Made by a program: the position numbers and the translations under genes. A stretch of DNA of 60,310 nucleotides, the filler included, from Sphacelaria rigidula (Eukaryota), in NCBI GenBank assembly GCA_964200075.2. It is 3 parts of 3 records of this genome, joined end to end, with 100 filler letters (N's around TTAATTAATTAA, not from the genome) between each part and the next. Parts side by side here need not be neighbours in the genome. Positions count along the whole stretch, not along the records: positions 40,279 to 60,310 come from CAXNAA020000579.1; 2 more parts are not named here. One strand, 5' to 3'. This document shows positions 1 through 60,310 of the stretch, piece after piece. How positions within the stretch are numbered: position 1 is the first letter of the stretch; every line of letters starts with the position of its first letter. The notes beneath the pieces were generated by a model. The model had not been told where the DNA came from, did not search any database, and saw only the letters and a program-made list of their open reading frames with translations.

Positions 1-1219
1 AGAGTTTCTCGCACAAGTTTCCGTGTATTTGGAAGTCAACATTTTTCGAAATGCTGGGTGACCGCCGACCGCCGAAATAAACTTGACGTGGACAGAGGGA
101 TACGATGCGCGGTTGTTTCTTCAGTTCCATGGGTCCTTCTTTGTGCTGGGTTAGTGAGCAAGCGATCGTGCTGCGCAGAGCGAACTCTCCACACGTGTAC
201 GGCTCGTTTTACAAGCTGTACACGCGGACACGTATTTCAAGCAGTCACATATTGCCCCACCCGTCCCAAAAGCTCAAGTCTTGGCCGTAGGACTCGGACT
301 CGTTGAGGTAGTCGTGTACTCTTTTCCAACACAATTCCTATGACTCGAGTCAGACTCGTCCTCGTTCCCCGACTTGACTCATTTGACCCGATTATCGAAT
401 ATGCCCCAATACTCGTTGGACATGTGAAACATTGAATAAGGAAGACACCAGCGCGTAATCTTTGCCTGCCAGACCGTCGGCCTTGCGTCCTCGTGAGAAC
501 GCAGCTTTTCGATGGGGGTGGAAAATGGGGAAGATGGAGATTGTGGGGTACACAGTCAACATACTTTGAGATGTGTTGTATCTCTTCAAAAAATCGAAAG
601 CGACCAAGATGTGTTGCTCTCAGAGTGGTATGCGAAGCGTGTAGTGCGCGGGAAGGGCAGGAGATGATGAGTGCGGGGGCGTGGTTGGTGTTTATAATAC
701 TACCGTGTTGACGGTGTCAAAAACGCATGGTACCTTGGCAGCGGCGTAGTTCATGTGGCATTTTCATGGTAAACTCACTCGAACACAAAAGTTGATTTGC
801 AAAGCGATGAACTTGCTCACAAAGGACACAAAGGTACAGCACGCACGCTGGAAGATGACGAATGTGGTTACCCTGTACTCTTGCCGCCGCGCCCCCGGTG
901 GTGTAGCTGATACAACTGAACCGAGTTACAGTGAAAGATTTGCGGGTTCACATTCCCGGCCGAAGTGAGGTCAGTTTTGTTTCTGCGAAGTACCTGACGT
1001 CCAGCGTTGAGCACGTAAGAACGTGAGTAGCATAAGAATTTTTCTTTTGACGAAGGTCAAACCGGTACGGGAGTGCTGACGCACCCCGCGATAAATGCCA
1101 ATACGTGAGGTGTGCACCGAGGGGGAGAAGACGAGTTGATCCCTGGAGACAACGGAGCAATCACGAGGGAGGGGAAGGGAGGGGTTGGAAAACATGTGAA
1201 GATTAAAATGAGAGACATA

Positions 1220-3400
1220 TCTTCACTGCGCGCTTGGCTTGTGCCTCCTCACCTTTCGCTTTAGAGTGTGGGATGGTGTTGGGCTGGATCGGCCGGGGGA
1301 ATTGCTGATTCTTCTCCGGCCGGTCTCTTTCTCGGAAATCACGATTGTTACCACCAAACCGTCGCACATGACATCACCAATGTTCTGTGTATATAACCCG
1401 AACAGAGTGACGATGCGATGGTGGTGCAGCAAGCAGACATTTGTGGGGGAAGCAGGGTAAGGGGCGTCCGGAGCGAATCGTGACCTGTCTGGGATGAACG
1501 TTCTGGTACAACATATACAGCCGGAACCGCATAGATCACGCTCGAGCAAGACGTGATTGACGATACAGTCGGTTCTTTTACATCGTTTGGCCTGAATGCA
1601 TAGTTAACCCAATCCATCTGCGCGCTTCGAAAAAATAAGTCTGGAGATGCGCTACATAAGCTCGAATTCTGATACACTCATGGGCATCCCCATTAGCCTC
1701 CAAGAGCGCCGGTGTGCAGCAAGCACAACTGAAATATGTACCCGGTCGCGTTTCACCAGAAAATACCCAGCAATTCTAAATAGGATAGGCAATGGAGAAC
1801 ACTGCAGCCAACAGGACCCTGAATATCCGTCTCTTGTGAAACTACCATTCAGATATACACACCCGCACATGGACACTGTTCGCCTTGTGCCGGACACCCG
1901 TGGAAGTCCAACTGAGTTTCATACTGGCGGGGTCGTACGAAATTATCCGTTCCTGACAACCGCAAGGGTATCACGTGAGAAAAGAGTGGAGCGCGCGCGG
2001 GGGGGTGGGGGGGGGAAGGGCGCATCTATTTTCTGCTTGCCTTAGTCGTTTGACCATGGACCACGCATCCCTTTCGAGATGGAGCACGCGGGGGGGAAGG
2101 TAAGGCTGCCGATGAGAGATGCATAAATATAGACATACGGCTTCTACTTTTATCGTCTAACTCTACCCGAATTGAGTAATGTATATTTCTACACATATTC
2201 ATGCTGCTTCGTCATCGAACAACGTCGAGGGAGAGGGAGGCATGAAGGTGAATTGACAGGTAGGCGAGAACCGGGGACGACGAGAGACGGAGGAACTGCG
2301 GAACAACGATGAAGACACAAGCAACGAACGAGAAAAATCACCCTGAGCTTGGTGTCCTTTCCCTCCGAGTTGCGTTTTTTAAGCACCAACCCAGTCCCTT
2401 CCACCAGCGTCGTTCGCATAAAACCCTCCAGGGCATCGTCACTCCAACTCCTGGAAATGTAGAACAACGTTGAAACAAGAACCCAGACGCTCAACAACAA
2501 AGGGTCAGGAGGGACTGATAGCCCTCAATATTTCCCTTCTTTTGTGGTCCATAAAGACGATAACCTGCGGAAATGCCGAGGAACAAGCTTGTTGTGTGAA
2601 CGCGTTTCTTGTCAGCAATGACTGCCGAGTCGACGGACATGATTCCAGAGAGAAAGGGGATAATTCTACGGTAGAGGTACACTTTTTAGTACCAAAAACA
2701 AATCCTCAGGATGCACACTAAAGCATAGATGTTTTGTCATCGAGAGACTCACGAAGTACAGAGCCTCAGAAAAAAATCGTGTACCGCAGAACCAGCCATG
2801 GTATGGCTGCGAGACCTCCAGGTTAACGTCAACTAGCTCATTCTTGGAACATGTAGTGCCGAGTCGAGCACGGCGTTAACTTCGTGTCACAACCGGTTCA
2901 GTTGTCCGTCCTTGGGTTGATACAGTAGCACGGAATTTGGCATCGCGTTGGTTTAGGTACCTCTGCGCCTGATACAAGTGATAACACGATACATTGTGCT
3001 CTTCCTCTCGTTCTCGGGTGTGAGCGTGGCGCGATTCTTCTCGCACGGCCTGCTTCAGTGCGGCAGTTACAACCGTTCGCTACGGATATAATACTACTTC
3101 ACGAGGTATCCTTCCCTGCAATATATCGCCATCTCAACCATGAACCTCACCACTTCTTGCCCTTGGCCTCCACGGCCCTTGACCGAGCAGAGTGTTCGCC
3201 ATATTCCGGGTCCTCGGTCTTCTCCTGGACAAAACGTAAGATGAAGTCCATAGCAAGCGATATGGCTGGTTGACTGCAGTTTATGACTGTTGTACCGAAA
3301 CCGGCCAACTCGGTATGGGATCTCCAGCACAATCAACGCATCACCGCGATAATGGGGTATACCCCCCGTTACAGGATGAGGACTCAATACGAGGGTAGTG
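1220..3400 (-). mobile_element. Possible heavily decayed Ty1/Copia-like remnant (gag knuckle / protease / integrase fragments)
   Basis: Minus-strand fragments in Copia order: 'SCYHLYQAQRYLNQRDAK' (~2945-3000, zinc-knuckle-like), 'RSHTMAGSAVHDFF' (~2770-2815, resembles the region after the protease DSG motif), 'AGYFLVKRDRV' (~1740-1775, integrase-like). No intact ORF; boundaries approximate. Confidence 0.3.
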
Positions 3401-3998
3401 AGAAGCGTGTTTCCTATTCCGTGATCTGATGGATCAGTTCAGTGGACACGATCGTGATCATCGATCAGAGTCCGCTGCTAACAGCCGATCCGGGTCGGGT
3501 AGAAGGTAGTATTGTTGTCAAGAACCTAAAGAAAAAAAGGGAGTAAACGTGAACCTCCTGGCACGGCCATACTTCCGGCATCAAACCACATACTCCCGAG
3601 GCAAAACACTCTCCCAGACGGGTGCCCAGGGGTAAAGTTGCACCACAAGTAAACATGCAGACACATAAAGCAGGTGGCGCTAAGGGCGAAAAAGGTGCCT
3701 CGACCAATCAGCCGCCTTGAAACTGTTCCAAAATCAAACATACGAATTCCCAACACGATTTGTCCCCAATACCTGCATGCTTCGAATCGTAGAGAGCAAC
3801 TGCCATCAGCTTGGTAATCTCATGGGGAAAACATATTTGAATACGTCTTCTATGGGATCAAAATACACCCAAACCATCATATTTCGGTGACGTGGGGTTT
3901 TGGCGCCGTCGGATTTCCACTGACGATATGCACGACATCCAAAAAGGCTCTTGACGAATTATCTTATACTTCGAAGTATATATATTATAGAAAAGCTC

Positions 3999-4204
3999 CA
4001 AGGGCAGGTCGAGTAGGGTATACTCAAATTGCGGGTTATTTTGAACGACGTACTTGAGGTACTCAAATTAGGGTACAGTGTCCAGAGTCGTACCCCCCAA
4101 AAAGCTGGAAAGCGATCCCTCGAACCCTACCCCCCTTTTGGGTACTTTAAATACGACTTTCAAAATACCCCGCAATTGAGTATACTCTACTCGATCTGCC
4201 CTTG
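3999..4204. mobile_element. 206-bp hAT-type MITE, copy 1
   Basis: TIRs CAAGGGCAGGTCGAGTAGGGTATACTCAA...TTGAGTATACTCTACTCGATCTGCCCTTG; 8-bp flanks aaaagctc/gaaacctc (6/8 match, decayed TSD); homologous along its length to 28110-28315. Confidence 0.85.
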
Positions 4205-5398
4205 GAAACCTCTGACCACCCTCAAACCAATTCGGTAGGAATTCGCGCTCTGAATGGGAAAATGAAAATGTGTGATTGAAAACGTTTTCAAAGTTCATCC
4301 CCTCTTTACCGGCTTCCGGAGTTCCTGGCGTAATGACCTCGGAATCCGGTACAGAATGCATCAACATAGAGTTATAAAAAAGACACGTCCTGGGGGATTC
4401 CGAGATATTAGTGCAATTTTTTATTGCTGAGCTCGGAAATTTGTGCTGCGCGGTCATTTCCTCGTTTCACGTACCCGAAAAGTCGTTTCTTCACTAGAAT
4501 CAAGTAGTCAGGATTCGTACCTTTCAAGCTCATTTCATCGCACCCAAGGCGTAAATGTTCCCGCCGTTTTTTGGAGCTAGACTGTGAAAATTTGCACACA
4601 TACTCTAGGGATCATTTCAAAACTTTCAGTAGAGTATTTTTCTTTATATATACTTCACCGGTTATCGGGGGCCCCAAAATAGCATGTGAAGGGCATGTGA
4701 CCCCCAAGACTCTGAGGCCCTCGATCATCGTTGAATATTATGCCGATCAAATTTCGTCACGGGCCGTAGTACGTGTGTGTAGGTTTTCAGAGTCTAACTC
4801 CAAAAAGCAGCGTGAGATGTTGTGAATGAATGTATAAGGGGCGATGAGCGTAAACTACCTTGTATACAATATTCTGCGTTCAGTTCATGGTGTCAATGAT
4901 TTAGTGTTTCAGGTGTGTCGTGAAGAGGCATCGACGGGACTTTATCGTAACCCTCCGGTTAAGCATGTGTATTGTGTGGCTTTTAGCAAACAATATAATG
5001 AGATGGCTTTCTCTGTTCAGTCTCTATTTCGTGAATACAGATTATGAAACTATTTTCACCAGCTGTGGTACAAAGTCTACCGGGAAATGCGTATGCTTTT
5101 GCAAAATTTTCGTTCGGTGATCGACCGGGCACATGAGCACCAACCGAATGCGTACAAATTTCGACGAAAGAAACACCGAAACTCAGCGTTCCCTCGCCAA
5201 TTCCAAGCAGCTGATGATTCGGCATGGGGCACTCTACTCTAGTTGCCATTATAGCGGGACGAGATGTACTACCTTGATATTTTCGACAACTACTACAGAA
5301 TACCACGTCGCTGACTATAGTGTTTATATACCTTTCGTCAAGATCGTCCTAGTTTTCGATGCACGGCATCTATCGATGAATGAGATGTCTCGGGGTTT

Positions 5399-5865
5399 GG
5401 CCGCTTCTTTTGGCAAAACAAAGATGAATTATGGAAACCTGCCTTTTTGAAGCCTCTACGTCGTTTTCCCCCCTCAAGGAGTGCTAGGCAGATTTTGACA
5501 CCCTGGAATGCCGTGCTGTACTCGCTGAGACGGTTTGAGCATACCTGTGCGTTTTGCCGGAGGTCGCAGTTCTCTTATTTTCCAGTCTTACATTTTTCTT
5601 GGAGACTTCTCGTCTTTTCGGAGAGCGATCAGGTCCAGACGAATCAGATAAATTAGCGGCCTCCGAGAAAAATTTAAGGTTGGGAAAAAAATGTTTGCGG
5701 CCTCCGGAACAACGTACAGGTATGCTGGAACCGTCTCAACGAGTACAGCAAGGGGCTCCAGGGTGTCAAAATCTACGTAGCTCTCGTTTAGGGGTGTAAA
5801 ACGACGTAAAAACTCCAAAAAGGCAGTTTCCATAATTATGTTTTGTTTCGCGAAAAGGAATGGTC
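5399..5865. mobile_element. Foldback MITE with ~170-bp terminal inverted repeats
   Basis: 5399-5570 is an imperfect reverse complement of 5695-5865 (aattatggaaacctgccttttt / aaaaaggcagtttccataatt; gattttgacaccctgga / tccagggtgtcaaaatc; agcatacctgt / acaggtatgct). No TSD resolved. Confidence 0.8.
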
Positions 5866-6629
5866 TCTCAGAGTATCCTCGCTCGAGAACATCGACACTG
5901 GGAACATTCATCCGGAGTGATGTATTCGTTCACCTACACCGATCATGCGCTTGCTAGGTACCTTTATCTCATCATCCGAAACAAACGACCCCTCGAACAC
6001 GCCCTGGTGATCCACAAATCTTCCGGAGTGTGCTCGGGGTTTGCTTACAGTCTACTGGGGATGACGACAAGACAGGCGTGGAGAGGCATCGTGAGGGCGA
6101 CTATTCGAAGCTCCCAAGGTCAGAAAGTGTGGGCACATAAGAGTGGTCAATAGTTTTAACAGATGGAGGGAGCCCGGGGCAAGTGCCTGGAGGTCGTCAG
6201 CTTCCCAAAACATCATCAACAGCTTAATTTTAGCTCTGTAACTAGTGTTTTGACCCATGTTGTAGGGGGGGGGGGGTGTAACTCCGTTGATCCCGCTATC
6301 AGGTTTTCTCATGCGCGCTTGATAGTGTGACTGACATAATAGGGTTCTCGATTTGCTTCGAAGGTACTATTACACCAGTTGTTGTATCGATCATGGGGTG
6401 ATAGAAAACGCTTGTACATGATTCGCTTGACGCGTTGTTGACAGAGCATTTGGCGAGCTGCACAATCTCCAGAGCAGAGGATACTTCATAATCAATGCAA
6501 TCGTGCTTGAACTAAACCCGAGCACCTCTATTATATACCATCTTATACACCCTATGAGCTCATACTGTGTGTCCCCTCAGCTGCAAAAATCCGCCAAGTG
6601 ACAAGGGTTCTGAAGGCGGACACTCGTTC

Positions 6630-7030
6630 GTTCAATATAGTTTATCTACGAACCGAAGCCAGAAGCATGAGTGGGGAAATTGCGGGGTATTCGATTATGC
6701 TGGCAGGGTTACTGAGGACGTTCCTTGTGATTGGACAAAAGTAAATGGCTCCGAGTTCCTTTTTTCTGGGAAATGTATTGCGGATGTTGCGACGCAGAAG
6801 ATTTTGGATCCTAGGTAGTCGTGACAGGGTAGTGTTCTACGTCCTACCCCCTCACTCGTCTCCCTCACCTCTCTTTACCGAGTTTCCTACGTGCGGGTAG
6901 TAATAATAAAGGCCCACAACACATCGTCATCTTCTTCCCAGCTACTGCAAGCGGGCAGTCATCCATTTGAGCACACAGCAAGGGGCTGTTGTTGCTGCAA
7001 GGTCATCCGATCAACACGATCATTCGAATA
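6630..7030 (+). repeat. 5' LTR of the Copia element
   Basis: Direct repeat of 12040-12438; 16 mismatches in the first 130 bp counted by eye (~88% identity). Confidence 0.9.
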
Positions 7031-7074
7031 CGTTAACGTTTTATTTTCGTTCGAACTTGGATCGTCGCCCTGAG

Positions 7075-10000
7075 ATGGCGGATCAAGACAGTGCAGTGGA
7101 AGAAGTGAGGGCGCTGCTTGAGGCGCAGACAAGGATCTCGGTAGAAAGGCTGTAACGTGTCGAGGCTGCCCAGGAAAGCAGAGGCGGACGAAGTGAGGGG
7201 TCCGCCAGTGGAGATCAACCATCGTATCTTGATGGTGCTACGGGCGCGGAGCAGATAAAGTCTGGTTCCGGTCGTAGAGGTGAAGTCACCACCGATAACC
7301 TGCTGCCAACTGTCAGTGAGGTTGGGATTGCAGGAGGTGGTACTTTTACACTGAGTCCTAGGGGGAAAAGCAACAATAAAACTGATGTTCCCAAGTTAGG
7401 AGGAAGTGTTGATTTTTCTTTATGGAAAAAAGCGAGTTGAAGATTTCGCTTCGTCCACCGATTGTATGCACGCCTTCAGTACGGCTATTGATGTGCCCGT
7501 AGGTGACCCCTGAGTTAGTTCACAGTTTTTGGTTGACCAAGATTTTAGTGAGACAAGTACAAGAAGAACATGTATTGCTTGGACGTGTGTGACAGAGAGT
7601 ATCACGGGCCGTGAATTATCAAGTAGGGTGTTTGACACAAACTCCCCTGGTGCAGGCTGGCGCTTCTTATATAACTGGTTTCTCCCGAGAACTCTCTCGG
7701 AAAAATCGAAGTGGAAACGCCTTATCAACGAGGTACGGGTGGAGAAAAAGGAAGATCCGATGATGTTTTTCGCGCGCGTGGGTAAGATTGTGGGTGCACT
7801 AGTATCATAGGGGGTACATATGCCTGTAGAAGATGTTAACCTCAACATAGTTGAGGTACTCACAAGTGACTACGAGTACGAACCGCGCGCAATTTTGTAC
7901 AGATACGCACCCCGGCAGAGGTACACGCTATTGTATGGCAGAGATACACGTTATGTCAAGGAATGGTACGAAGAACCGTGACGTCGGACAAGCTCTCGTT
8001 ATGAGCGAGTCCGCCCGCCAAAATCGCAATCAAGATGGCGCCAAGAGTGATGCCAAAGGTGGTGGGGGTATTTCCAGTGGTAGTGCAGCAGATAAGAACG
8101 ACCAGACTAGCAGTACCAAAACCGTAGGGAAGAAGTATGACGGTATGCAAAACAAGTGTCATCGTTGCTTAGAGCCAGGACACCAAGGGTTTGACTGTAT
8201 CGCACACGTTATCCCAGCCCCAAAGAAATCACAGGGTGGCTATCATAGCGTGTTTGTCGATTGGTATGCAACAAAGTAAGGAGGGTGCGGTGGGAGAGCG
8301 TAATAGCAGTAATGACGGTATTGAAGAGTGAATAGCTGATAGTTGAGCAACATTTCATATTACTAAATCGGCTGAATTGCTCCGTGACGTGCACAGCCAT
8401 CAGAGGGCAAAGTTAAGATCGGTAATAATACTCTCATCGACATTGAGTGTTATGGGTCGTTGACTGGAGTTTTCCCCAACAAGGGTGAAGGAGTAACAGT
8501 GAGGCTTGAAAAGGTCGCATACGTACCCGACTTATCTTTAAACCTATTATCAGTAGTGGCTGCGCACACACGGGGAGTAGGCTTCTCGACCGATGATTCC
8601 GACAAGAGTGTGACCCTACTGGATGGGCGTCTTAGGTTTTGGAGTGATGGATCTGGATACTCAACGTATGGTCGAAGGAGTGACCCTGATGATGACTACG
8701 TCCCCTATCTCTTGTTGGTTCACGAGTCTGTTGAACATTCCGTGCAACGCGACCCCCCTGTTCCCCCGGCGTTTCCTGTTATATTCCCCCGCAGCGCTGA
8801 CTCACGCGAGACTGCGATAGACATCAACGTTTTTCACTGCGTACAGGGACATGCCAATGAATTTCTTTTGAGAGGAGCAGCAAAATCGGTAGGAATAGAG
8901 TTACTGAGCATCTTGGAACCGTGTAGAGAATGTTTTTAGGCAAAGGGGCACACGAAACCAATCGCAAACAGCACGGAATCCCGTGCTTCACAGAAGCAAA
9001 GAAGAGTTTTCGTTGATTTTAGCGGTCCCAAGAAAACTCCTTCATTGCTAGGAAAGAAGTATGTAATGATGGTGAAGGACGATTTTACCCGGTATGCACG
9101 AGTGTATTTTCTCCAGCGGAAGTTCGATACCGCTGACGCTTTCAGGAAGTTTTTGGCTGATGTACGTGCGGATGGTGTACCTTCGGAAGTGGTAATAGCT
9201 AAATCTGACGACAGGGGGGAGTTTTTCGATGGTAATTTTGAAGGCGTGTGTAGGCACTACTGTATCAAGCAGGGATTCACCAGGGCGAAGTGTCCGGAAC
9301 TGAATGGCGCTGCCAAGAGAGCTTTAGGTATCATTCAAAACGCCGCACATGTTGCTCGCATCCGAGCCCCCATCCTCTTCCCACATGTCGAGCTATCACC
9401 ATCGCAGACCCTCTGGGCTGAGGCAATATATATTGGGCGTGTCACGCCCTGATTCACACCTCGACGACGTCCAACCCAGGGAACAAGTCGCCGTACGAGA
9501 TGTGGTACGGTAAGGCAGCACCTGCATCGCCACACCCGTTTCTTCGTCCGGGTTATTGCCGACCAACAAAGTCGTTCCCCAAGTGCGAGAGTAGCTTCTA
9601 CCTCAGGCTCGGCATCGACCACCCCCTCGATTCCTTGCGGATGCTGACGCGGGCAAATAAGTAGTGGAGACAAGGGACATCACCTGGGAGGTGCCGCCGA
9701 TCTGGTGGTACCGCCGGTACAGCTGCAGCAGCCAGCTTCGCCGCAGTTGGCGGGAGCGTCGGAGCTGGGAGGGACGTTACAGCCAGGAGGAACATCAGAG
9801 CTGGGAGAAGCTCCGGAGACAGGAGGGCGACATGATTTCGATTCTGCTCCACCAGCTCTATTACCGCCACTGGGGAGAGGAATATCCTTTAAGCGTCGAG
9901 TGACATTTCCAGCGAAGAGCGCAGACCATGGTGGTGAAGGTAGGCGAGGTTTTCTTCGAGATGAAAATCAGCCGGCCCCCGACAATACAACTGGTTCTTT

Positions 10001-11898
10001 AGGTGTTTATTTGCCATTGGTGAGTAGTGAGCCGTTTGACGACGGCAAACTCTCAGTGGAGAGGAGCGATTCGTCTTCATTGGACGAAAGTGCTCCAGTT
10101 CCCACGGCAGCGCGGACTGCGGCGCGGCAACTCGAGTCAAATTTGGTTGGAACTGGAAATGACGAGGAGCTTGGGCGAACCTGAGCGCAGACCCGAGCGA
10201 TCAATCAAGAAGAATCTGGGCTCGTGAACATGTTAAGGCCCGATGAAAGGGGGGGAATGATATATGACCTGCTGGCGGTACAGGAGGTTACCCGTAAGCA
10301 AGGCGAGCTCCCTAAATGCCTTATCAAGGAATCGGGGTCGGAGCCGTTGCCATTCCATGCGGCGTCTTCATTACAATACTCGGATGTGTGGATGGAGGCG
10401 ATGAGGATAGAGTTCGATGGGCTTATGGGTGCCGGAACGTTCGCGGACGTGACTGACATTCCAGAGGGGTGCAACATTGTGGGCGCGAAGTGGGTGTATA
10501 AGTAGAAAAGTGATTCGCATGGTATGGTTGACCGGGCGAACGCCGGTATGGTAGCTATGGGGTATAGTCAGGTACAGGGAGTAGACTACTTTGACACATT
10601 TTCCCCTACGGTATCCGCGACGTCGAACAGGTTAGTGGCGGCTATGACATGTATGCTAGACTGGGATTTGAGGTACTTGGGTGTAGACCAGGCCTTCATT
10701 CAGTCGAAGTTGGACACCGACATCTACTGGCGCCTGCTCTCCGGTTGTGAATCAGTATCTGGTAAGGTAGTGCGCCTGAGCCAGGCCTTGTACGGTTCGA
10801 AGCAGGGTGTTCGTGCATGGTATCAACTGTTGTCGTCAACCCTAGTGGAGTGTGGTTTCGAGCAACACTTAGTATATCCCTGCGTGTTCCGCCTGAGGGT
10901 TGCTGAAGACGCTGTGGCGATGGTGGTCTTTCATGTGGACGATATCATGATAGCAGCTACTGAGGAAGTTACTAAGGTCGGTGCACTCAATCAGATATTT
11001 CCCATTGAACATTTCGTGGAGGTAGAGCAATGCATGGGGAGTGAGTACAAAAAGGACCGGGGGAAAGTTACTTTGGAGATTTCACAAACCTAATTCATTA
11101 TGAGTGTGCTATGTCGTTTTGACGTCTCGAAGATAAGCTGAATTCCCGCTACCCCTTCTCTAGACCTCAGGCATGCAAGCGAGGAGGAGACCGTGGTGGA
11201 TGTGCCTTTTCGTGAGATCGTGGGGAGCTTGATATGGATAGCGAACCAGACGAGGCCCGATATCGCGAATGTAGTTTGGGCAATCGCTCATTTTTCTCAT
11301 GAACCCAAGTTGACTCACTACAGGGCGGCACAGAAGATACTCGAGTATTTGAATGCTCCGTCGGATTTAGGGTTACTTTTCAAGAGGAGTAACAACTTGG
11401 GATGTATTTAGTTGGAGTTTGATTTGGATACGTACGTTGAAGCAGACTACGCCCATAGGGCAGAGGATCGCCGTTCCGTTTTCGGTGTAGCTATTTGCTG
11501 TTTTACTGTGGAGGTACGCAAGTGTCAGGGTTCTTCAGGACGCACAATGCGCCACCCTATTTACTACTGAGGCAGAGTGTGTAGAAATGGCAGACGGTGT
11601 CAAGCAGGCCCTGTATGTGAGGGGGGTTCTGAGGTTCCTCATGCCCAGTTTGGGGTCGAAAAGCGTTGGCGTTGTTGAGAACAACAACGGGCCGATAGAC
11701 TTAGCTGAAAATCTCTTGCGCTCGTCCAACAGCAAACACATTGATAAACGATATCATTTTCTTCGGGAGTTGGTTGCTAGTGGTGACATATCCGTGAAGT
11801 ATCTTCAATCAGAAGAACAGCATGCAGATATTCCAACCAAAGTCATTGATGAAGAGAATTTCGGAAGGCACCGTGATTTTCTCTTAGGCAGGATCTAG
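7075..11898 (+). pseudogene. Disrupted Copia gag-pol polyprotein
   Basis: Broken into ORFs 7529-7810, 7851-8279, 8460-8939, 9045-9452, 10224-10505, 10524-11093, 11193-11411 and 11587-11898 by in-frame stops and frameshifts; motifs as listed for the element. Confidence 0.92.
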
Positions 11899-12039
11899 AA
11901 TTCGCCGTTATATTTATTTGGTATGGTGGACCCTATCATTTGAAATGAGCGATGATAGTAGTCGATTCGATCGAATGTAGTTTATCCGATGGCATTAAGA
12001 TCACGCTTGGTCTTGTTTGTCGATAAAGCTCGGGAGGGG

Positions 12040-12438
12040 GTTTAATATAGTTCATCTACGAACCGAGGCCAGAAGCATGAGTGGGGAAACGGCGGGGTAT
12101 TCGGTTATTCTGGCAAGGTTACTGAGGACGTTCATTGCGATCAGACAAAAGCAAGTTGTTCCGAGTTCCTATCTTTTGGCGAATGTATCGCGGATCTTGC
12201 GACGCAGTAGGTTTTGGATCCTAGGCAATCGTGACAGGGTAGTGTTTCACGCCCTACTCCCTCACTCGTCTCCTTCAACTCTCTTCACCCAGTTTCCTAC
12301 GTGCGGGTAGTAATAATAAAGACTCACAACGCATCGACATCTTCTTCCCAGCTACTGCAAGCAGGCAGTCATCTGTTTGAGCACACAGAAAGGCTGTTGT
12401 TGCTGCAAGGCTATCTGATCAACACGATCATTCGAATA
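12040..12438 (+). repeat. 3' LTR of the Copia element
   Basis: Direct repeat of 6630-7030, preceded by a polypurine tract; both copies end in ...cgatcattcgaata. Confidence 0.9.
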
Positions 12439-13461
12439 GCATTGACGAGAATGGCTGGAGAAAGCGGTTGTTCAAAAACGGTAGACTGTCATGTTCCTAC
12501 TCAGAATAACGAGCGGAAGAATGCCCGTTCCCTCATTTCGTGTCCTACCTGTGAAGCTACTCGAGAATCATCGACACTGGAGCGAGAGTTGGATTCCTCG
12601 GCCGGCCATTGGTATCGACTCTGTGAATGATTGTCTTCGCTCCTTCTTGATGGTGTGGCTGAAGTGAGGGGAGGAGTATGGGCTCCAACCTCTACTGTGA
12701 ATATATCTTCCTCGTCTTCTTCCTCACTACTGCTGTCCGCCTCCTCCGTAACGTGGCAGCATACCCTTGGTTGTTGTGAACCCGTTTCGGTAATAGGCAG
12801 GAAAGTAAGATAAAAGGACTCCTGGCGTGTGTTCAGTGCACATATTATTAGGGACTTTCTGGTCGGCGGTTTGAGAGAACGTTGGTATTTTATATGGAAA
12901 ATGCATGAAATTGTATGTAGTTGTCTTCACGTGATGATGATGTTCCTGTATCCGCTACCATTACATACATTTATGTTTTCAACACAGGCACTACTTCTGC
13001 TATAAACAGCGTCTTGCTTCTTCGCATGCCACAGTACTTACTTTGACTTTCAACCCATCCCCTCCCTCAGGCCGCGTCCGTGGACTCACTCGACCATCCT
13101 CCTTCTACCTTGGTGCTTCCCCGGTTCATGGTCACGACGAGTACATGAATATTCATCGCCAACACGAAATATGCACCGCGAAACGTTGGCGCCTGGCTCG
13201 TGCATGAACTTACGAGTATATATTGCACGTTTCGAACTTTCGTCAGTCCTATGTTGTCATTTCTACCAGCATTCGAAGCTGTCCACAGGAAAAAGTGTCA
13301 CCATATATATGATGACAAGAGACACGTGCTTCTTCGGTTTTTCAAGACCCTTACGCCAAGTAAGTGTGTGTGGGCTTCAGTCTCTGTTTCGCTGCCTACA
13401 GGCATTGGCAGGGTGCCTTACAGCAGCGGGAGAAAACACCAGACCCGCGAGTGACACCCAC

Positions 13462-13764
13462 CTGGTAAGAGACAGGATGAGTCCCCCGAAGCCCTTCTTG
13501 GTGTCTGGGTCTTCTGCTCCCTTTGTTCGATCCTTGTCTGGTACGTGGATGGTGCCCATCGCGTTGCCTCCTTCACTCTCCGGCAACACCATGTTTTGCT
13601 TTACCGACGCCCGTCTGCTCCGTGCGAGCAAGAGCAAGGATTCCAGGCTGCCAATGTACTTCAACGGCGGTATACTGTGGGTGAGTCGTTGCCGTCGACC
13701 AAAACGTTTAGTTTACTCCGTACGGTTATTACACGTCGCGAAAAAGGATTCGGCGCTCGACATG
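13462..13764 (-). CDS. Possible 5' exons of an unidentified gene divergent from USE1
   Basis: ATG at ~13763 (MSSAESFFAT), a CACAG acceptor near 13677, open frame IPPLKYIGSLESLLLLARSRR...GGLILSLTR ending at AG|GTGGGT (~13462); an acidic stretch (EEADSSSEEEDEEDIF) lies further downstream at ~12700-12750. No homology recognised. Confidence 0.25.
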
Positions 13765-14226
13765 TGTCCAATCACGAGTGCACACTCTCTGAGATTAAAT
13801 CAACGAGCGGCCCAACCTATATTCTCAATTAATCCAAAGCACAGTGCGCATATCAAGTGGTTTATATACTTAGAGCGAGTCTTAGCAAAATGTGTGCTAA
13901 GACACGAAATTAATACGTATGACGAGGCAGAATAAGGAGCAGGAGGACAGGAGAGGACAGGAGGACGGAGGACAAGCGCAGTGCGCGCGAGGATTCGACG
14001 AGCGTAAAAATGGTCGAATGTTGACGGTTACACCCAGAGTGTAACCGTAGGTATTTCCGTTCGGAGAAAATTATGTTACGCTTCACTGTTCAGCTCAACT
14101 TTCCGCTTCTCACATCGCACATCGCAGACACACGCTGGAGGAAATGAAATACAACCTCGAACGTCGAACGTCTCAGGTGGATAGGCGTGTCATTTTAGTT
14201 TGACTACCATTTTCACTGCAGAGGAC

Positions 14227-17200
14227 ATGCAGTCGTTGCACGAGATCTATGTGGACCTTGTGCGACTGCTTGCTGCAACGGAGAGGCTTCTCTTGACTGG
14301 AGAGCCATCTGCCGAGGATGGGAAATGGGAGCACTGGGCCAGATTTTGTCAGGTGTGTACTGTTGTCTGTACTGTCTGTCATGCGTGATGTAGACTTCCT
14401 GGATATGAAGTATAAGTCGGTGTGTGCGCGTGAGGCCGGCACTGCAACGATGCTGCACGCAGCGCAACTGAGGCAGACTCTTCACTCTACAGAGCAGCCT
14501 TCGCAAGTAATCTGTAGGCGTCGATTGTTTCGTCTTCTGCCTCTGGATGTTCTGGTCCGCCCTCGACAGGTCGCGAACATCTAGAAAGACTCAACGTTTT
14601 AAAAAAGGCACTCGTTATCAGATATGTCTCTCCGCACTTGCCTCCCTCCACCACGCGGGGAATGGTTTGAAAGTCCACCAGGGGTTAGCAATCTCGATAT
14701 TCTCGAGATAAAAGATGATGCACTGATGAAAGTACCGGTAGAGGCACAAATCTCGACGGAAGGGTCGCGCCCGCATAGCTTTTTTTAAAAGCTGGAGCCT
14801 AGAAAACTCTCGTGACAGGGTGTTATCCACCGTAGATTACGGTATTCGGTTTGTTTTGCTGCTGTGCGGTATGCCCCACAACGTGGTGTGCCACCATCTG
14901 CCATACCTGCATGCATCCCCTCCTCAAGGTGGCCTGTGTCATGTGTAGTGAAGATGTTCCTTGCAGCAAAGTGTGCACTTCTACACGCAGTCATTGATGA
15001 GACCAAGTATAGACCGTGCACGTGGATGCAGTGTTGCTTCGGTGATGTGATCACCTTAGTTACCACCCCCTATTCAATCACAGTCGGCTCACGCAGCACA
15101 ACAAGCCACTCTCGACTTTATCTTCTCGATGAGCAGTGCTATCGAAATATTAGCGCGTCGGATCAGTTTTTCTCATTTTTACCCTCCAATTCCGAGCGAA
15201 ATAGATTATGTGGGTTCAGGAGGCGCTGGCGGCGGAGGAAAAGCATCAGGTATCTTCCATGGTCTGGCTCTGTTTTCATAATGGAGGCCGTCTCGAATTC
15301 TGCACTCTCCTATGATCGCGTCTGTACTAATATCATATAATTCGTGATTGCATTCACATGCGCGCGATTTTCCCCCTCCCGCATCACTGATCTGTGAGCT
15401 GTCAATGGCTGTCAATCACTTGGTAAGACGTCTATAAATTTTCCGAACGTTTCAAAGCTTTCGGGCTGTAGTTGAAGCGTAGAGACGACACTCGTCATCC
15501 TTCATTTTGTCAGCGAAAAGGTCAACGATAACTCCGTTTACCACCCCTTTTCAAGGTGATGGCTAAGTGCAGTACAAGACTGGTGGAACGATGAACCAGC
15601 GTTGAAATCGCAGGAACTCTCGTGGGGAAGGGAGTTGATCAGATGACGCTAGAGAATGACTTGTTCGAGAAGCTGGAATGTATGCGCGTGAACTCTCGAA
15701 GGCGTCGCCCATTACAATGCAGGTACTAGGGCCGCTTCTTTCAGCCAGAAAATGGGCTCTCGGAGAAATGCTGTTTGAGCCCTTCATTGCAGATTTTTGC
15801 CGGAATACGGGCCTTGGCGGGTTGGGTCTCCCTTCTCTGAAAGATTTGCTTCACGTTCCAAGAGGATTCTAACGCAAATCCCCCATCTTTTGTGTGCCCA
15901 GTTTTAATTTTGGCCGGATTTCCTATTCTTTCAGCAGCCCCAAAAATCTCTGGGTTCTCGAAATAATAAACCCGGACACTCGAAAATATATGGGGCTGGT
16001 GAAAATATCGAGAACCCGGCCGAAAGCATAACTGGGCGCACATGAGATCGGGGAAGTGCGCTAGAATCCTCTTGAAAAGCAAAGCAAATCTTCAAGAGGA
16101 GGCCCAATCCGCCAAGGCTCGTATTCCGCCAAAAATCTGCGCTGAAGGGCCCAAAAAGGGCATATCTCTTAGAGCCCGTTTTGCGACTATGAGAAGCAGC
16201 CTATAATTATTGTCCTTCCGTGAAACAAACATTAGTAATAATACAGCATATGGGTGGCAGATCCTATAATGGGATTTGCAAACTTGCACTTGTCCTGTCA
16301 AATTTTCTCCGACTCGAACGAGTTCGTGCGGCGAAACTGATTCACTTCGCTTTGCTATATTTGGGTCGGAGCGAATCATGCACGCTTTGAATCGAAAATG
16401 CTAAGCAAAATTCGTGAAGCGGTACTTCTTTACTTGTATTCAATAGACAGTACAGCAGTAGTGGGCGGTCCAAGTATCCAGGGGTGTTTTGGAGTTTTCC
16501 TCGCGTACTACTCTTCGATAGAACTCGAAATTGCTAGTGTCGGTAGATTTTGGTACAATAAACAGATCATCCTAGCAACACAGCGCCCAAAGTCAGTGTT
16601 GGTTGGTGTTATCGGGTGCTAGGAGTAAATACCCCGTTTATCGGAAGGGTGTTATTGACCGTGAAAGACAGTTCCTTGGCACTAGTGCAACGAGTACGTA
16701 GAGTTTCAAGAAAATAAAACTGTAAATTTCTTCACAAATATGATCAGGACAGGCTCAATCGACCGAAAATACCGAAGAGTAAGAATCCAGACTAAAACGT
16801 GGCAGGGCCCCCGATGACCAGTCAGCCCGCAAGTCACTCAATATTGAGTACAGATATTTTGTTTTCTTGGAATGCTGAGCGGTGGCAAGCGAAAACATCC
16901 CAAGAAAATCATCAACCACGAAGATCACAAAATGCCACAAAATGAATAGTTAGGCCGCCCACTACTGTAGTGCATTTAGTGCCTACGCTCGTAATCATTT
17001 TAGTATGGGATATTTCGTGCGTCATATCTCGACATAGGTAACGAATTAGGTGCCTATCGTTTCCCCATGCTCCAGGGAATGTCCACACCAAAAATCGTCA
17101 TCATTCGCAGTATACCTCGTTCGGGGTTTCATATAGACATGAGTATAGACAGTATCTCCGTACGGTAAAGGAATGACTAGACATAAGGTATTATCAGAGA

Positions 17201-18436
17201 GAAAGATTAACCACATTTTTGAGCAGATGGGCGCCTTCCCCTTGGTTGGGCAATTAATACGATATGCGGATCACGGCCCAACTCGTCTGTGCCGATGAGA
17301 TATTGCATTGAGGCCATGTCTTACCAAATTGTTTTGGTGCCGAAAACGTGCGGTCGAATCGAATTCGCTCGTTTCTGATTTGCCCACGCTCTTTATTTTC
17401 TCAGATGGTTGAGAACACGGATGCCGTGAACGTATCAGGTAAGAGCAAATTCGATTCCACCGTACGTTTTCGAGTCGATTTTTTTTTCATGAGACACGGC
17501 CTGAGAGGTCAGACCCATTGGTAGGCTGGACCAGCCTGTAGACAGGCAATACATTTCTCCGCCGCATACAAGCACTACTGTACCCTCAGTTTCCGTTTCC
17601 TTCTTCCCTGCAGGGTATAGATGAAGAATATGATGAACTGGCGGGCAGGTTTACGCTCGATAAAAGTAAGCACAAATATTATGACGTTTAGGACAGCGAT
17701 ATCTGCCTGCTGGATGTACCATGCATGAAATCCATTCTCTTCTACGCTTGCAAAATGTTGCGGGGCAGCAGGGAGTAGCTAGTGACTGGGTATGAATCAC
17801 AGACGATTGGTCGCAAGCCGGTGTCAGGCTTCAAGCGGCAAGAAGCTTCGTGATCGAGTAATTCACCCTTTCCCCTCTAACCCCCCTTCCAAAACAAACC
17901 CATGGCAGTTCCTTAGCACTCTGGGGGAACTACAAGCTAGCCTTCGATCACGCCTTCTGGAAGTCCGCCCCCACGAAACAGCGCCGTCCGCATCCGTAGC
18001 CCCCCCCTCGTCACCGCCTCCTACCCCGGAAGATGTGGCCGGATTTGACCTTCGGATAGAGATCCTGCGTAGAAAACGAGACGATCTTGTAGCCGACAAG
18101 GCGGCAGCAGAATCGGCGGCGGCCGCCGCCGCCACTGCCGCTGCCGCTGCCGCTGCCGCTGCCGCTTCCCGTGAGGAAACAGCGGGAGCAGAGGCACATG
18201 AGCGCGACTGGAAGCCGAAGCCTTCGAGAATCAACAAGGCCGGAGGCGACCGTGGTGAGTTGTGGAGCGGGCGGCGCGGAGACCGGTCGGCCGGAGGTGT
18301 AGCATCGGCGGTGGGCGGTGAGCAGGGTGCGGATGCGGCACAAGCGGAGGAGGTTACTGAAGAGATCGCGTCCATGGCAGGAAGGCTGAAGGAGTCTAGC
18401 ATGGCCATCAACAAGACCCTGCGCAAGCAGACCAGG
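14227..18436 (+). CDS. USE1: USE1-like ER SNARE, partial (exon 1 14227-14352, exon 2 17909-18436; 3' exons not found, probably lost at the gap)
   Basis: Exon 1 MQSLHEIYVDLVRLLAATERLL...WARFCQ ends CAG|GTGTGT; exon 2 starts GGCAG|TTC in phase 0 (FLSTLGELQ...) and ends AGG|GTACGT. The N-terminal 'VDLVRLLA' and the SNARE-motif start 'AEEVTEEIASMAGRLKESSMAINKTLRKQTR' match the USE1 pattern from memory. The C-terminal transmembrane exon is missing. Confidence 0.75.
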
Positions 18437-19194
18437 GTACGTGGGGGTTATTGCGTGATGGGCTGCGGACGGGATCTTGTATCCCGAACGCGATTTTTCC
18501 GAGAAAGTTTCACGTACTAGTTGCGGGTATGCTCAAAAGGTCCACGAGATTTAATATCTGGGTAATTGGCTGACGGAGAGGAAATGGCATTAATCAGGAC
18601 AAGGTATACTATACATTGTCGTGTTTGGCCATTTTAGGGACACAGTGGGTGAGCGGTGAAATAAACAAGATCCGTCGCAGAAAATTCTCAACAGACTCGA
18701 CTGCATTCCAGAGTTTTTTTGCCGAGTGCATGATGAGTTGAACCCAGATTGTTTTCTCCACTCGTCTCAGCAAGTCGTTCCTATCGAATACCTACCGTAT
18801 GCGGCACGGTATATTCAACAAGTAAATACTACAGTATTGGTCTTCGACCATCTTTCATGGCAATCGCAAAACTCGACCTGTACGCAGATCGGGGGAACTC
18901 CAATAGGGAAACGACTATCATGGCTCCCGATTTGGCCCAAATCGGGAAAGCTCAGATTCGAATGTCACGATTTGAGAACGATTTTCCCCGAGTCCGAGCG
19001 CAGATCGGGGGAAAATCGAGGTCCCCCGAATCTTAGGAGGGGGCGTACGTACATTGATGTACGATGATAAGGCGATGCGTTTGATATTTTGCAACCGCAG
19101 CAGCAGACAGTCTCGTGACAGCACAGGCCGTGCCTGCCGGCGCCAGCTGCTGGAGCAGCTTTGCTTGGGCTTTGACAAGTGGATAAGAAGTGTT

Positions 19195-19612
19195 GAAGGG
19201 TGGGTCGAGTAGAGTATACTCAATACTCAGTATTTTTGAAGAGTCATACTTTTAGTACTCGAAGTTTGAATGGAATATTTGAGGTCGTACTCAACCTACT
19301 CAATGATTCGAGTAGAGTATTTGACATCATACTCAAGTCTACTCGAAGCTTGAGTATTGAGGTCATACTCAAGTGATACTCAATATTTATGTAGCGTACT
19401 TGAGGTCGTACTCGATATACTCAAAGTTCGAGTAGAGTATTGGAGGCCGTACCCAACGTACTCGACATTTGAGTAGAGTATTCGAGACCATACTCAACCT
19501 ACTCGAAATTTGAGTTGAGTATTCGAGACCATACTCAACCTACTCAAAAATTGAGTAGAGTATTTGAGGCCGTACTCGACATACTCACAATTTGAGTAGA
19601 ATATTTGAGGCC
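19195..19612. repeat. hAT-MITE-related terminus followed by a ~41-bp minisatellite
   Basis: Begins AAGGGTGGGTCGAGTAGAGTATACTCAA (same family as the 206-bp MITE TIR), then roughly 9 imperfect tandem copies of ACTCGAAATTTGAGTAGAGTATTCGAGACCATACTCAACCT. Confidence 0.75.
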
Positions 19613-20041
19613 GGGTCCGATGTACCGAAAACCTATCCCTTCAACGCCTTCCTTCCTCTGGGAACTGTTGTGATGTTCCCTTGTCTTGCACTCTTTCCAC
19701 CGCTGACTCTCCCATGGAGGAGTCACATATGTGGCCAGTAGAGTCGCTCATTTTGATAACACCTACTCGACTACTCGTCTATTTGATTACTCGATGATGA
19801 TGAGTAGCGCTCGTTACTGCAAGTGATATCCAAGGCGTTGCGAGGTATCGAGTATGAACTGCCGTGGGTGGGGGCTGGTGAGATGGGGCGCTGGGGCAGA
19901 AAGGTTCGTTCACGTGCACGCTTTTTTCTTTTTAGGTCATCATTCGCTCAAACATCTTGTTGGCTGGGATGTAACGCCGCCGATCTAATTGATGGCCATA
20001 GTTCGCCCATGCATTCAACATAGTCTGTGAAGTGACGTCAC

Positions 20042-20141
20042 NNNNNNNNNNNNNNNNNNNNNNNNNNNNNNNNNNNNNNNNNNNNTTAATTAATTAANNN
20101 NNNNNNNNNNNNNNNNNNNNNNNNNNNNNNNNNNNNNNNNN
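20042..20141. other. Artificial contig spacer (assembly gap)
   Basis: Exactly 100 bp: N-run, TTAATTAATTAA (stops in all six frames), N-run. Confidence 0.97.
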
Positions 20142-20640
20142 TGCCAGGTTAAACCCGTTTCTGGGCTGGCCCAGCTCGTACCTCGAAGTCAGGTTCCAAC
20201 TTGGATTGGAAAATGACTTCGAAAATCATTCCCATGAATACAAATACAACACATAAGCAACAAACATACTGACTGTAATCAGTGTGACAGCAACACAGCG
20301 ACCAAGCACAAGTCAGTACGAGTATTGAAGAAATAGGGAAACCCTACCCAGCACGAGTGTCTCGTGCCCCAAAACTCAAGTTTTTAGCACCGCGTTGAAC
20401 TGCAGCGTTTAGTTTGTGTGGTACTGGCTATGCTTTAGCTTGTAGTGTCGACTTTGGTTTGTTTTCTTGACAAGGAATAGTAGTCCGCGTTAGAGAGAGA
20501 GGGAGCGGAGGAGTGCGACTGGCGGCGGCGCGGCGTTTTACACACCCTGTACAAGCGAGCTCGCACGATAAAAAAAGGCTGGCTATTTGGTTATAGGTTT
20601 ATTATAGGGAGAGTCTGTCTTGAAAAAAATATAGGATCCC

Positions 20641-23600
20641 ATGGCAGAAGGAGGCAGCAGCGGCAGCAGCGGCAGCTCCGCCACCACGGGAGGGGCTGCA
20701 GTACAACCCAACCAACACGGGAGAACAACGACAACCACCACAACCACTACCGCCCCGCCACAGCAACAACATCAGTCTCTTAGCAGGCCTTCCTCCCCTC
20801 CCCGCCCCACCGGTTCACCTCCCCCAACACCCCACTCAATCTCAAAGCATCATTCGAGTTCGATGGTGCAATACAGCAGTGGGGCAATTTCATCGCAGGG
20901 GAATACAGCGGCCGCTGGCGTGCCATGGCCACCCGTAGGGCAGCGCCATAGGCGAGCGTCTACTGGGTGGGATTTGCAGAAGGACGCTGGTAGTAGTGGC
21001 GGTGGTGGTAGTGGAGGGCATGCTAGGTGGGAAGGCACACGAAAGGTGGGCGATGGCCGTGGTGTTGCTATTCCTTCGCTTCTTGGGCTTTGAGTTTTTT
21101 TCGACATGAAATTGTACTGTGGTCCTTCAAACCCTAATTCATAATTTTTATTATTGGGGGAGATGAAAAGGAGTACAAGTACTATACAGACAGTCTACAA
21201 CACATTGCAGGTACAGTCAACAGTGCTGTGGTGTTGCCTGAAGAATATCTGATCGTTCGGGACGATCAAAATGAAGCTGAATTGCGTTGATGTCCTCTGA
21301 TATTTTCGGGGGAAGTTCATGTATCCCGCGCCCATTTTGATGCTTCGTAGCTACTCACGTGAGATCGAACCCAAGCAAAAGCGCTTTTTTTGTTACCTTC
21401 GATGCATTTCAAAAATCCTGTCCAGGGAAGAGGTGTAAATTCTAAGGTATCGGCTGATCAGCAGTACTACTGTACTGTATGATCCATACGTTCACCGGAT
21501 AATGAGATACGAATAATGACTCCATGTATTCAGCTGGGCACCCAATGGCGCGGTGCGGTTCTCGTACAGCACTTTCCTGTCGTGAACTGAGTGTAGCACT
21601 GCATGTGCGCACCATGGTATACTCACAAAAGGAAATAAAGATCTATCGCTCCCTGGAGCATTCCGTTGCCGGATCCCCTGAGATGTCGTTCAGCATTTGA
21701 AATTATCGTTCTCAGCTGTCAAATATAATGGCGAGATACTTCACTGTAAATAAGTAAATTTTACACACTTTTACGTGAAAAACCCCGCTGTTGCACGCGA
21801 GCAAGAGCGCTCTCTTCAGTGCCGACACACAACTTCACAGCATGTAATCGACAGCAGACCACAGCACAGTAGTGCAGTCAGTACAGTATGGTTGGCTAGC
21901 GTCCGATGCTGTTTATTGCAACGTCCACCTAGCCTATTAACCCACGTTTGCGAGAACGTCATCATTCCCATAATATCGTTTTCTTCCCTCTCTGGTTCAT
22001 GATACCCGTCCATTCGAGTCGGCAGCGTATATAACCTTCAAGCCTTCGCATGCGCAGGTAAGATGTATTTCACCTATTGTAGTTGCAACTGGGCGTATCT
22101 GCTGACTTGTGATTCCTGACCAGCTCATGACACATGTCGGTTCTAACTTGTGTCCTTTCCATGGGAAACTGGATGCTTGTTAGCGCAGTGCACCTGCCTG
22201 ATCTACGCGGATTTGATTTGTCCGACGTGTGGGGCCGCGGAAGAGATGAATCCCCGACTCTCACCCCCTCGAACAACGAACGCATTTTTCAATTCAACTC
22301 CGAAATGTTGGTACTGTATGTACTTCGCTGCGTTTCAGCCGTCTGTGCCGTTTTCCCTGGGTGCATACTGTACTGTCCGTGTAATCTCCGCGGCGCTTCG
22401 TGGTTCCCCTATTGGCAGGATCCCACTCACATGATGGTGGGTGTGTTTACTTCAACATCCCTTTTTTGCTGAGTTCATGCTCATAAAGTATGATGCGCTG
22501 AACACCACGACAGCCGACACGCACCCGAGTCTTCCATTTAGTACCGCATAGTAGTGCAGTGAGTACATAGTTCAACAGTTCCAGTTGTACAGTGCAGTCC
22601 ACCAACTCGGTTTAGCCTTTGTAACTTGCAGGGCGCAGGATGCATATGACACGATTTCCGCGCAGAAACTTGCAGGACGGTGTCACCATTCCCATACGTG
22701 GATCTGGAAGTGAATTGCATTTGCCACATGCAGTCGCCAGCGATGTATCGCCTGTTCTGGGTTACGCTCTACCCCTCCTTTACTGAGGGAAAATACCGAT
22801 GAAGAAGTACCGTACAAAAGAATCATCGGTGGAAATTCACGCCTGGAGTTTGATGGCATTTCGGGCCTCGGCACACTTGAGTAGGACACACGCAACACGC
22901 AACACACACAATCTCAGCAGCGATATACTGTACTGCTTGCGAATGCTCCAACGCACAACAGACAGCATAGATAACACAGAGTGTTTCGAGGCAAGGCGCC
23001 CGCCCACCATAGACCATTTATTCCGCAGAACAGACACGCAGTGCACCAGTACAACCATCAGCAAAAAAAAGGGATGTCGGGTGTTTTTTTGTACTTGCAG
23101 CACAGCACGCGCAACCAAATATGACGGTGTCAAAGTCACCCGGCCCTACTTTACACGGGGATTTGCCCTTTCGTCCTGCCTGTGCCGTCCAACTATGAAA
23201 GCCGTGGTTGTTGGACCCACCTTAGTGTCGCACGATGTGGTCTGGATGGATTCGATTCGCGGACCCGTCCCTGTTCTCGCAAGCGGGAGCATGGGATGGC
23301 TCTAAATTGCACATCATGTTCATCGGTTGGCCCGCAAAAGTCCCGTCTGCCCCTGGAAAAATTGAGCATGCCACCCACTGCTCTATGCAGACTCTCAACC
23401 GCGTGTTCACAGAAGACCATCAGGTACAAGTACGAAAAAATACTTTTACACTTTCTCCTTATACATGTGGAATATATGTTTTTATTTTGGGCTCTTGAGT
23501 CTTCTTGGATGGCTGGTCGTTTTGGTTGCACATGAAGAGACGGAGACGGAGTGGAATACTGTGGAACCGCCCTCTACACGGAGTCAAGCTCATAATTTTA

Positions 23601-26600
23601 GGACAAACGGATACACTTGGTGGAGGTATCTCAAACTCGGGATTCCACGTATATGTCGCAATTTACTAATTTAGTCAAATATTCAAATGTTCAGCGGGAT
23701 TCTCGAGTTTGAGATATCTCTGGCAAAGCCAACAAACTCGGAGAAAGCTAAAAGCCAGAGCCCACCTATTAATTATTAGCCCCTTTTCAATCACGCCCTC
23801 GATGCACCACTCCCATCGTGCAACATGATTGCCGTGTAAGTAGTCCGTTTGAGTCCATGTCTGCCCTCGCGAAATTTCGCGAGTTCGTTTGGAGACCAAA
23901 ATATTCGCAGTCAAGACCCCAAAACAAACGTCTCAGTCAGCCCTTCGACCGCGTGGGGCAGACGATCTGTTGAATCGGTACCACTTATGTCATTCTTCAG
24001 GTGTAAATGATGCCGATTCGACAGATCGCCTACTCTCGCGGTCAAAGGGTTGATCCCTTCGCCGCGCGGGTAGTCGTCCACCTGAACATGCGTACTTTTT
24101 TCAGGTGAAATTGAAAACCTATTCAACAGGTGACCTATGCTCGCCTTCGGAGGGTTACCAATTGACCGCGAGTGTACCCTATAGGCGATCTGTTGAATCG
24201 GCACCATCCATGTTTTTTTCCAGGTGTAAAATGATTCTCAACAGATCGCCCACCCTCGCGGTCACAGGGTCAAGGGGTCAACATTCACCATGTACTCGTA
24301 CAAGAGTATTGACTGTACTTTGAAGTACTATTGCGGTATTTTTTTTTTGTTCGCGTTGTTTTTACGGGGAGTTCCTGCCTTTTCCATTTTCTATTGTAGT
24401 TCTTCTCCTTGTCTCTTCTTTTCCTTCTTCCAGTTGATTTTGTCTTCACTATTTCCTGTTTTTTATTAGAGTTTACTCTGTTTTCACCACTCTCCTCTTT
24501 CATTTTCAGCGAGCGTCTTGTTTTTTCTTTCAGTGGGTGAGCTTATCTTGTGACCACCATGGGGTACCTCAGAGGTAAGCTAGTGTGCGATAATCGATCA
24601 ATCAATCGAACGATCGAATAATCCGAAGAAGGTTCCTTTTACCCGTCCATGACGGACTCGGTTGGGCGGTATGATGGGTGCCTGTCCAACTTTTCAACGG
24701 AAATGCCGAAATGAAATGCCTGCGCAGGATGGATGGCATCTCCCACGATGAGAGGGGGAGAGACCGTGATTTTTCTTTTGAGCCATTTTGCCGTAAAAAA
24801 AAAATCGAAATCGTGTCGGAGGCAGTGCACTGTTCTCTGCTGCCGTGTGCGCGCATGCTTTGAAACACGTCCTGTGTGGTCAAGGTCGAAAAGTGAGAAC
24901 CTCTGGCTGGTGGCCACCGTCTGCCAACCCGCCCGCGAAGCATTTTTCACACACGGACGAACAAAAAGCGAAGACGCAGTTGAGCACGGGAGCACGGGAG
25001 CACGATCTTATGTTTCATCTTACTTGGAGTTAGTACTCGTACATTGTGAGGGATTCAGATTTTCATCATGACATAGTTCATATTTTCGCAATAGTTCATA
25101 TTTTCGCAATAGTTACGTGCGATGTGATCGTAACGGAGAGGGCCTAAAGTTTAACAGTGGGCGGGTGAGAAAACTCAAGGGTTGCGACAGGAGTCAGCTA
25201 CGACATAATGGCAAAATATTATTTTTAGCCGCTGTCAGGGGGTGTCTTCGGCGTGTTATAGCACATCTTTTTTTCGACAGAAGTGCGGGGAAAAAAAAGA
25301 ACTGATGTATCCACGGCGTTTCTATTTCTAGCTGGCTTCAACTATTTTCAATAACTAGTGGCACGCGGACAGGAGGAAAAATTGCCTATAATAGGCTGAG
25401 CTAAGATTTCTCGACTGATGGTATTCCGGGGTAAGGTACAAAGGGGCACTTGACTCCCATCTTGCAGACCACCACGCCGGATATAAGTAACACCCGGTCA
25501 TAGGACCATGCAAACCCTACACACCTCATTCTCGGCTACCACCGCAACCATGCAGCATAGAGCACAAGTTGAGCACGGAGATGAATGCACTGCAGCAGTT
25601 GGGTACGCCTCGTTTATACTTTTTGGGGGAAAACTTGAGCGTATTTTATGGTAAGGGGTAGGGTGGGCGACCGACTTGAACAAACGCTCACAGACAGTGC
25701 AGGCAAATACAAAATTGCACGTTGTTCAAGTCCTTTTTCACGTCGCGTTCTATGTAGAGAGTATAAATAATCCTGTGCTGTGTGTACTGCGCGTTGCCCG
25801 CTTCTTTTTCGCACCCTACTTTACGGAACACGCAGACGCACTCCAGACACTGTATGCAGACAGCTGTAGAGAAACCAACGAGTACCACTTGACGAATTCC
25901 ACTCTTTTTTCGATCGAAAGCTTGCGAATGCGCGTCGGCACAACTAGCGAAAAACGGATGACCTCGCTCGAATCAAGTCCATCGCACGGCGAACAAGAAA
26001 AAATACTATCTGATGATACCCATCTTTTATGGCATGGGACCCACAGATACGTGCGATAAGTGCGAGTTGCAACATTTTTCAACCAATCAGCCCTTTGATG
26101 TACGAAAATGCGGCCACCTTTCACAGATCAGATGAAAGGAACTAGTTACATGTGGGTCGCAAAATAGCCTTGATTGGCCCACACATTGCGCCGCTGCGAG
26201 ACAAACAGCTGCGCCCAATCTGCACGCACCCGCCTTTCGTGTCTTCCACAATCACAGCACCCGACTCCAACGAAAGTACGAAAGGAGACGCAATGGACAG
26301 CAGCACAGCCATCAAGAGATTTTTTCAACTTTGTATAGACAGCACTTTGATCCCACCCCAATCCTGTACAGGCCAAACATTACACCGTGTTCGTCGTAAA
26401 GTGTTGAAATGCACAACAGCACTTCGGCAGCTACAACATAGAAATGATGTGCGTGAGAAGTGCCTTGTTCGTTTGACGGAAGATGAAACCGCCAACACAT
26501 GAAGTTTTCAACAGCGTGTAGGCAGCACTGCGTGCCGGTTAATATTATTTCTGTTGGGGACGAACGCTATGGCGATAAAACAACACAGGCAGTCCCAGCG

Positions 26601-29600
26601 GAGACCAAGCCGTCTTCGTAAGAGTCTGAATACACCACAGCCCAGTGGCAGCTACAGCACATGAGAGGGCGTGACTGTATTCGTACTGCAGCACAGTGAA
26701 ACAGAACATATCTCATGTGTTGATCCTTCCCCTGATTTTAAACCGGTCCTCAATGTTCCTCAATTTTGCCGAGTGCCGATTTTCAAACGCCCGGCCATGA
26801 TCGCGTTTTGCGCGATAATATTTTTAATTCACATTTGAGTTACCGCTATCTGTGGGAGGTGTGCCTCCCTCATGGGGGCCGTCCAAAATTTGATTGAAAA
26901 AAAAACGCCGTGCTTTGCCTACGAGTACTGCGATTTTGAACGGAGACAAAAGTACACTCTCATGACACCAAATTGTAGTTGCATATACATTGAGTTGGCG
27001 CGACCTAGGAGTTCGTGCTCCCGTGCAACTGCACCCGAAGAAGACATAACGGTTGCGCAGCCATCACGTGACCTTTCCAACTTCGCCTCGGCAGCGTTTG
27101 CATATTTGTTCCCACCTTATTTCTGTACAGACCAGACCACAGCGGCTGTACAGCAGCTCAGACAATCTACAGCGCAGATCAAACCGTGTTCGTAAGTTTT
27201 CAACGCACCACAGTGCTACAGCGACAACGGCAGCATAGAAGTTATGGATGTGGGCACGAAGCGCGCTGTGGGCTTTGTAGACGACAGACAGCGCATCGAA
27301 GACGCCGTATTGACGTTTCGGCAGTGTCTAGCCTTTGTGTACCGACCGGGACACAACAACAGTACAACAGTTCAGGCAATCCCCAGAGCAGATCCAACGG
27401 CCTCGGCAGGGATCGCTGGCACCAGACCACCGTGTCAGTTACAGGACAGCAATGACGGGTCTGGGCACGAAGCGCTTTTTTCGTTGCGAAAAAGACAACA
27501 TCCAACACGCACATACTATATTTTCAATTTTGACAAGACAGCGTTGCGTGACGACTACAGTTTCATACAAAGCGGAACCAAGCAACATTACAGCTGCTCA
27601 GGCAATTCCAGCAATAGACCAAGCAGGTGGCGCAAGGTCTACGCACAACACAGTACAGCGCAAGGTCTAAACGCACCACAATACGGTGAAAGCGGCAGCG
27701 CATGAGAGAGATGTGAGTGTTCGCTGTAGCACAGTAAAACATAACATGTATCATATTTAACTTCTCCTAATTTTGAGCAGTGTCTTGAAACATTAGACGA
27801 AAAGAAAAAAATATATAACCTTTTAATTTAATTAATCAGAAAATAAATACTAAATACTATAAAAATAAATAAAAAAAGGAGCCCAAACTAAATTAGATAC
27901 TGCGGCATGCATGGGCTCTAAAAATATATTTGGGTAAATACCCATGAAAACTTTGGGTCACGAAGTGTTGAAAATGGTCTCCCGATTTTCAACGCCCGGC
28001 CAAAATGTAGGGCCCGCTCAAATTTGGGGGTTCAGTTTTGTTTAATATCGTCTTCCGTGAAAGCTTTTTTTTTTTGTTACCACCCGTTCAATAATTTGAA
28101 AAAAAACTTCAAGGGCAGGTCGAGTAGAGTATACTCAATTGCGGAGTATTCTGAAAGACGTACTAGAGGTACTCAAATTAGGGTAGAGTGTTAGGGGTCG
28201 TACCCAAAAAAATAACTGGAAAATGATCCCTTGAAACCTACCCCCAATTTATGTACTTCAAGTACGACTTTCAAAATACCCCGCAATTGAGTATACTCTA
28301 CTCGACCTGCCCTTGAAAAACTTGAAACGGCTCCGATAAGAGTCGGTCTGTTGTAGGTGGGCGTAGGTCGCCATCCATGTCCACTTCGTTCATGTTGAAA
28401 TGGCAACCTATCGGATCAGAATTTTCGTTTCCCGCCGCATGTTTTCGTTCGAAAAATGATTCGCTGAAAGGCCATGTCGTGGGCAAATTTGTTTCGATCA
28501 AAAGTTACTGCGACGTGGAACACCAAATCGAATCGATTCGCCAAGAGACGCTCGAAGACACGGACTCGGTCTCTGTACAACGGGGAGCACGAGATACGAT
28601 ATTAGATCGTACTTTAAGGTTTCACTTTTATCATCTCATAGCCGTTTTCGAAGTCGGACATCCTTCGGCACAACAGCTGGTGTACACACAAGAAGCACGG
28701 CATACGAGACAGTATGCTTCGATTCTGCGGATTGGCATATCTGTTTGAACTTTCGGGTTACTCTGGTTAAAGACGCGTTACTTGTGGCGCGGAAGCCTTG
28801 TGCCTGGGCGAACGTCGACGACATCCGTCGCTCCTTTGTTTGCCGAAAATGTCAGGCTCGATCCCGTAAGTCGCCGCAAATTCAGTAAAATCAATCTGAG
28901 GCCTGAAAACGGTGTGCAGTAGGCAGCCCCACCCAACCTCGCGTCGTTTAACTTTTCTTTTTTTTGAGAAATTGTTGCGTGCGGGGGTCGGGGGGGTTAT
29001 AGCGTGGGAAAATCCGCAAGCAGAATCGAGTTTTTACGAATATTTCGACTGCGCCTTGACTATCGAAAAGCCAACCATTCACATGTGGTACAGGAGAGAT
29101 ATGAGTGCTGTACCGTGCCTTCACCGGCGACATCCTCCCTGGGTGAGAGCCGCGTTTCACGCCGGAGTATTCCGTAGTTGACTGTGTCACCACTAATCGT
29201 TGCCTTGTTGGGGTCTTCGTCGAAGTGCGGCAGTCGCTCCTTATCGCTCCCCTCCCACCCCTATTGGTTTGTTGAGAAGCAGTTCTGAAGCGTTCCTTGG
29301 GTTGTCATTCGTGTCGAATTGAATTGCGTATCCCATCCCTCACGGCGCCCCCCCACCCCCTATTCGTCGTGTCCCTTCTTCCAAGCGAGAGATGGAGGAT
29401 TGAACAACGTTTAAGGCGTGCGAAGAAGTAGTTTGACGCCCCGCCCCCGTGTTGCGTGCGTATCAACTTCTCTCGCGCCGTGTTCCATCACACACATCGT
29501 AAGTTTTTTTTTTATCAACGCGGTATGAACGCATGCTCCAGTTTGTCAAGCCGAAAAAATCACGACCGTCTCTCGTGTGTGTAATCGTCGTGTGTCTGTC

Positions 29601-30654
29601 CCCTCTGCTCTGCATATTCCCTACCACCCCTACCAACCTAGGGACGATTCCAAATTCGCGACCTGCCGGCAGCCTCGAGCGCTGGGTCCGACTGCAGCGT
29701 AAAAGCTGTCTCAGAGGAGGATGACTTTGCCATCCCAATCGTCCAGGATGGAAAACTTGTCCCGTGAGTTTCTGGAGTTTTTTTTCCAACATATGTACCT
29801 GTATCCCGTGGTGACGTGGCCCTCCTTTTGAGAAAGCAATATACGCTGAAGACGGAACGCTTCACCCGTGACCTATTTCAATTAATTTCCCGTGGCGACC
29901 CTTATTGTAGACCCTAAACGCTCGCATCGTGCGTTCCGAGGATATTTGTTGCAAGGGATTATTGCCCAGCGGGAGTAAGGGTGGGAGGCACTTATAATCT
30001 TGCTTGCACGCCCGTAGTCATGAGACCATTGACCTCGCATCCCTACAAAGCCAGGACGGAGCACACCAGGTTTTTGCCGGACCAGGTTGGCGGGGGTGGG
30101 AAGGGGGGAGGCGTGTCTTGCGTACCATAGCTATTGCATGCCGAATGGAGTAAGAACCCTCAACGCAGGCCGTATAATGGTGAAACGAAATACATTAGGT
30201 CGGGAAACTGCAGATTCATTTCCGGTAGACGCATCTGGCTTTTTCCCCAGGAAGCATCTGGTTTGTCGCCGTGAGACATGGACAGAAAGAAGTGTTTACT
30301 TGACCAAGTTCGACGCGGCGCAAGATTTCTCAGACGATCCGCGATACCACAGTCCACAGCGAGTAGCGGGGGAGATATCAATCCCTTCAATCCACTGGCC
30401 CGTCTGCTCTCAGGATTGTAACGGGTTGAACTAGAGTAAGAGTGACGTACATGGCCTGATATGACATGGGTACACATTCGTGTAGCCGAACCATGAAAAT
30501 TTGAACGCGTTGCATTGACGGTATACTCTGCTGTCTATATGGTCTCCTACTACTGGGCCACCGTCAGCGAGACATCTATTTTCCATAGGCTATCTTGCAC
30601 GGGTGTTGACACCGGTTAGAAAAGTAAGTAAGTTATATTCTTGTCTCGTTTTAG

Positions 30655-30685
<31 letters not shown>

Positions 30686-33600
30686 TCTCTTTCTTTTTGT
30701 TTCGTTTTTTTTTTTTTTTTTCTTTCTCTTCTTTTATTTTTNNNCTTTTTTCCTTAGGCTTTCTTGCCCGGGTGTTGACACCGGTTTGAAAAGTAAGTAA
30801 GTTTTTTTTTTTTCTCTTTTTTGCCCCCCCCCCCCCCCTTCTCTCGAGTTCTCGAGTTCTTTATGGAGCGATTGTTTTGTTTTTTACCCTGGACGCATCT
30901 ACTTGTTGCCACTGCTGCATTCGCAGCGGGTCGTCTGTTGTATCAATCAATCTGTTACACGGGCGGTGCCCGCGGTTTGACTGATATGTCCACTCAGTCA
31001 GCCTCCATGTTCGACATAACCTGCAGGATTAAAGTCCTGTACTCCCACTACCCTCCGAAAGGGGCGAACATGCCCTCGTTGTCCATCGAACTGAGTAAGT
31101 AAAGAGTCCACACTTCCTTGCCCCCCTCGGCAATGTGCCCGAATGATGCACAACGGAAAACGCTATAAAAGTCACCCTCGAGATGCGTACTTTTTGCCCC
31201 CTCCACCTCCCCCCTTCCCCCCCCCCAGCGTATCTCAAAAGGCACCATACCCGATATGCTGTTGCCTCTCTCTGGAAACCGCTCGTCCGCTCTGCAATTT
31301 CCGCCTGTACGCGCAGATCACCGTTATCAACACCGCGCTCGCGAACACGATCTCGAACGGAGGGCCATGATCCATTTCCTGTCTTGCACGATCCGCGCCA
31401 AGGTAGGGATGCCGCTAGCGGAGAGATCTTAAGCAGCACCTCGACGGACGCGGTCGTGCCGTACCCATCGGCTTCAGCGGCAGCAGGGGCGGCGGGGGCG
31501 GTGGCGACAGCGGTAGTGTCGGCTACCGCTGGAGAGCCAGTGAAGCGCCAAAAAGGGCGATTCAAGCTGCGAGATCTCGGGGAGATTCAGTCAGGACCGC
31601 CAACCCCTGTTGCTGGAGCGCTAGGTGGCAGTGGTGGTGTCGGTGGTGCTGCAGTTGTTGCTGTAGGACAAGGACAGCTATCCCAGCAATCTCAAACGCC
31701 GGCGCAACTGCCGGGAACCCTATCCGATGTTTCTATTAGCACGGCGGGGGAGCAGCAACCGACGGGTGTAGTAGTGGCGCCAGGCGCAGGGGCGGCGGCT
31801 GCCACGGCCTCTCCGGTCGCCGTTGCGCCTCTGGACGTGCAGGCCTCAATTATTCTGCTAATGGAGCAAAACAGGCAAATCTTGGATAAGCTGGCTACAT
31901 TAGTGCCCGAGACGTCCGCGCCTTCCACTTTGGCGGCGGCAGCGGTTATAGCGTCGGGTTCGGCGGCGCAAACGCAGGCAACGGTGGCGACGGCGACTGC
32001 GGCGGCCGCGGTGGCGGTTGAGAGCCGTTATCAGTTCGTGAGTAACAATAACCCGCCTCCTGGGGTCGACAGGTCGCGCACGAGTAGCATGACCGCGCTG
32101 ACTCTACAAACGCCGTTGCCGCCGAAACCCCCCAACCTGTACGGGGCGGGAAGCTCAGGGGACCGTAACGTGTCCCCGCTCACGCGAGACACCCCCTCAG
32201 GGTGGTGGGGATCCCAACCGGCGCAAGTACAGCCGGGGCCTGGTGGCGGCGGCGGCGCGCAGGGTTCCGCGGGAGGGGGAGGGCCCCAGGGGCAGGGCGG
32301 CCAGCCTCCACGAAGGCCAGTAAGTGCTGGGATTAGTAGCAGAAACAGTGTCGATTCTGCCATGTCCACCGCAAATGCTGGCGGAGGTGGGGGCGGTGGG
32401 AGTGGGGGCGGCGGGGCAGGGGGTTCGACGTTGACTGTGTCGGCGAGAACTAAGGATGATGGGACCGGACGACGAGCGGAGAGGGGGCGACTGAGCACGT
32501 TGATTGACCAGTTGAAGGACGAGATTGATTTCCACGCGACGGCAAAGCGGGATATGGATCTTGAGTTGAAGAGGGTGAGTTTTTATTTGTGTTCTCGGCT
32601 TGTTTTGATTTGATCAGCGCATTATCCTTGGCTAGCTTGAGAGCCCTACACATCGATGTGTTGATACATTTTGCAAGCTCACGTGTCCTTACTTTGCTGG
32701 CAGTTGAGCATGCAGAGTGCCCACTGAAATTCGGGCTACACCCGTGTGATATGCTGGCTGGTTTCGGTCGTACGCTGATAGACTTGCGGACATGCCATCT
32801 CTGACTCGACACGAGCGGAGCGTACACGACGGTCCATCTTGTCCCATGACAGCTACGTGGTTTTGTCCTGCGCGGTCCATTTTTTCGATCGTTACCGTCG
32901 GCTACAACGACCCAATTTGACAGCCATGGACGGAGCAGCCTGTACTCTTAGGTCAAATCGTGGTGGTGGCCGATCACGTCAAGATGTTCGCAGTCCCTGT
33001 AACTCATGATACAACGTTTCTACACGAGGGTCCTCGCGCTGCGTCTTCCTGTTTGCGTGTGCCGTGGCGCACATGCCATTTTGCCTCACGAAGCAATGTG
33101 TCGACTCTATTTGAAGCAGTCGAAAATGGGAAGGTTTTCGCCACAACGGCAGGAGTAATGCCTTCGATTTTCCCGGTTCTGATGATACCTACATATGCGA
33201 GTGGTAATCAGCAGCAGTAACACAGAATGAGAGTATGGAAGGCTTTACGGTTGATGAAATTCCATGGCGTTTGATGGCGACCAGATATTTCAGCCCGTTC
33301 TTGACGCAGTCGCACGTCGGCGAGGATCAAATCTTGTGCGCAGCAAATCTTGTGAGCACACAAGGGACTACACTACGGAAGACCGACTGTGTGACCTTGC
33401 GAGATATCCCTTTCTTGGGTTCGGCTTCTGTTCAATATGCCGTCTTGCAGGTGCGGCAGCGACACCGCTTCATGGAGGACAGGGCAGCGGAGGAAAAGAG
33501 CAAGGTTACGGCGGCGGAGGGTCGGATAGCGAAACTACAGGTGAAGATCAGGGCGATGACGGAGGAGAACAGGGTCTTGAGCGACGAAAACAAGAAGCTC

Positions 33601-34158
33601 CATCAGATTCTGCAGCAATTGCAGGTAAAAAAAAAATAGTGGACGGTGACCCTGGCAGGGTTTTCCTGTTAAGGCTAATGTTGTAGACGTCCTTCTCGGC
33701 TCCCCCCTTTTCGACTTTTGTACAAGATGGAAGCCATGCTCGTCTTTTTTTTAATCCGTTTCTATTGTCAATGAGGGAGGCATCGTTTCAAGGCCTGCTT
33801 TGATAGCGTCGAAGGACGCGTGCGCAATTACTCCGTATCCACGACAGTGACGTGGCGTGCATTTACGCCCGGGCAAAACCCCCGCGCGTGCCTGACGTCT
33901 GCGGCACGGGTTGCTTGGGTCAAACACGAAGTTTCCTGATGAGAAGACGTTGCTCTCGAGAAGCGCGTGGTATGGTGCTGTTAAGTCTGTGCGAAAGAAG
34001 CGCACCACAAAATGCCCACCCTACTGTGAAATTGTGTGTTCCTGGTCATGTTGTGAGCGAGCTTGTGCCTGCATTGGTCTTGGCTTCGCCCTTTCACTCG
34101 TGTTGTTGATACTAGGATTCAGGATTCCCGCTGCCAAAACCGAACCCGGTCGCTGTGG

Positions 34159-34189
<31 letters not shown>

Positions 34190-34447
34190 TCAACACAACA
34201 CGTCCGGAAATTCTTCGCCCCCAAATAAAAAGGACGTTGGCGGTGGTGGCGGATCTAGCAACGTGAATGCGGGCAATAATGCCTCCACGACTACCTCCAA
34301 CTCACAGACGGGTAAGGCCGCGGGTGGCGGCGCAGGTAGTGGCGGCGCAGGTGTCGGCACGGGCGGAATGCCGTCCAAGAATCTCTCAGGCAGCACTACT
34401 GGTAAGCAGATCACCCAAGGCCAGCCATCGCCGCAGCAACAGCAGCA

Positions 34448-34495
<48 letters not shown>

Positions 34496-34558
34496 ACAAC
34501 ACGGAGTGCAGGCACCAGTGGACGGAATGTGGATGAGGCCGAGCGGGCATCCGCCTTC

Positions 34559-34597
<39 letters not shown>

Positions 34598-34599
34598 GC

Positions 34600-34630
<31 letters not shown>

Positions 34631-36331
34631 TCATTCCGGTCCTAGTTCTCAGGGTAGTGGCGTGGCGGCTCGCGGCAAGCCGCCAAGCATGGGGCACGCG
34701 AATCGGGTATCTCCCACGTCTGGAGGGCTAGAGGATCCGAGGTCTCCGCCAAGGCAGAGGCGCGATTCGATCACCGAACAATCCGAAGCTGTAAGTGTTA
34801 CGAATGCGTTGCTATCTCGACGAAGTAACGTGGATGGGAAAAAGAAGGCTGCAAAAAAGAAGACTGCAAGGGCAGGTCGGGTAGGATACACCCGATTTTT
34901 TGGTATTTTGAAAAGTGGCACATCACCTGCCTAGGTCAGTTACACCGACTTTTATGGGCTTTAGAGGGGGGGGGGACAAAACCACTGGGCTGGCTGCTGC
35001 TGTGGGCATGGATCGGAACTCCACTTTTCGAAATACCACAATATCAGGTATACCTTACCCGACCTGCCCTTGGAAGGTTGTTGTCGCGCATGTCATGCTT
35101 TGCCAAGAGACTTGGGTCTTATCGCACTTCACAACTCCAACAGCTACGCTACCCCCCGCCCCCCTGGTCCGCCCCCCTGGTCCGGCGAGCATCCGACGTG
35201 CTCCGTCCCGGCTTTGTAGGGGCGGACCTCCGATGGAGTTAGCGTCGGTTGGCGATGACGCTATGAAACACGCCGCTCACTGAATAAGCTAGGCAACCAG
35301 CTTACCGATTTTTTTTTGCTCGCTTGCGTTTTTTTCGCGGTAACCATGATGATACTCAAGCTAGATCATGCTATGCAGCGTGGGAGAACCTCGACTCCGC
35401 ACAATGGGGATTGTCGTACTACGTAGTGTTTGAATGGTGAGGCACCCATGAGGCAGTGTATAAGCCGGGATTGTCTGTGGAAGTGGTGATGCAAGAAAAT
35501 GAAGCAACTCATTGTAGGCTGCCATCAAAATGCAAGATAATCAGTACGCTTCGACCAAGCAATCTTAGCAGGATGCAGCTTACCCTTCAAGCGACTCGCT
35601 GAACACAGCACGGCGCTTCGCGCTTGATGATTCAGTACGAGCCTGGTCCGACGAAAACCCGGCGTGCTCCGTTCCGCCTTTGTAGGGGTGCGAGGTTAAC
35701 GGTCTTATGATGATGGCGTGCAAGATCATGTGCACCCCCATCCCCCGCCACCTCTTTTCCTGATGGCAACGCTCCCTTTGTTACAGTCGGCCGCGAAGGG
35801 TCAAGCCGCAAAAAATTTGCACTGGCGTCGCGAGAGCCTCGGCTCAGTCCTCGGTGCCGGCGGGATGGCGCCGATGGGCGGCCCTAGTCAGAGCCAGGGT
35901 CCATGGCAAGGAAAGACTTGGCCTCCGCCAGGACAAGGTGGGGGACAAGTGTTGTCCGCAGCAGCATCAGGAGCAGGAGGGGGGCCGGGCCCAGGCCCAG
36001 GGACGGGAGGGCGAGGGCCGCAGCAGGGACAGCAAACCCCACCGCAGGGTATGCCAAGTCCAAGTTCCGGCCGCGGGCAGGTGTCACCACAGGCACAGCA
36101 GCAACAGGGTATGCATGGCAGCGGTGGCAGCGGTGGTGGGCAGGGGCAACCAGGCGGACGAGGCGGCGGTTTGCAAGGGCAGCAGCAGGGTGTTGGTATG
36201 CAGGGGGGGGCGGGGCGAGGGGGGCACGGGGGTGGCGCACCCCCTCCTCCCGTACATCAAAACCAGCGGGCGAATAACGCGCTTGCTAAACCGCGGGGGT
36301 CGATAAATCTTGGGACCCAGCAGCCCCAGCC

Positions 36332-36374
<43 letters not shown>

Positions 36375-39300
36375 CAACCAGGAATGCAGGTGTGTGTTCA
36401 GGGAGGCGGTGCGATGGGTGGGATGGGCAAGTAGAGGGAAACAGAGTCGGTGACGGGGCGTGACGGTACATTATCCGGAAACGTACGAGAGCGGGGGCCG
36501 GAACGGTATGGCAAGGTGAACTATGCTGCTTTGGGGTAGGAGTAGAGGATCAGGGGCTGCCGCGCTTGCCGTATATGTGTCCCCGTTGTTTGCTGGTTGA
36601 CGTGTTAGATCGTATGTGTCCAGATGGGCGTTGTTGTGTCAAGCAAAGGGTGTGCTAGTTTTCATTCTCGGCTGCGCGACGGTATAAGTCAAGTTGTGAC
36701 AAACGACTTCTTGTAATCGAATTGGCGGGACTGGGCGAATTCGTCATTTTCGGGCCGAACGACTGAACCTCCATTTTCGTTCTTGCTCCTGTTGCCGCTG
36801 CCTTTGCTCGTATAATACGCACACATCACTGAAAAAAACTGCTGATCTTCGACTTGGGGTGGGGGGGTGCACCAGTATGGTCAACACGTACCGAACCGTT
36901 CGGTGTGGTCTTCGGGAATACTCTCCCTTCGTAACCGTCCGCTTTAGGCGAGCTGCACGTCCTGGTGTAATCTACTTGTGGTGGGTTTGGGATGGCCCCG
37001 CCTCTTCACGCTCTTGTGTCTTCCTTTTTTTTATCGTGCGGACCATATGAGGAAATATCTTGTCATATTAGTCACCGTCGAAGGCTACGAGCAGCTTTGT
37101 ATGCCCTGGTCGTGACGGCCTGGTGCGGTAGTTGTGTTTCCGTTGCTATACTGCTCGAAGCAAATCGAGTGAGCACTGCTGTGCGAATCACGTCTCACGA
37201 CTCGATTCTCTGTTTTTCATACGCTTTTTGTAACTTAATTTCAGGTTTCATGGATAGCGTGAACACTCTGTTTGATGGCAAAAATCACTGCTGAACTGTG
37301 ATGGAAAACGTGTTGATTTTGCCGTGAGTAGGATCGCCGACTCCGTCACCCTTGTAACTTTGTAAGTCCGTAAACCTCGATAACTGTAGCTGACTTCGAG
37401 TGTCAACGAAGGATGGCACGGTGCTCATCACTTCGAGAACAGGGCTATTCCACCCGCCATACCACGATCAACCTTGCCCCCCGGACTCCCAGCCACCGAT
37501 CACCTGCCTACCGCCGCCGACCTGCCGCACGGCTAGACGCCTCACCCGCACATGGCCCTTGCCATATTACCTGGTCACTACACCAAGTTCAGGCTCCCCC
37601 CACATAGCCACTGACTTCCGCGACCGCAAACACGTGCGCCCGCGACGCTCCTCTCCGTCCGTTGTTGTCTTTTCCCTGCGCCCGATTTTTTGGAAATGGT
37701 AGTGGCGTTTGTAGTGGTGTTGCTTCTCGTCCACTTTTCATGTTGGGGTGTGTTCGAAGGAAGTAGTACTCGTTTTGTTAATAACTCATGTACCTCCCCC
37801 TCCCCTCTATGGCGTCGGCGAAAACCCGACGTGCTCCGTCCCGGCTTTGTAGGGGCGGACCCCTATGGGATTGGCGTCGGTTGGCGATGACGCTGTGAAA
37901 CACGCCACTCACGGCGTAAGCTAGGCAACCCACTTTTTTTGTTTCCGGTAACCATGGTGCTGGTCGAGCTAGATCATGTTGTGCAGCGTGGGAGAACCTC
38001 GACTCCGCACAATGGGGATTGTCGTACTACGTAGTGTTTGAATGGTGAGGCACCCATAAGGCAGTGTATAAGCCGGGATTGTCTCTGGAAGCGGTGATAC
38101 CAGAAAATGAAGCAACTCATTGTAGGCTGCCATCAAAATGCAAGATAATCAGTACGCTTCGGGCCGAGCAATCTTAGCAGGATGCAGCTTACCCTTCAAG
38201 CGACTCGCTGAACACAGCACGGCGCTTCGCGCTTGATGATTCAGTACGAGCCTGGTCCGGCGAAAACCCGGCGTGCTCCGTTCCGCCTTTGTAGGGGTGC
38301 TAGGTTAACGGTCTCAAGATGATGGCGTGCAAGACCATGAATACACCCCCTCTGTGGCGTCGCCATCTGTATTTGCTTGTTTCAACGTGCCTACTTGTGA
38401 TTAGGTGGGCGTGATCTGCTCTTGTTTTGTCACTTTTCCACTTGCATGCAACTAACCATCCCGTAACCCTTCCCGTCCCGTGCCATTCCCTCTTATTTTT
38501 TCTACTTCTTTGTCCGTTCTACAGTCTGGTAAGTCAACGAGCAAAGGTAGTCACCGCCGGACGGACTCGGGAGAACGCCTCAGTGGAGAACGCCTCAGTG
38601 GTATCGCCGCATCGCTCGCCAGCAGCAACAAGGCCAGCGCCGCTGCTGCCGCTGCTGCCAGCAGCAGTGGCAATAACACGAATGGCGCCGCAAACGGTGT
38701 GCCCAGCGGCACAGCGGTCGGAGTCGGGGTCGGGGTTGGCGGGGGGGGCGGCGGCGGCAGCGGCGGGGGGGGGGGGGGGGGACCAAGGACCGCCGGCCCC
38801 CACGGCGGGGGGGGGTGAGGGGGGAAAGGCGCTGTGGAGGNNNNNNNNNNGGGGGGGGGGGGGGGGGGGGGGGGTGGGGGGGGGGGGGGGGGGGGCGGGG
38901 GGGGGGGGGGGGGGGGGAGCACCAAAGACCATCGCGCCCAACAGCGTAGGAGGTTTCGCTGCTAATCCCTTCGGCCCGCGACGGCATTCGTCGTTCGTTC
39001 CAGCTCTGTCTCAGATGCCTCCCGTGAATCAGATTCAGGGCCAGGCGGCAGGCGGCGGCGGTGGAGGGGTGAGTGGTGGAGCTGGGTCGGGGTCTTCGAA
39101 TGTAGGTAGCGGCGGTAACAGCGGCGCTGGCGGCGGGAGTGTCGGAAATAAAAATCACGTCGTTCATGGCGGACAGATGAAGAGCCACGGCAGCGGGGGT
39201 AGCGGAGGAGCTGGTGGCGCTGGCAGTGTCGGGAAAGGCGGGGGTGAAGGACCCGGGGGGGGGGGTGGGCAGGGAGCCGGGGGAAAGCAACACGAGATGA

Positions 39301-39515
39301 TGCAGGCGGCGATCATGAATTCATTTGGGAGGTCGTCAAACGGTCTATCGTCTAGCCCTTCGGTGGGGAGTGGGGTGGTTATTCCGGGCGCAGGAGGCGT
39401 GGGAGTTGCGGGTGCAGGCGGAGCAGGCAGTGGGGATCATGCGGAGGATGTCGGGCGAGGGCAGGGCAAGGGTGTTGGGGGCGTTGCGGGGAGTGGGGGA
39501 TCGTGGTGCCTATAA
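20641..39515 (+). CDS. Six-exon gene for a low-complexity (Gly/Ser/Gln/Ala) protein with a central coiled coil; exons 20641-21026, 31317-32574, 33451-33624, 34116-34790, 35787-36389, 38525-39515
   Basis: All five introns are GT..AG with matching phases (2,0,0,0,0), giving a continuous frame: ...GGHAR|SPLSTP...LELKR|VRQRHR...LQQLQ|DSGFP...QSEA|SAAKG...PGMQ|SGKST...GSWCL*. Heptad segment RLSTLIDQLKDEI...ENKKLHQILQQLQ. The frame switch in exon 6 falls in a poly-G/N low-quality stretch (38740-38920). Confidence 0.8.
23941..24272. repeat. Three tandem ~100-110-bp hairpin (foldback) units in intron 1
   Basis: Unit 1 CCCTTCGACCGCG...GATCTGTTGAATCGG-loop-CCGATTCGACAGATC...CGCGGTCAAAGGG (23941-24049); related units at ~24056-24153 and ~24160-24270 share the TCAGGTG(T)AAA loop. 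Confidence 0.75.
28110..28315. mobile_element. 206-bp hAT-type MITE, copy 2
   Basis: Long near-perfect TIRs (CAAGGGCAGGTCGAGTAGAGTATACTCAATTGCGG) and a perfect 8-bp TSD AAAAACTT (28102-28109 / 28316-28323). Confidence 0.93.
34159..34630 (+). repeat. CAG/CAA trinucleotide tracts encoding poly-Gln (exon 4; another at ~36330-36380)
   Basis: Runs of CAG/CAA in frame with the predicted exons. Confidence 0.9.
34867..35072. mobile_element. 206-bp hAT-type MITE, divergent subfamily (copy 3)
   Basis: TIRs CAAGGGCAGGTCGGGTAGG...CCTTACCCGACCTGCCCTTG; 8-bp flanks gaagactg/gaaggttg (6/8); same length as copies 1 and 2 but a different interior. Confidence 0.85.
35177..35735. mobile_element. ~550-bp dispersed non-coding repeat, copy A (intron 4)
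   Basis: Highly similar to 37816-38345; a ~45-bp direct repeat (CCTGGTCCGGCGA..CCGrCGTGCTCCGTyCCGsCTTTGTAGGGG) occurs at the start and again near the end. Confidence 0.85.
37816..38345. mobile_element. ~530-bp dispersed non-coding repeat, copy B (intron 5)
   Basis: Homologous to copy A in the same orientation; flanked by a ~16-bp direct repeat CCCCTCT(A/G)TGGCGTCG (~37802-37817 and ~38347-38362), consistent with a long TSD. Confidence 0.85.
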
Positions 39516-40178
39516 GGCTCGCAAGGGCGTGGGATTGTTCATGAACTCTCAGTCCCTGTTGAGAGCGACGCCCTGGGGCATGTAATTCCTTTTGTTTTTG
39601 CTTGTCTTGAGATGTCCAGCGCTTTTTGCTTTTCCTTTGTGATGGTAGTGGTGGTGGTGGTGAGATGTGGAGTTATTTTCGGATGTCCCTTCTCTCCTCT
39701 TTTTTTTTTTTTCTCTCTCCTAAGACTTATGCTTTGGTGGTGTTGGATGAAGAAGGACGGCATGAAAGAAGAAGGGTGCAAAGAAAAGAAGAAAGCCGAC
39801 GAGAAATTGGGGGAAGGGGCGACCTAAATAGTTTAGCCACGCTGCAATCATATTTTTGCCTTTGTTTTGCGATTTTTGTTTTGATCTCATACGATACCTG
39901 CCCTTTTTCAGGTGCGGGTGGTTTCGAAGGTTAGTGTGGTTTGTCTCGGTGCGGGTCGTTTCAGCTTGAAATTGGTGCAAGTATTCGCGTAAGTTACCAA
40001 CGTGCGTGGTGTGGATGGCAGAGCATGACTTTCGCTGGTGAGCTAGGGCGTCCCGGTTTGTATCTTCTATTGATTTTTTACTGAGGGGGGGGGGGGGGGG
40101 GGGAGAGAATAATTGCCCCTTGGGTGGGAGTGGTTGGTTTGTGGTGTTTTGGTTCTGGGTTGTTTGTTTTTGGGTTTT

Positions 40179-40278
40179 NNNNNNNNNNNNNNNNNNNNNN
40201 NNNNNNNNNNNNNNNNNNNNNNTTAATTAATTAANNNNNNNNNNNNNNNNNNNNNNNNNNNNNNNNNNNNNNNNNNNN
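40179..40278. other. Artificial contig spacer (assembly gap)
   Basis: 100 bp N..TTAATTAATTAA..N, same design as 20042-20141. Confidence 0.97.
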
Positions 40279-41680
40279 CCCCCGTCCCCCGCCCCGAAAA
40301 GGAGGCGTGGTCCATGGGCACACAACAAAAGAAAACAACACAAAAAAACCCCCCCCCCCCCCCCCCCCCTGCGTTCCTTCGCATTGCTCCCATGATCGAT
40401 GGCTATCACCATGGACCAGATCAAAAGAAACCTTTTGAGAGCGTGAATTCGTCCTGCCCCCAGCTCTGGAGGTGAACCTGTTGATCTCCACGGTGGGTAA
40501 TCTGGGCCTTGCATTCATATTTCGGGTCAAACTTATGTCATTGCCCAACAGATAACTCGCCCTGAACGTGGTTATATATTATATATAGATGGGCAAAGCC
40601 AAACAACCTCGGCACACCAGACGGCAAATCGTATATTTTTGCAGAGTTTCGGTGAACGCTAGAAGAGTTGAGAAGAAAAGAGGTCACCTTGCAGCGCGTG
40701 TCAGGGGTGTGGACGTGTATGTGTCGCCTGAAAAGGGAGGGTGTCGCTTGAACGCACGATTTGTTCGTTCAAATGATTTCGTGTTTAATCAAGTGTATCC
40801 ACGTAGAAAAAAAGGAAGCGAGGATGATTTGTCTATAATCGATGAAATTTCGTCGAGCAGCCCGACAAAGTTCGGGGGTGTACCCCCCCGATTCGCATCT
40901 CTAACAGTTCTACCGTCACCCGCATTCACCGTTTTGGCCAAGCGCTTAATACGACGGCGTTTTGTTTTATCTCGTTTGTAATGTTTTCGATGTTCAAATA
41001 GATGATGCAAGCGCGCCGGAAACCAACACTGATGGGTCTTGTACCCAACGTGGTTGACGGAAACACCGTGTGCAAGTAGGCGTGACTGTTGGGGTTGACT
41101 CAACAGGATGTTGATCCCCTCGCATTACCTTCCCGTTGTATGACAGTAACATCAGCTGAAATCTTCCCGCCAACGACGGGTCACCTGAAACGAATAACCA
41201 ACCAGTCGAAAATCGGGTCTGCATGGAGTGAGCCCGTAGATGAAGACGCATCAACCATTGTTTCTCCTGGACTTCAAACGCCACAATCCGACTTCGCCAC
41301 CAGTCGGGACGCACAAACGTGTTCCGTGTAAAGTAGGACTGAATACACATTTCCGAAACTTCCAAAGCTTGGTATCCTCCCTAACAACCCAGTACGTTAG
41401 ATGCGAACGAACTTGACGTATGCAGAAGCGTTTCCCTCATCAATGGAACACGATCACATCATTTGATGCACACGGTCAAAGCTGGTGTACTTTATGTACC
41501 GTCGTGCCTACCACGCACATGGCAAACAGAACTCGTCCAATTTCAACTGCAGTCCGCTGCTTTTCACGTGACTGCAACATTTCTCGTGCCATTTGGACAT
41601 ATCCTGTTCGTCAACCGATTATAAAATGGTCTTACTAATCACATTGTCACTTTTTTCCGTATGATTTAGAGATGGTCGTG

Positions 41681-42139
41681 TCAAAGTTTACTAGTGTCTG
41701 CTTCAGAAATGGTCTCGCGAGAGCTTGTTCCACGGCTAAAGTTGTTTTGGTTCACAGTGAGATACCCCCGCACCTTATTGTCGTTCAGAACATCCTTCTG
41801 TACGGCCGACCGGTTCCGCCGCGGCACATTGCTGTCGTCCACGACAAAGTCCATCGACAACGACTTCTTGAAGTCAATGGGTGTTGGCAGGCAGTGGACA
41901 ACACGCATGATGAGGAAATTGTTCTCAGCACCACTCGCGCACGATACCATCTCCAACGTTTCCTCCACCATTATGGGGCCAATGTTCGAGGGAAGGCTCC
42001 CGCCAGGAGCAGAAAGGGTAACGCCGAAGTCGCTCTTAACAAACGGGGTTTCCCGAGGAGATGCGCTGTCCAGGAGGATCCTCGGCCTGTTTTCAACTGT
42101 GAACGAGGCGGGAAAATCGCAAGCAATGATCGAACACAT
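41681..42139 (-). CDS. ZU5-like domain coding segment, probably the C-terminal part of the LRR-array gene (possibly pseudogenised)
   Basis: FGVTLSAPGGSLP and VVHCLPTPIDFKKSLSMDF match the two ZU5 signature stretches (GVxLxIPxGAL; PVVxCxPxGxxFxKPVxL). GYLTVNQNNFSRG sits where the ZU5 'HFS' motif is expected. Same strand as, and downstream of, the LRR exons; flanking frames contain stops. Confidence 0.6.
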   Translation of the reverse strand: MCSIIACDFPASFTVENRPRILLDSASPRETPFVKSDFGVTLSAPGGSLPSNIGPIMVEETLEMVSCASGAENNFLIMRVVHCLPTPIDFKKSLSMDFVVDDSNVPRRNRSAVQKDVLNDNKVRGYLTVNQNNFSRGTSSRETISEADTSKL

Positions 42140-42661
42140 CGAATGAGAATGCGGCTATGACAGTTGAGTCATACGAGTGATTTTTTCAATACAAAGGGCG
42201 AACTGACTCCAGTCATACAACTAGTTTCTCAAATCGGACCCTCACTGTACTTGCAGGGCCCCCTCCTGATGGAGACACAAGCGAATCAAGCACACAGATA
42301 AACACACTTTTTGCCACCACCCACCACCTGCTCAGTACATGTTACCCGATGCCGGCATGGAGAGTTTTGTGGACTTTCAGACGTGGAACTGATAGCCCCC
42401 AACGCACGTGGTAGCCGCTTTCATGGCATTTTCGATGAGGTTGAGGATTCGGACAGGCACAACGACAACTACCCGATTTGTCCCTCGTACGCCGGCGAGC
42501 GATGTCTCTCATACCCGGCCAAGCGCAACACGGCTTGCATATTGCATGATACATTTTGCAGTGTGTGGTGCAGTACTGTAGCGGGCATTCAGTACATAAA
42601 ATGCTGCACTGGGTCTATCGTGCGACCACGGCTGGACCCATGGATGGTCAGTTAATGTGCG

Positions 42662-42662
<1 letters not shown>

Positions 42663-42697
<35 letters not shown>
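42663..42697. repeat. (CAAT)n microsatellite
   Basis: About 8 tandem CAAT units. Confidence 0.85.
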
Positions 42698-42700
<3 letters not shown>

Positions 42701-43410
42701 TGGGTACTGTTTATTACAGTGCTGCTGCTGAATCGATGTATTCAGTTCTCGCTCGCGGACGCACTGCTAACTATTCCATGACACAAACCCCTACGGTATT
42801 GCTCGAAGGCTTCGTGTACAGATGCATTGCTGTTCTAGTACTACAATAGATACTACGCAGCCATCTCCGAAGAACTCCTCGTTAACCATCACCCGTTTGG
42901 GGCTTCCAACCTGAATAACGGCAAACTTACCGCTATTTTAGTCACATGCCCTGGAAGCAGCATCATGAGGTCTTGCGGCCACATGCCACTCTGTCGAGAG
43001 TCCTACTGAATCAATTGTTTTAATTCCTACTTCGCAACCTGCTGCTGGCGAAGAATTTGTACCGGCGAATATAGAGTCCAGCGTGCGGCCTGACAGCTCT
43101 CCTCCAGATCAAACGAGGCGTCCGGTCGGCGCCCAATGTTTACATTTTGTCTATTGCCACCACCCACACGCCAATATGAAGGATATTTTCGTCTTTCGCG
43201 GCGACTCGACCAAGAGGTACGTGATGAATCAAACTCTCGAAATACAAGACGTGTTACATGCACCTCATATCGCCCACCAGAGGGTACATGAAATATAGAA
43301 TCCTCCATAGCGACGTGACTCATGTAGCGCCAGCAACGAAACCGAGGAATGGCATCATTGCTCGGCCATGGCATCGCGATTCAACAAATATACCCCTCCC
43401 GTCGTCTCAC

Positions 43411-46400
43411 CACTCGGCTGCTTTCCCTCGAGGTTGCTCAGGTTTGAGCCAACGAGCTTTTCTAGTCCCGGCGGAATGGCACCTGTGGTGACGACACGCG
43501 ATAGTTGCGATGTGCGGTGGAATCTCAGGACAGCAACCCACAACACACACCCACGATCTAAGTCCTCTACTCACGCACAGGCAGTAGCGCCGTTTCACAG
43601 ACCGGACGAGGCCGTGGTCTAAAATATCGATCAACAATACGCGTGTTGCATGCACGTCCATGACGACATGACTCATAACCCTACGGCGTCCAGGCACGGT
43701 TTGTTCTCGATCATCGCATTTCACGACATGACCTGTCCCGTGTCTCACCCCTCAGCTGATTCCCTTGGAGATTGAGAGATTCCAGCGAACGGCACTTCCC
43801 CAGCTCCGGCGGAATGACACCTGTGGCGGCGACAAGCGATAGTACAAATGTGTGGTGGTTCTCAGGGGACAAGAAACCACAGCAAGCACGCAAGCTTCAT
43901 GTCCCCTACACACGCCTTGGCAGGACTACTCTTCTACAAGCCGGGCGGCCCTGTGCTCTACCAGGTTCATCAAGCATGCTCGCCAGCACAACGTGCCCGC
44001 ACTGGTGCTCGTGGGAAGGTCTCTCCAAGAGGTACATGAGCTATCGAGTGCTCCAATCACAACACGCGAATGGCGTGCACGTCCACGGCAACGTGACTCA
44101 TAACCATCGGCCGCCCAAGCACGGTTTCGCTTGTCGACCATCGCGCTTCACCACATGACCTGTCCCGCGTCTCACCACTCAGTTGATTCCCCTGAAGATT
44201 GAGGGATCTCATCAAACGGCACTCCCCCAGCTCCGACGGAATGGCACCTATGGCGGAGACACGCGATACAACAAATGTGTAATGGAGGCTCGGGAGAGGA
44301 ACCCACAACTAACACGGAAGCTTCACGTTCCCTACTCCCGCGCTTGGAGAGCTACTCTTGACAACAACCCCGGCAGACCCGTGCTCCACCAGGCCCAGTC
44401 AGCATGCCCGCCGGTACAACGTGCTCGCACTGGTGCTCGTGGCAAGTGCTCTCTACCAGTGCGTCCCGTGTTTCGTTCCCCTACTCTGCAGGCTGCTGCT
44501 CGCTACGAAGGGATACTGGTGGACAGGTAAACGAGCGTGTGACCCGACAGCGCTGCCTCACTTCGAGCCAACGAGGCGACCAGTCCCCACGCAGTGTTGG
44601 CACTCCGACGACTGTCATCACACACACATGCGCACGTGCTTTGACTGTCTACTTCTGTCACGGAGACTGGACCAAGAGGTACATGAGCTATCGAGTCCCC
44701 CGATCACGACACGCGTGTTGCGTGCGCGTCCACGAAGACATGATTCATAACCCCAAAACGACCAGGCACGGTTTCGCTTCTCCACCATCGCGCTTCACCA
44801 CATGACCCGTCCCGCGTCTCACCACTCAGTTGATTCCCCTGAAGATTGACGGACCTAAGCTCACGGCATCTCCCCAGCTCCGGCGGAATGACACCTGTGG
44901 CGGAGACACGCGATACAACAAATGTGTTATGGAGTCTGGGGAGAGGCACCCACAACTGACACGGAAGCTCCACGTTCCCTACCCACGCGCTGGCAGGACA
45001 ACGCTTTCACCAGCCGGGCGGACCCGTGCTCCACCAGGCCCCGTCAGCATGCTCGCCGGTACAACGTGCTCGCACTGGTGCTCGTTGCAAGTGCTCTCTA
45101 CCAGTGCGTCCCGTGTTTCGTTACCCTACTCTGCAGCCCGCTGCTCGCTACGAAGAGATACTGGTGGACAGGTAAACGAGCGTGTGACCCGACAGCGCTG
45201 TCTCACTACGAGCCAACGAGGCGACCAGTCCCCACGCAGTGTTGGCACTGCGACGATTGTCATCACACACACATGCGCACGTGCTTCTATTGTCTACTTC
45301 TGTCACGGAGACTGGACCAAGAGATACATGAGCTATCGAGTCCTCCGATCACGACACGCGTGTTGCGTGTGCGTCCACGAAGACATGATTCATAACCCCA
45401 CACCGTCCAGGCATGGTTTCGCTTCTCGACCATCGCGCTTCACCACATGACCCGTCCCGCGTCTCACCACTCAGTTGATTCCCCTGGAGTTCGACGACTT
45501 CTAGCGAACCGCACTCCCCCAGCTCCGGCGGAATGGCACCTGTGGCGGAGACACGCGATACAACAAATGTGTAATGGAGGCTCCAGAGAGGAACCCACAA
45601 CTAACACGCAAGCTTCACGTTCCCTACCAACGCGCTGGCAGGAAAACGGTTTTGTCAGCCGGGCGGACCCGTGCTCCACCAGGCCCGGTCAGCATGCTCG
45701 CCGGTACAACGTCCTCGCACTGGTGCTCGTTGCAAGTGCTCTCTACCAGTGCGTCCCGTGTTTCGTTCCCCTACTCTGCAGCCTGCTGCTCGCTACGAAG
45801 GGATACTGGTGGACAGGTAAACGAGCGTGTGACCCGACAGCGCTATCTCACTTCGAGCCAACGAGGCGACCAGTTCCCACGCAGTGTTGGCACTCCGACG
45901 ACTGTCATCACACACACATGCGCACGTGCTTTGACTGTCTACTTCTGTCACGGAGACTGGACCAAGAGGTACATGAGCTATCGAGTCCTCCGATCACGAC
46001 ACGTGAATGGCGTGTGCGTCCACGAAGACATGATTCATAACCCCACACCGCCCAAGCACGGTTTCGCTCCTCCACCATCGCGCATCACCACATGACCCGT
46101 CCCGCGTCTCACCACTCAGTTGATTCCCCTGAAGATTGACGGACCTTAGCTCACGGCACTCCCCCAGCTCCGACGGAATGGCACCTGTGGTGGCGACACA
46201 CGATACAACAAATGTGTAATGGAGGCTCGGGAGAGGAACCCACAACTAACACGGAAGCTTTACGCCCCCTACTCACGCGCTTGCAGAGCTACTCTTGACA
46301 ACAACCCGGGCGGACCCGTGCTCTACCAGGCCCAGTCAGCATGCCCGCCGGTACAACGTGCTTGCACTGGTGCTCGTGGCAAGTGCTCTCTACCAGTGTA

Positions 46401-49400
46401 TCCCGTGTTTCGTTCCCCTACTCTGCAGGCCGCTGCTCGCTACGAAGGGATACTGGTGGACAGGTAAACGAGCGTGTGACCCGACAGCGCTATCTCACTT
46501 CGAGCCAACGAGGCGACCAGTTCCCACGCAGTGTTGGCACTTCACCGAATATCACACACACATGCACACGTGCTTCTATTGTCTACTTCCGTCACGGGGA
46601 CTGGACCAAGAGGTACATGAGCTATCGAGTCCTCCGATCACAACAAGCGTGTTGCGTGCGCGTCCGCGCAGCCATAATTCATAACCCGACACTGCACAGG
46701 CACGGTTTCGCTTTTCGACCATCGCGCTTCACCACATGACCCGTCCCGCGTCTCACCCCTTAATTGATTCCCCTGAAGATTGACGGACCTTAGCTTACGG
46801 CACTTCCCCAGCTCCGGCGGAATGGCACCTGTGGCGAAGACACGCGAAGCCATAACTGTGTTATGGAGTCTCGGGAGAGGAACCCACAACTAACACGAAA
46901 CATCCACGTTCCCTACCCACGCGCTGGCAGGGCAACTCTCTACAAGCCGGTCGGACCCGTGCTCCACCAGGCCCAGTCAGCATGCCCGCCGGTACAACGT
47001 GCTCGCACTGGTGCTCGTGGCAAGTGCTCTCTACCAGTGCGTCCCGTGTTCCGTTCCCTCTACTCTGCAGGCTGCTGCTCGCTACGAAGGGATACTGGTG
47101 GACAGGTAAACGAGCGTGTGACCCGACAGCGCTGTCTCACTTCGAGCCAACGAGGCGACCAGTACCCACGCAGTGTTGGCACTCCGCCGACTGTCATCAC
47201 ACACACATGCGCAGGTGCTTCTACTGTCTACTTCTGTCACGGAGACTGGACCAAGAGGTACATGAGCTATCGAGTCCTCCGATCACGACACGCGTGTTGC
47301 GTGCGCCTCCACGAAGACATGATTCATAACCCCACACCGCCCAAGCACGGTTCCGACTCTCGACCATCGCGCTCCACCACATGACCCGTCCCGCGTCTCA
47401 CCACTCAGTTGATTCCCCTGGAGTTCGACGATTTCTAGCGAACCGCACTCCCCCAGCTCCGGCGGAATGACACCTGTGGCAACGACACGCGATACAACGA
47501 ATGTGTCATGGAGTCTCCGGAGAGGAACCCACAACTGACACGGAAGCTCCACGTTCCCTACCAACGCGATGGCAGGACAACTCTTGACAACAACCCGGGC
47601 GGACCCGTGCTCCGCCAGGCCCAGTCAGCATGCCCGCCGGTACAACGTGCTCGCACTGGTGCTCGTGGCAAGTGCTCTCTACCAGTGCGTCCCGTGTTTC
47701 GTTACCCTACTCTGCAGCCTGCTGCTCGCTACGAAGGGATACTGGTGGACAGGTAAACGAGCGTGTGACCCGACAGCGCTGTCTCACTACGAGCCAACGA
47801 GGCGACCAGTCCCCACGCAGTGTTGGCACTCCGCCGACTGTCATCACACACACATGCGCACGTGCTTCTAATGTCTACTTCTGTCACGGAGACTGGACCA
47901 AAAGGTACATGAGCTATCGAGTCCTCCCATCACGACACGCCTGATGCGTGCGCGTCCGTGCAGACATGATTCATAACCCGACACTGCACAGGCCCGGTTT
48001 CGTTTCTCGACCATCGCGCTTCACCACATGACCCGTCCCGCGTCTCACCACTCAGTTGATTGCCCTGGAGTTCGACGATTTCTAGCCAACCGCACTTCCC
48101 CAGCTCCGGCGGAATGGCACCTGTGGCGGAGACACGCGATACAACAAATGTGCAATGGAGTCTCGGGAGAGGAACCCACAACTAACACGCAAGCTACACG
48201 TTCCCTACCAACGCGCTGGCAGGAAAACGGTTTTGTCAGCCGGGCGGACCCGTGCTCCACCAGGCCCGGTCAGCATGCTCGCCGGTACAACGTGCTCGCA
48301 CTGGTGCTCGTGGCAAGTGCTCTCTACCAGTGCGTCCCGTGTTTCGTTCCCCTTCTCATCAGCCTGCTGCTCGCTACGGAGGGATACTGGTGGACAGGTA
48401 ATGAGCGTGTGACCCGACAGCGCTGTCTCACTACGAGCCAACGAGGCGACCAGTCCCCACGCAGTGTTGGCACTCCCACGATTGTCATCACATACACATG
48501 CGCACTTGCTTCAATTGTCTACTTCTGTCACGGAGCCTGGACCAAGAGGTACATGAGCTATCGAGTCCTCCGATCACGACACGCGTGTTCCCTGCGCATC
48601 CGTGAAGCCATGATTTATAACCCCACACCGCCCAAGCACGGTTTCGCTTCTCGACCATCGCGCTTCACCATATGACCCGTCCCGCGTCTCACCACTCAGT
48701 TGATTCCCCTGGAGATTAAAAGACCTAAGCCATCGGCATTTCCCCAGCTCCGGCGGGATGGCACCTGTGGCGGAGACACGCGATACAACAAATGTGTTAT
48801 GGAGTCTCGGGAGAGGAACCCACAGATTACACGTAATTTCCACGTTCCCTACCAACGCGCTGGCAGGACAACTCTCTACAAGCCGGTCGGACCCGTGCTC
48901 CACCAGGCCCAGTCAGCATGCTCGCCGGTACAACGTGCTCGCACTGGTGCTCGTGGCAAGTGCTCTCCACCAGTGGGTCCCGTGTTTCGTTCCCCTACTC
49001 TGCAGCCTGCTGCTCGCTACGAATGGATACTGGTGGACAGGTAAACGAGCGTGTGACCCGACAGCGCTGTCTCACTTCGAGCCAACGAGGCGACCAGTCC
49101 CCACGCAGTGTTGGCACTCCGACGACTGTCATCACACACACATGCGCAGGTGCTTCTATTGTCTACTTCTGTCAGGAAGACAAGACTAACAGGTGCATGA
49201 GCTATCGAGTCCCCCGATCACGACACGCGTGTTGCGTGCGCGTCCACGAGGACATGATTCATAACCCCACCCGCACAGGCACCGTTTCGCTTCTCGACCA
49301 TCGCGCTTCACCACATGACCCGTCCCGCGTCTCACCACTCAGTTGATTGCCCTGGAGATTGACGATTTCTAGCGAACCGCACTTCCCCAGCTCCGGCGGA

Positions 49401-52400
49401 ATGGCACCTGTGGCAGCGACACGCAATGGGGCGGATGTGTGGTGGACACCTCGGGAAAGCAACCCACAACTTACACGCAAGCTCCACGTTCCCTACCCAC
49501 GCGCTGGCAGGACAACTCTTTCACCAGCCGGGCGGACCCGTGCTCCACCAGGCCCAGTCAGCATGCTCGCCGGTACAACGTGCTTGCACTGGTGCTCGTG
49601 GCAAGTGCTCTCTACCAGTGCGTCCCGTGTCTCGTTCCCACAGTCTGCGGCCTGCTGCTCGCTACGAAGGGATACTGGTGGACAGGTAAACGAGCGTGTG
49701 ACCCGACAGCGCTGTTTTACTTCGAGCCAACGAGGCGACCAGTCCCCACGCAGTGTTGGCACTCCGCCGACTGTCATCACACACACATGCGCACGTGCTT
49801 TGACTGTCTACTTCTGTCACGGAGACTGGACAGAAAGGTACATGAGCTTTGGGGTCCTCCGATCACGACACGCGTGGTGCGTGCGCGTCCACGAAGACAT
49901 GATTCATTACCCCACACCACCCAGGCACGGTTTCGCTTCTCGACCATCGCGCTTCACGACATGACTCATCCGCGTCTCACCACTCAGTTGATTCCCCTGG
50001 AGATCGACGGAATGTAGCATAACGCACCCCCCCAGCTCCGGCGGAATGACACCTGTGGCGGAGACACGCTATACAACAAATGTGTTATCGAGTCTCGGGA
50101 GAGGAACCCACAACTTACACGCAAGCTCCACGTTCCCTACCCACGCGCTGGCAGGACAACTCTGTACAAGCCGGGCGGACCCGTGCTTTACCAGGCCCAG
50201 TCAGCAAGCTCGCCGGTACAACGTGCTCGCACTGGTGCTCGTGGCAAGTGCTTTCCACCGGTGCGTCCCATGTTCCGTTCCCCTACTCTGCAGATTGCTG
50301 CTCGCTACGAAGAGATACTGGTGGACAGGTAAACGAGCGTGTGACCCGACAGCGCTGTCTCACTTCGAGCCAACGAGGCGACCAGTCCCCACGCAGTGTT
50401 GGCACTCCGACGACTGTCATCACACACACATGCGCACGTGCTTCTCTTGTCTGCTTCTGTCACGGAGACTGGACCGAGAGGTACACGAGATATCGAGTCC
50501 TCCGATCACGACACGCGTGTTGCGTGCGCGTCCACGAAGACATGATTCATAACCTCAAACTGCCCAGGCATGGTTTCGCTTCTCGACCATCGCGCTTCAC
50601 CACATGACCCGTCCCGCGTCTCACCACTCAGTTGATTCCCCTGAAGTTGGACGATTTCTAGCGAACCGCACTCCCCCAGCTCCGGCGGAATGGCACCTGT
50701 GGCAGCGACACGCGATACAACAAATGTGTTATGGAGTCTCGGGAGAGGAACCCACAACTGACACGCAAGCTCGACGCTCCCCATCCACGCGCTGGCAGGA
50801 CAACTCTGTACAAGCCGGTCGGACCCGTGCTCCACCAGGCCCAGTCAGCATGCCCGCCAGTACAACGTGCTCACATTGGTGCTCCTGGCAAGTGCTTTCT
50901 ACCAGTGCGTCCCGTGTTTCGTTCCCCTACTCTGCAGGCTGCTGCTCGCAACGAATGGATATTGGTGTAAACGAGCGTGTGACCCGACAATGCTGTCTCA
51001 CTTCGAGCCAACGAGGCGACCAGTCCCCACGCAGTGTTGGCACTCCGCCGACTGTCATCACACACACATGCGCATATGCTTCTATTGTCTACTTTTGTCA
51101 CGGAGACTGGACCAAGTGGTACATGAGCTATCGAATCCTCCGATCACGACACGCGTGTTGCGTGCGCGTCCATGATGACATGATTCATAACCGAGTCATC
51201 CTACGATAGGGGGGGTGGGGTGTTTCGGGCCATTCGTTGCTCGAAATTTCGAGTGAGATCGTCGTTGAATGCCGCAACGGTTGTTCGGACGAGCTTCTTG
51301 TGGATCAATAACGCTCATCCATACTGTCTGATACCGATTGGAACCAAATACTAAAGCACCGCAAGTGTGGAAGGATGTCTGACACACTTATGAGCCTTTT
51401 CTTTCTTGCAACCAAATACCCCCCCCTTTCGTAGGATGGCTTAACCCCACACCGCCCAAGCAAGGTTTCGCTTTTCGACCATCGCGCTTCACCACATGAC
51501 CCGTCCCGCGTCCCACCACTCAGTTGATTCCCCTGGAGTTCGACGATTTCTAGCCAACCGCACTTCCCCAGCTCCGGCGGAATGGCACCTGTGACGGAGA
51601 CACGCGATACAACAGATGTGTTATGGGCGTCTCGAGAGAGGAAACCACAACTAACACGCAAGCTACACGTTCCCTACCGACGCGCTGGCAGGACAACTCT
51701 CTACAAGCCGGTCGGACCCGTGCTCCACCAGGCCCAGTCAGCATCCCCGCCGGTACAACGTGCTCGCACTGGTGCTCGTGGCAAGTGCTCTCTACCAGTG
51801 CGTCCCGTGTTTCGTTACCCTACTCTGCAGCCTGCTGCTCGCTACGGAGGGATACTGGTGGACAGGTAAACGAGCGTGTGACCCGACAGCGCTGTCTCAC
51901 TTCGAGCCAACGAGGCGACCAGTCCCCACGCAGTGTTGGCACTCCGCCGACTGTCATCACACACACATGCGAGGGTGCTTCTATTGTCTGCTTCTGTCAC
52001 GGAGACGGGACCAAGAGGTACTAAGCTATCGAGTCCTCCGATCACGACACGCGTGTTGCGTGCGCGTCCGTGAAGCCATGACTCATAACCCACACCGCCC
52101 AAGCACCGTTCCGTTTCTCGACCATCGCGCTTCACCACATGACCCGTCCCGCGTCTCACCACTCAGTTGATTCCCCTGGAGATTGACGGACCTCAGCCAA
52201 CGGCACTCCCCCAGCTCCGGCGGAATGGCACCTGTGGCGGAGACACGCGATACAACAAATGTGTAATGGAGTCTCGGGAGAGAAAACCACAACCAACACG
52301 CAAGCTCCACGTTCCCTACCAACGCGCTGGCAGGACAACTCTCTACAAGCCGGTCGGACCCGTGCTTTACAAGGCCCAGTCAGCATGCCCGCCGGTACAA

Positions 52401-55400
52401 CGTCCTCGCACTGGTGCTCGTGGCAAGTGCTCTCTACCAGTGCGTCCCGTGTTTCGTTACCCTACTCTGCAGCCTGCTGCTCGCTACGAAGAGATACTGG
52501 TGGACAGGTAAACGAGCGTGTGACCCGACAGCGCTGTCTCACATCAAGCCAACGAGGCGACCAGTCCCCACGGAGTGTTGGCACTCCGACGATTGTCATC
52601 ACACACACATGCGCAGGTGCTTCTATTGTCTGCTTCTGTCACAGAGACGGGACCAAGAGGTACATGAGCTATCGAGTCCTCCGATCACGACACGCGTGTT
52701 GAGTGCGCGTCCGTGAAGACACGATTCATAACTCCACACCGCCCAGGCACGGTTTCGCTTCTCGACCATCGCGCTTCATCACATGACCCGTCCCGCGTCT
52801 CACCACTCAGTTGATTCCCCTGGAGATTGACGAATACCAACATAACGCATTTCTCCAGCTCAGGGGGAATGGCACCTGTGGCAGCGACACGAGACAAAAC
52901 AAATGTGTGGTGGGCGCCTTGGGGGAGCAACCCACAACTAACACGAGAGCTCCACGTTTACTACCAACGCGCTGGCAGGACAACTTTCTACAAGCCGGGC
53001 GGACCCGTGCTTCACCAGGCCCAGTCAGCATGCCCGCCGGTACAACGTGCTCGCACTGGTGTTCGTGGCAAGTGCTCTCTACCAGTGCGTCCCGTGTTTC
53101 GTTCCCCTACTCTGCAGCCTGCTGCTCGCTACGAAGGGATACTGGTGGACAGGTAAACGAGCGTGTGACCCGACAGCGCCGTTTCACTTCGAGCCAACGA
53201 GGCGACCGTTCCCCAAGGAGTGTTGGCACTGCGCCGACTGTCATCACACACACATGCGCACGTGCTTCTATTGTCACGGAAACTGGACCAAGAGATACAT
53301 GAGCTATCGAGTCCTCCGATCACGACACGCGTGTTGCGTGCGCCTCCACGAAGACATGACTCATAACCCCACACCGCCCAAGCACGGTTTCGCTTCTCGA
53401 CCATCGCGCTTCATCACATGACCCGTCCCGCGTCTCACCACTCAGTTGATTCCCCTGTAGATTGACGGAATGTAGCTCAACACACTGCCCTAGCTCCGGC
53501 GGAATGGCACCTGTGGCAGCGACACGCGATACAACAAATGTGTTATGGAGTCTCGAGAGAGGAAACCACAACCAACACGCAAGCTCCACGTTGCCTATCC
53601 GCGCGCTGGCAGGACAACTCTCTACAAGCCGGTCGGACCCGTGCTCCACCAGGCCCAGTCAGCATGCCCGCCGGTACAACGTGCTCGCACTGGTGCTCGA
53701 GGCGAATGCTCTCCACCAGTGCGTCCCGTGTTTCGTTCCCCTACTCTGCAGGCTGCTGCTCGCTACGAAGGGATACTGGTGGACAGGTAAACGAGCGTGT
53801 GACCCGACAGCGCTGTCTCACTTCGAGCCAACAAGGCGACCAGTCCCCACGGAATGTTGGCACTCCGCCGATTGTCATCACACACACATGCGCACGTGCT
53901 TCAATTGTCCACTTCAGTCACGGAGACTGGACCAAGAGGTACATGAGCTCTTGAGTCACGACACGCGTGTTGCGTGCGCGTCCACGAGAACATGATTTAT
54001 AACCCCACACCCCCCAGGCACGGTTTCGCTTCTCGACCATCGCGCTTCACCACATGACCCGTCCCGCGTCTCACCACTCAGTTGATTGCCCTGGAGTTCG
54101 ACGATTTCTAGCGAACCGCATTCCCCCAGCTCCGGCGGAATGACACCTGTGGGAACGACACGCGATACAAGGAATGTGTCATGGAGTCTCGGGAGAGGAA
54201 ACCACAACTAACACGCAAGCTCCACGTTGCCTATCCACGCGCTGGCAGGGCAACTCTCTACAAGCCGGGCAGACCCGTGCTTCACCAGGCCCAGTCAGCA
54301 TGCCCGCCGGTACAACGTGCTTGCACTGGTGCTCGTGGCAAGTGCTCTCTACCAGTGCGTCCCGTGTTTCGTTCCCCCTACTCTGCAGCCTGCTGCTCGC
54401 TACGAAGGGATACTGGTGGACAGGTAAACGAGCGTGTGACCCGACAGCGCTGTCTCACTTCGAGCCAACGAGGCGACCAGTCCCCACGCAGTGTTGGCAC
54501 TCCGCCGACTGCCATCACACACACATGCGCGGGTGCTTCTATTGTCTACTTCTGTCACGGAGACTGGACCAAAAAGGTACATGAGCTATCGACTCCCCCG
54601 ATCACGACACGCGTGTTGCGTGCGCGTCCGTGAAGACATGATTCATAACCCCACACCGCCCAAGCACGGTTTCGCTTCTCGACCATCGCGCTTCACCACA
54701 TGACCCGTCCCGCGTCTCACCACTCAGTTGATTCCCCTGGAGATTGACGGACCTTAGCTCACGGCACTTCCTCAGCTCCGGCGGAATGGCACCTGTGGCG
54801 AAGACACGCGATACAACAAATGTGTTATGGAGTCTCGGGAGAGGCACCCACAACCAACACGCAAGCTACACGTTTCCTACCAACGCGCTGGCAGGACAAC
54901 TCTTCTACAAGCCGGTCGGACCCGTGCTCTACCAGGCCCAGTAAGCATGCCCGCCGGTACAACGTGCTCGCACTGGTGCTCGTGGCGAACGCTCTCTACC
55001 AGTGGGTCCCGTGTTTCGTTCCCCTACTCTGCAGCCTGCTGGTCGGTACTTACGGATACTGGTGGACAGGCAAACGAGCGTGTGACCCGACAGCGCTGTC
55101 TCACATCAAGCCAACGAGGCGACCGGTCCCCACGCAGTGTTGGCACTCCACCGATTGTCATCATACACACATGCGCAGGTGCTTCTCTTGTCTACTTCTG
55201 TCACGGAGACTGGACCAAGAGGTACATGAGCTATCGAGTCCCCCGATCACGACACGCGTGTTGCGTGCGCGTCCACGAAGACATGATTCATAACCCCACA
55301 CGCACAGGCACCGTTTCGCTCCTCGACCATCGCGCTTCACCACATGACCCGTCCCGCGTCTCACCACTCAGTTGATTCCCCTGGAGTTCGACGATTTCTA

Positions 55401-56725
55401 GCGAACCGCACTTCCCCAGCTCCGGCGGAATAGCACCTGGGGCAGCGACACGCGATACAACAAATGTGTTGTGGAGTCTCGGGAGAGGAACCCACAACTA
55501 ACACGCAAGCTCCACGTCCCCCATCCACGCGCTGGCAGGACAACTCTCTACAAGCCGGTCGGACCCGTGCTCCACCAGGCCTAGTCAGCATGCCCGCCGG
55601 TACAACGTGCTTGCACTGGTGCTCGTGGCAAGTGCTCTCTACCAGTGCGTCCCGTGTCTCGTTCACCTACTCTGCAGCCTGCTGCTCGCTACGGAGGGAT
55701 ACTGGTGGACAGGTAAACGAGCGTGTGACCCGACAGCGCTGTCTCACTTCGAACTAACGAGGCGACCGGTCCCCACGCAGTGTTGGCACTCCGACGGTTG
55801 TCATCACACACACATGCGCACGTGCTTTGACTGTCTCTTTCTGTCACGGAGACTGGACAAAAAGGTACATGAGCTATCGAGTCCTCCGATCACGACACGC
55901 GTGTTGCGTGCGCGTCCACGAAGACATGATTTATAACCCCACACCACCCAGGCACGGTTTCGCTCCTCGACCATCGCGCTTCACCACATGACCCGTCCCG
56001 CGTCTCACCACTCAGTTGATTCCCTTGAAGATTGACGGACCTTAGCTCACAGCACTCCCCCAGCTCCGGCGGAATGGCCCCTGTGGCGGAGACACGCGAA
56101 GCCATAACTGTGTTATGGAGTCTCGGGAGAGGAAACCACAACTAACACGCAATTTCCACGTTCCCTACCAACGCGCTGGCAGGACAACTCTTCTACAAGC
56201 CGGTCGGACCCGTGCTCCACCAGGCCCAGTCAGCATGCCCGCCGGTACAACGTGCTCGCACTGGTGCTCGTGGCAAGTGCTCTCTACCAGTGCGTCCCGT
56301 GTTTCGTTCCCCTACTCTGCAGCCTGCTGCTCGCTACGAAGGGATACTGGTGGACAGGTAAACGAGCGTGTGCCCCGGAAGCGCTGTCTCACATCAAGCC
56401 AACGAGGCGACCAGTCCCCACGCAGTGTTGGCACTCCGCCGACTGTCATCATACACACATGCACACGTGCTTCCATTGTCTACTTCTGTCACGGAGACTG
56501 GACCAAGAGGTACATGAGCTATCGAGTCCTCCGATCACGACACGCGTGTTGCGTGCGCGTCCACGAAGACATGATTCATAACCCCACACCGCCCAAGCAC
56601 GGTTTCGCTCCTCGACCATCGCGCTTCACCACATGACCCGTCCCGCGTCTCACCACTCAGTTGATTCCCCTGGAGTTCGACGATTTCTAGCGAACCGCAC
56701 TCCCCCAGCTTCGGTGGAATGGCAC
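43411..56725 (-). CDS. LRR domain encoded one repeat per exon: 22 exons of 72 bp, consensus GAIPPELGxCxxLxxVxLQGNQLS
   Basis: Exons at 56654-56725, 56009-56080, 55365-55436, 54721-54792, 54075-54146, 53439-53510, 52804-52875, 52160-52231, 51517-51588, 50625-50696, 49981-50052, 49336-49407, 48693-48764, 48049-48120, 47402-47473, 46757-46828, 46113-46184, 45468-45539, 44823-44894, 44176-44247, 43749-43820 and 43411-43482 (divergent). Each is bounded by YAG| and |GTGAG (GTGGG once), is phase 1/1, stop-free, and fits the 24-aa plant-specific LRR class. No start exon found in the window. Confidence 0.93.
51193..51442. mobile_element. 250-bp MITE inserted in one intron of the LRR array
   Basis: TIRs GAGTCATCCTACGATAGGGGGG / CCCCCCTTTCGTAGGATGGCTT; duplicates AACC (51189-51192 / 51443-51446) of the empty-site consensus TGATTCATAACCCCACACC seen in sister units. 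Confidence 0.92.
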
Positions 56726-57169
56726 CTGTGGCAGCGACACGCGATACAACAAATGTGTTATCGAGTCTCGGGAGAGGAACCCACAACTAACGCGCAAGCT
56801 CCACGTTCCCTACCAACGCGCTGGCAGGACAACTTTCTACAAGCCGGTCGGACCCGTGCTCCACCAGGCCTAGTCAGCATGCCCGCCGGTACAACGTGCT
56901 TGCACTGGTGCTCGTGGCAAGTGCTCTCTACCAGTGCGTCCCGTGTCTCGTTCCCCTACTCTGCAGCCTGCTGCTCGCTACGAATGGATACTGGTGTAAA
57001 CGAGCGTGTGAGACTGGACCCAGAGGAACATGAGCTATCGAGTCCTTCAATCACGACACGCGTGTTGCGTGCACGTCCACGAAGATCTGAGTCATAGCAC
57101 TACGGCGCCCAGACACGGTTTCGCTTCTCGACCATCGCGCTTCACCACATGACCCGTCCCGTGTCTCTC

Positions 57170-57235
57170 CATTCAGTCGATTCCCCTGAAGATTGACGGC
57201 TTTTATCATACTCACTCCCCAAGCCACGTTTGCTC
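57170..57235 (-). pseudogene. Broken 23rd LRR exon at the 5' edge of the array
   Basis: Retains GTCAATCTTCAGGGGAATCGACTGAATG (VNLQGNRLN), but the donor is GAGAG instead of GTGAG and the GAIPPEL half with the acceptor is deleted. Confidence 0.8.
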
Positions 57236-57639
57236 AAGCCGGTGGAACCCGTTGTCTACCAGGCTCATTCAGCATGCCCGCCGGTACAACACACATATAC
57301 ACATCAATGAGGGGACTCATGGGGCCAATTTGCGCAGGTGACGGCTGATACACACGTTATCCGCACTCAGTACCCAACAGCCCCAGGTTACACGGGCAGT
57401 GGGCAACGTACATAACGTGCGTATGAAGTTGGTAGCACCGGCCTCATGGTCGATGACGTACAACGCGAATCAGCGGAGCAGCGTGCACATTTCTAGTTCA
57501 TTGAACACTGCAGTTACATGCTCATGCTGCCTGAAACTTGTGTGCATCGCAGAATAATACGAGTAAAATGTACTAGCGGCAACCAGGTATGTCCAAGTCG
57601 CGACGACGTCCAAGTACGCCCAGTCGGGATGCGTTATTG

Positions 57640-58010
57640 TTTTGGCACTGTGTGTTGCAGGAGGCGCGTTTCCCGTCAGCTCCGAGGCGGTTTACACCCC
57701 CACGATGGCTTAAACGGTGGCTATAAAGTGTTTGGGTGTAGTGCCGGTGGTGTAGTGTCGATGCAGGGCAAATGGGACAAGCGCGGACAGGTATTCCACT
57801 CGCTGAGCTTGGACATGAGCCATGTGTGCTATGCCCAAGTCCAGTCGGGCGGCGGTATTTGTTGGCACTGTGTGCAGCTGGCGCGTTTCACGTCCGCTAT
57901 GAGGCCGTTTGCAACGTGCGATGGCTTGAACGATGGCTACGGACTGTGTGAATGCATATCGAGTTGTGTGGTGTCCATGCAAGTCACATGGAACGAACGC
58001 GGGCAACATG
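57640..58010. repeat. Diverged ~215-bp tandem duplication
   Basis: TGGCACTGTGTG...GCGCGTTTC...CGATGGCTT(A/G)AACG(G/A)TGGCTA...GTGTC(G/C)ATGCA occurs at ~57642-57790 and ~57863-58010. Confidence 0.6.
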
Positions 58011-59086
58011 TGAAATTCGCGGCTAAACCTGGACATGACTTCGTCCGAGTCGCGACTCGGATATGGCTTCATCCTTTCAGCAATGCAGTTGTTTGTCTTG
58101 TTCAATACCTGCTGCCTAGTGACAATCATAGCGAGTACGATATCAATCGGGCACGCGAACAGCACAGGCAGCAACGGATCTTCTCGGCCGTATCATAAAC
58201 CCTTGATGGAAATACTGGCTTGTGTTGTGTGGTACCGTCCTCGAGACAGACCGACTACCGTCGCGCGGACAGCAGTGTATGGCAGAGGTTGCCCCGTGGT
58301 GGGTAGACCACTTGCTTCTGCAGCAGAAGATGAAAAAAGACATGATTTTCAGGGGCTCTTATGCGGCCGGCACAGAATAAAAAGCACAGTCTCTTCTCAA
58401 AGCAGAGAGCTGGAACGAACGAAGGAGAGAGATTGCGTTTGGCACCCAGTTGGGTTAGTCCAAGCATATTCAATCCTGGAACGAGAAGCCAAATCCATAC
58501 ACGTACGTGAGATCGGATCGTATTATCAAGCTCAACATCGCTACTGCTGACGCGGTAGCCTTGCCAGCTCTTAGCGTAGATTAGCTGCAATCCCATGCAC
58601 AAGATATCTCTTCAGCTTATGGGGCCTAAATACTCTGCTAGAGTGTCTTCCACTGATAAATCATGGCACCAGGCTTTCTCCAGCAATATCCTACTTGAAA
58701 CGTGTAGCCTCTGCCCGAGGATCTGGACAAGAGGGCTTCCAACGAGGTACTCCTCCAGTATCACTGGCCTCGTGCTCGACAAGTCCTTGCTTATAACTTG
58801 TTATTATTGCGGGGTGATCCTAAACAGATCACGAGCCAGGCAGCAAGGGGCCACACAGAAAAGGGCCATCAATGCAGGATCCTGTCCCCTGCCACTGCTC
58901 CAATCATGCACGGGATTATACTGAAACCCTACGGCGTGGTATTATTTGGTTACAGCACCGTCAAAGCGTGTTCAAGACAAACGAACGAGCTTGACAACCA
59001 ACCAACAAAAACCAAGGCGAAATCGCATGTGGCAGATCACAAAGAAAAACCATACTCCAACGCTAATTTACTTGTCAGCGCCTCAA

Positions 59087-60310
59087 TCACAGTCTACGCA
59101 GTTCCTTCAAAACAAATTCAGGCGCAGAAGAATGAATCTTGCGAAGAGAATCCCACGTACGTTTTCCAGCACCGAACCCATCCCAACCGACCAAAACAAT
59201 GACATCGTCATTGCCATCTTCAGCGACGTGCACCAAAGCATTCATCCGACATTCACCTTGAGCATACGAATGCTGAAATACATCTTTTACCTTCGCAGTG
59301 ATGTGTAACTGCGAGTCAGCATAGAAACGCAAATGAGCGACGTGGGCCAAGTGAACGGCGCCAGAAACAATGTTCTGCACCGAATACACGGGAGCGGATC
59401 GGCTCCGATCACTCGCCACCGACCTGTCCATGTGGACATCAACTCGGGCGTCACGCCTTGCCTACGAATACGGCCATACAAGACGAAATCTCCCACTGCG
59501 AACTTGGGTAACGCAGCCTAGCCCTGAGCAAGCTTGCGTTTGGTTTCGCAAGACACCGCGGTGGCAGCTTGTACTTCGTTACACAAACCGCACTTGCTCG
59601 TGAACCACGCCTCGAACCTTGTCACGCAACGTATCAGCATCCATAACATCGACGTTCGACTCGCCGCAAGTGACGGAATCCAGCGCGGAGAACTCTGTAC
59701 GCGGCGCACGCCCAAACATCACATAATACGGAGTGTTACGGTACAGTTCACGAAAAAGAAGTGTTCAACGCCCACTGAGCGGCTGGCAAAATATCAACCC
59801 CTTCAGACCCCGGCGGTCTTTGCTCCGACATGATGGACCGCAACGCACGAACAACCTCTTTTCAACATGCCTTCACAAGCACCATTCGACCAGGGGGTAT
59901 ACACAACAGCAAATTGGTGTTGCACCTTGAGCGCGACGCTCAGCTGCGCGATCACTCGATTCTTGAAGTGCGTCGCGGTATCACTAACCCACACACGCCG
60001 CACCCCCAAAGTCTTGCATCGATGGAGCAAGTGCTTAGCCGTAACCTTGACGGTCCAAGCCTCGGTCGGCTCCAACCAAACGGAATTGAACAAAGCATCC
60101 ATGATAACCAAACCATATCGAAAACTAGCCTCGTCAGGCCAACCATTAGCACCTTCAGGTCCGCTACTTCCGACGTACATAAAATCAAAGACCACAACTT
60201 CAGCTGGCGCTGTACCATGCACAGTATCGCCATACGGACGAGGTACCATCGCACCAGCACGAGTGTCTACACAAGGCAAACACTGGCGAACGAACTCGCG
60301 AACGTGGGAA
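59087..60310 (-). mobile_element. Ty3/Gypsy retrotransposon remnant: integrase plus C-terminal chromodomain, frameshifted; runs off the window end
   Basis: CxxC zinc-binding end, integrase core (VVVFDFMYVG, WVSDTATHFKN, YTPWSNGACE), GPY/F-like STWTGRWRV, HVAHLRFY and chromodomain-like VLVGWDGFGAGKRTWDSL. Confidence 0.92.

Follow-up and report, generated by a model that had tools for sequence, protein, structure and literature searches.

What does a gene encode in which an array of LRR exons is followed by a segment resembling a ZU5 domain? This question is raised by a locus of Sphacelaria rigidula, which we analysed in a window of 60,310 nucleotides (the whole stretch of DNA examined, filler included). 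A first-pass annotation, made from the sequence alone, had read the locus as PIDD-like rather than ROCO and as a copy unable to cleave itself. Our analysis indicates that the minus strand from 41.7 to 57.2 kb probably carries the 5' portion of a single expressed gene of this brown alga, leading from the LRR array through a ZU5-like exon to exons beyond the window (Table 1).

LRR exons joined to a conserved exon

The 21 canonical LRR exons follow the repeat pattern (A/V)IPPELGxCxxLxxxxLQGNQLSG. Their starts are spaced 427-892 nt apart (635-647 nt in 18 of 20 spacings), and 18 of the 20 introns measure 563-575 nt. Every exon (21/21) has a cag or tag acceptor, a gtgaga or gtggga donor and no stop codon. 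With exons of 72 nt that each encode one 24-residue repeat, GxxPxxLxxxxxLxxLxLxxNxLx, the array agrees with type I LRRs as defined by Zambounis et al. 2012 (PMC3341825). The degenerate LRR-like exon is the final repeat ahead of the ZU5-like exon, upstream of which no fewer than 22 exons, each with one LRR and of the exon-shuffling type I, are present. Pairwise identity among 18 of the array introns is 85.9-95.3% (mean 90.7%), and there is more variation among the LRR exons than among their introns, at positions expected to face a ligand. Tandem Repeats Finder did not detect the array in the window because its period is above 500. A retroelement integrase fragment is present at 59806-60309, just upstream of the gene.

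Table 1 Features of the window and their coordinates
Feature	Position	Strand	Description
Canonical LRR array	43749..56725	minus	21 exons of 72 nt, phase 1; from a pattern scan
Degenerate LRR-like exon	43411..43479	minus	69 nt, AIPPGLEKLVGSNLSNLEGKQPS; joined on both sides in contigs of X1-X3
Candidate first coding exon	57169..57209	minus	Partial LRR from Met, MIKAVNLQGNRLNG; ORF 57051..57233
ZU5-like exon	41774..42096	minus	323 nt; from contigs and homology
NNFS codons	41735..41746	minus	Intronic read-through, 28-39 nt past the donor
Two 44-N runs	40179-40222, 40235-40278		Read as scaffold gaps

The supposition that the LRR exons splice onto the ZU5-like segment is borne out by assembled contigs. 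One contig each from X1, X2 and X3 (1830, 1819 and 1965 nt; depth 75-84) connects 43746-43821, 43411-43479 and 41774-42096 with 0 mismatches, covering the last of these exactly and with 0 other letters. The skipped introns of 266 and 1314 nt each run from GT to AG on the minus strand; the three joined exons form a single open reading frame. Depth is 62-84 across the ZU5-like exon, compared with 0 across 42115-42598; run X5 has contigs colinear with the genomic sequence and neither splice joint. X1-X3 belong to a single study. None of the listed runs is on record as RNA, and we take X1-X3, by guess, to be RNA because depth is confined to exons and the GT..AG joints are missing from X5. Among the 21 canonical LRR exons, transcript-backed splicing concerns only the last (43746-43821).

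The ZU5-like exon, with the splice context cag/TTGAAA ... AATAAG/gtgcgg, comprises 107 full codons (VENRPRILLDS...VLNDNK) within a stop-to-stop ORF of 157 amino acids (41681..42154, minus strand). The segment is a real, conserved coding unit on the minus strand, far beyond chance. A phmmer search with the window ORF against 1.84 billion representatives gave 22 matches at E ≤ 1e-3, nine of them at E ≤ 1e-10 and the best at 1.4e-18, and tblastn with four full-length relatives against the window gave E values of 5.6e-24 to 4.0e-14, with alignments that end at 41771. Scored with a family HMM built without the window sequence, the ORF reached E = 7e-34 among 2512 six-frame ORFs of the window, the runner-up having E = 2.3. 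The exon is free of stop codons and keeps the invariant C, P and F columns of the family. Contigs and homology together delimit it as given in Table 1, and the 41681-42265 initially claimed for the domain is too wide.

By the 22 phmmer matches, the family is small and seen only in Ectocarpales brown algae, the named members being from Ectocarpus sp., Cladosiphon okamuranus and Nemacystus decipiens. The stand-alone relatives P0003 and P0023, each an "unnamed protein product" of Ectocarpus sp. 12 AP-2014, contain a homologous ZU5-like exon that is 35-51% identical to that of the window and shares its intron position, after ..EYQV / ..NDNK. Their gene models begin with short non-LRR N-termini, whereas the window gene has its upstream LRR exons. 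The annotated full-length relatives P0003, P0012 and P0023 are without LRRs, and the LRR fusion may therefore be rare or recent. A word-indexed search with the single exon found no longer proteins containing it; the same search with alignment A2 found three. The relatives have one ZU5-like domain, followed by a beta-rich domain and then by a linker rich in Ser and Pro that leads to a short conserved tail of about 55 residues, of the type ...YSMTK...ALETYAMMLADFG.

Probable affinity of the exon to ZU5 domains

The family is most likely a highly divergent ZU5, and the exon most likely encodes the N-terminal two thirds of a ZU5-like domain. The family's sequence similarity to ZU5 is barely detectable, and the results have to be weighed against a competing explanation, which we regard as unlikely: a beta-sandwich of this lineage with no more than a resemblance to ZU5, either generic or nearer to the GAIN or Nup98 autoproteolytic domain, with a C-terminal module of another kind. 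That explanation draws on the window ORF having no match in Pfam (0 families at E ≤ 10, ZU5 included), so that HMMER does not reveal any ZU5 likeness directly, and on the family profiles, which found no ZU5 among PDB sequences (two unrelated matches for A1, E = 0.18 and 0.96; 0 for A2). Searched against PDB with phmmer, the ORF matched only unrelated chains (lambda-crystallin and similar; E 0.42-1.8).

The relatives argue for ZU5 and against a mere resemblance. Membership in Pfam ZU5 (PF00791) was found transitively, through relatives, and not directly for the window ORF: P0022 matches at 23.1 bits (E = 9.4e-5), above the curated cut-off of 21, and five others match below it (P0021 at 19.2, P0034 at 17.5, P0033 at 16.1, P0018 at 13.5 and P0013 at 13.2 bits). 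All six matches fall in the part that is homologous to the window exon; five of them are contained in positions 2-81 of the 97-position profile, and that of P0018 spans only 49-81. No other Pfam family matches more than one of the 31 A1 members, and ZU5 matches 5 of the 31 at E ≤ 1. When the window's subgroup was aligned with the subgroup of P0022, hhalign gave a probability of 99.4% (E = 6.7e-22, 80 columns). Language-model neighbours point the same way, those of P0003 residues 64-330 being ZU5, UPA and FIIND clusters, at a score of 0.94 and with 170 of the 256 features in common. For the window exon alone the Atlas gave a score of 0.76 and a ZU5 cluster at rank 2, which we treat as a lead only.

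Structural comparison bears on both explanations. All Z scores are below 8, the tool's caution line, such that a common beta arrangement could explain them, and the P0003 model is of low overall quality (mean pLDDT 49.5); with these limits, residues 66-214 of that model, compared with 48,161 chains, matched the AnkB ZU5 chain 6m3q_E at Z 6.9 (rmsd 4.3, 122 aligned) and ZU5-ANK 3f59_A at Z 6.9 (rmsd 3.8, 116 aligned). Further matches include 3ud1_A (6.6), the NLRP1 FIIND chains 6x6c_E (6.3) and 7crv_C (6.1), CARD8 (5.5) and UNC5b (5.3), and just 17 of the 48,161 chains reached Z ≥ 5. The presence in the lists of an unrelated dextranase (also 6.9), of GAIN domains (5.1-5.7) and of the Nup98 APD (2.2, for the window-exon model) suits a beta-sandwich of another kind. 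Among 48 chains at Z ≥ 2 for the window-exon model (pLDDT 75.4), however, ranks 1, 2, 3 and 5 are ZU5 (Z 4.6, 4.3, 4.2 and 4.0), so that ZU5 chains are top-ranked for two separate models. Foldseek, proposed earlier as a check of ZU5 identity, returned nothing from PDB at E ≤ 0.001 for either model, which again leaves room for the competing fold; for the P0003 model, a chain of an AnkG/spectrin complex (6m3p_E) stood at rank 21 with E = 0.67. A last point against a mere look-alike is that the HF[S/T] motif of the relatives is placed as in ZU5 and FIIND proteins. The ZU5-like domain of the first-pass annotation finds support in relatives, hhalign, language-model neighbours and, at Z scores below the caution line, model ranks, and not in Pfam on the window ORF or in Foldseek.

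Continuation of the gene and the putative cleavage motif

Beyond 41774, the contigs extend for about 1.36 kb into sequence outside the window, and their first 30 nt past this point have 0 matches in the window when as many as 3 mismatches are allowed. These 30 nt, the part of the continuation seen, give IFIKDEGGPW as the first ten codons after the exon, where the family counterpart is LSKQSEDDPW. The first-pass annotation had spoken here of a contig end: the sequence does break off, and the break consists of the two N runs. The absent exons (second ZU5-like half with HF[S/T], beta-rich domain, C-terminal tail) may lie in 40179..40278 or elsewhere. For the rest of the family exons, tblastn with four relatives gave nothing in frame downstream within the window, and HMMs for C-terminal portions of the family (ct1 and ct2) reached best E values of 0.71 and 2 against the window. 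An ORF at 40994-41380 (minus strand) was considered as the next exon and rejected, being unsupported by tblastn with relatives or by family HMMs.

The evidence for a functional gene can be set against another improbable account, that of a young, possibly non-functional chimera in which a ZU5-family exon was spliced by chance to a recently amplified LRR array. The mutual similarity of the 18 introns makes the array look very young, full-length annotated relatives are without LRRs, a retroelement integrase fragment is found immediately upstream and the remainder of the gene is unassembled, all of which a chance fusion would accommodate. It fits less well with a reading frame that is preserved over both joints, with a stop-free exon that retains the invariant C, P and F, and with LRR exons that all have intact splice sites and open frames. 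It is further opposed by the depth of 75-84 in three samples, by a continuation that starts in frame with the next-exon motif of the family, and by the excess of variation in LRR exons over introns at expected ligand-facing positions.

The family motif itself belongs to the next exon; in the relatives it follows after some 45-50 residues. Among the 15 relatives that cover this strand, it reads HFT in 12, HFS in 2 and HAY in 1; the suggested survey of HFS conservation yielded HF[S/T] in 14 of 15. In P0003 the motif is H210-F211-S212. In NLRP1, cleavage occurs at S1213, between ZU5 and UPA, according to PMC11760013, and P0003 model residues 66..211 align to residues 1092..1212 of the NLRP1 N-terminal fragment chain. 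The first-pass annotation had put NNFS at the position of HFS and predicted, from the change of His to Asn, a copy that does not cleave. In the main RNA-type contigs the match to the genome ends at 41774, before the NNFS codons, and similarity between relatives and window is lost after ..NDNK / ..EYQV; since NNFS is intronic and HF[S/T] belongs to the next exon, that prediction is unfounded. We give almost no credence to the corresponding reading, a non-cleaving PIDD-like copy whose ORF is read through to 41681 with NNFS replacing HFS, for although the stop-to-stop ORF reaches a TGA at 41681 and includes NNFS, and one 153-nt X1 record (depth 4.4) covers 41609-41761, the main contigs splice out at 41774 in three runs at depth 75-84, and homology to every relative ends at 41771-41774, ahead of their HF[S/T].

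Comparison with known receptors and a possible mechanism

A six-frame scan of the whole window gives the motif GxxxxGK[ST] three times (15407, 19690 and 28992) and not once within 40279-60310, where the earlier statement that there is no P-loop is confirmed at motif level. An ordinary ROCO gene was considered and rejected, as the last LRR-like exon splices straight to the ZU5-like exon and Walker A is absent. Because the LRRs are joined to this exon with no GTPase or NB-ARC between, the architecture is LRR plus ZU5-like and not ROCO. In the gene region, scanned as far as the window end, the protein is without a GTPase or STAND NTPase; since transcripts do not define the 5' end of the gene, an NTPase further upstream, past the window end, keeps a small probability.

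PIDD1 is an animal LRR-ZU5-ZU5-UPA-death domain protein. The window gene resembles it in having N-terminal LRRs directly before a ZU5-type domain and no NTPase, and the relatives resemble it in the HF[S/T] tripeptide at the end of the ZU5, a domain described for PIDD1 as an autopeptidase (PMC8195603). The relatives differ in having one ZU5-like domain instead of two, no detected death domain and, as C-terminus, the beta-rich domain, Ser/Pro linker and tail, and the window LRRs are plant-type 24-mers, each on one shuffled exon. Death, UPA and a second ZU5 gave no Pfam match at E ≤ 1 in the 31 A1 members and none at E ≤ 10 in P0002, P0003, P0010 and P0012; UPA-bearing clusters among the language-model neighbours of P0003 are a lead only. 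Of the proposed PIDD-like architecture, the LRR-ZU5-like junction and the absence of a GTPase hold, whereas the single ZU5, missing death domain and different C-terminus of the relatives depart from it.

The FIIND of NLRP1 and CARD8 offers a second parallel, in that the P0003 model matches the NLRP1 ZU5 fragment (Z 6.1-6.3, under the caution line) and the match ends at the cleavage-site residue, that LRRs are directly upstream in NLRP1 too, and that FIIND clusters are among the language-model neighbours. In contrast to NLRP1, the window gene region has no NACHT or Walker A, and no CARD was found in the relatives. Their following domain (P0003 residues 223-323) gave only unspecific structural matches at Z 4-5, and their motif is HF[T/S], mostly with Thr, two further differences from FIIND. 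With the brown-alga LRR-ROCO genes (PMC3341825, PMC11378527), the window gene shares exons of 72 nt with one repeat each, symmetrical in phase and tandemly amplified with their introns; it differs in having no ROC-COR and a last LRR exon that leads to the ZU5-like exon.

From the relatives and the ten codons seen, the continuation would be expected to encode the last ZU5 strands, ending in HF[T/S], then a beta-rich, possibly UPA-like domain of about 100 residues, a Ser/Pro-rich linker and a conserved tail of about 55 residues. In animals, the PIDDosome and the NLRP1/CARD8 inflammasomes depend on a protein that cuts itself and then releases its C-terminal fragment. By analogy with PIDD1 and the FIIND of NLRP1/CARD8, the ZU5-like module may cleave itself between F and S/T, and the C-terminal fragment would then stay non-covalently held. 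The variable LRR solenoid would be the ligand-binding part, and ligand binding or N-terminal degradation could free the C-terminal fragment as a signal or effector.

The candidate immune receptors of brown algae named so far (PMC3341825, PMC11378527) are LRR-ROCO GTPases, NB-ARC-TPR proteins and LRR kinases. A hypervariable, exon-shuffled LRR array combined with a ZU5-type module in an expressed gene points to a second output logic, and ZU5/FIIND-type signalling would extend to stramenopiles. In the literature library searched, no paper pairs ZU5 with a brown alga or Ectocarpus. Zambounis et al. 2012 (PMC3341825) count 46 type I LRR loci that are neither ROCO nor kinase, with no description of other domains in the relevant passage. 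More tentatively, and with the odds against it, brown algae could own a FIIND-like self-cleaving module (ZU5-like with HF[T/S], UPA-like and a new effector tail) placed behind several sensor scaffolds as a cleave-hold-release trigger of immunity or cell death. Such a module would either have originated independently of animal PIDD1 and NLRP1 or share ancient roots with them. Its scaffolds may include the LRR array of the window and two Cladosiphon proteins, the NB-ARC-TPR protein P0033 and the ankyrin-repeat ion channel P0034.

Splicing of the LRR exons to the ZU5-like exon

Eight sequencing runs from two studies were found, none of them recorded as RNA; four (X1–X4) were guessed to be RNA. 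We aligned X1, X2 and X3, together with the DNA-like run X5, to positions 40300–43900 of the window. Each of X1–X3 gave one contig (1830, 1819 and 1965 nt, at depths of 75.4, 77.8 and 84.3, respectively) that covers 43746–43821 (43746–43816 in X2), 43411–43479 and 41774–42096 without a mismatch. The skips are 266 and 1314 nt long, and both are bounded by CT..AC on the plus strand, i.e., by minus-strand GT..AG. Both joints are missing from X5; its contigs (40788–42641 and 42704–43826) are colinear with the window. Depth in X1–X3 is 62–84 across the ZU5-like exon and 0 across 42115–42598; in both depth and joints these runs behave as RNA.

One open frame spans the three exons (...LQGNQLRG AIPPGLEKLVGSNLSNLEGKQPS VENRPRILLDS...). 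Given this frame and the contig joints, the LRRs are spliced directly to the ZU5-like segment with nothing between them, a positive result for the in silico equivalent of the RT-PCR from an LRR exon into 41700–42100 that had been proposed. In the expressed mRNA, two or more LRRs are joined to the ZU5-like exon; the array in the genome has 21 intact LRR exons to offer. The first-pass annotation had placed the ZU5-like segment at 41681–42265; the conserved exon is real, and its limits by the contigs are 41774–42096. Past 41774 the contigs continue for 255 nt or more as a loose end, with ~1357 nt of contig remaining, and the first 30 nt of this continuation are absent from the window at up to three mismatches. 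In frame after ..LNDNK it reads IFIKDEGGPW, resembling LSKQSEDDPW of the family described below.

The 1314-nt intron also holds a short repeat (42599–42719, including (CAAT)n at 42663–42697) in which many contigs end. Depth there is extreme in all four runs, at ~1100–1200 in X1–X3 and ~120,000 in X5.

Features of the LRR–ZU5-like locus and GC-rich ORFs in the window
Feature	Position	Strand	Description
Stop-to-stop ORF	41681..42154	-	157 aa; reads ...FTVENRPRILLDSASPRETPFVKSDFGVTLSAPGGSLPSNIGPIMVEE...VVHCLPTPIDFKKSLSMDFVVDD...VLNDNKVRGYLTVNQNNFS...*
Two 44-N scaffold gaps	40179-40278		just downstream of the ZU5-like exon
21 near-identical LRR exons	43749-56725	-	(A/V)IPPELGxCxxLxxxxLQGNQLSG, matched by pattern scan from 43753 to 56720; upstream of the ZU5-like exon
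Candidate first coding exon	~57169-57209	-	partial LRR with Met start, MIKAVNLQGNRLNG; array's usual intron start follows
Example GC-rich ORF	31147-32613	+	488 aa
Example GC-rich ORF	38415-39515	+	366 aa

All 21 LRR exons are 72 nt long, with a cag/tag acceptor, a gtgaga/gtggga donor and no stop codon, and they fit the brown-alga 'type I LRR exon' as Zambounis et al. 2012 (PMC3341825) define it. Exon starts are 635–647 nt apart in 18 of 20 intervals, the other two being 427 and 892 nt. Mean pairwise identity is 90.7% for introns (n = 18, 563–575 nt) versus 84.2% for exons (n = 21), and the exon differences cluster at nucleotides ~24–45, which encode the xCxxLxxxx residues. Exons that vary more than their introns, as here, are what diversifying selection or patchy gene conversion should produce at what would be ligand-facing positions.

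A brown-algal family and its likeness to ZU5

A phmmer search of 1.84 billion representative sequences with the ORF returned 22 proteins at E ≤ 1e-3, nine of them at E ≤ 1e-10 (best 1.4e-18); one, P0017, is a low-complexity repeat protein and was set aside. Named relatives are entered as 'unnamed protein product [Ectocarpus sp. 12 AP-2014]', and as far as seen the family is confined to Ectocarpales brown algae. Among 2512 six-frame ORFs, a family HMM built from the relatives with the window sequence left out gave E = 7e-34 for the window ORF, the next best being 2.3; by this comparison its conservation is beyond chance.

Four full-length relatives match only 41771–42076 of the window (tblastn, E 5.6e-24 to 4.0e-14). 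In the 31-member family alignment, ..EYQ(V/I) leads on in full-length relatives to L(S/T)(K/R)Q.EDDPWQEM....VSV.WD....C(L/I/V)RA.(I/V).HF(T/S), and short gene models part from them exactly there, pointing to a conserved intron at this place. The window counterpart is ..NDNK|, followed by gtgcgg. The next family exon and all later parts were not found in the window (best E = 0.71 with HMMs of those parts).

Direct searches, including the proposed Pfam/HMMER and Foldseek checks, failed to identify the domain: Pfam gave 0 families for the window ORF, phmmer of the ORF against the PDB only unrelated chains, family profiles against PDB sequences no ZU5, and Foldseek nothing for either the window-exon model or that of P0003, an Ectocarpus relative. 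Among the 31 members of the alignment, ZU5 is the only Pfam family matched by more than one member (5 of 31 at E ≤ 1). P0022 scores 23.1 bits against a curated cut-off of 21 (E = 9.4e-5), and P0021, P0034, P0033, P0018 and P0013 fall below it (19.2, 17.5, 16.1, 13.5 and 13.2 bits). All six matches fall within the stretch that is homologous to the window exon; profile positions 2–81 of 97 enclose five of them, and P0018 matches 49–81. No ZU5 match was obtained for 6 of 10 proteins in one Pfam scan and 7 of 8 in another. By hhalign, the window's subgroup (15 sequences) aligns with that of P0022 (8 sequences) over 80 columns at 99.4% probability (E = 6.7e-22).

No Z score in the structural comparisons reaches 8, below which the tool advises caution; a fold match alone would not suffice. 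The AlphaFold model of P0003 (mean pLDDT 49.5 overall, block means 56–85 over residues 91–210) matched 17 of 48,161 PDB representatives at Z ≥ 5: at the head of the list are AnkB ZU5 (6m3q_E, Z 6.9, rmsd 4.3, 122 aligned), ZU5-ANK (3f59_A, Z 6.9, rmsd 3.8, 116 aligned), 3ud1_A (6.6), the NLRP1 FIIND (6x6c_E 6.3, 7crv_C 6.1), CARD8 (5.5) and UNC5b (5.3). Among non-ZU5 competitors, an unrelated dextranase ties at Z 6.9 and GAIN domains reach 5.1–5.7. The window-exon model (107 aa, pLDDT 75.4, pTM 0.55) matched just 48 chains at Z ≥ 2, with ZU5 domains at ranks 1, 2, 3 and 5 (3ud1_A 4.6, 6m3q_E 4.3, ZO-1 2kxr 4.2, 3f59_A 4.0) and NLRP1, CARD8, UNC5b, GAIN and Nup98 autoproteolytic domains lower in the list. 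ESM Atlas neighbours of P0003 residues 64–330 are ZU5, UPA and FIIND clusters (score 0.94, 170 of 256 features). Together, the fold matches, the Pfam matches in relatives, the hhalign link and the ESM Atlas neighbours make true ZU5 homology probable.

The putative cleavage motif and the predicted protein

The first-pass annotation had read 'NNFS' in the position of the HFS motif. These codons (41735–41746) lie 28–39 nt inside the intron after ..NDNK, and the HF[S/T] of the relatives sits in the next exon; the predicted His-to-Asn, non-cleaving copy is therefore unfounded. Of 15 relatives covering the strand, 14 keep HF[T/S], mostly as HFT (12 HFT, 2 HFS), and one has HAY. In the P0003 model, residues 66..211 align to the N-terminal NLRP1 fragment (chain residues 1092..1212), and the motif is H210-F211-S212. 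Text in PMC11760013 places NLRP1 cleavage at S1213, between ZU5 and UPA; the family HF[S/T] would thus occupy the place of the FIIND self-cleavage site. A statement in PMC8195603 assigns ZU5 an autopeptidase role. By analogy with PIDD1 and NLRP1/CARD8, the ZU5-like domain might tentatively be supposed to cleave itself at HF|S/T.

To judge from the relatives, HF[S/T] is probably followed by a beta-rich domain of ~100 residues, then a Ser/Pro-rich linker and lastly a strongly conserved tail of ~55 residues (..EEMVYSMTKVLPGRRRLTLL..NRKIKIEKNARALETYAMMLADFG.., in P0003, P0010 and P0023–P0031). The tail, a candidate effector part, matches no Pfam family and is modelled with low confidence. P0003 residues 223–323 matched only unspecific small beta folds (Z 4–5), and Death, CARD and UPA Pfam profiles matched no family member scanned; UPA likeness of the domain after HF[S/T] is a lead only, from the ESM Atlas neighbours. 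In the mechanism we propose, most or all of the 21 array exons would be used, the LRR solenoid would bind ligand, the ZU5-like domain would cleave at HF|S/T, and the output would be the C-terminal fragment, the last two steps by analogy with PIDD1 and NLRP1/CARD8.

Among known systems, 'LRR sensor plus FIIND-like module' would be the closest working likeness. The label 'PIDD-like' applies only loosely, to the combination of LRRs and a ZU5-like domain; PIDD1 itself is ruled out, as the relatives show a single ZU5-like domain and lack a death domain. An NLRP1-type NLR is unlikely, with no NACHT seen in the gene region of the window and no CARD in the relatives. A ROCO gene is also excluded: there is no ROC-COR and the contigs splice LRRs to the ZU5-like exon, bearing out the non-ROCO architecture first proposed. 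Across all six frames, the window has GxxxxGK[ST] at three sites (15407, 19690 and 28992), none of them in 40279–60310, which upholds at motif level the reported lack of a P-loop between array and contig end. Zambounis et al. (PMC3341825) report 46 loci that carry type I LRR exons and are neither ROCO nor kinase genes; the LRR–ZU5-like locus may be one of them. No literature was found pairing ZU5 with a brown alga or Ectocarpus, and none of the brown-alga papers listed by a further search contained ZU5 or FIIND.

A second family alignment found three further members among long proteins, from Cladosiphon okamuranus and Nemacystus decipiens. P0033 (C. okamuranus, 1817 aa) combines NB-ARC (204–425) with many TPRs and carries its ZU5-like segment internally (~982–1100, including IEHFTQF); in P0034 (C. 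okamuranus, 2169 aa), which has Ank repeats and Ion_trans, the ZU5-like segment is C-terminal and has HAY; and in P0032 (N. decipiens) it is again C-terminal, alongside FNIP repeats and a UAA transporter domain. The TPR sequence of P0033 recurs in that protein beyond the ZU5-like part, and the domains brought together in P0032 are unrelated; some of the three are therefore probably merged gene models. Should P0033 prove real, the ZU5-like module would also lie behind the other exon-shuffled receptor class, and an NB-ARC–TPR–ZU5-like protein would parallel NLRP1.

Other elements in the window

From the LRR array to the window end, the only ORF with a Pfam match is an integrase-core fragment (59806–60309, minus strand; rve E = 1.3e-4, below cut-off) that continues beyond the window end and lies immediately upstream of the LRR gene; the ORF beside it (59090–59461, minus strand), chromodomain-like by eye, has none. 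Long GC-rich ORFs whose low-complexity tracts are poly-Q, poly-A and poly-G/Gly-rich occupy 31147–36434 and 38415–39515 on the plus strand; the 488-aa ORF, the single one scanned, matched no Pfam family. A degenerate copia-type retroelement lies at 8388–11093 (plus strand), its ORFs broken apart by stop codons, with Pol_BBD (E = 1.4e-8), RVT_2 (E = 3.3e-28) and rve (E = 2.6e-6, below cut-off) on separate ORFs.

Follow-up and report, generated by a model that had tools for sequence, protein, structure and literature searches.

A minus-strand array of 22 single-repeat LRR exons, probably followed by a ZU5-like exon, in the brown alga Sphacelaria rigidula

The window analysed here is a stretch of 60,310 nucleotides from the Sphacelaria rigidula assembly (GCA_964200075.2), and the locus lies within its 20-kb piece at 40279–60310. 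On the minus strand, 22 tandem 72-bp exons, each encoding one 24-residue leucine-rich repeat (LRR), occupy positions 43411–56725, which are the exact outer ends of the last and the first LRR exon (U22 and U01). The earlier note on this DNA gives no strand for the array. The features of the locus, in the direction of reading, are the following.

56726..57290, minus strand: decayed remnant bordering the array on its 5′ side (half exon, intron with an internal deletion, 56-nt intron fragment)
43411..56725, minus strand: LRR exon array with its introns, U01 (56725) to U22 (43482), supported by exon borders, phase and the type I pattern in 21 of 22 repeats
56725, 56080, 55436, 54792, 54146, 53510, 52875, 52231, minus strand: high ends of exons U01–U08, each 72 nt
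51588, 50696, 50052, 49407, 48764, 48120, 47473, minus strand: high ends of exons U09–U15, each 72 nt
46828, 46184, 45539, 44894, 44247, 43820, 43482, minus strand: high ends of exons U16–U22, each 72 nt
51191..51445, no strand assigned: 255-bp MITE-like insertion that has terminal inverted repeats and lies in the unit 9 intron, delimited by alignment to unit 8
43411..43482, minus strand: last, degenerate LRR exon U22, AIPPGLEKLVGSNLSNLEGKQPS, with contig joints upstream to U21 and downstream to 42096
42097..43410, minus strand: 1314-nt intron between U22 and the ZU5-like exon; the contig joint skips 1314 bases, with CT..AC on the plus strand
42663–42697: (CAAT)n microsatellite within the 1314-nt intron
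41774..42096, minus strand: exon of 323 nt that codes for the opening ~107 residues of a putative ZU5-like domain, with acceptor CAG and donor GTGCGG, in frame with U22
40279..41773, minus strand: start of the next intron; the piece stops before the following exon

All 22 single-LRR exons claimed in the earlier note are recovered with intact splice borders, the AG acceptor and the GT donor each being present in 22 of 22. In every exon two leading bases finish a codon and one trailing base opens the next. By the common convention the exons are therefore in symmetric phase 1, equivalent to "phase 2" in the GFF usage of section 11 of PMC11378527, and this phase lets any subset of exons keep the frame, so that the cassettes are frame-neutral as proposed. 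Concatenation of the 22 LRR exons with the next exon yields an open frame of 635 residues with 0 stops. The motif LxxLxLxxNxL is evident in 21 of the 22 repeats.

The unit length of ~645 bp reported earlier stands for units 1–19 (635–647 bp), with the exception of unit 9, and fails for units 20 and 21, which measure 427 and 338 bp. Unit 9 measures 892 bp because of the 255-bp insertion in its intron; contig depth over this insertion reaches 49,000–94,000, against ~60–90 for single-copy pieces. Direct-repeat families with 18–20 copies were detected between 44.0 and 57.3 kb, with start-to-start spacings of mostly 634–647 bp. Tandem Repeats Finder did not report the array, since its longest period was 500. 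In a Pfam scan of single 23-residue exons, one of six gave a match, to LRR_4 (E 0.061; 14 bits against a cut-off of 27), and Rfam at gathering thresholds returned 0 matches over 40279–60310.

At its 5′ edge the array is decayed and adjoins a high-copy retroelement. The half exon at 57200..57170 lacks an acceptor and has its donor altered to GA, and it is accompanied by an intron with an internal deletion and by the further 56-nt intron fragment. Transcript-like contigs do not cover 57100–57743, and a scan upstream of the array for an LRRNT-like first exon gave no convincing candidate. Both ends of the gene lie beyond the 20-kb piece, in which neither a start codon nor a signal sequence nor a 3′ end is visible.

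The repeats belong to a known kind. The type I LRR exon of Ectocarpus follows the pattern GxxPxxLxxxxxLxxLxLxxNxLx with exon borders at G (PMC3341825); 21 of the 22 repeats fit this pattern, U22 being the degenerate exception, which bears out the earlier assignment to the brown-algal one-repeat-per-exon type. According to PMC11378527, 72-bp LRR exons are known in four brown algae and arrays reach 49 LRRs in Ec-08_002960. The array shares with the Ectocarpus type I genes (LRR-ROCO and 46 other LRR loci; Zambounis et al. 2012, PMC3341825) the 72-nt exons, the 24-residue repeat, the symmetric phase, the variability at strand positions and a brown-algal host. It differs from them in that its 22 repeats are uninterrupted and on the same strand, its introns are ~90% conserved, and relic exons of the inverted or intronic sort are limited to the 5′ edge.

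The units are less uniform than had been supposed. Pairwise likeness between units is 86–95%, and no two exons in the array are identical. The introns of units 1–19, previously called near-identical, differ by a mean pairwise 0.088 (range 0.045–0.135), and with units ~9% apart the description of the array as young and homogeneous was overstated. Within the unit, variability peaks in exon nucleotides 25–48, where per-column identity is 0.70 against 0.91 in introns. The framework codons have a dN/dS of 0.16 and are therefore under protein-level constraint (purifying selection). In core codons 8–16, dN is 0.405 and dS 0.350, next to an intron difference of 0.088; the resulting dN/dS of 1.16 does not clearly exceed 1, and the raised dS is compatible both with old, maintained types and with positive selection.

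Variability is thus concentrated in the strand-forming core of the repeat and includes positions 13, 14 and 16. Of the selected sites given for the ROCO genes of Teng et al. 2024 (PMC11378527), which have the same 72-bp exons, 14 and 16 are variable here too, whereas 18 and 19 do not vary, being Q and G throughout (19 of 19 units). Two types of exon core, GSLEIVEL and RELRSVNL, are present together with variants. The ratio of between-type to within-type distance is 2.18 and 1.75 in exon nucleotides 25–72 and falls to 0.93–1.05 in exon nucleotides 1–24 and in all intron bins, even those closest to the exon (49 nt on its upstream and 48 nt on its downstream side). The core types are uncoupled from their own introns: the cores keep two old types and the surrounding introns are mixed.

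Spliced joints at the predicted borders were found in transcript-like contigs, which supports transcription and splicing of the gene. Contigs of runs X6, X7 and X8, which come from one study and belong to the runs guessed to be RNA (X6–X9), carry the joints U21>U22 and U22>42096, with GT..AG ends on the minus strand. The joint U16>U17 is present in X6 and X8 contigs, U06>U07 in X8 contigs, and none of the four in the DNA-like run X1. All four of these assignable joints follow the genomic order. The contig over U21, U22 and the 323-nt exon has 0 mismatching letters, and contigs of 1821–1880 nt match 41774–42096, again with 0 mismatching letters, and extend beyond it.

The first 30 letters of this continuation translate to IFIKDEGGPW, which aligns with ICSRQSKDDPW and ILTRQDETDCW at the same point in relatives of the exon. 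These 30 letters are absent from the window at up to 3 mismatches, and tblastn with 31 relatives recovered no more of the module in the window than its first ~105 residues; the rest is missing because the piece ends at 40279. The 323-nt exon has 22 relatives at E ≤ 0.001, and these come from the brown algae Ectocarpus sp. 12 and Scytosiphon promiscuus.

Among Pfam families only ZU5 (PF00791) recurs, matching five of 23 family members at E ≤ 1. Its best match is to the relative P0021, which scores 23.1 bits where the cut-off is 21 (E 9.4e-05); the 107 residues encoded in the window matched 0 Pfam families. In the Atlas feature search, the matches at 0.95, 0.94 and 0.94 were all ZU5/UPA clusters and FIIND followed at 0.91, the window exon itself scoring 0.76. 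A homologue model, whose quality is poor (mean pLDDT 48), was compared without bias with the structures of 48,161 chains, and its top match was the FIIND of rat NLRP1 (Z 6.1, rmsd 4.2, 129 aligned). Further matches were the ZU5 of human NLRP1 (Z 6.0), CARD8 (Z 5.4) and the ZU5 of ankyrin (Z 5.1 and 4.9), and ZU5/FIIND chains took ranks 1, 2, 4, 5, 10 and 11. For the model of the window exon (pLDDT 76), seven of the 26 chains with Z of at least 2 were ZU5 chains, the top one being ankyrin ZU5A-ZU5B at Z 3.1. All of these values lie below ~8, the level at which a structural match stands out, and GAIN domains score alongside ZU5. Foldseek gave no PDB match at E ≤ 0.001 for either the homologue or the window exon model, and sequence and profile searches of the PDB gave nothing relevant (one returned 2 irrelevant matches). 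Taken together, the Pfam, language-model and predicted-fold evidence is concordant and weakly suggests that the module is ZU5/FIIND-like.

Four relatives of 422–503 residues span the module, beyond which they have a UPA-like region and a tail of low complexity. An HF[S/T] motif occurs in 13 of the 13 relatives that reach its region, a part that in the present gene falls outside the window. In P0003 the motif is at residues 210–212, and the NLRP1 alignment pairs chain residues 1084..1212 with model residues 52..211. The relatives also have a conserved C-terminal segment of ~50 residues without a known family; Pfam assigns no family to their C-terminal parts, where model pLDDT is <50. No LRR was found in the fetched relatives, a word-indexed search for longer proteins with the 107-residue exon returned nothing, and scanning metagenome contigs with its peptide gave no relative. 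A search with P0003 for predicted proteins of at least 806 residues joining LRRs to the ZU5-like module found none, which is weak evidence.

From these observations we consider it likely that the locus is the middle of a minus-strand brown-algal gene, in which 22 in-order LRR exons are followed by a ZU5-like exon. The 22 plant-type LRR exons would be spliced in genomic order into a solenoid of ~528 residues, whose last repeat would run straight into the exon that opens the ZU5-like β-sandwich domain; the remainder of this domain, the later parts and the 5′ end of the gene would lie beyond the assembled piece. The array most likely grew by germline unequal crossing-over between the ~645-bp units, and its introns may have been mixed or homogenised through recombination or gene conversion. 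The core types GSLEIVEL and RELRSVNL would persist at positions lining the concave, ligand-binding face. The product is most likely a cytosolic binding or sensor protein, with repeat cores that would set its specificity and a ZU5-like module through which it would give its output. By analogy, the array gene may have an immune role.

The earlier note went further, inferring diversification that is probably still active and suggesting a look for combinatorial use of the exons; the present data support neither. A receptor that diversifies actively, whether through combinatorial splicing of cassettes (DSCAM-like) or through somatic recombination (VLR-like), has been proposed for brown algae but is in our judgement unlikely at this locus. 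The symmetric phase would permit it, and alternative use of LRR exons is described for two Ectocarpus ROCO genes in PMC11378527, genes with a downstream domain different from that of the array gene. Contigs also contain apparent skipping joints, U01>U05 (X7, X8) and U04>U08 (X8), and one out-of-order joint from a U10-like to a U09-like exon. The short side of the skipping joints is 20 nt, however; 10 exons end in the same 20 nt, and 5 begin with the 20 nt that open U05. Since these sides are not unique, splicing of adjacent exons fits equally well, and we did not accept the two joints as evidence of exon skipping; the joints that can be assigned are all in order. According to section 15 of PMC11378527, neither somatically recombined ROCO loci nor a recombinase is reported for brown algae.

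Inverted and intronic LRR relics are a published hallmark of shuffling in brown-algal LRR genes. At this array no spare cassettes of either sort were found: LRR-like frames number 0 on the plus strand, and none lies in the introns, the truncated relic at 57200..57170 on the 5′ edge being the only remnant. The sign of shuffling that we see instead is the uncoupling of core types from introns. Two introns were also folded and proved no more stable than shuffled sequences (z −0.38 and +0.35), so the idea of structured introns with docking sites was dropped, a result that likewise speaks against a diversifying receptor.

The lamprey VLR genes and arthropod DSCAM are systems of cassette-based receptor diversity. 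The array has in common with both a modular build from repeat cassettes whose combination leaves the frame intact. It differs from them in that the germline gene is complete across the array and spliced in order, and no flanking banks of silent cassettes, no mutually exclusive exon clusters and no docking or selector RNA structures were found.

Somewhat less probable still is a reading of the array as an orphaned or decaying reservoir of LRRs only, in which case the spliced RNA would stem from a near-identical paralogue at another locus. In PMC11378527, LRR-only loci whose exons shuffle have been put forward as possible reservoirs, and the decayed 5′ edge beside the retroelement would suit such a locus. 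Some LRR junctions in the contigs misfit the window, where, for example, an exon end that they join to the U18 acceptor is absent, and part of the RNA signal of the array may therefore stem from paralogues or another strain. Against a reservoir stand the preservation of both splice sites and of the open frame across all exons, the constraint on the framework codons and the perfect match of the contig over U21, U22 and the downstream exon. X1 depth is moreover similar (57–88) over 41000–42641, 42704–43826 and the unique parts of the array, and hence gives no sign of a second identical copy.

We judge it similarly improbable that the number or the order of the units is an artefact of assembling a long tandem repeat. 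The array takes up 13.9 kb of the 20-kb piece, the window is assembled from joined pieces, short-read contigs are unable to span the array, and the best-matching DNA run may be the source sample. Every unit is nevertheless distinct (~5–14% apart), which allows assemblers to resolve the array, and the four assignable joints match the assembled order.

That the gene is an LRR-ROCO gene (an LRR-ROC-COR GTPase) is highly improbable: although its exon type and repeat architecture are those of the Ectocarpus ROCO genes and its 3′ end falls outside the window, the last LRR exon is joined directly to the ZU5-like exon where ROCOs have a linker before the Roc domain, Pfam found no Roc/COR in 10 flanking ORFs and 10 scanned relatives of the downstream exon, the four module-spanning relatives show no GTPase, and a motif scan of 40279–60310 found no P-loop. 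That the gene belongs with the LRR-ROCO or NB-ARC-TPR genes to which the earlier note pointed is not supported, and the difference from the Ectocarpus LRR-ROCO genes of PMC3341825 lies in the ZU5-like module to which the repeats are joined, with no ROC-COR found. Because the cassette-exon LRR architecture is already published, the array alone would be one more member of its class; the new element at the locus is the partner domain, the repeats being spliced to a ZU5-like exon. In the full-text literature we found no paper pairing ZU5 with Ectocarpus or a brown alga, and of the four that bring FIIND and algae together none, judged by title, concerns algal proteins. We therefore regard the gene as one of a known brown-algal kind with a probably undescribed domain partner.

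In animals, PIDD1 has LRRs followed by ZU5-UPA and a death-fold domain, and NLRP1 and CARD8 are FIIND-containing sensors. The arrangement of LRRs directly N-terminal to a ZU5-like domain is shared with NLRP1, CARD8 and PIDD1, and the NLRP1 FIIND, NLRP1 ZU5 and CARD8 are the best structural matches of the predicted homologue model. Compared by sequence alone, the HF[S/T] of the relatives resembles the HFS/SFS-type cleavage motif of FIIND at the ZU5-UPA border. Sequence likeness to the animal proteins lies near the limit of what can be detected, and unlike in those proteins the searches brought to light no NACHT, CARD, PYD or death domain. A tentative possibility, which we hold to be doubtful at present, is that the brown algae possess a family of cytosolic sensors combining a fast-changing cassette LRR solenoid with a putative self-cleaving ZU5-UPA (FIIND-like) module, an HF[S/T] site and a short C-terminal effector segment.

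The locus offers a clean case of how repeat diversity is maintained, with two old core types amid mixed introns. The published candidates for pathogen sensing in brown algae are LRR-ROCO and NB-ARC-TPR proteins; an LRR protein signalling via a ZU5/FIIND-like module would be a third, mechanistically different class of sensor in these algae, and with it the LRR-ZU5 arrangement seen in cell-death sensors of animals would reach the stramenopiles. If the tentative sensor family is real, a "cleave and release" switch in the style of NLRP1, CARD8 and PIDD1 would exist outside animals, with exon-cassette variation of its binding surface.

Direct-repeat families of 18–20 copies occupy the region between 44.0 and 57.3 kb, with a start-to-start spacing of mostly 634–647 bp; Tandem Repeats Finder, whose periods go no higher than 500, misses this array. 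Every unit contains a single 72-nt exon on the minus strand, flanked by an AG acceptor and a GT donor in 22/22 cases. The array described in the earlier note, which left the strand unstated, is borne out, and 43411–56725 are the exact outer ends of its first and last exons. Since every exon opens with two codon-completing bases and closes one base into the following codon, all introns are phase 1 in the usual sense; PMC11378527 terms 72-bp LRR exons phase 2, apparently following GFF usage. A whole-window scan found no LRR-like frames on the plus strand or elsewhere.

The window is split by two 100-nt spacers (20042–20141 and 40179–40278), each 44 N, TTAATTAATTAA and 44 N, and contiguity of features across its three ~20 kb pieces cannot be assumed. 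The array is on the third piece, 40279–60310. The other pieces contain a run of long open frames at 8388–11090 (+), resembling by eye a retrotransposon gag-pol (e.g. KKYVMMVKDDFTRY), and a 366-residue, very Gly-abundant frame at 38415–39515 (+), in a region of 56–58% GC and broken by a 10-N run at 38841–38850. Possibly the latter is a coding exon of low complexity, part of a neighbouring piece.

Features of the array and its flanks
~57950–60310: high-copy repeat upstream of the array
59806–60309, minus: integrase-like ORF (Pfam rve E 1.3e-4, below cut-off), running off the window
57200..57170: dead half exon at the array 5′ edge, without acceptor, donor now GA
Accompanying it: rest of the relic, an internally deleted intron and another intron fragment of 56 nt, up to 57290
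51191–51445: 255-bp MITE-like insertion in the unit 9 intron, with ~19-nt terminal inverted repeats
43482..43411, minus: last LRR repeat (U22), degenerate
42096..41774, minus: downstream exon, acceptor CAG, donor GTGCGG

Joined in genomic order, the 22 exons and the next one encode 635 residues with 0 stops. The consensus x-I-P-x-x-L-G-x-C-x-x-L-x-x-V-x-L-Q-G-N-Q-L-S-G describes 21/22 repeats, and the same 21 fit the pattern given for the Ectocarpus type I LRR exon in PMC3341825 (GxxPxxLxxxxxLxxLxLxxNxLx), so the kind of gene had been recognised correctly.

A search of sequencing runs returned the DNA-like X1–X5 and four small runs, X6–X9, guessed to be RNA. The latter share 0.07–0.08 of sampled words with the window, about the expectation for exon-only array content (42 of ~645 words per unit). 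We mapped contigs of X1 and of X6, X7 and X8, three runs of one study, to 41000–60310. Several joints fall exactly at predicted exon borders; their ends are CT..AC as read along the plus strand, that is, GT..AG on the minus strand.

Splice joints between exons (U01–U22, numbered in the sense of the gene)
U04 to U05: X8, low depth
U06 to U07: X8
U16 to U17: X6, X8
U21 to U22: X6, X7, X8
U22 to 42096, skipping 1314: X6, X7, X8

X1 shows none of these joints, though it covers all 30 bins. These observations indicate that the array exons are spliced. Two further joints, U01 to U05 and U04 to U08, would imply exon skipping, and we reject them as evidence for it: their shorter side is only 20 nt, ten exons share the same final 20 nt and five share the initial 20 nt of U05, and adjacent splicing fits equally. 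Elsewhere, the U18 acceptor (45540) is joined to an exon end found nowhere in the window, and one joint (50625/51587) runs U10-like then U09-like, at odds with the window. Such misfitting junctions may reflect paralogues, another strain or unusual splicing.

The downstream exon stays open for 108 codons in the frame set by U22. Contigs of 1821–1880 nt cover it without a single mismatch (0 other letters) and then extend for ~1350 nt; their first 30 letters past 41774 are not in the window. Translated, these letters read IFIKDEGGPW and align with ICSRQSKDDPW and ILTRQDETDCW of protein relatives at the same point. By tblastn, matches of the 31 relatives in the window are confined to the module's first ~105 residues. 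With the third piece stopping at 40279, 1.5 kb downstream, the other module exons lie off it. The intron between U22 and this exon carries a perfect (CAAT)x8.8 microsatellite (42663–42697), where reads appear cut and the depth of the bin is inflated.

The relatives come from a HMMER scan of 1.84 billion representatives (22 at E<=0.001, of which 7 at E<=1e-10) and a second search (9 more). Two carry species names, Ectocarpus sp. 12 and Scytosiphon promiscuus, and each of these is an "unnamed protein product". The window exon has no Pfam match. In the group as a whole, ZU5 is the sole recurrent Pfam family (5/23 members at E<=1), with a best match of E 9.4e-05 and 23.1 bits, where the cut-off is 21. 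An Atlas feature search with residues 85–330 of one relative, P0003, gave ZU5/UPA clusters at 0.95, 0.94 and 0.94 and a FIIND cluster at 0.91, where 0.95 is reached by shuffled proteins once per hundred; the best ten named matches all fall within the ZU5/UPA/FIIND clan.

We also modelled P0003 (20-row alignment, mean pLDDT 48) and the 107 window residues (mean pLDDT 76). Foldseek returned no match for either model. In VIA-align against 48,161 chains, where every Z obtained falls below the caution line of ~8, P0003 has rat NLRP1 FIIND as its top match (Z 6.1 with 129 aligned, rmsd 4.2), followed at rank 2 by human NLRP1 ZU5 (Z 6.0) and at rank 4 by CARD8 (Z 5.4), with ankyrin ZU5 at ranks 5, 10 and 11, UNC5b at 49 and GAIN domains interspersed. 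The window model yields 26 chains at Z>=2, seven of them ZU5, led by ankyrin ZU5A–ZU5B (Z 3.1). The ZU5-like identity is thus suggested by the concordance of three weak methods, none sufficient singly.

An HF[S/T] motif is present in 13/13 relatives that reach its region. In P0003 it occupies residues 210–212, and the NLRP1 alignment pairs chain 1084..1212 with model 52..211. Human NLRP1 self-cleaves between F1212 and S1213, and PIDD1 does so at HFS motifs. Past HF[S/T] the relatives continue with a beta-rich segment and then a tail rich in Ser and Pro, and end in ~50 conserved residues of no known family. This end, strongly conserved in P0023–P0031 and P0012 (..MTKVLPGRRRLTLL..VNRKIKIE.NARALETYAMMLADFG..), matches nothing in Pfam, is modelled with low confidence, and is a candidate effector or interaction segment.

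The units are less uniform than the "near-identical, young" array first proposed. Units 1–19 are 86–95% identical overall, with a mean intron difference of 0.088 (range 0.045–0.135), and no two exons are identical. Unit 9 is 892 bp long because of its insertion, at which X1 contig depth reaches 49,000–94,000 against about 60–90 for single-copy sequence, roughly thousandfold; X6–X8 contigs part from the window at 51194, inside it. Short introns reduce units 20 and 21 to 427 and 338 bp.

Among 24-nt blocks of the unit, conservation is lowest at exon nt 25–48 (per-column pairwise identity 0.70 vs 0.91 for introns) and highest over the first 24 nt of the intron (0.98). Variation in units 1–19 falls on repeat positions 8, 10, 11, 13, 14 and 16; positions 2, 3, 6, 9, 12 and 17–22 are invariant in 19/19.

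Substitution in the two parts of the repeat
Framework codons (1–7, 17–23): dN 0.029, dS 0.175, dN/dS 0.16
Core codons (8–16): dN 0.405, dS 0.350, dN/dS 1.16

The exons are accordingly read as constrained at the protein level. Core dN and dS are each ~4x the intron difference of 0.088 and, because dS is raised too, the core ratio is no proof of positive selection. The cores of units 1–19 fall into two types in irregular order, GSLEIVEL-like (n=9) and RELRSVNL-like (n=10). The between-/within-type distance ratio is 2.18 at exon nt 25–48 and 1.75 at nt 49–72, vs 0.93–1.05 at nt 1–24 and in all intron bins, even those that flank the exon directly (49 nt before it, 48 nt after it). From this pattern, the core types probably predate the last mixing of introns; recombination or short-tract conversion would have uncoupled cores from introns, with selection maintaining core diversity. 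Both types have members with Trp at position 11 (units 8 and 13, units 9 and 14), which requires recurrent change or very short conversion tracts. Position 9 is Cys in all 19 units; plant-type LRRs usually have Leu there. Positions 13, 14 and 16 are x positions of LxxLxLxxN. Of the four sites that PMC11378527 reports as positively selected in kelp ROCOs, 14 and 16 vary here; 18 and 19 are invariant. As to age and ongoing diversification, the earlier reading is either mistaken or unproven.

A first coding exon was looked for upstream and not found. The array is adjoined by low-copy sequence of about 0.6 kb; beyond it, the high-copy element runs off the window. A GDFV..W.G motif, typical of integrase C-termini, was recognised by eye at ~59300–59500. 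The element is probably of Ty3/Gypsy type, oriented like the LRR gene.

Membership in the ROCO family, as previously suggested, is either mistaken or unproven: the 10 flanking ORFs, a motif scan of 40279–60310 and the 10 relatives scanned give no Roc, COR, kinase or NB-ARC signal. The gene belongs among the non-ROCO, non-kinase type I exon loci of Zambounis et al., 46 of 164 in PMC3341825, and supplementary table 1 of that paper may include it without a name. Type I exon architecture and a candidate-receptor role are already published (PMC3341825, PMC11378527). The alternative use of LRR exons is in print too, as are arrays with up to 49 repeats and reservoir loci made of LRRs only (PMC11378527). 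Literature searches, outside which most subscription-journal papers lie, found no paper on ZU5 with Ectocarpus or a brown alga and, for FIIND with algae, four papers whose titles do not point to algal proteins; a ZU5-like partner of a type I LRR array appears not yet to be in print. The main new point is an array of 22 repeat cassettes that appears to be spliced to a putative ZU5/FIIND-like module.

Follow-up and report, generated by a model that had tools for sequence, protein, structure and literature searches.

The window analysed here is a stretch of 60,310 nucleotides from the genome of Sphacelaria rigidula (GCA_964200075.2), filler included. Positions 43749–56725, on the minus strand, hold a tandem array of 21 units with a period of ~645 bp, each made up of a 72-nt LRR exon and a homologous intron of ~572 nt; intron identity between units is ~91%. 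The exons, named W01 to W21 and all on the minus strand, are classified by a variable block at exon nt 30–50 (codons 11–17), which is found in every one of them. Class A comprises W01 (56654–56725; block GSLEIVE), W03 (55365–55436), W05 (54075–54146), W09 (51517–51588), W10 (50625–50696), W12 (49336–49407), W14 (48049–48120), W15 (47402–47473) and W18 (45468–45539). Class B comprises W02 (56009–56080), W04 (54721–54792), W08 (52160–52231), W13 (48693–48764), W16 (46757–46828), W17 (46113–46184), W19 (44823–44894) and the divergent W20 (44176–44247). Class C contains W06 (53439–53510), W07 (52804–52875) and W11 (49981–50052), and W21 (43749–43820) is a divergent A/B mosaic. All 21 exons have AG and GT flanks and an open frame. 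They follow the LRR register GxxPxxLxxxxxLxxLxLxxNxLx, with P4, L7, L18, N21 and L23 invariant, L13 present in 20 exons and V16 in 18. Tandem Repeats Finder did not detect the array because its period exceeds 500. A six-frame scan found no LRR exon copies on the opposite strand and a single degenerate copy on the same strand (57170–57241, minus), which is 5'-truncated and lacks both the AG acceptor and the GT donor. The intron after W09 also contains a 248-bp MITE-like insertion (51194–51441, unstranded) with terminal inverted repeats of ~22 nt, the word depth of which is very high in DNA runs.

The array forms part of a larger spliced gene. It is followed by a final divergent 72-nt LRR exon (43411–43482, minus), which differs from the nearest array exon at 25 of 72 nt, is spliced in and probably serves as a capping repeat. 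Next is a 323-nt exon (41774–42096, minus), which codes for the beginning of a ZU5-like domain and keeps the reading frame of both the LRR exons and a terminal exon on contig C9343. RNA-like contigs show GT..AG splicing that connects the last LRR exons with the ZU5-like exon and the latter with the C9343 exon, the start of which is matched exactly and in frame by the loose end at 41774. This terminal exon has 261 codons, ends in a stop and carries the sequence WHFS (HF/S motif). Splicing was seen at four distinct adjacent joints; within the array, W06 is joined to W07 in run X6, while the joints of W16 to W17 and of W21 to the next exon occur in X6 and X7. Splice joints are present in X6 and X7 and absent from X3 and X4, with the RNA label of the former two being a tool's guess for runs of one study; none of the listed runs is recorded as RNA. 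RNA-like contigs that seem to skip exons (54143–56651 and 51587–50625) were not accepted as evidence of skipping, since several units share exon starts and ends, and adjacent pairs of the W18–W19 type explain 54143–56651. Upstream, a candidate LRRNT-type first exon lies on contig C12131; it differs from the RNA-like loose end at 2 of 28 nt and may therefore derive from a different allele or from a paralogue. One first-exon read is joined to a W05-type start, and alternative exon use may add combinations. The gene is not an LRR-ROCO: downstream of the last LRR exon, splicing leads to the ZU5-like exon, the Roc-COR tandem is absent after the LRRs and neither C579, the contig of the array, nor C9343 carries any of 43 Roc matches.

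As the ZU5-like exon of the window has no Pfam match itself, its identity rests on homologues. Pfam ZU5 is below cut-off or absent in exons of the same genome, but 8 of the 33 profile matches scanned score above it. A close relative of the module is found in Ectocarpus sp. 12 (CAN0440446.1, here P0002; E 1.2e-20), in a protein with no LRR as annotated. A Scytosiphon promiscuus protein (CAM9663634.1, here P0048; profile E 1.8e-7) combines type-I-like LRRs with the same module, though its LRRs are divergent, number about seven and are accompanied by a long spacer. Both proteins are unnamed, and the named homologues (4 of 10 looked up) are all from Ectocarpus or Scytosiphon; the DNA also occurs in an algae metagenome, in keeping with a brown-algal host. 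The predicted model of P0002 aligns to ankyrin ZU5 with Z scores of 9.5 (rmsd 3.9, 126 aligned) and 9.0, its top Foldseek matches are ankyrin and UNC5b, and it matches ZU5/UPA/FIIND clusters at 0.91–0.94. Judged from the model of this homologue, the module has a ZU5 fold. Of 24 aligned rows, 16 contain HF[S/T/C] and eight are short N-part fragments, and in the P0002 model the motif is predicted to sit between strands 202–210 and 213–221, before the last ZU5 strand. The second domain of the model is β-rich and best matches generic Ig-like folds (Z < 8). No Pfam family and no death-fold domain was detected in the 261-aa terminal exon. Other searches were negative within their scope: the 106-aa ZU5-like exon had no match in a word-based homologue search or in the ESM Atlas, profiles A1 and A2 yielded nothing significant against PDB sequences, nor did P0048 in a pairwise BLAST with the C9343 exon, and the LRR proteins retrieved with P0048 as query were generic, mostly unnamed and uninformative.

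Sequence diversity peaks sharply within the LRR exons. Computed over 19 full-length units, without the terminal one and the shortened unit 20, π reaches 0.414 at six variable codons, as against 0.066 at the 17 remaining codons and 0.088 in the introns. The preliminary description of this DNA had proposed that a few exon codons vary more than the surrounding introns, and this holds in the per-site comparison, with the block above every intron window: π of exon nt 30–50 is 0.334, about four times intron diversity, compared with 0.199 in the top 21-nt intron window. A best-six-codons test, which allows for post hoc choice, gives 0.481 for the exon against an intron maximum of 0.35, with none of 503 overlapping pseudo-exons reaching the exon value. 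Residues at positions 9, 11, 12, 14, 15 and 17 match the earlier lists exactly in all 21 exons, as does the invariance of C10 and LQGNQL (21/21); minor variation occurs at positions 2, 5, 6, 8, 13, 16 and 24 too. Low intron diversity was likewise borne out, but not the long invariant intron blocks: 331 of 572 columns are invariant and the longest invariant run is 11 nt. Gap openings number 10 in introns and none in exons, and the scaffold codons are under purifying selection (pN 0.022 versus pS 0.21). By minimum-mutation count the exon excess is modest, being matched or surpassed by 24 of 503 intron pseudo-exons; the signal therefore comes mainly from intermediate-frequency haplotypes rather than from many more alleles. 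A second array on contig C23079 repeats the peak (0.352 versus 0.262; nine units), though not independently, as sequence is common to both arrays. Codon diversity so clearly above that of the introns means that something preserves variation at these six codons.

The variation of the block resolves into two or three haplotypes, namely acidic class A (xSLEIVE), basic class B (RELRSVN) and a third class C. Their counts are A:B:C = 10:8:3 in the window array and A:B = 5:5 in C23079, such that A and B are near 50:50 in each. Between classes A and B, divergence is 0.497 in the block, 0.072 over the remaining exon sequence and 0.087 in introns; within classes it is 0.094, 0.064 and 0.083 respectively. 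Linkage decays over very short distances, with a mean r² of 0.42 at 1–5 nt, 0.25 at 6–15 nt and 0.08 at 16–30 nt, and stays flat farther out; block classes show no linkage to the flanking introns, and recombination intervals number 40 or more per 644 nt. This mosaic was likely produced by short-tract gene conversion among the exon–intron units. In neutral simulations of conversion and mutation that matched intron π and the best intron window, the block value was reached in 0 of 1536 segments, in simple single-array models where samples within one run are non-independent.

Classical dN/dS gives no sign of positive selection. Estimates of ω are 1.04 over codons 11–17 (LRT 0.01) and 1.31 over the six variable codons (LRT 0.46), neither distinguishable from 1, and M1a versus M2a comparisons on exon trees are also not significant (LRT 1.58 for 21 exons; 2.94 for 31 exons). 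A higher LRT of 11.3 on the whole-unit tree was set aside as a likely recombination artefact, because conversion makes that tree wrong for the exon. Majority codons of classes A and B differ by nine nonsynonymous and one synonymous change (Fisher p = 0.094), and the block is also elevated at synonymous sites (between-class pS 0.33). Variable sites 9, 11 and 12 presumably fall outside the xxLxLxx strand, following LRR convention. For brown-algal LRR exons, the selected concave-face sites have been reported as 15, 17, 19 and 20 (Zambounis et al. 2012; PMC3341825). The placement of the variable sites on the ligand-binding face is partly upheld, with 15 and 17 variable here and 19 and 20 invariant. 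No sign of positive selection was found at these four sites by pN/pS (0.224 versus 0.247) or site-model LRT, and their mutation count is not above the intron rate (5 versus 4.1 expected). The earlier proposal of diversifying selection on a binding surface therefore stands as regards maintained codon diversity, but not as regards dN/dS above 1. Selection likely keeps different repeat types; by analogy, these may act in ligand binding.

The reading that best accommodates these observations, with a probability of roughly 0.55, is that of a spliced LRR–ZU5-like gene in which short-tract gene conversion would homogenise the 21 one-repeat exons and their introns, while selection rather than history would hold two or three versions of codons 11–17. 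The retained versions would probably vary the binding surface of a putative cytoplasmic sensor. By analogy with PIDD1, NLRP1 and CARD8, this protein may then cleave itself at HF/S and signal through its C-terminal UPA-like part.

Selection could instead be structural, with acidic A and basic B repeats balancing charge along the stacked solenoid and no role for varied ligands. The net charge of the block is −1 to −2 in class A (0 in W21) and 0 to +3 in class B, the near-equal frequencies of A and B in both arrays and the fixation of binding-face sites 19 and 20 are as such balance would predict, and A–B neighbours in the window number 11 against 7.6 expected (p = 0.065). However, alternation is not significant with both arrays combined (p = 0.22), four consecutive B repeats in the second array leave strict A/B alternation unsupported, and charge explains neither the uncharged swaps (S/W/M/L at 12, I/S/F/V at 15) nor the third class, making this explanation unlikely. 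Similarly improbable is a neutral history, in which a diverged block derived from another LRR gene or from two founder exons has yet to be erased by mismatch-sensitive conversion. Such a history would fit ω near 1 and the occurrence of similar motifs, SLEVL and ELRTL, in other LRR exons of the same genome, and six settings of mismatch-rejection simulations ran away to mean π of 0.23–0.33, where peaks were common. With rejection tuned to mean π ≤ 0.113, however, the block value appeared in 0 of 864 segments (1 of 96 at mean π 0.147), and a seeded block, which started near 0.25 and hence below the observed value, decayed to 0.07–0.11 within four homogenisation times. A recent origin of the block is also contradicted by a within-class diversity that has reached the value of the introns and by the loss of linkage to the flanks, and seven other LRR exons in a small genome sample differ at no fewer than 26 of 72 nt overall and 8 of 21 in the block.

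Collapsed or chimeric repeats in the assembly are a very improbable source of the mosaic. The assembly is fragmented (27,214 contigs) and no run contig spans the array, so that the inner unit order is provisional, but linkage fades at 6–30 nt, below read or k-mer scale, DNA contigs are identical to the window at 43798–44148 and 52803–53022, and RNA-like joints back W06–W07, W16–W17 and W21–last. Least credible is targeted hypermutation or somatic rearrangement of the DGR or lamprey VLR kind, a hypothesis already raised for such exons (PMC3341825) and compatible with variation limited to a short block, given that the block spectrum is not base-specific (12 change types among 27 changes), its variants are haplotypes common to units of both arrays, which argues against templated hypermutation, and somatic recombinants are described as unreported (PMC11378527).

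Earlier work on the type I LRR exon genes of brown algae has already described this exon layout and proposed that such exons are under diversifying selection (Zambounis et al. 2012, PMC3341825; Teng et al. 2024, PMC11378527). The genes include LRR-ROCO genes and, in Ectocarpus, 46 non-ROCO, non-kinase loci. As far as those accounts describe them, these genes share with the present one a 24-residue LRR per 72-nt exon, the register GxxPxxLxxxxxLxxLxLxxNxL, the intron phase, variable residues amid a conserved scaffold and an LRRNT-type first exon, here a candidate. Some of the published loci also hold non-coding LRR exons, inactivated or on the opposite strand, to which the degenerate same-strand copy here may correspond. 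In contrast to them, the present array splices to a ZU5-like module without Roc-COR, varies at sites 9, 11, 12, 14, 15 and 17 rather than 19 and 20, and permits an intron-anchored test owing to the ~91% identity of its introns. Word searches of the main text available for the two papers returned neither 'gene conversion' nor 'ZU5', and literature searches found no paper pairing ZU5 with Ectocarpus or a brown alga. A divergence peak under gene conversion has a precedent in exon 5 of the red and green opsins (Fawcett and Innan 2011; PMC3924837), where introns are likewise homogenised around a divergent short coding block, but between two genes rather than among 21 exon units within one.

PIDD1, NLRP1 and CARD8 are autoproteolytic ZU5–UPA (FIIND) proteins (D'Osualdo et al. 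2011; PMC3210808) that, as described there, share with the algal gene LRRs followed by a ZU5-like domain with HF/S and a further β-rich domain. The algal protein differs in its single ZU5-like domain, the lack of a detected death-fold and very low identity, and its cleavage is predicted only. Unlike PIDD1 orthologues, it has one ZU5-like domain instead of two, and no C-terminal death domain was found. A broader proposal, to be held tentatively and on balance doubtful, is that brown algae possess undescribed PIDD1/NLRP1-like cytoplasmic sensors with a self-cleaving ZU5–UPA, in which conversion reshuffles the repertoire, acidic and basic repeats are balanced and alternative exon use may add combinations.

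The homologous introns of this gene provide a built-in neutral yardstick, and point to short-tract conversion around a protected block as a mode of variation in type I LRR arrays, the mechanism of which is left open in the available accounts (PMC3341825; PMC11378527). That the array feeds a ZU5-like HF/S module, rather than a Roc GTPase, suggests putative self-cleavage as a simple signalling step that can be tested in this candidate immune sensor of an alga.

The window joins three unrelated contigs through N linkers (20042-20141 and 40179-40278), drawn from an assembly of 244 Mb in 27,214 contigs, and the LRR array is confined to the third (40279-60310). On its minus strand, 21 exons of 72 nt (W01 to W21; 56725-43749) all have an open frame and are bordered by AG and GT; their spacing is 635-647 bp except in one shortened unit and one carrying a 248-bp insertion. 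This MITE-like insertion (51194-51441), with terminal inverted repeats of ~22 nt, lies within an array intron, and its extreme word depth in the DNA runs suggests a high-copy element. A dead LRR exon copy and an integrase remnant (58900-60310, minus strand; rve, E 1.2e-4, under the cut-off) are located upstream of the array. A 13-nt intron segment (47824-47836) with 85% complementarity to the exon 5' end probably arose by chance, since that stretch is polymorphic among units. The first contig carries a Ty1/copia-type retrotransposon remnant in several frames (7851-11090; weak zinc knuckle, Pol_BBD, rve, RVT_2) and a 41-bp tandem repeat of ~9 copies (19256-19612), which also has many copies on contig C9343.

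Diversity in the array is concentrated in a few exon codons, as a preliminary description had claimed. In the 19 full units, π is 0.414 in six codons (9, 11, 12, 14, 15 and 17), compared with 0.066 in the other 17 codons and 0.088 in 572 intron columns. The residues it listed at these sites match the 21 exons exactly, and C10 and LQGNQL are fixed in all of them; the long intron blocks it called invariant or nearly so are not strictly invariant, the longest invariant run being 11 nt. Codons 11-17 (exon nt 30-50; the block) are the top 21-nt diversity window of the unit (0.334 versus 0.199 for the best intron window). With post hoc choice of the six codons allowed for, exon π was matched by none of 503 overlapping intron pseudo-exons, and the exon minimum mutation count was attained by 24 of them. 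Minor alleles carried by at least five units number 10 of 27 in the block and 15 of 294 in introns.

The variable codons vary jointly rather than independently, and most exons sort into class A (G[SW]LEIV[EN]; acidic, 10 exons) or class B (R[EWK]LRSVN; basic, 8 exons). The other three form class C (V[EM]L[HV][SF]V[ND]). Classes A and B diverge by 0.497 in the block; outside it, their divergence does not exceed that found inside a class (in introns, 0.087 and 0.083 respectively). Linkage reaches background by 16-30 nt, each unit contains at least 40 recombination intervals, and intron distance between units is independent of array position; such a mosaic would be expected from short-tract gene conversion among all units. 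Another array, on C23079 (1-5975), has 10 exons with the same classes at 5:5 and repeats the diversity peak (0.352 versus 0.262), though it is not an independent replicate because it is as close to the window array as units are to one another. In its first three units the intron is short (515-516 bp), a feature shared with the dead unit at the head of the window array, and this second array may be a paralogue, the other haplotype or a further part of the same gene.

In sequencing runs X6 and X7 (one study, its RNA label a guess), GT..AG joints link W06 to W07 (X6 only) and W16 to W17, and also connect W21 with the last, divergent LRR exon (43482-43411, minus strand) and this exon with 42096; none was present in runs X3 and X4. 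There begins a ZU5-like exon of 323 nt (42096-41774, minus strand), which an exact 30-nt match carries in frame into a terminal exon on C9343 of 261 codons, containing WHFS and a stop at its end. A profile of the ZU5-like exon and three genome relatives matched 98 proteins; the Pfam ZU5 cut-off was passed by 8 of 33 matches scanned. Of ten homologues whose identity was looked up, the four with names all belong to Ectocarpus or Scytosiphon, by which the host would most likely be an Ectocarpales brown alga. For the homologue Ectocarpus sp. 12 CAN0440446.1, a fold was predicted from an alignment of 24 rows, with a mean pLDDT of 59.7 and values of 70-92 in most of the ZU5 part. This fold best matches ankyrin ZU5 (Z 9.5 and 9.0), with GAIN domains close (8.6); Foldseek returned ankyrin/UNC5b, and the Atlas result was concordant. 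HF[S/T/C] occurs in all 16 alignment rows that span the motif, and PIDD1 is described as autoproteolytic, with cleavage at an HF/S that follows its ZU5 domains (PMC3210808, in part). The gene architecture is LRR(22)-ZU5-like-β domain, with Roc absent and no death domain detected; Scytosiphon promiscuus CAM9663634.1 likewise couples LRRs to this ZU5-like module.

An LRRNT-type first-exon candidate on contig C12131 has 2/28 mismatches to an RNA loose end. As it begins with Met and, by eye, lacks an obvious signal peptide, the protein would be cytoplasmic. X7 loose ends, at 54148 and 54794, include the start of a W05-type exon preceded by sequence resembling a first exon, and an exon end, VVNLEGNQLS, missing from both assembled arrays; skipped exons, a difference between strains or units absent from the assembly are possible sources. 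A ZU5-like exon copy, 79% identical, lies at C20697:707-1024, and the terminal exon was found in single copy across the assembly. The ZU5-like module follows exons resembling, by eye, a CaMK-type kinase on C7080 and C19263, and TPR, ankyrin or LRR repeats in library relatives, and is thus a mobile C-terminal module.

The signal is real and lies in a known kind of gene; published work already covers its exon arrangement and proposes diversifying selection on it. The literature searched contained no report of brown-algal type I LRR arrays ending in a ZU5-like tail with HF/S, nor evidence anchored in introns that short-tract conversion acts around a protected block. Excerpts of Zambounis et al. 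(PMC3341825) describe this exact exon type and assign its selected sites (15, 17, 19 and 20) to the concave face. Counting 23 residues, Teng et al. (PMC11378527, in part) list 14, 16, 18 and 19 and regard this as consistent. Diversifying selection on a binding surface, as first proposed, is therefore borne out only in part: sites 15 and 17 also vary in the window array, but 19 and 20 are fixed (19 varies in the C23079 array), 9, 11 and 12 precede the LRR strand, and ω is near 1. Estimates of 1.04 (codons 11-17) and 1.31 (six codons) do not differ from 1, and M1a versus M2a on exon trees gave likelihood-ratio statistics of 1.58 and 2.94 in our own implementation with relative branch lengths fixed. 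Majority codons of A and B differ by nine nonsynonymous changes and one synonymous (p = 0.094). Neither the codon models nor pN/pS of the block (0.38 versus 0.25) support accelerated amino-acid change, and the scaffold codons (pN 0.022, pS 0.21) are clearly under purifying selection. Charge balance within the repeat stack is a real rival explanation of the acidic and basic types, but their alternation along the array is not significant.

In simple models with non-independent samples, conversion-mutation simulations tuned to intron π gave maxima of about 0.2, as in the introns, but reached 0.334 in 0/1536 segments; mismatch-sensitive conversion attained it in 0/864 segments at mean π ≤0.113 and 1/96 at 0.147. 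Six runaway settings (mean π 0.23-0.33) often attained the block value but mismatched the introns, and a seeded divergent block, starting below the observed value, lost its divergence within four homogenisation times. A 'peak of divergence under conversion', as outlined in excerpts of PMC3924837, also raises linked synonymous sites and blunts dN/dS. The array data are consistent with this signature, and selection likely retains several repeat types.
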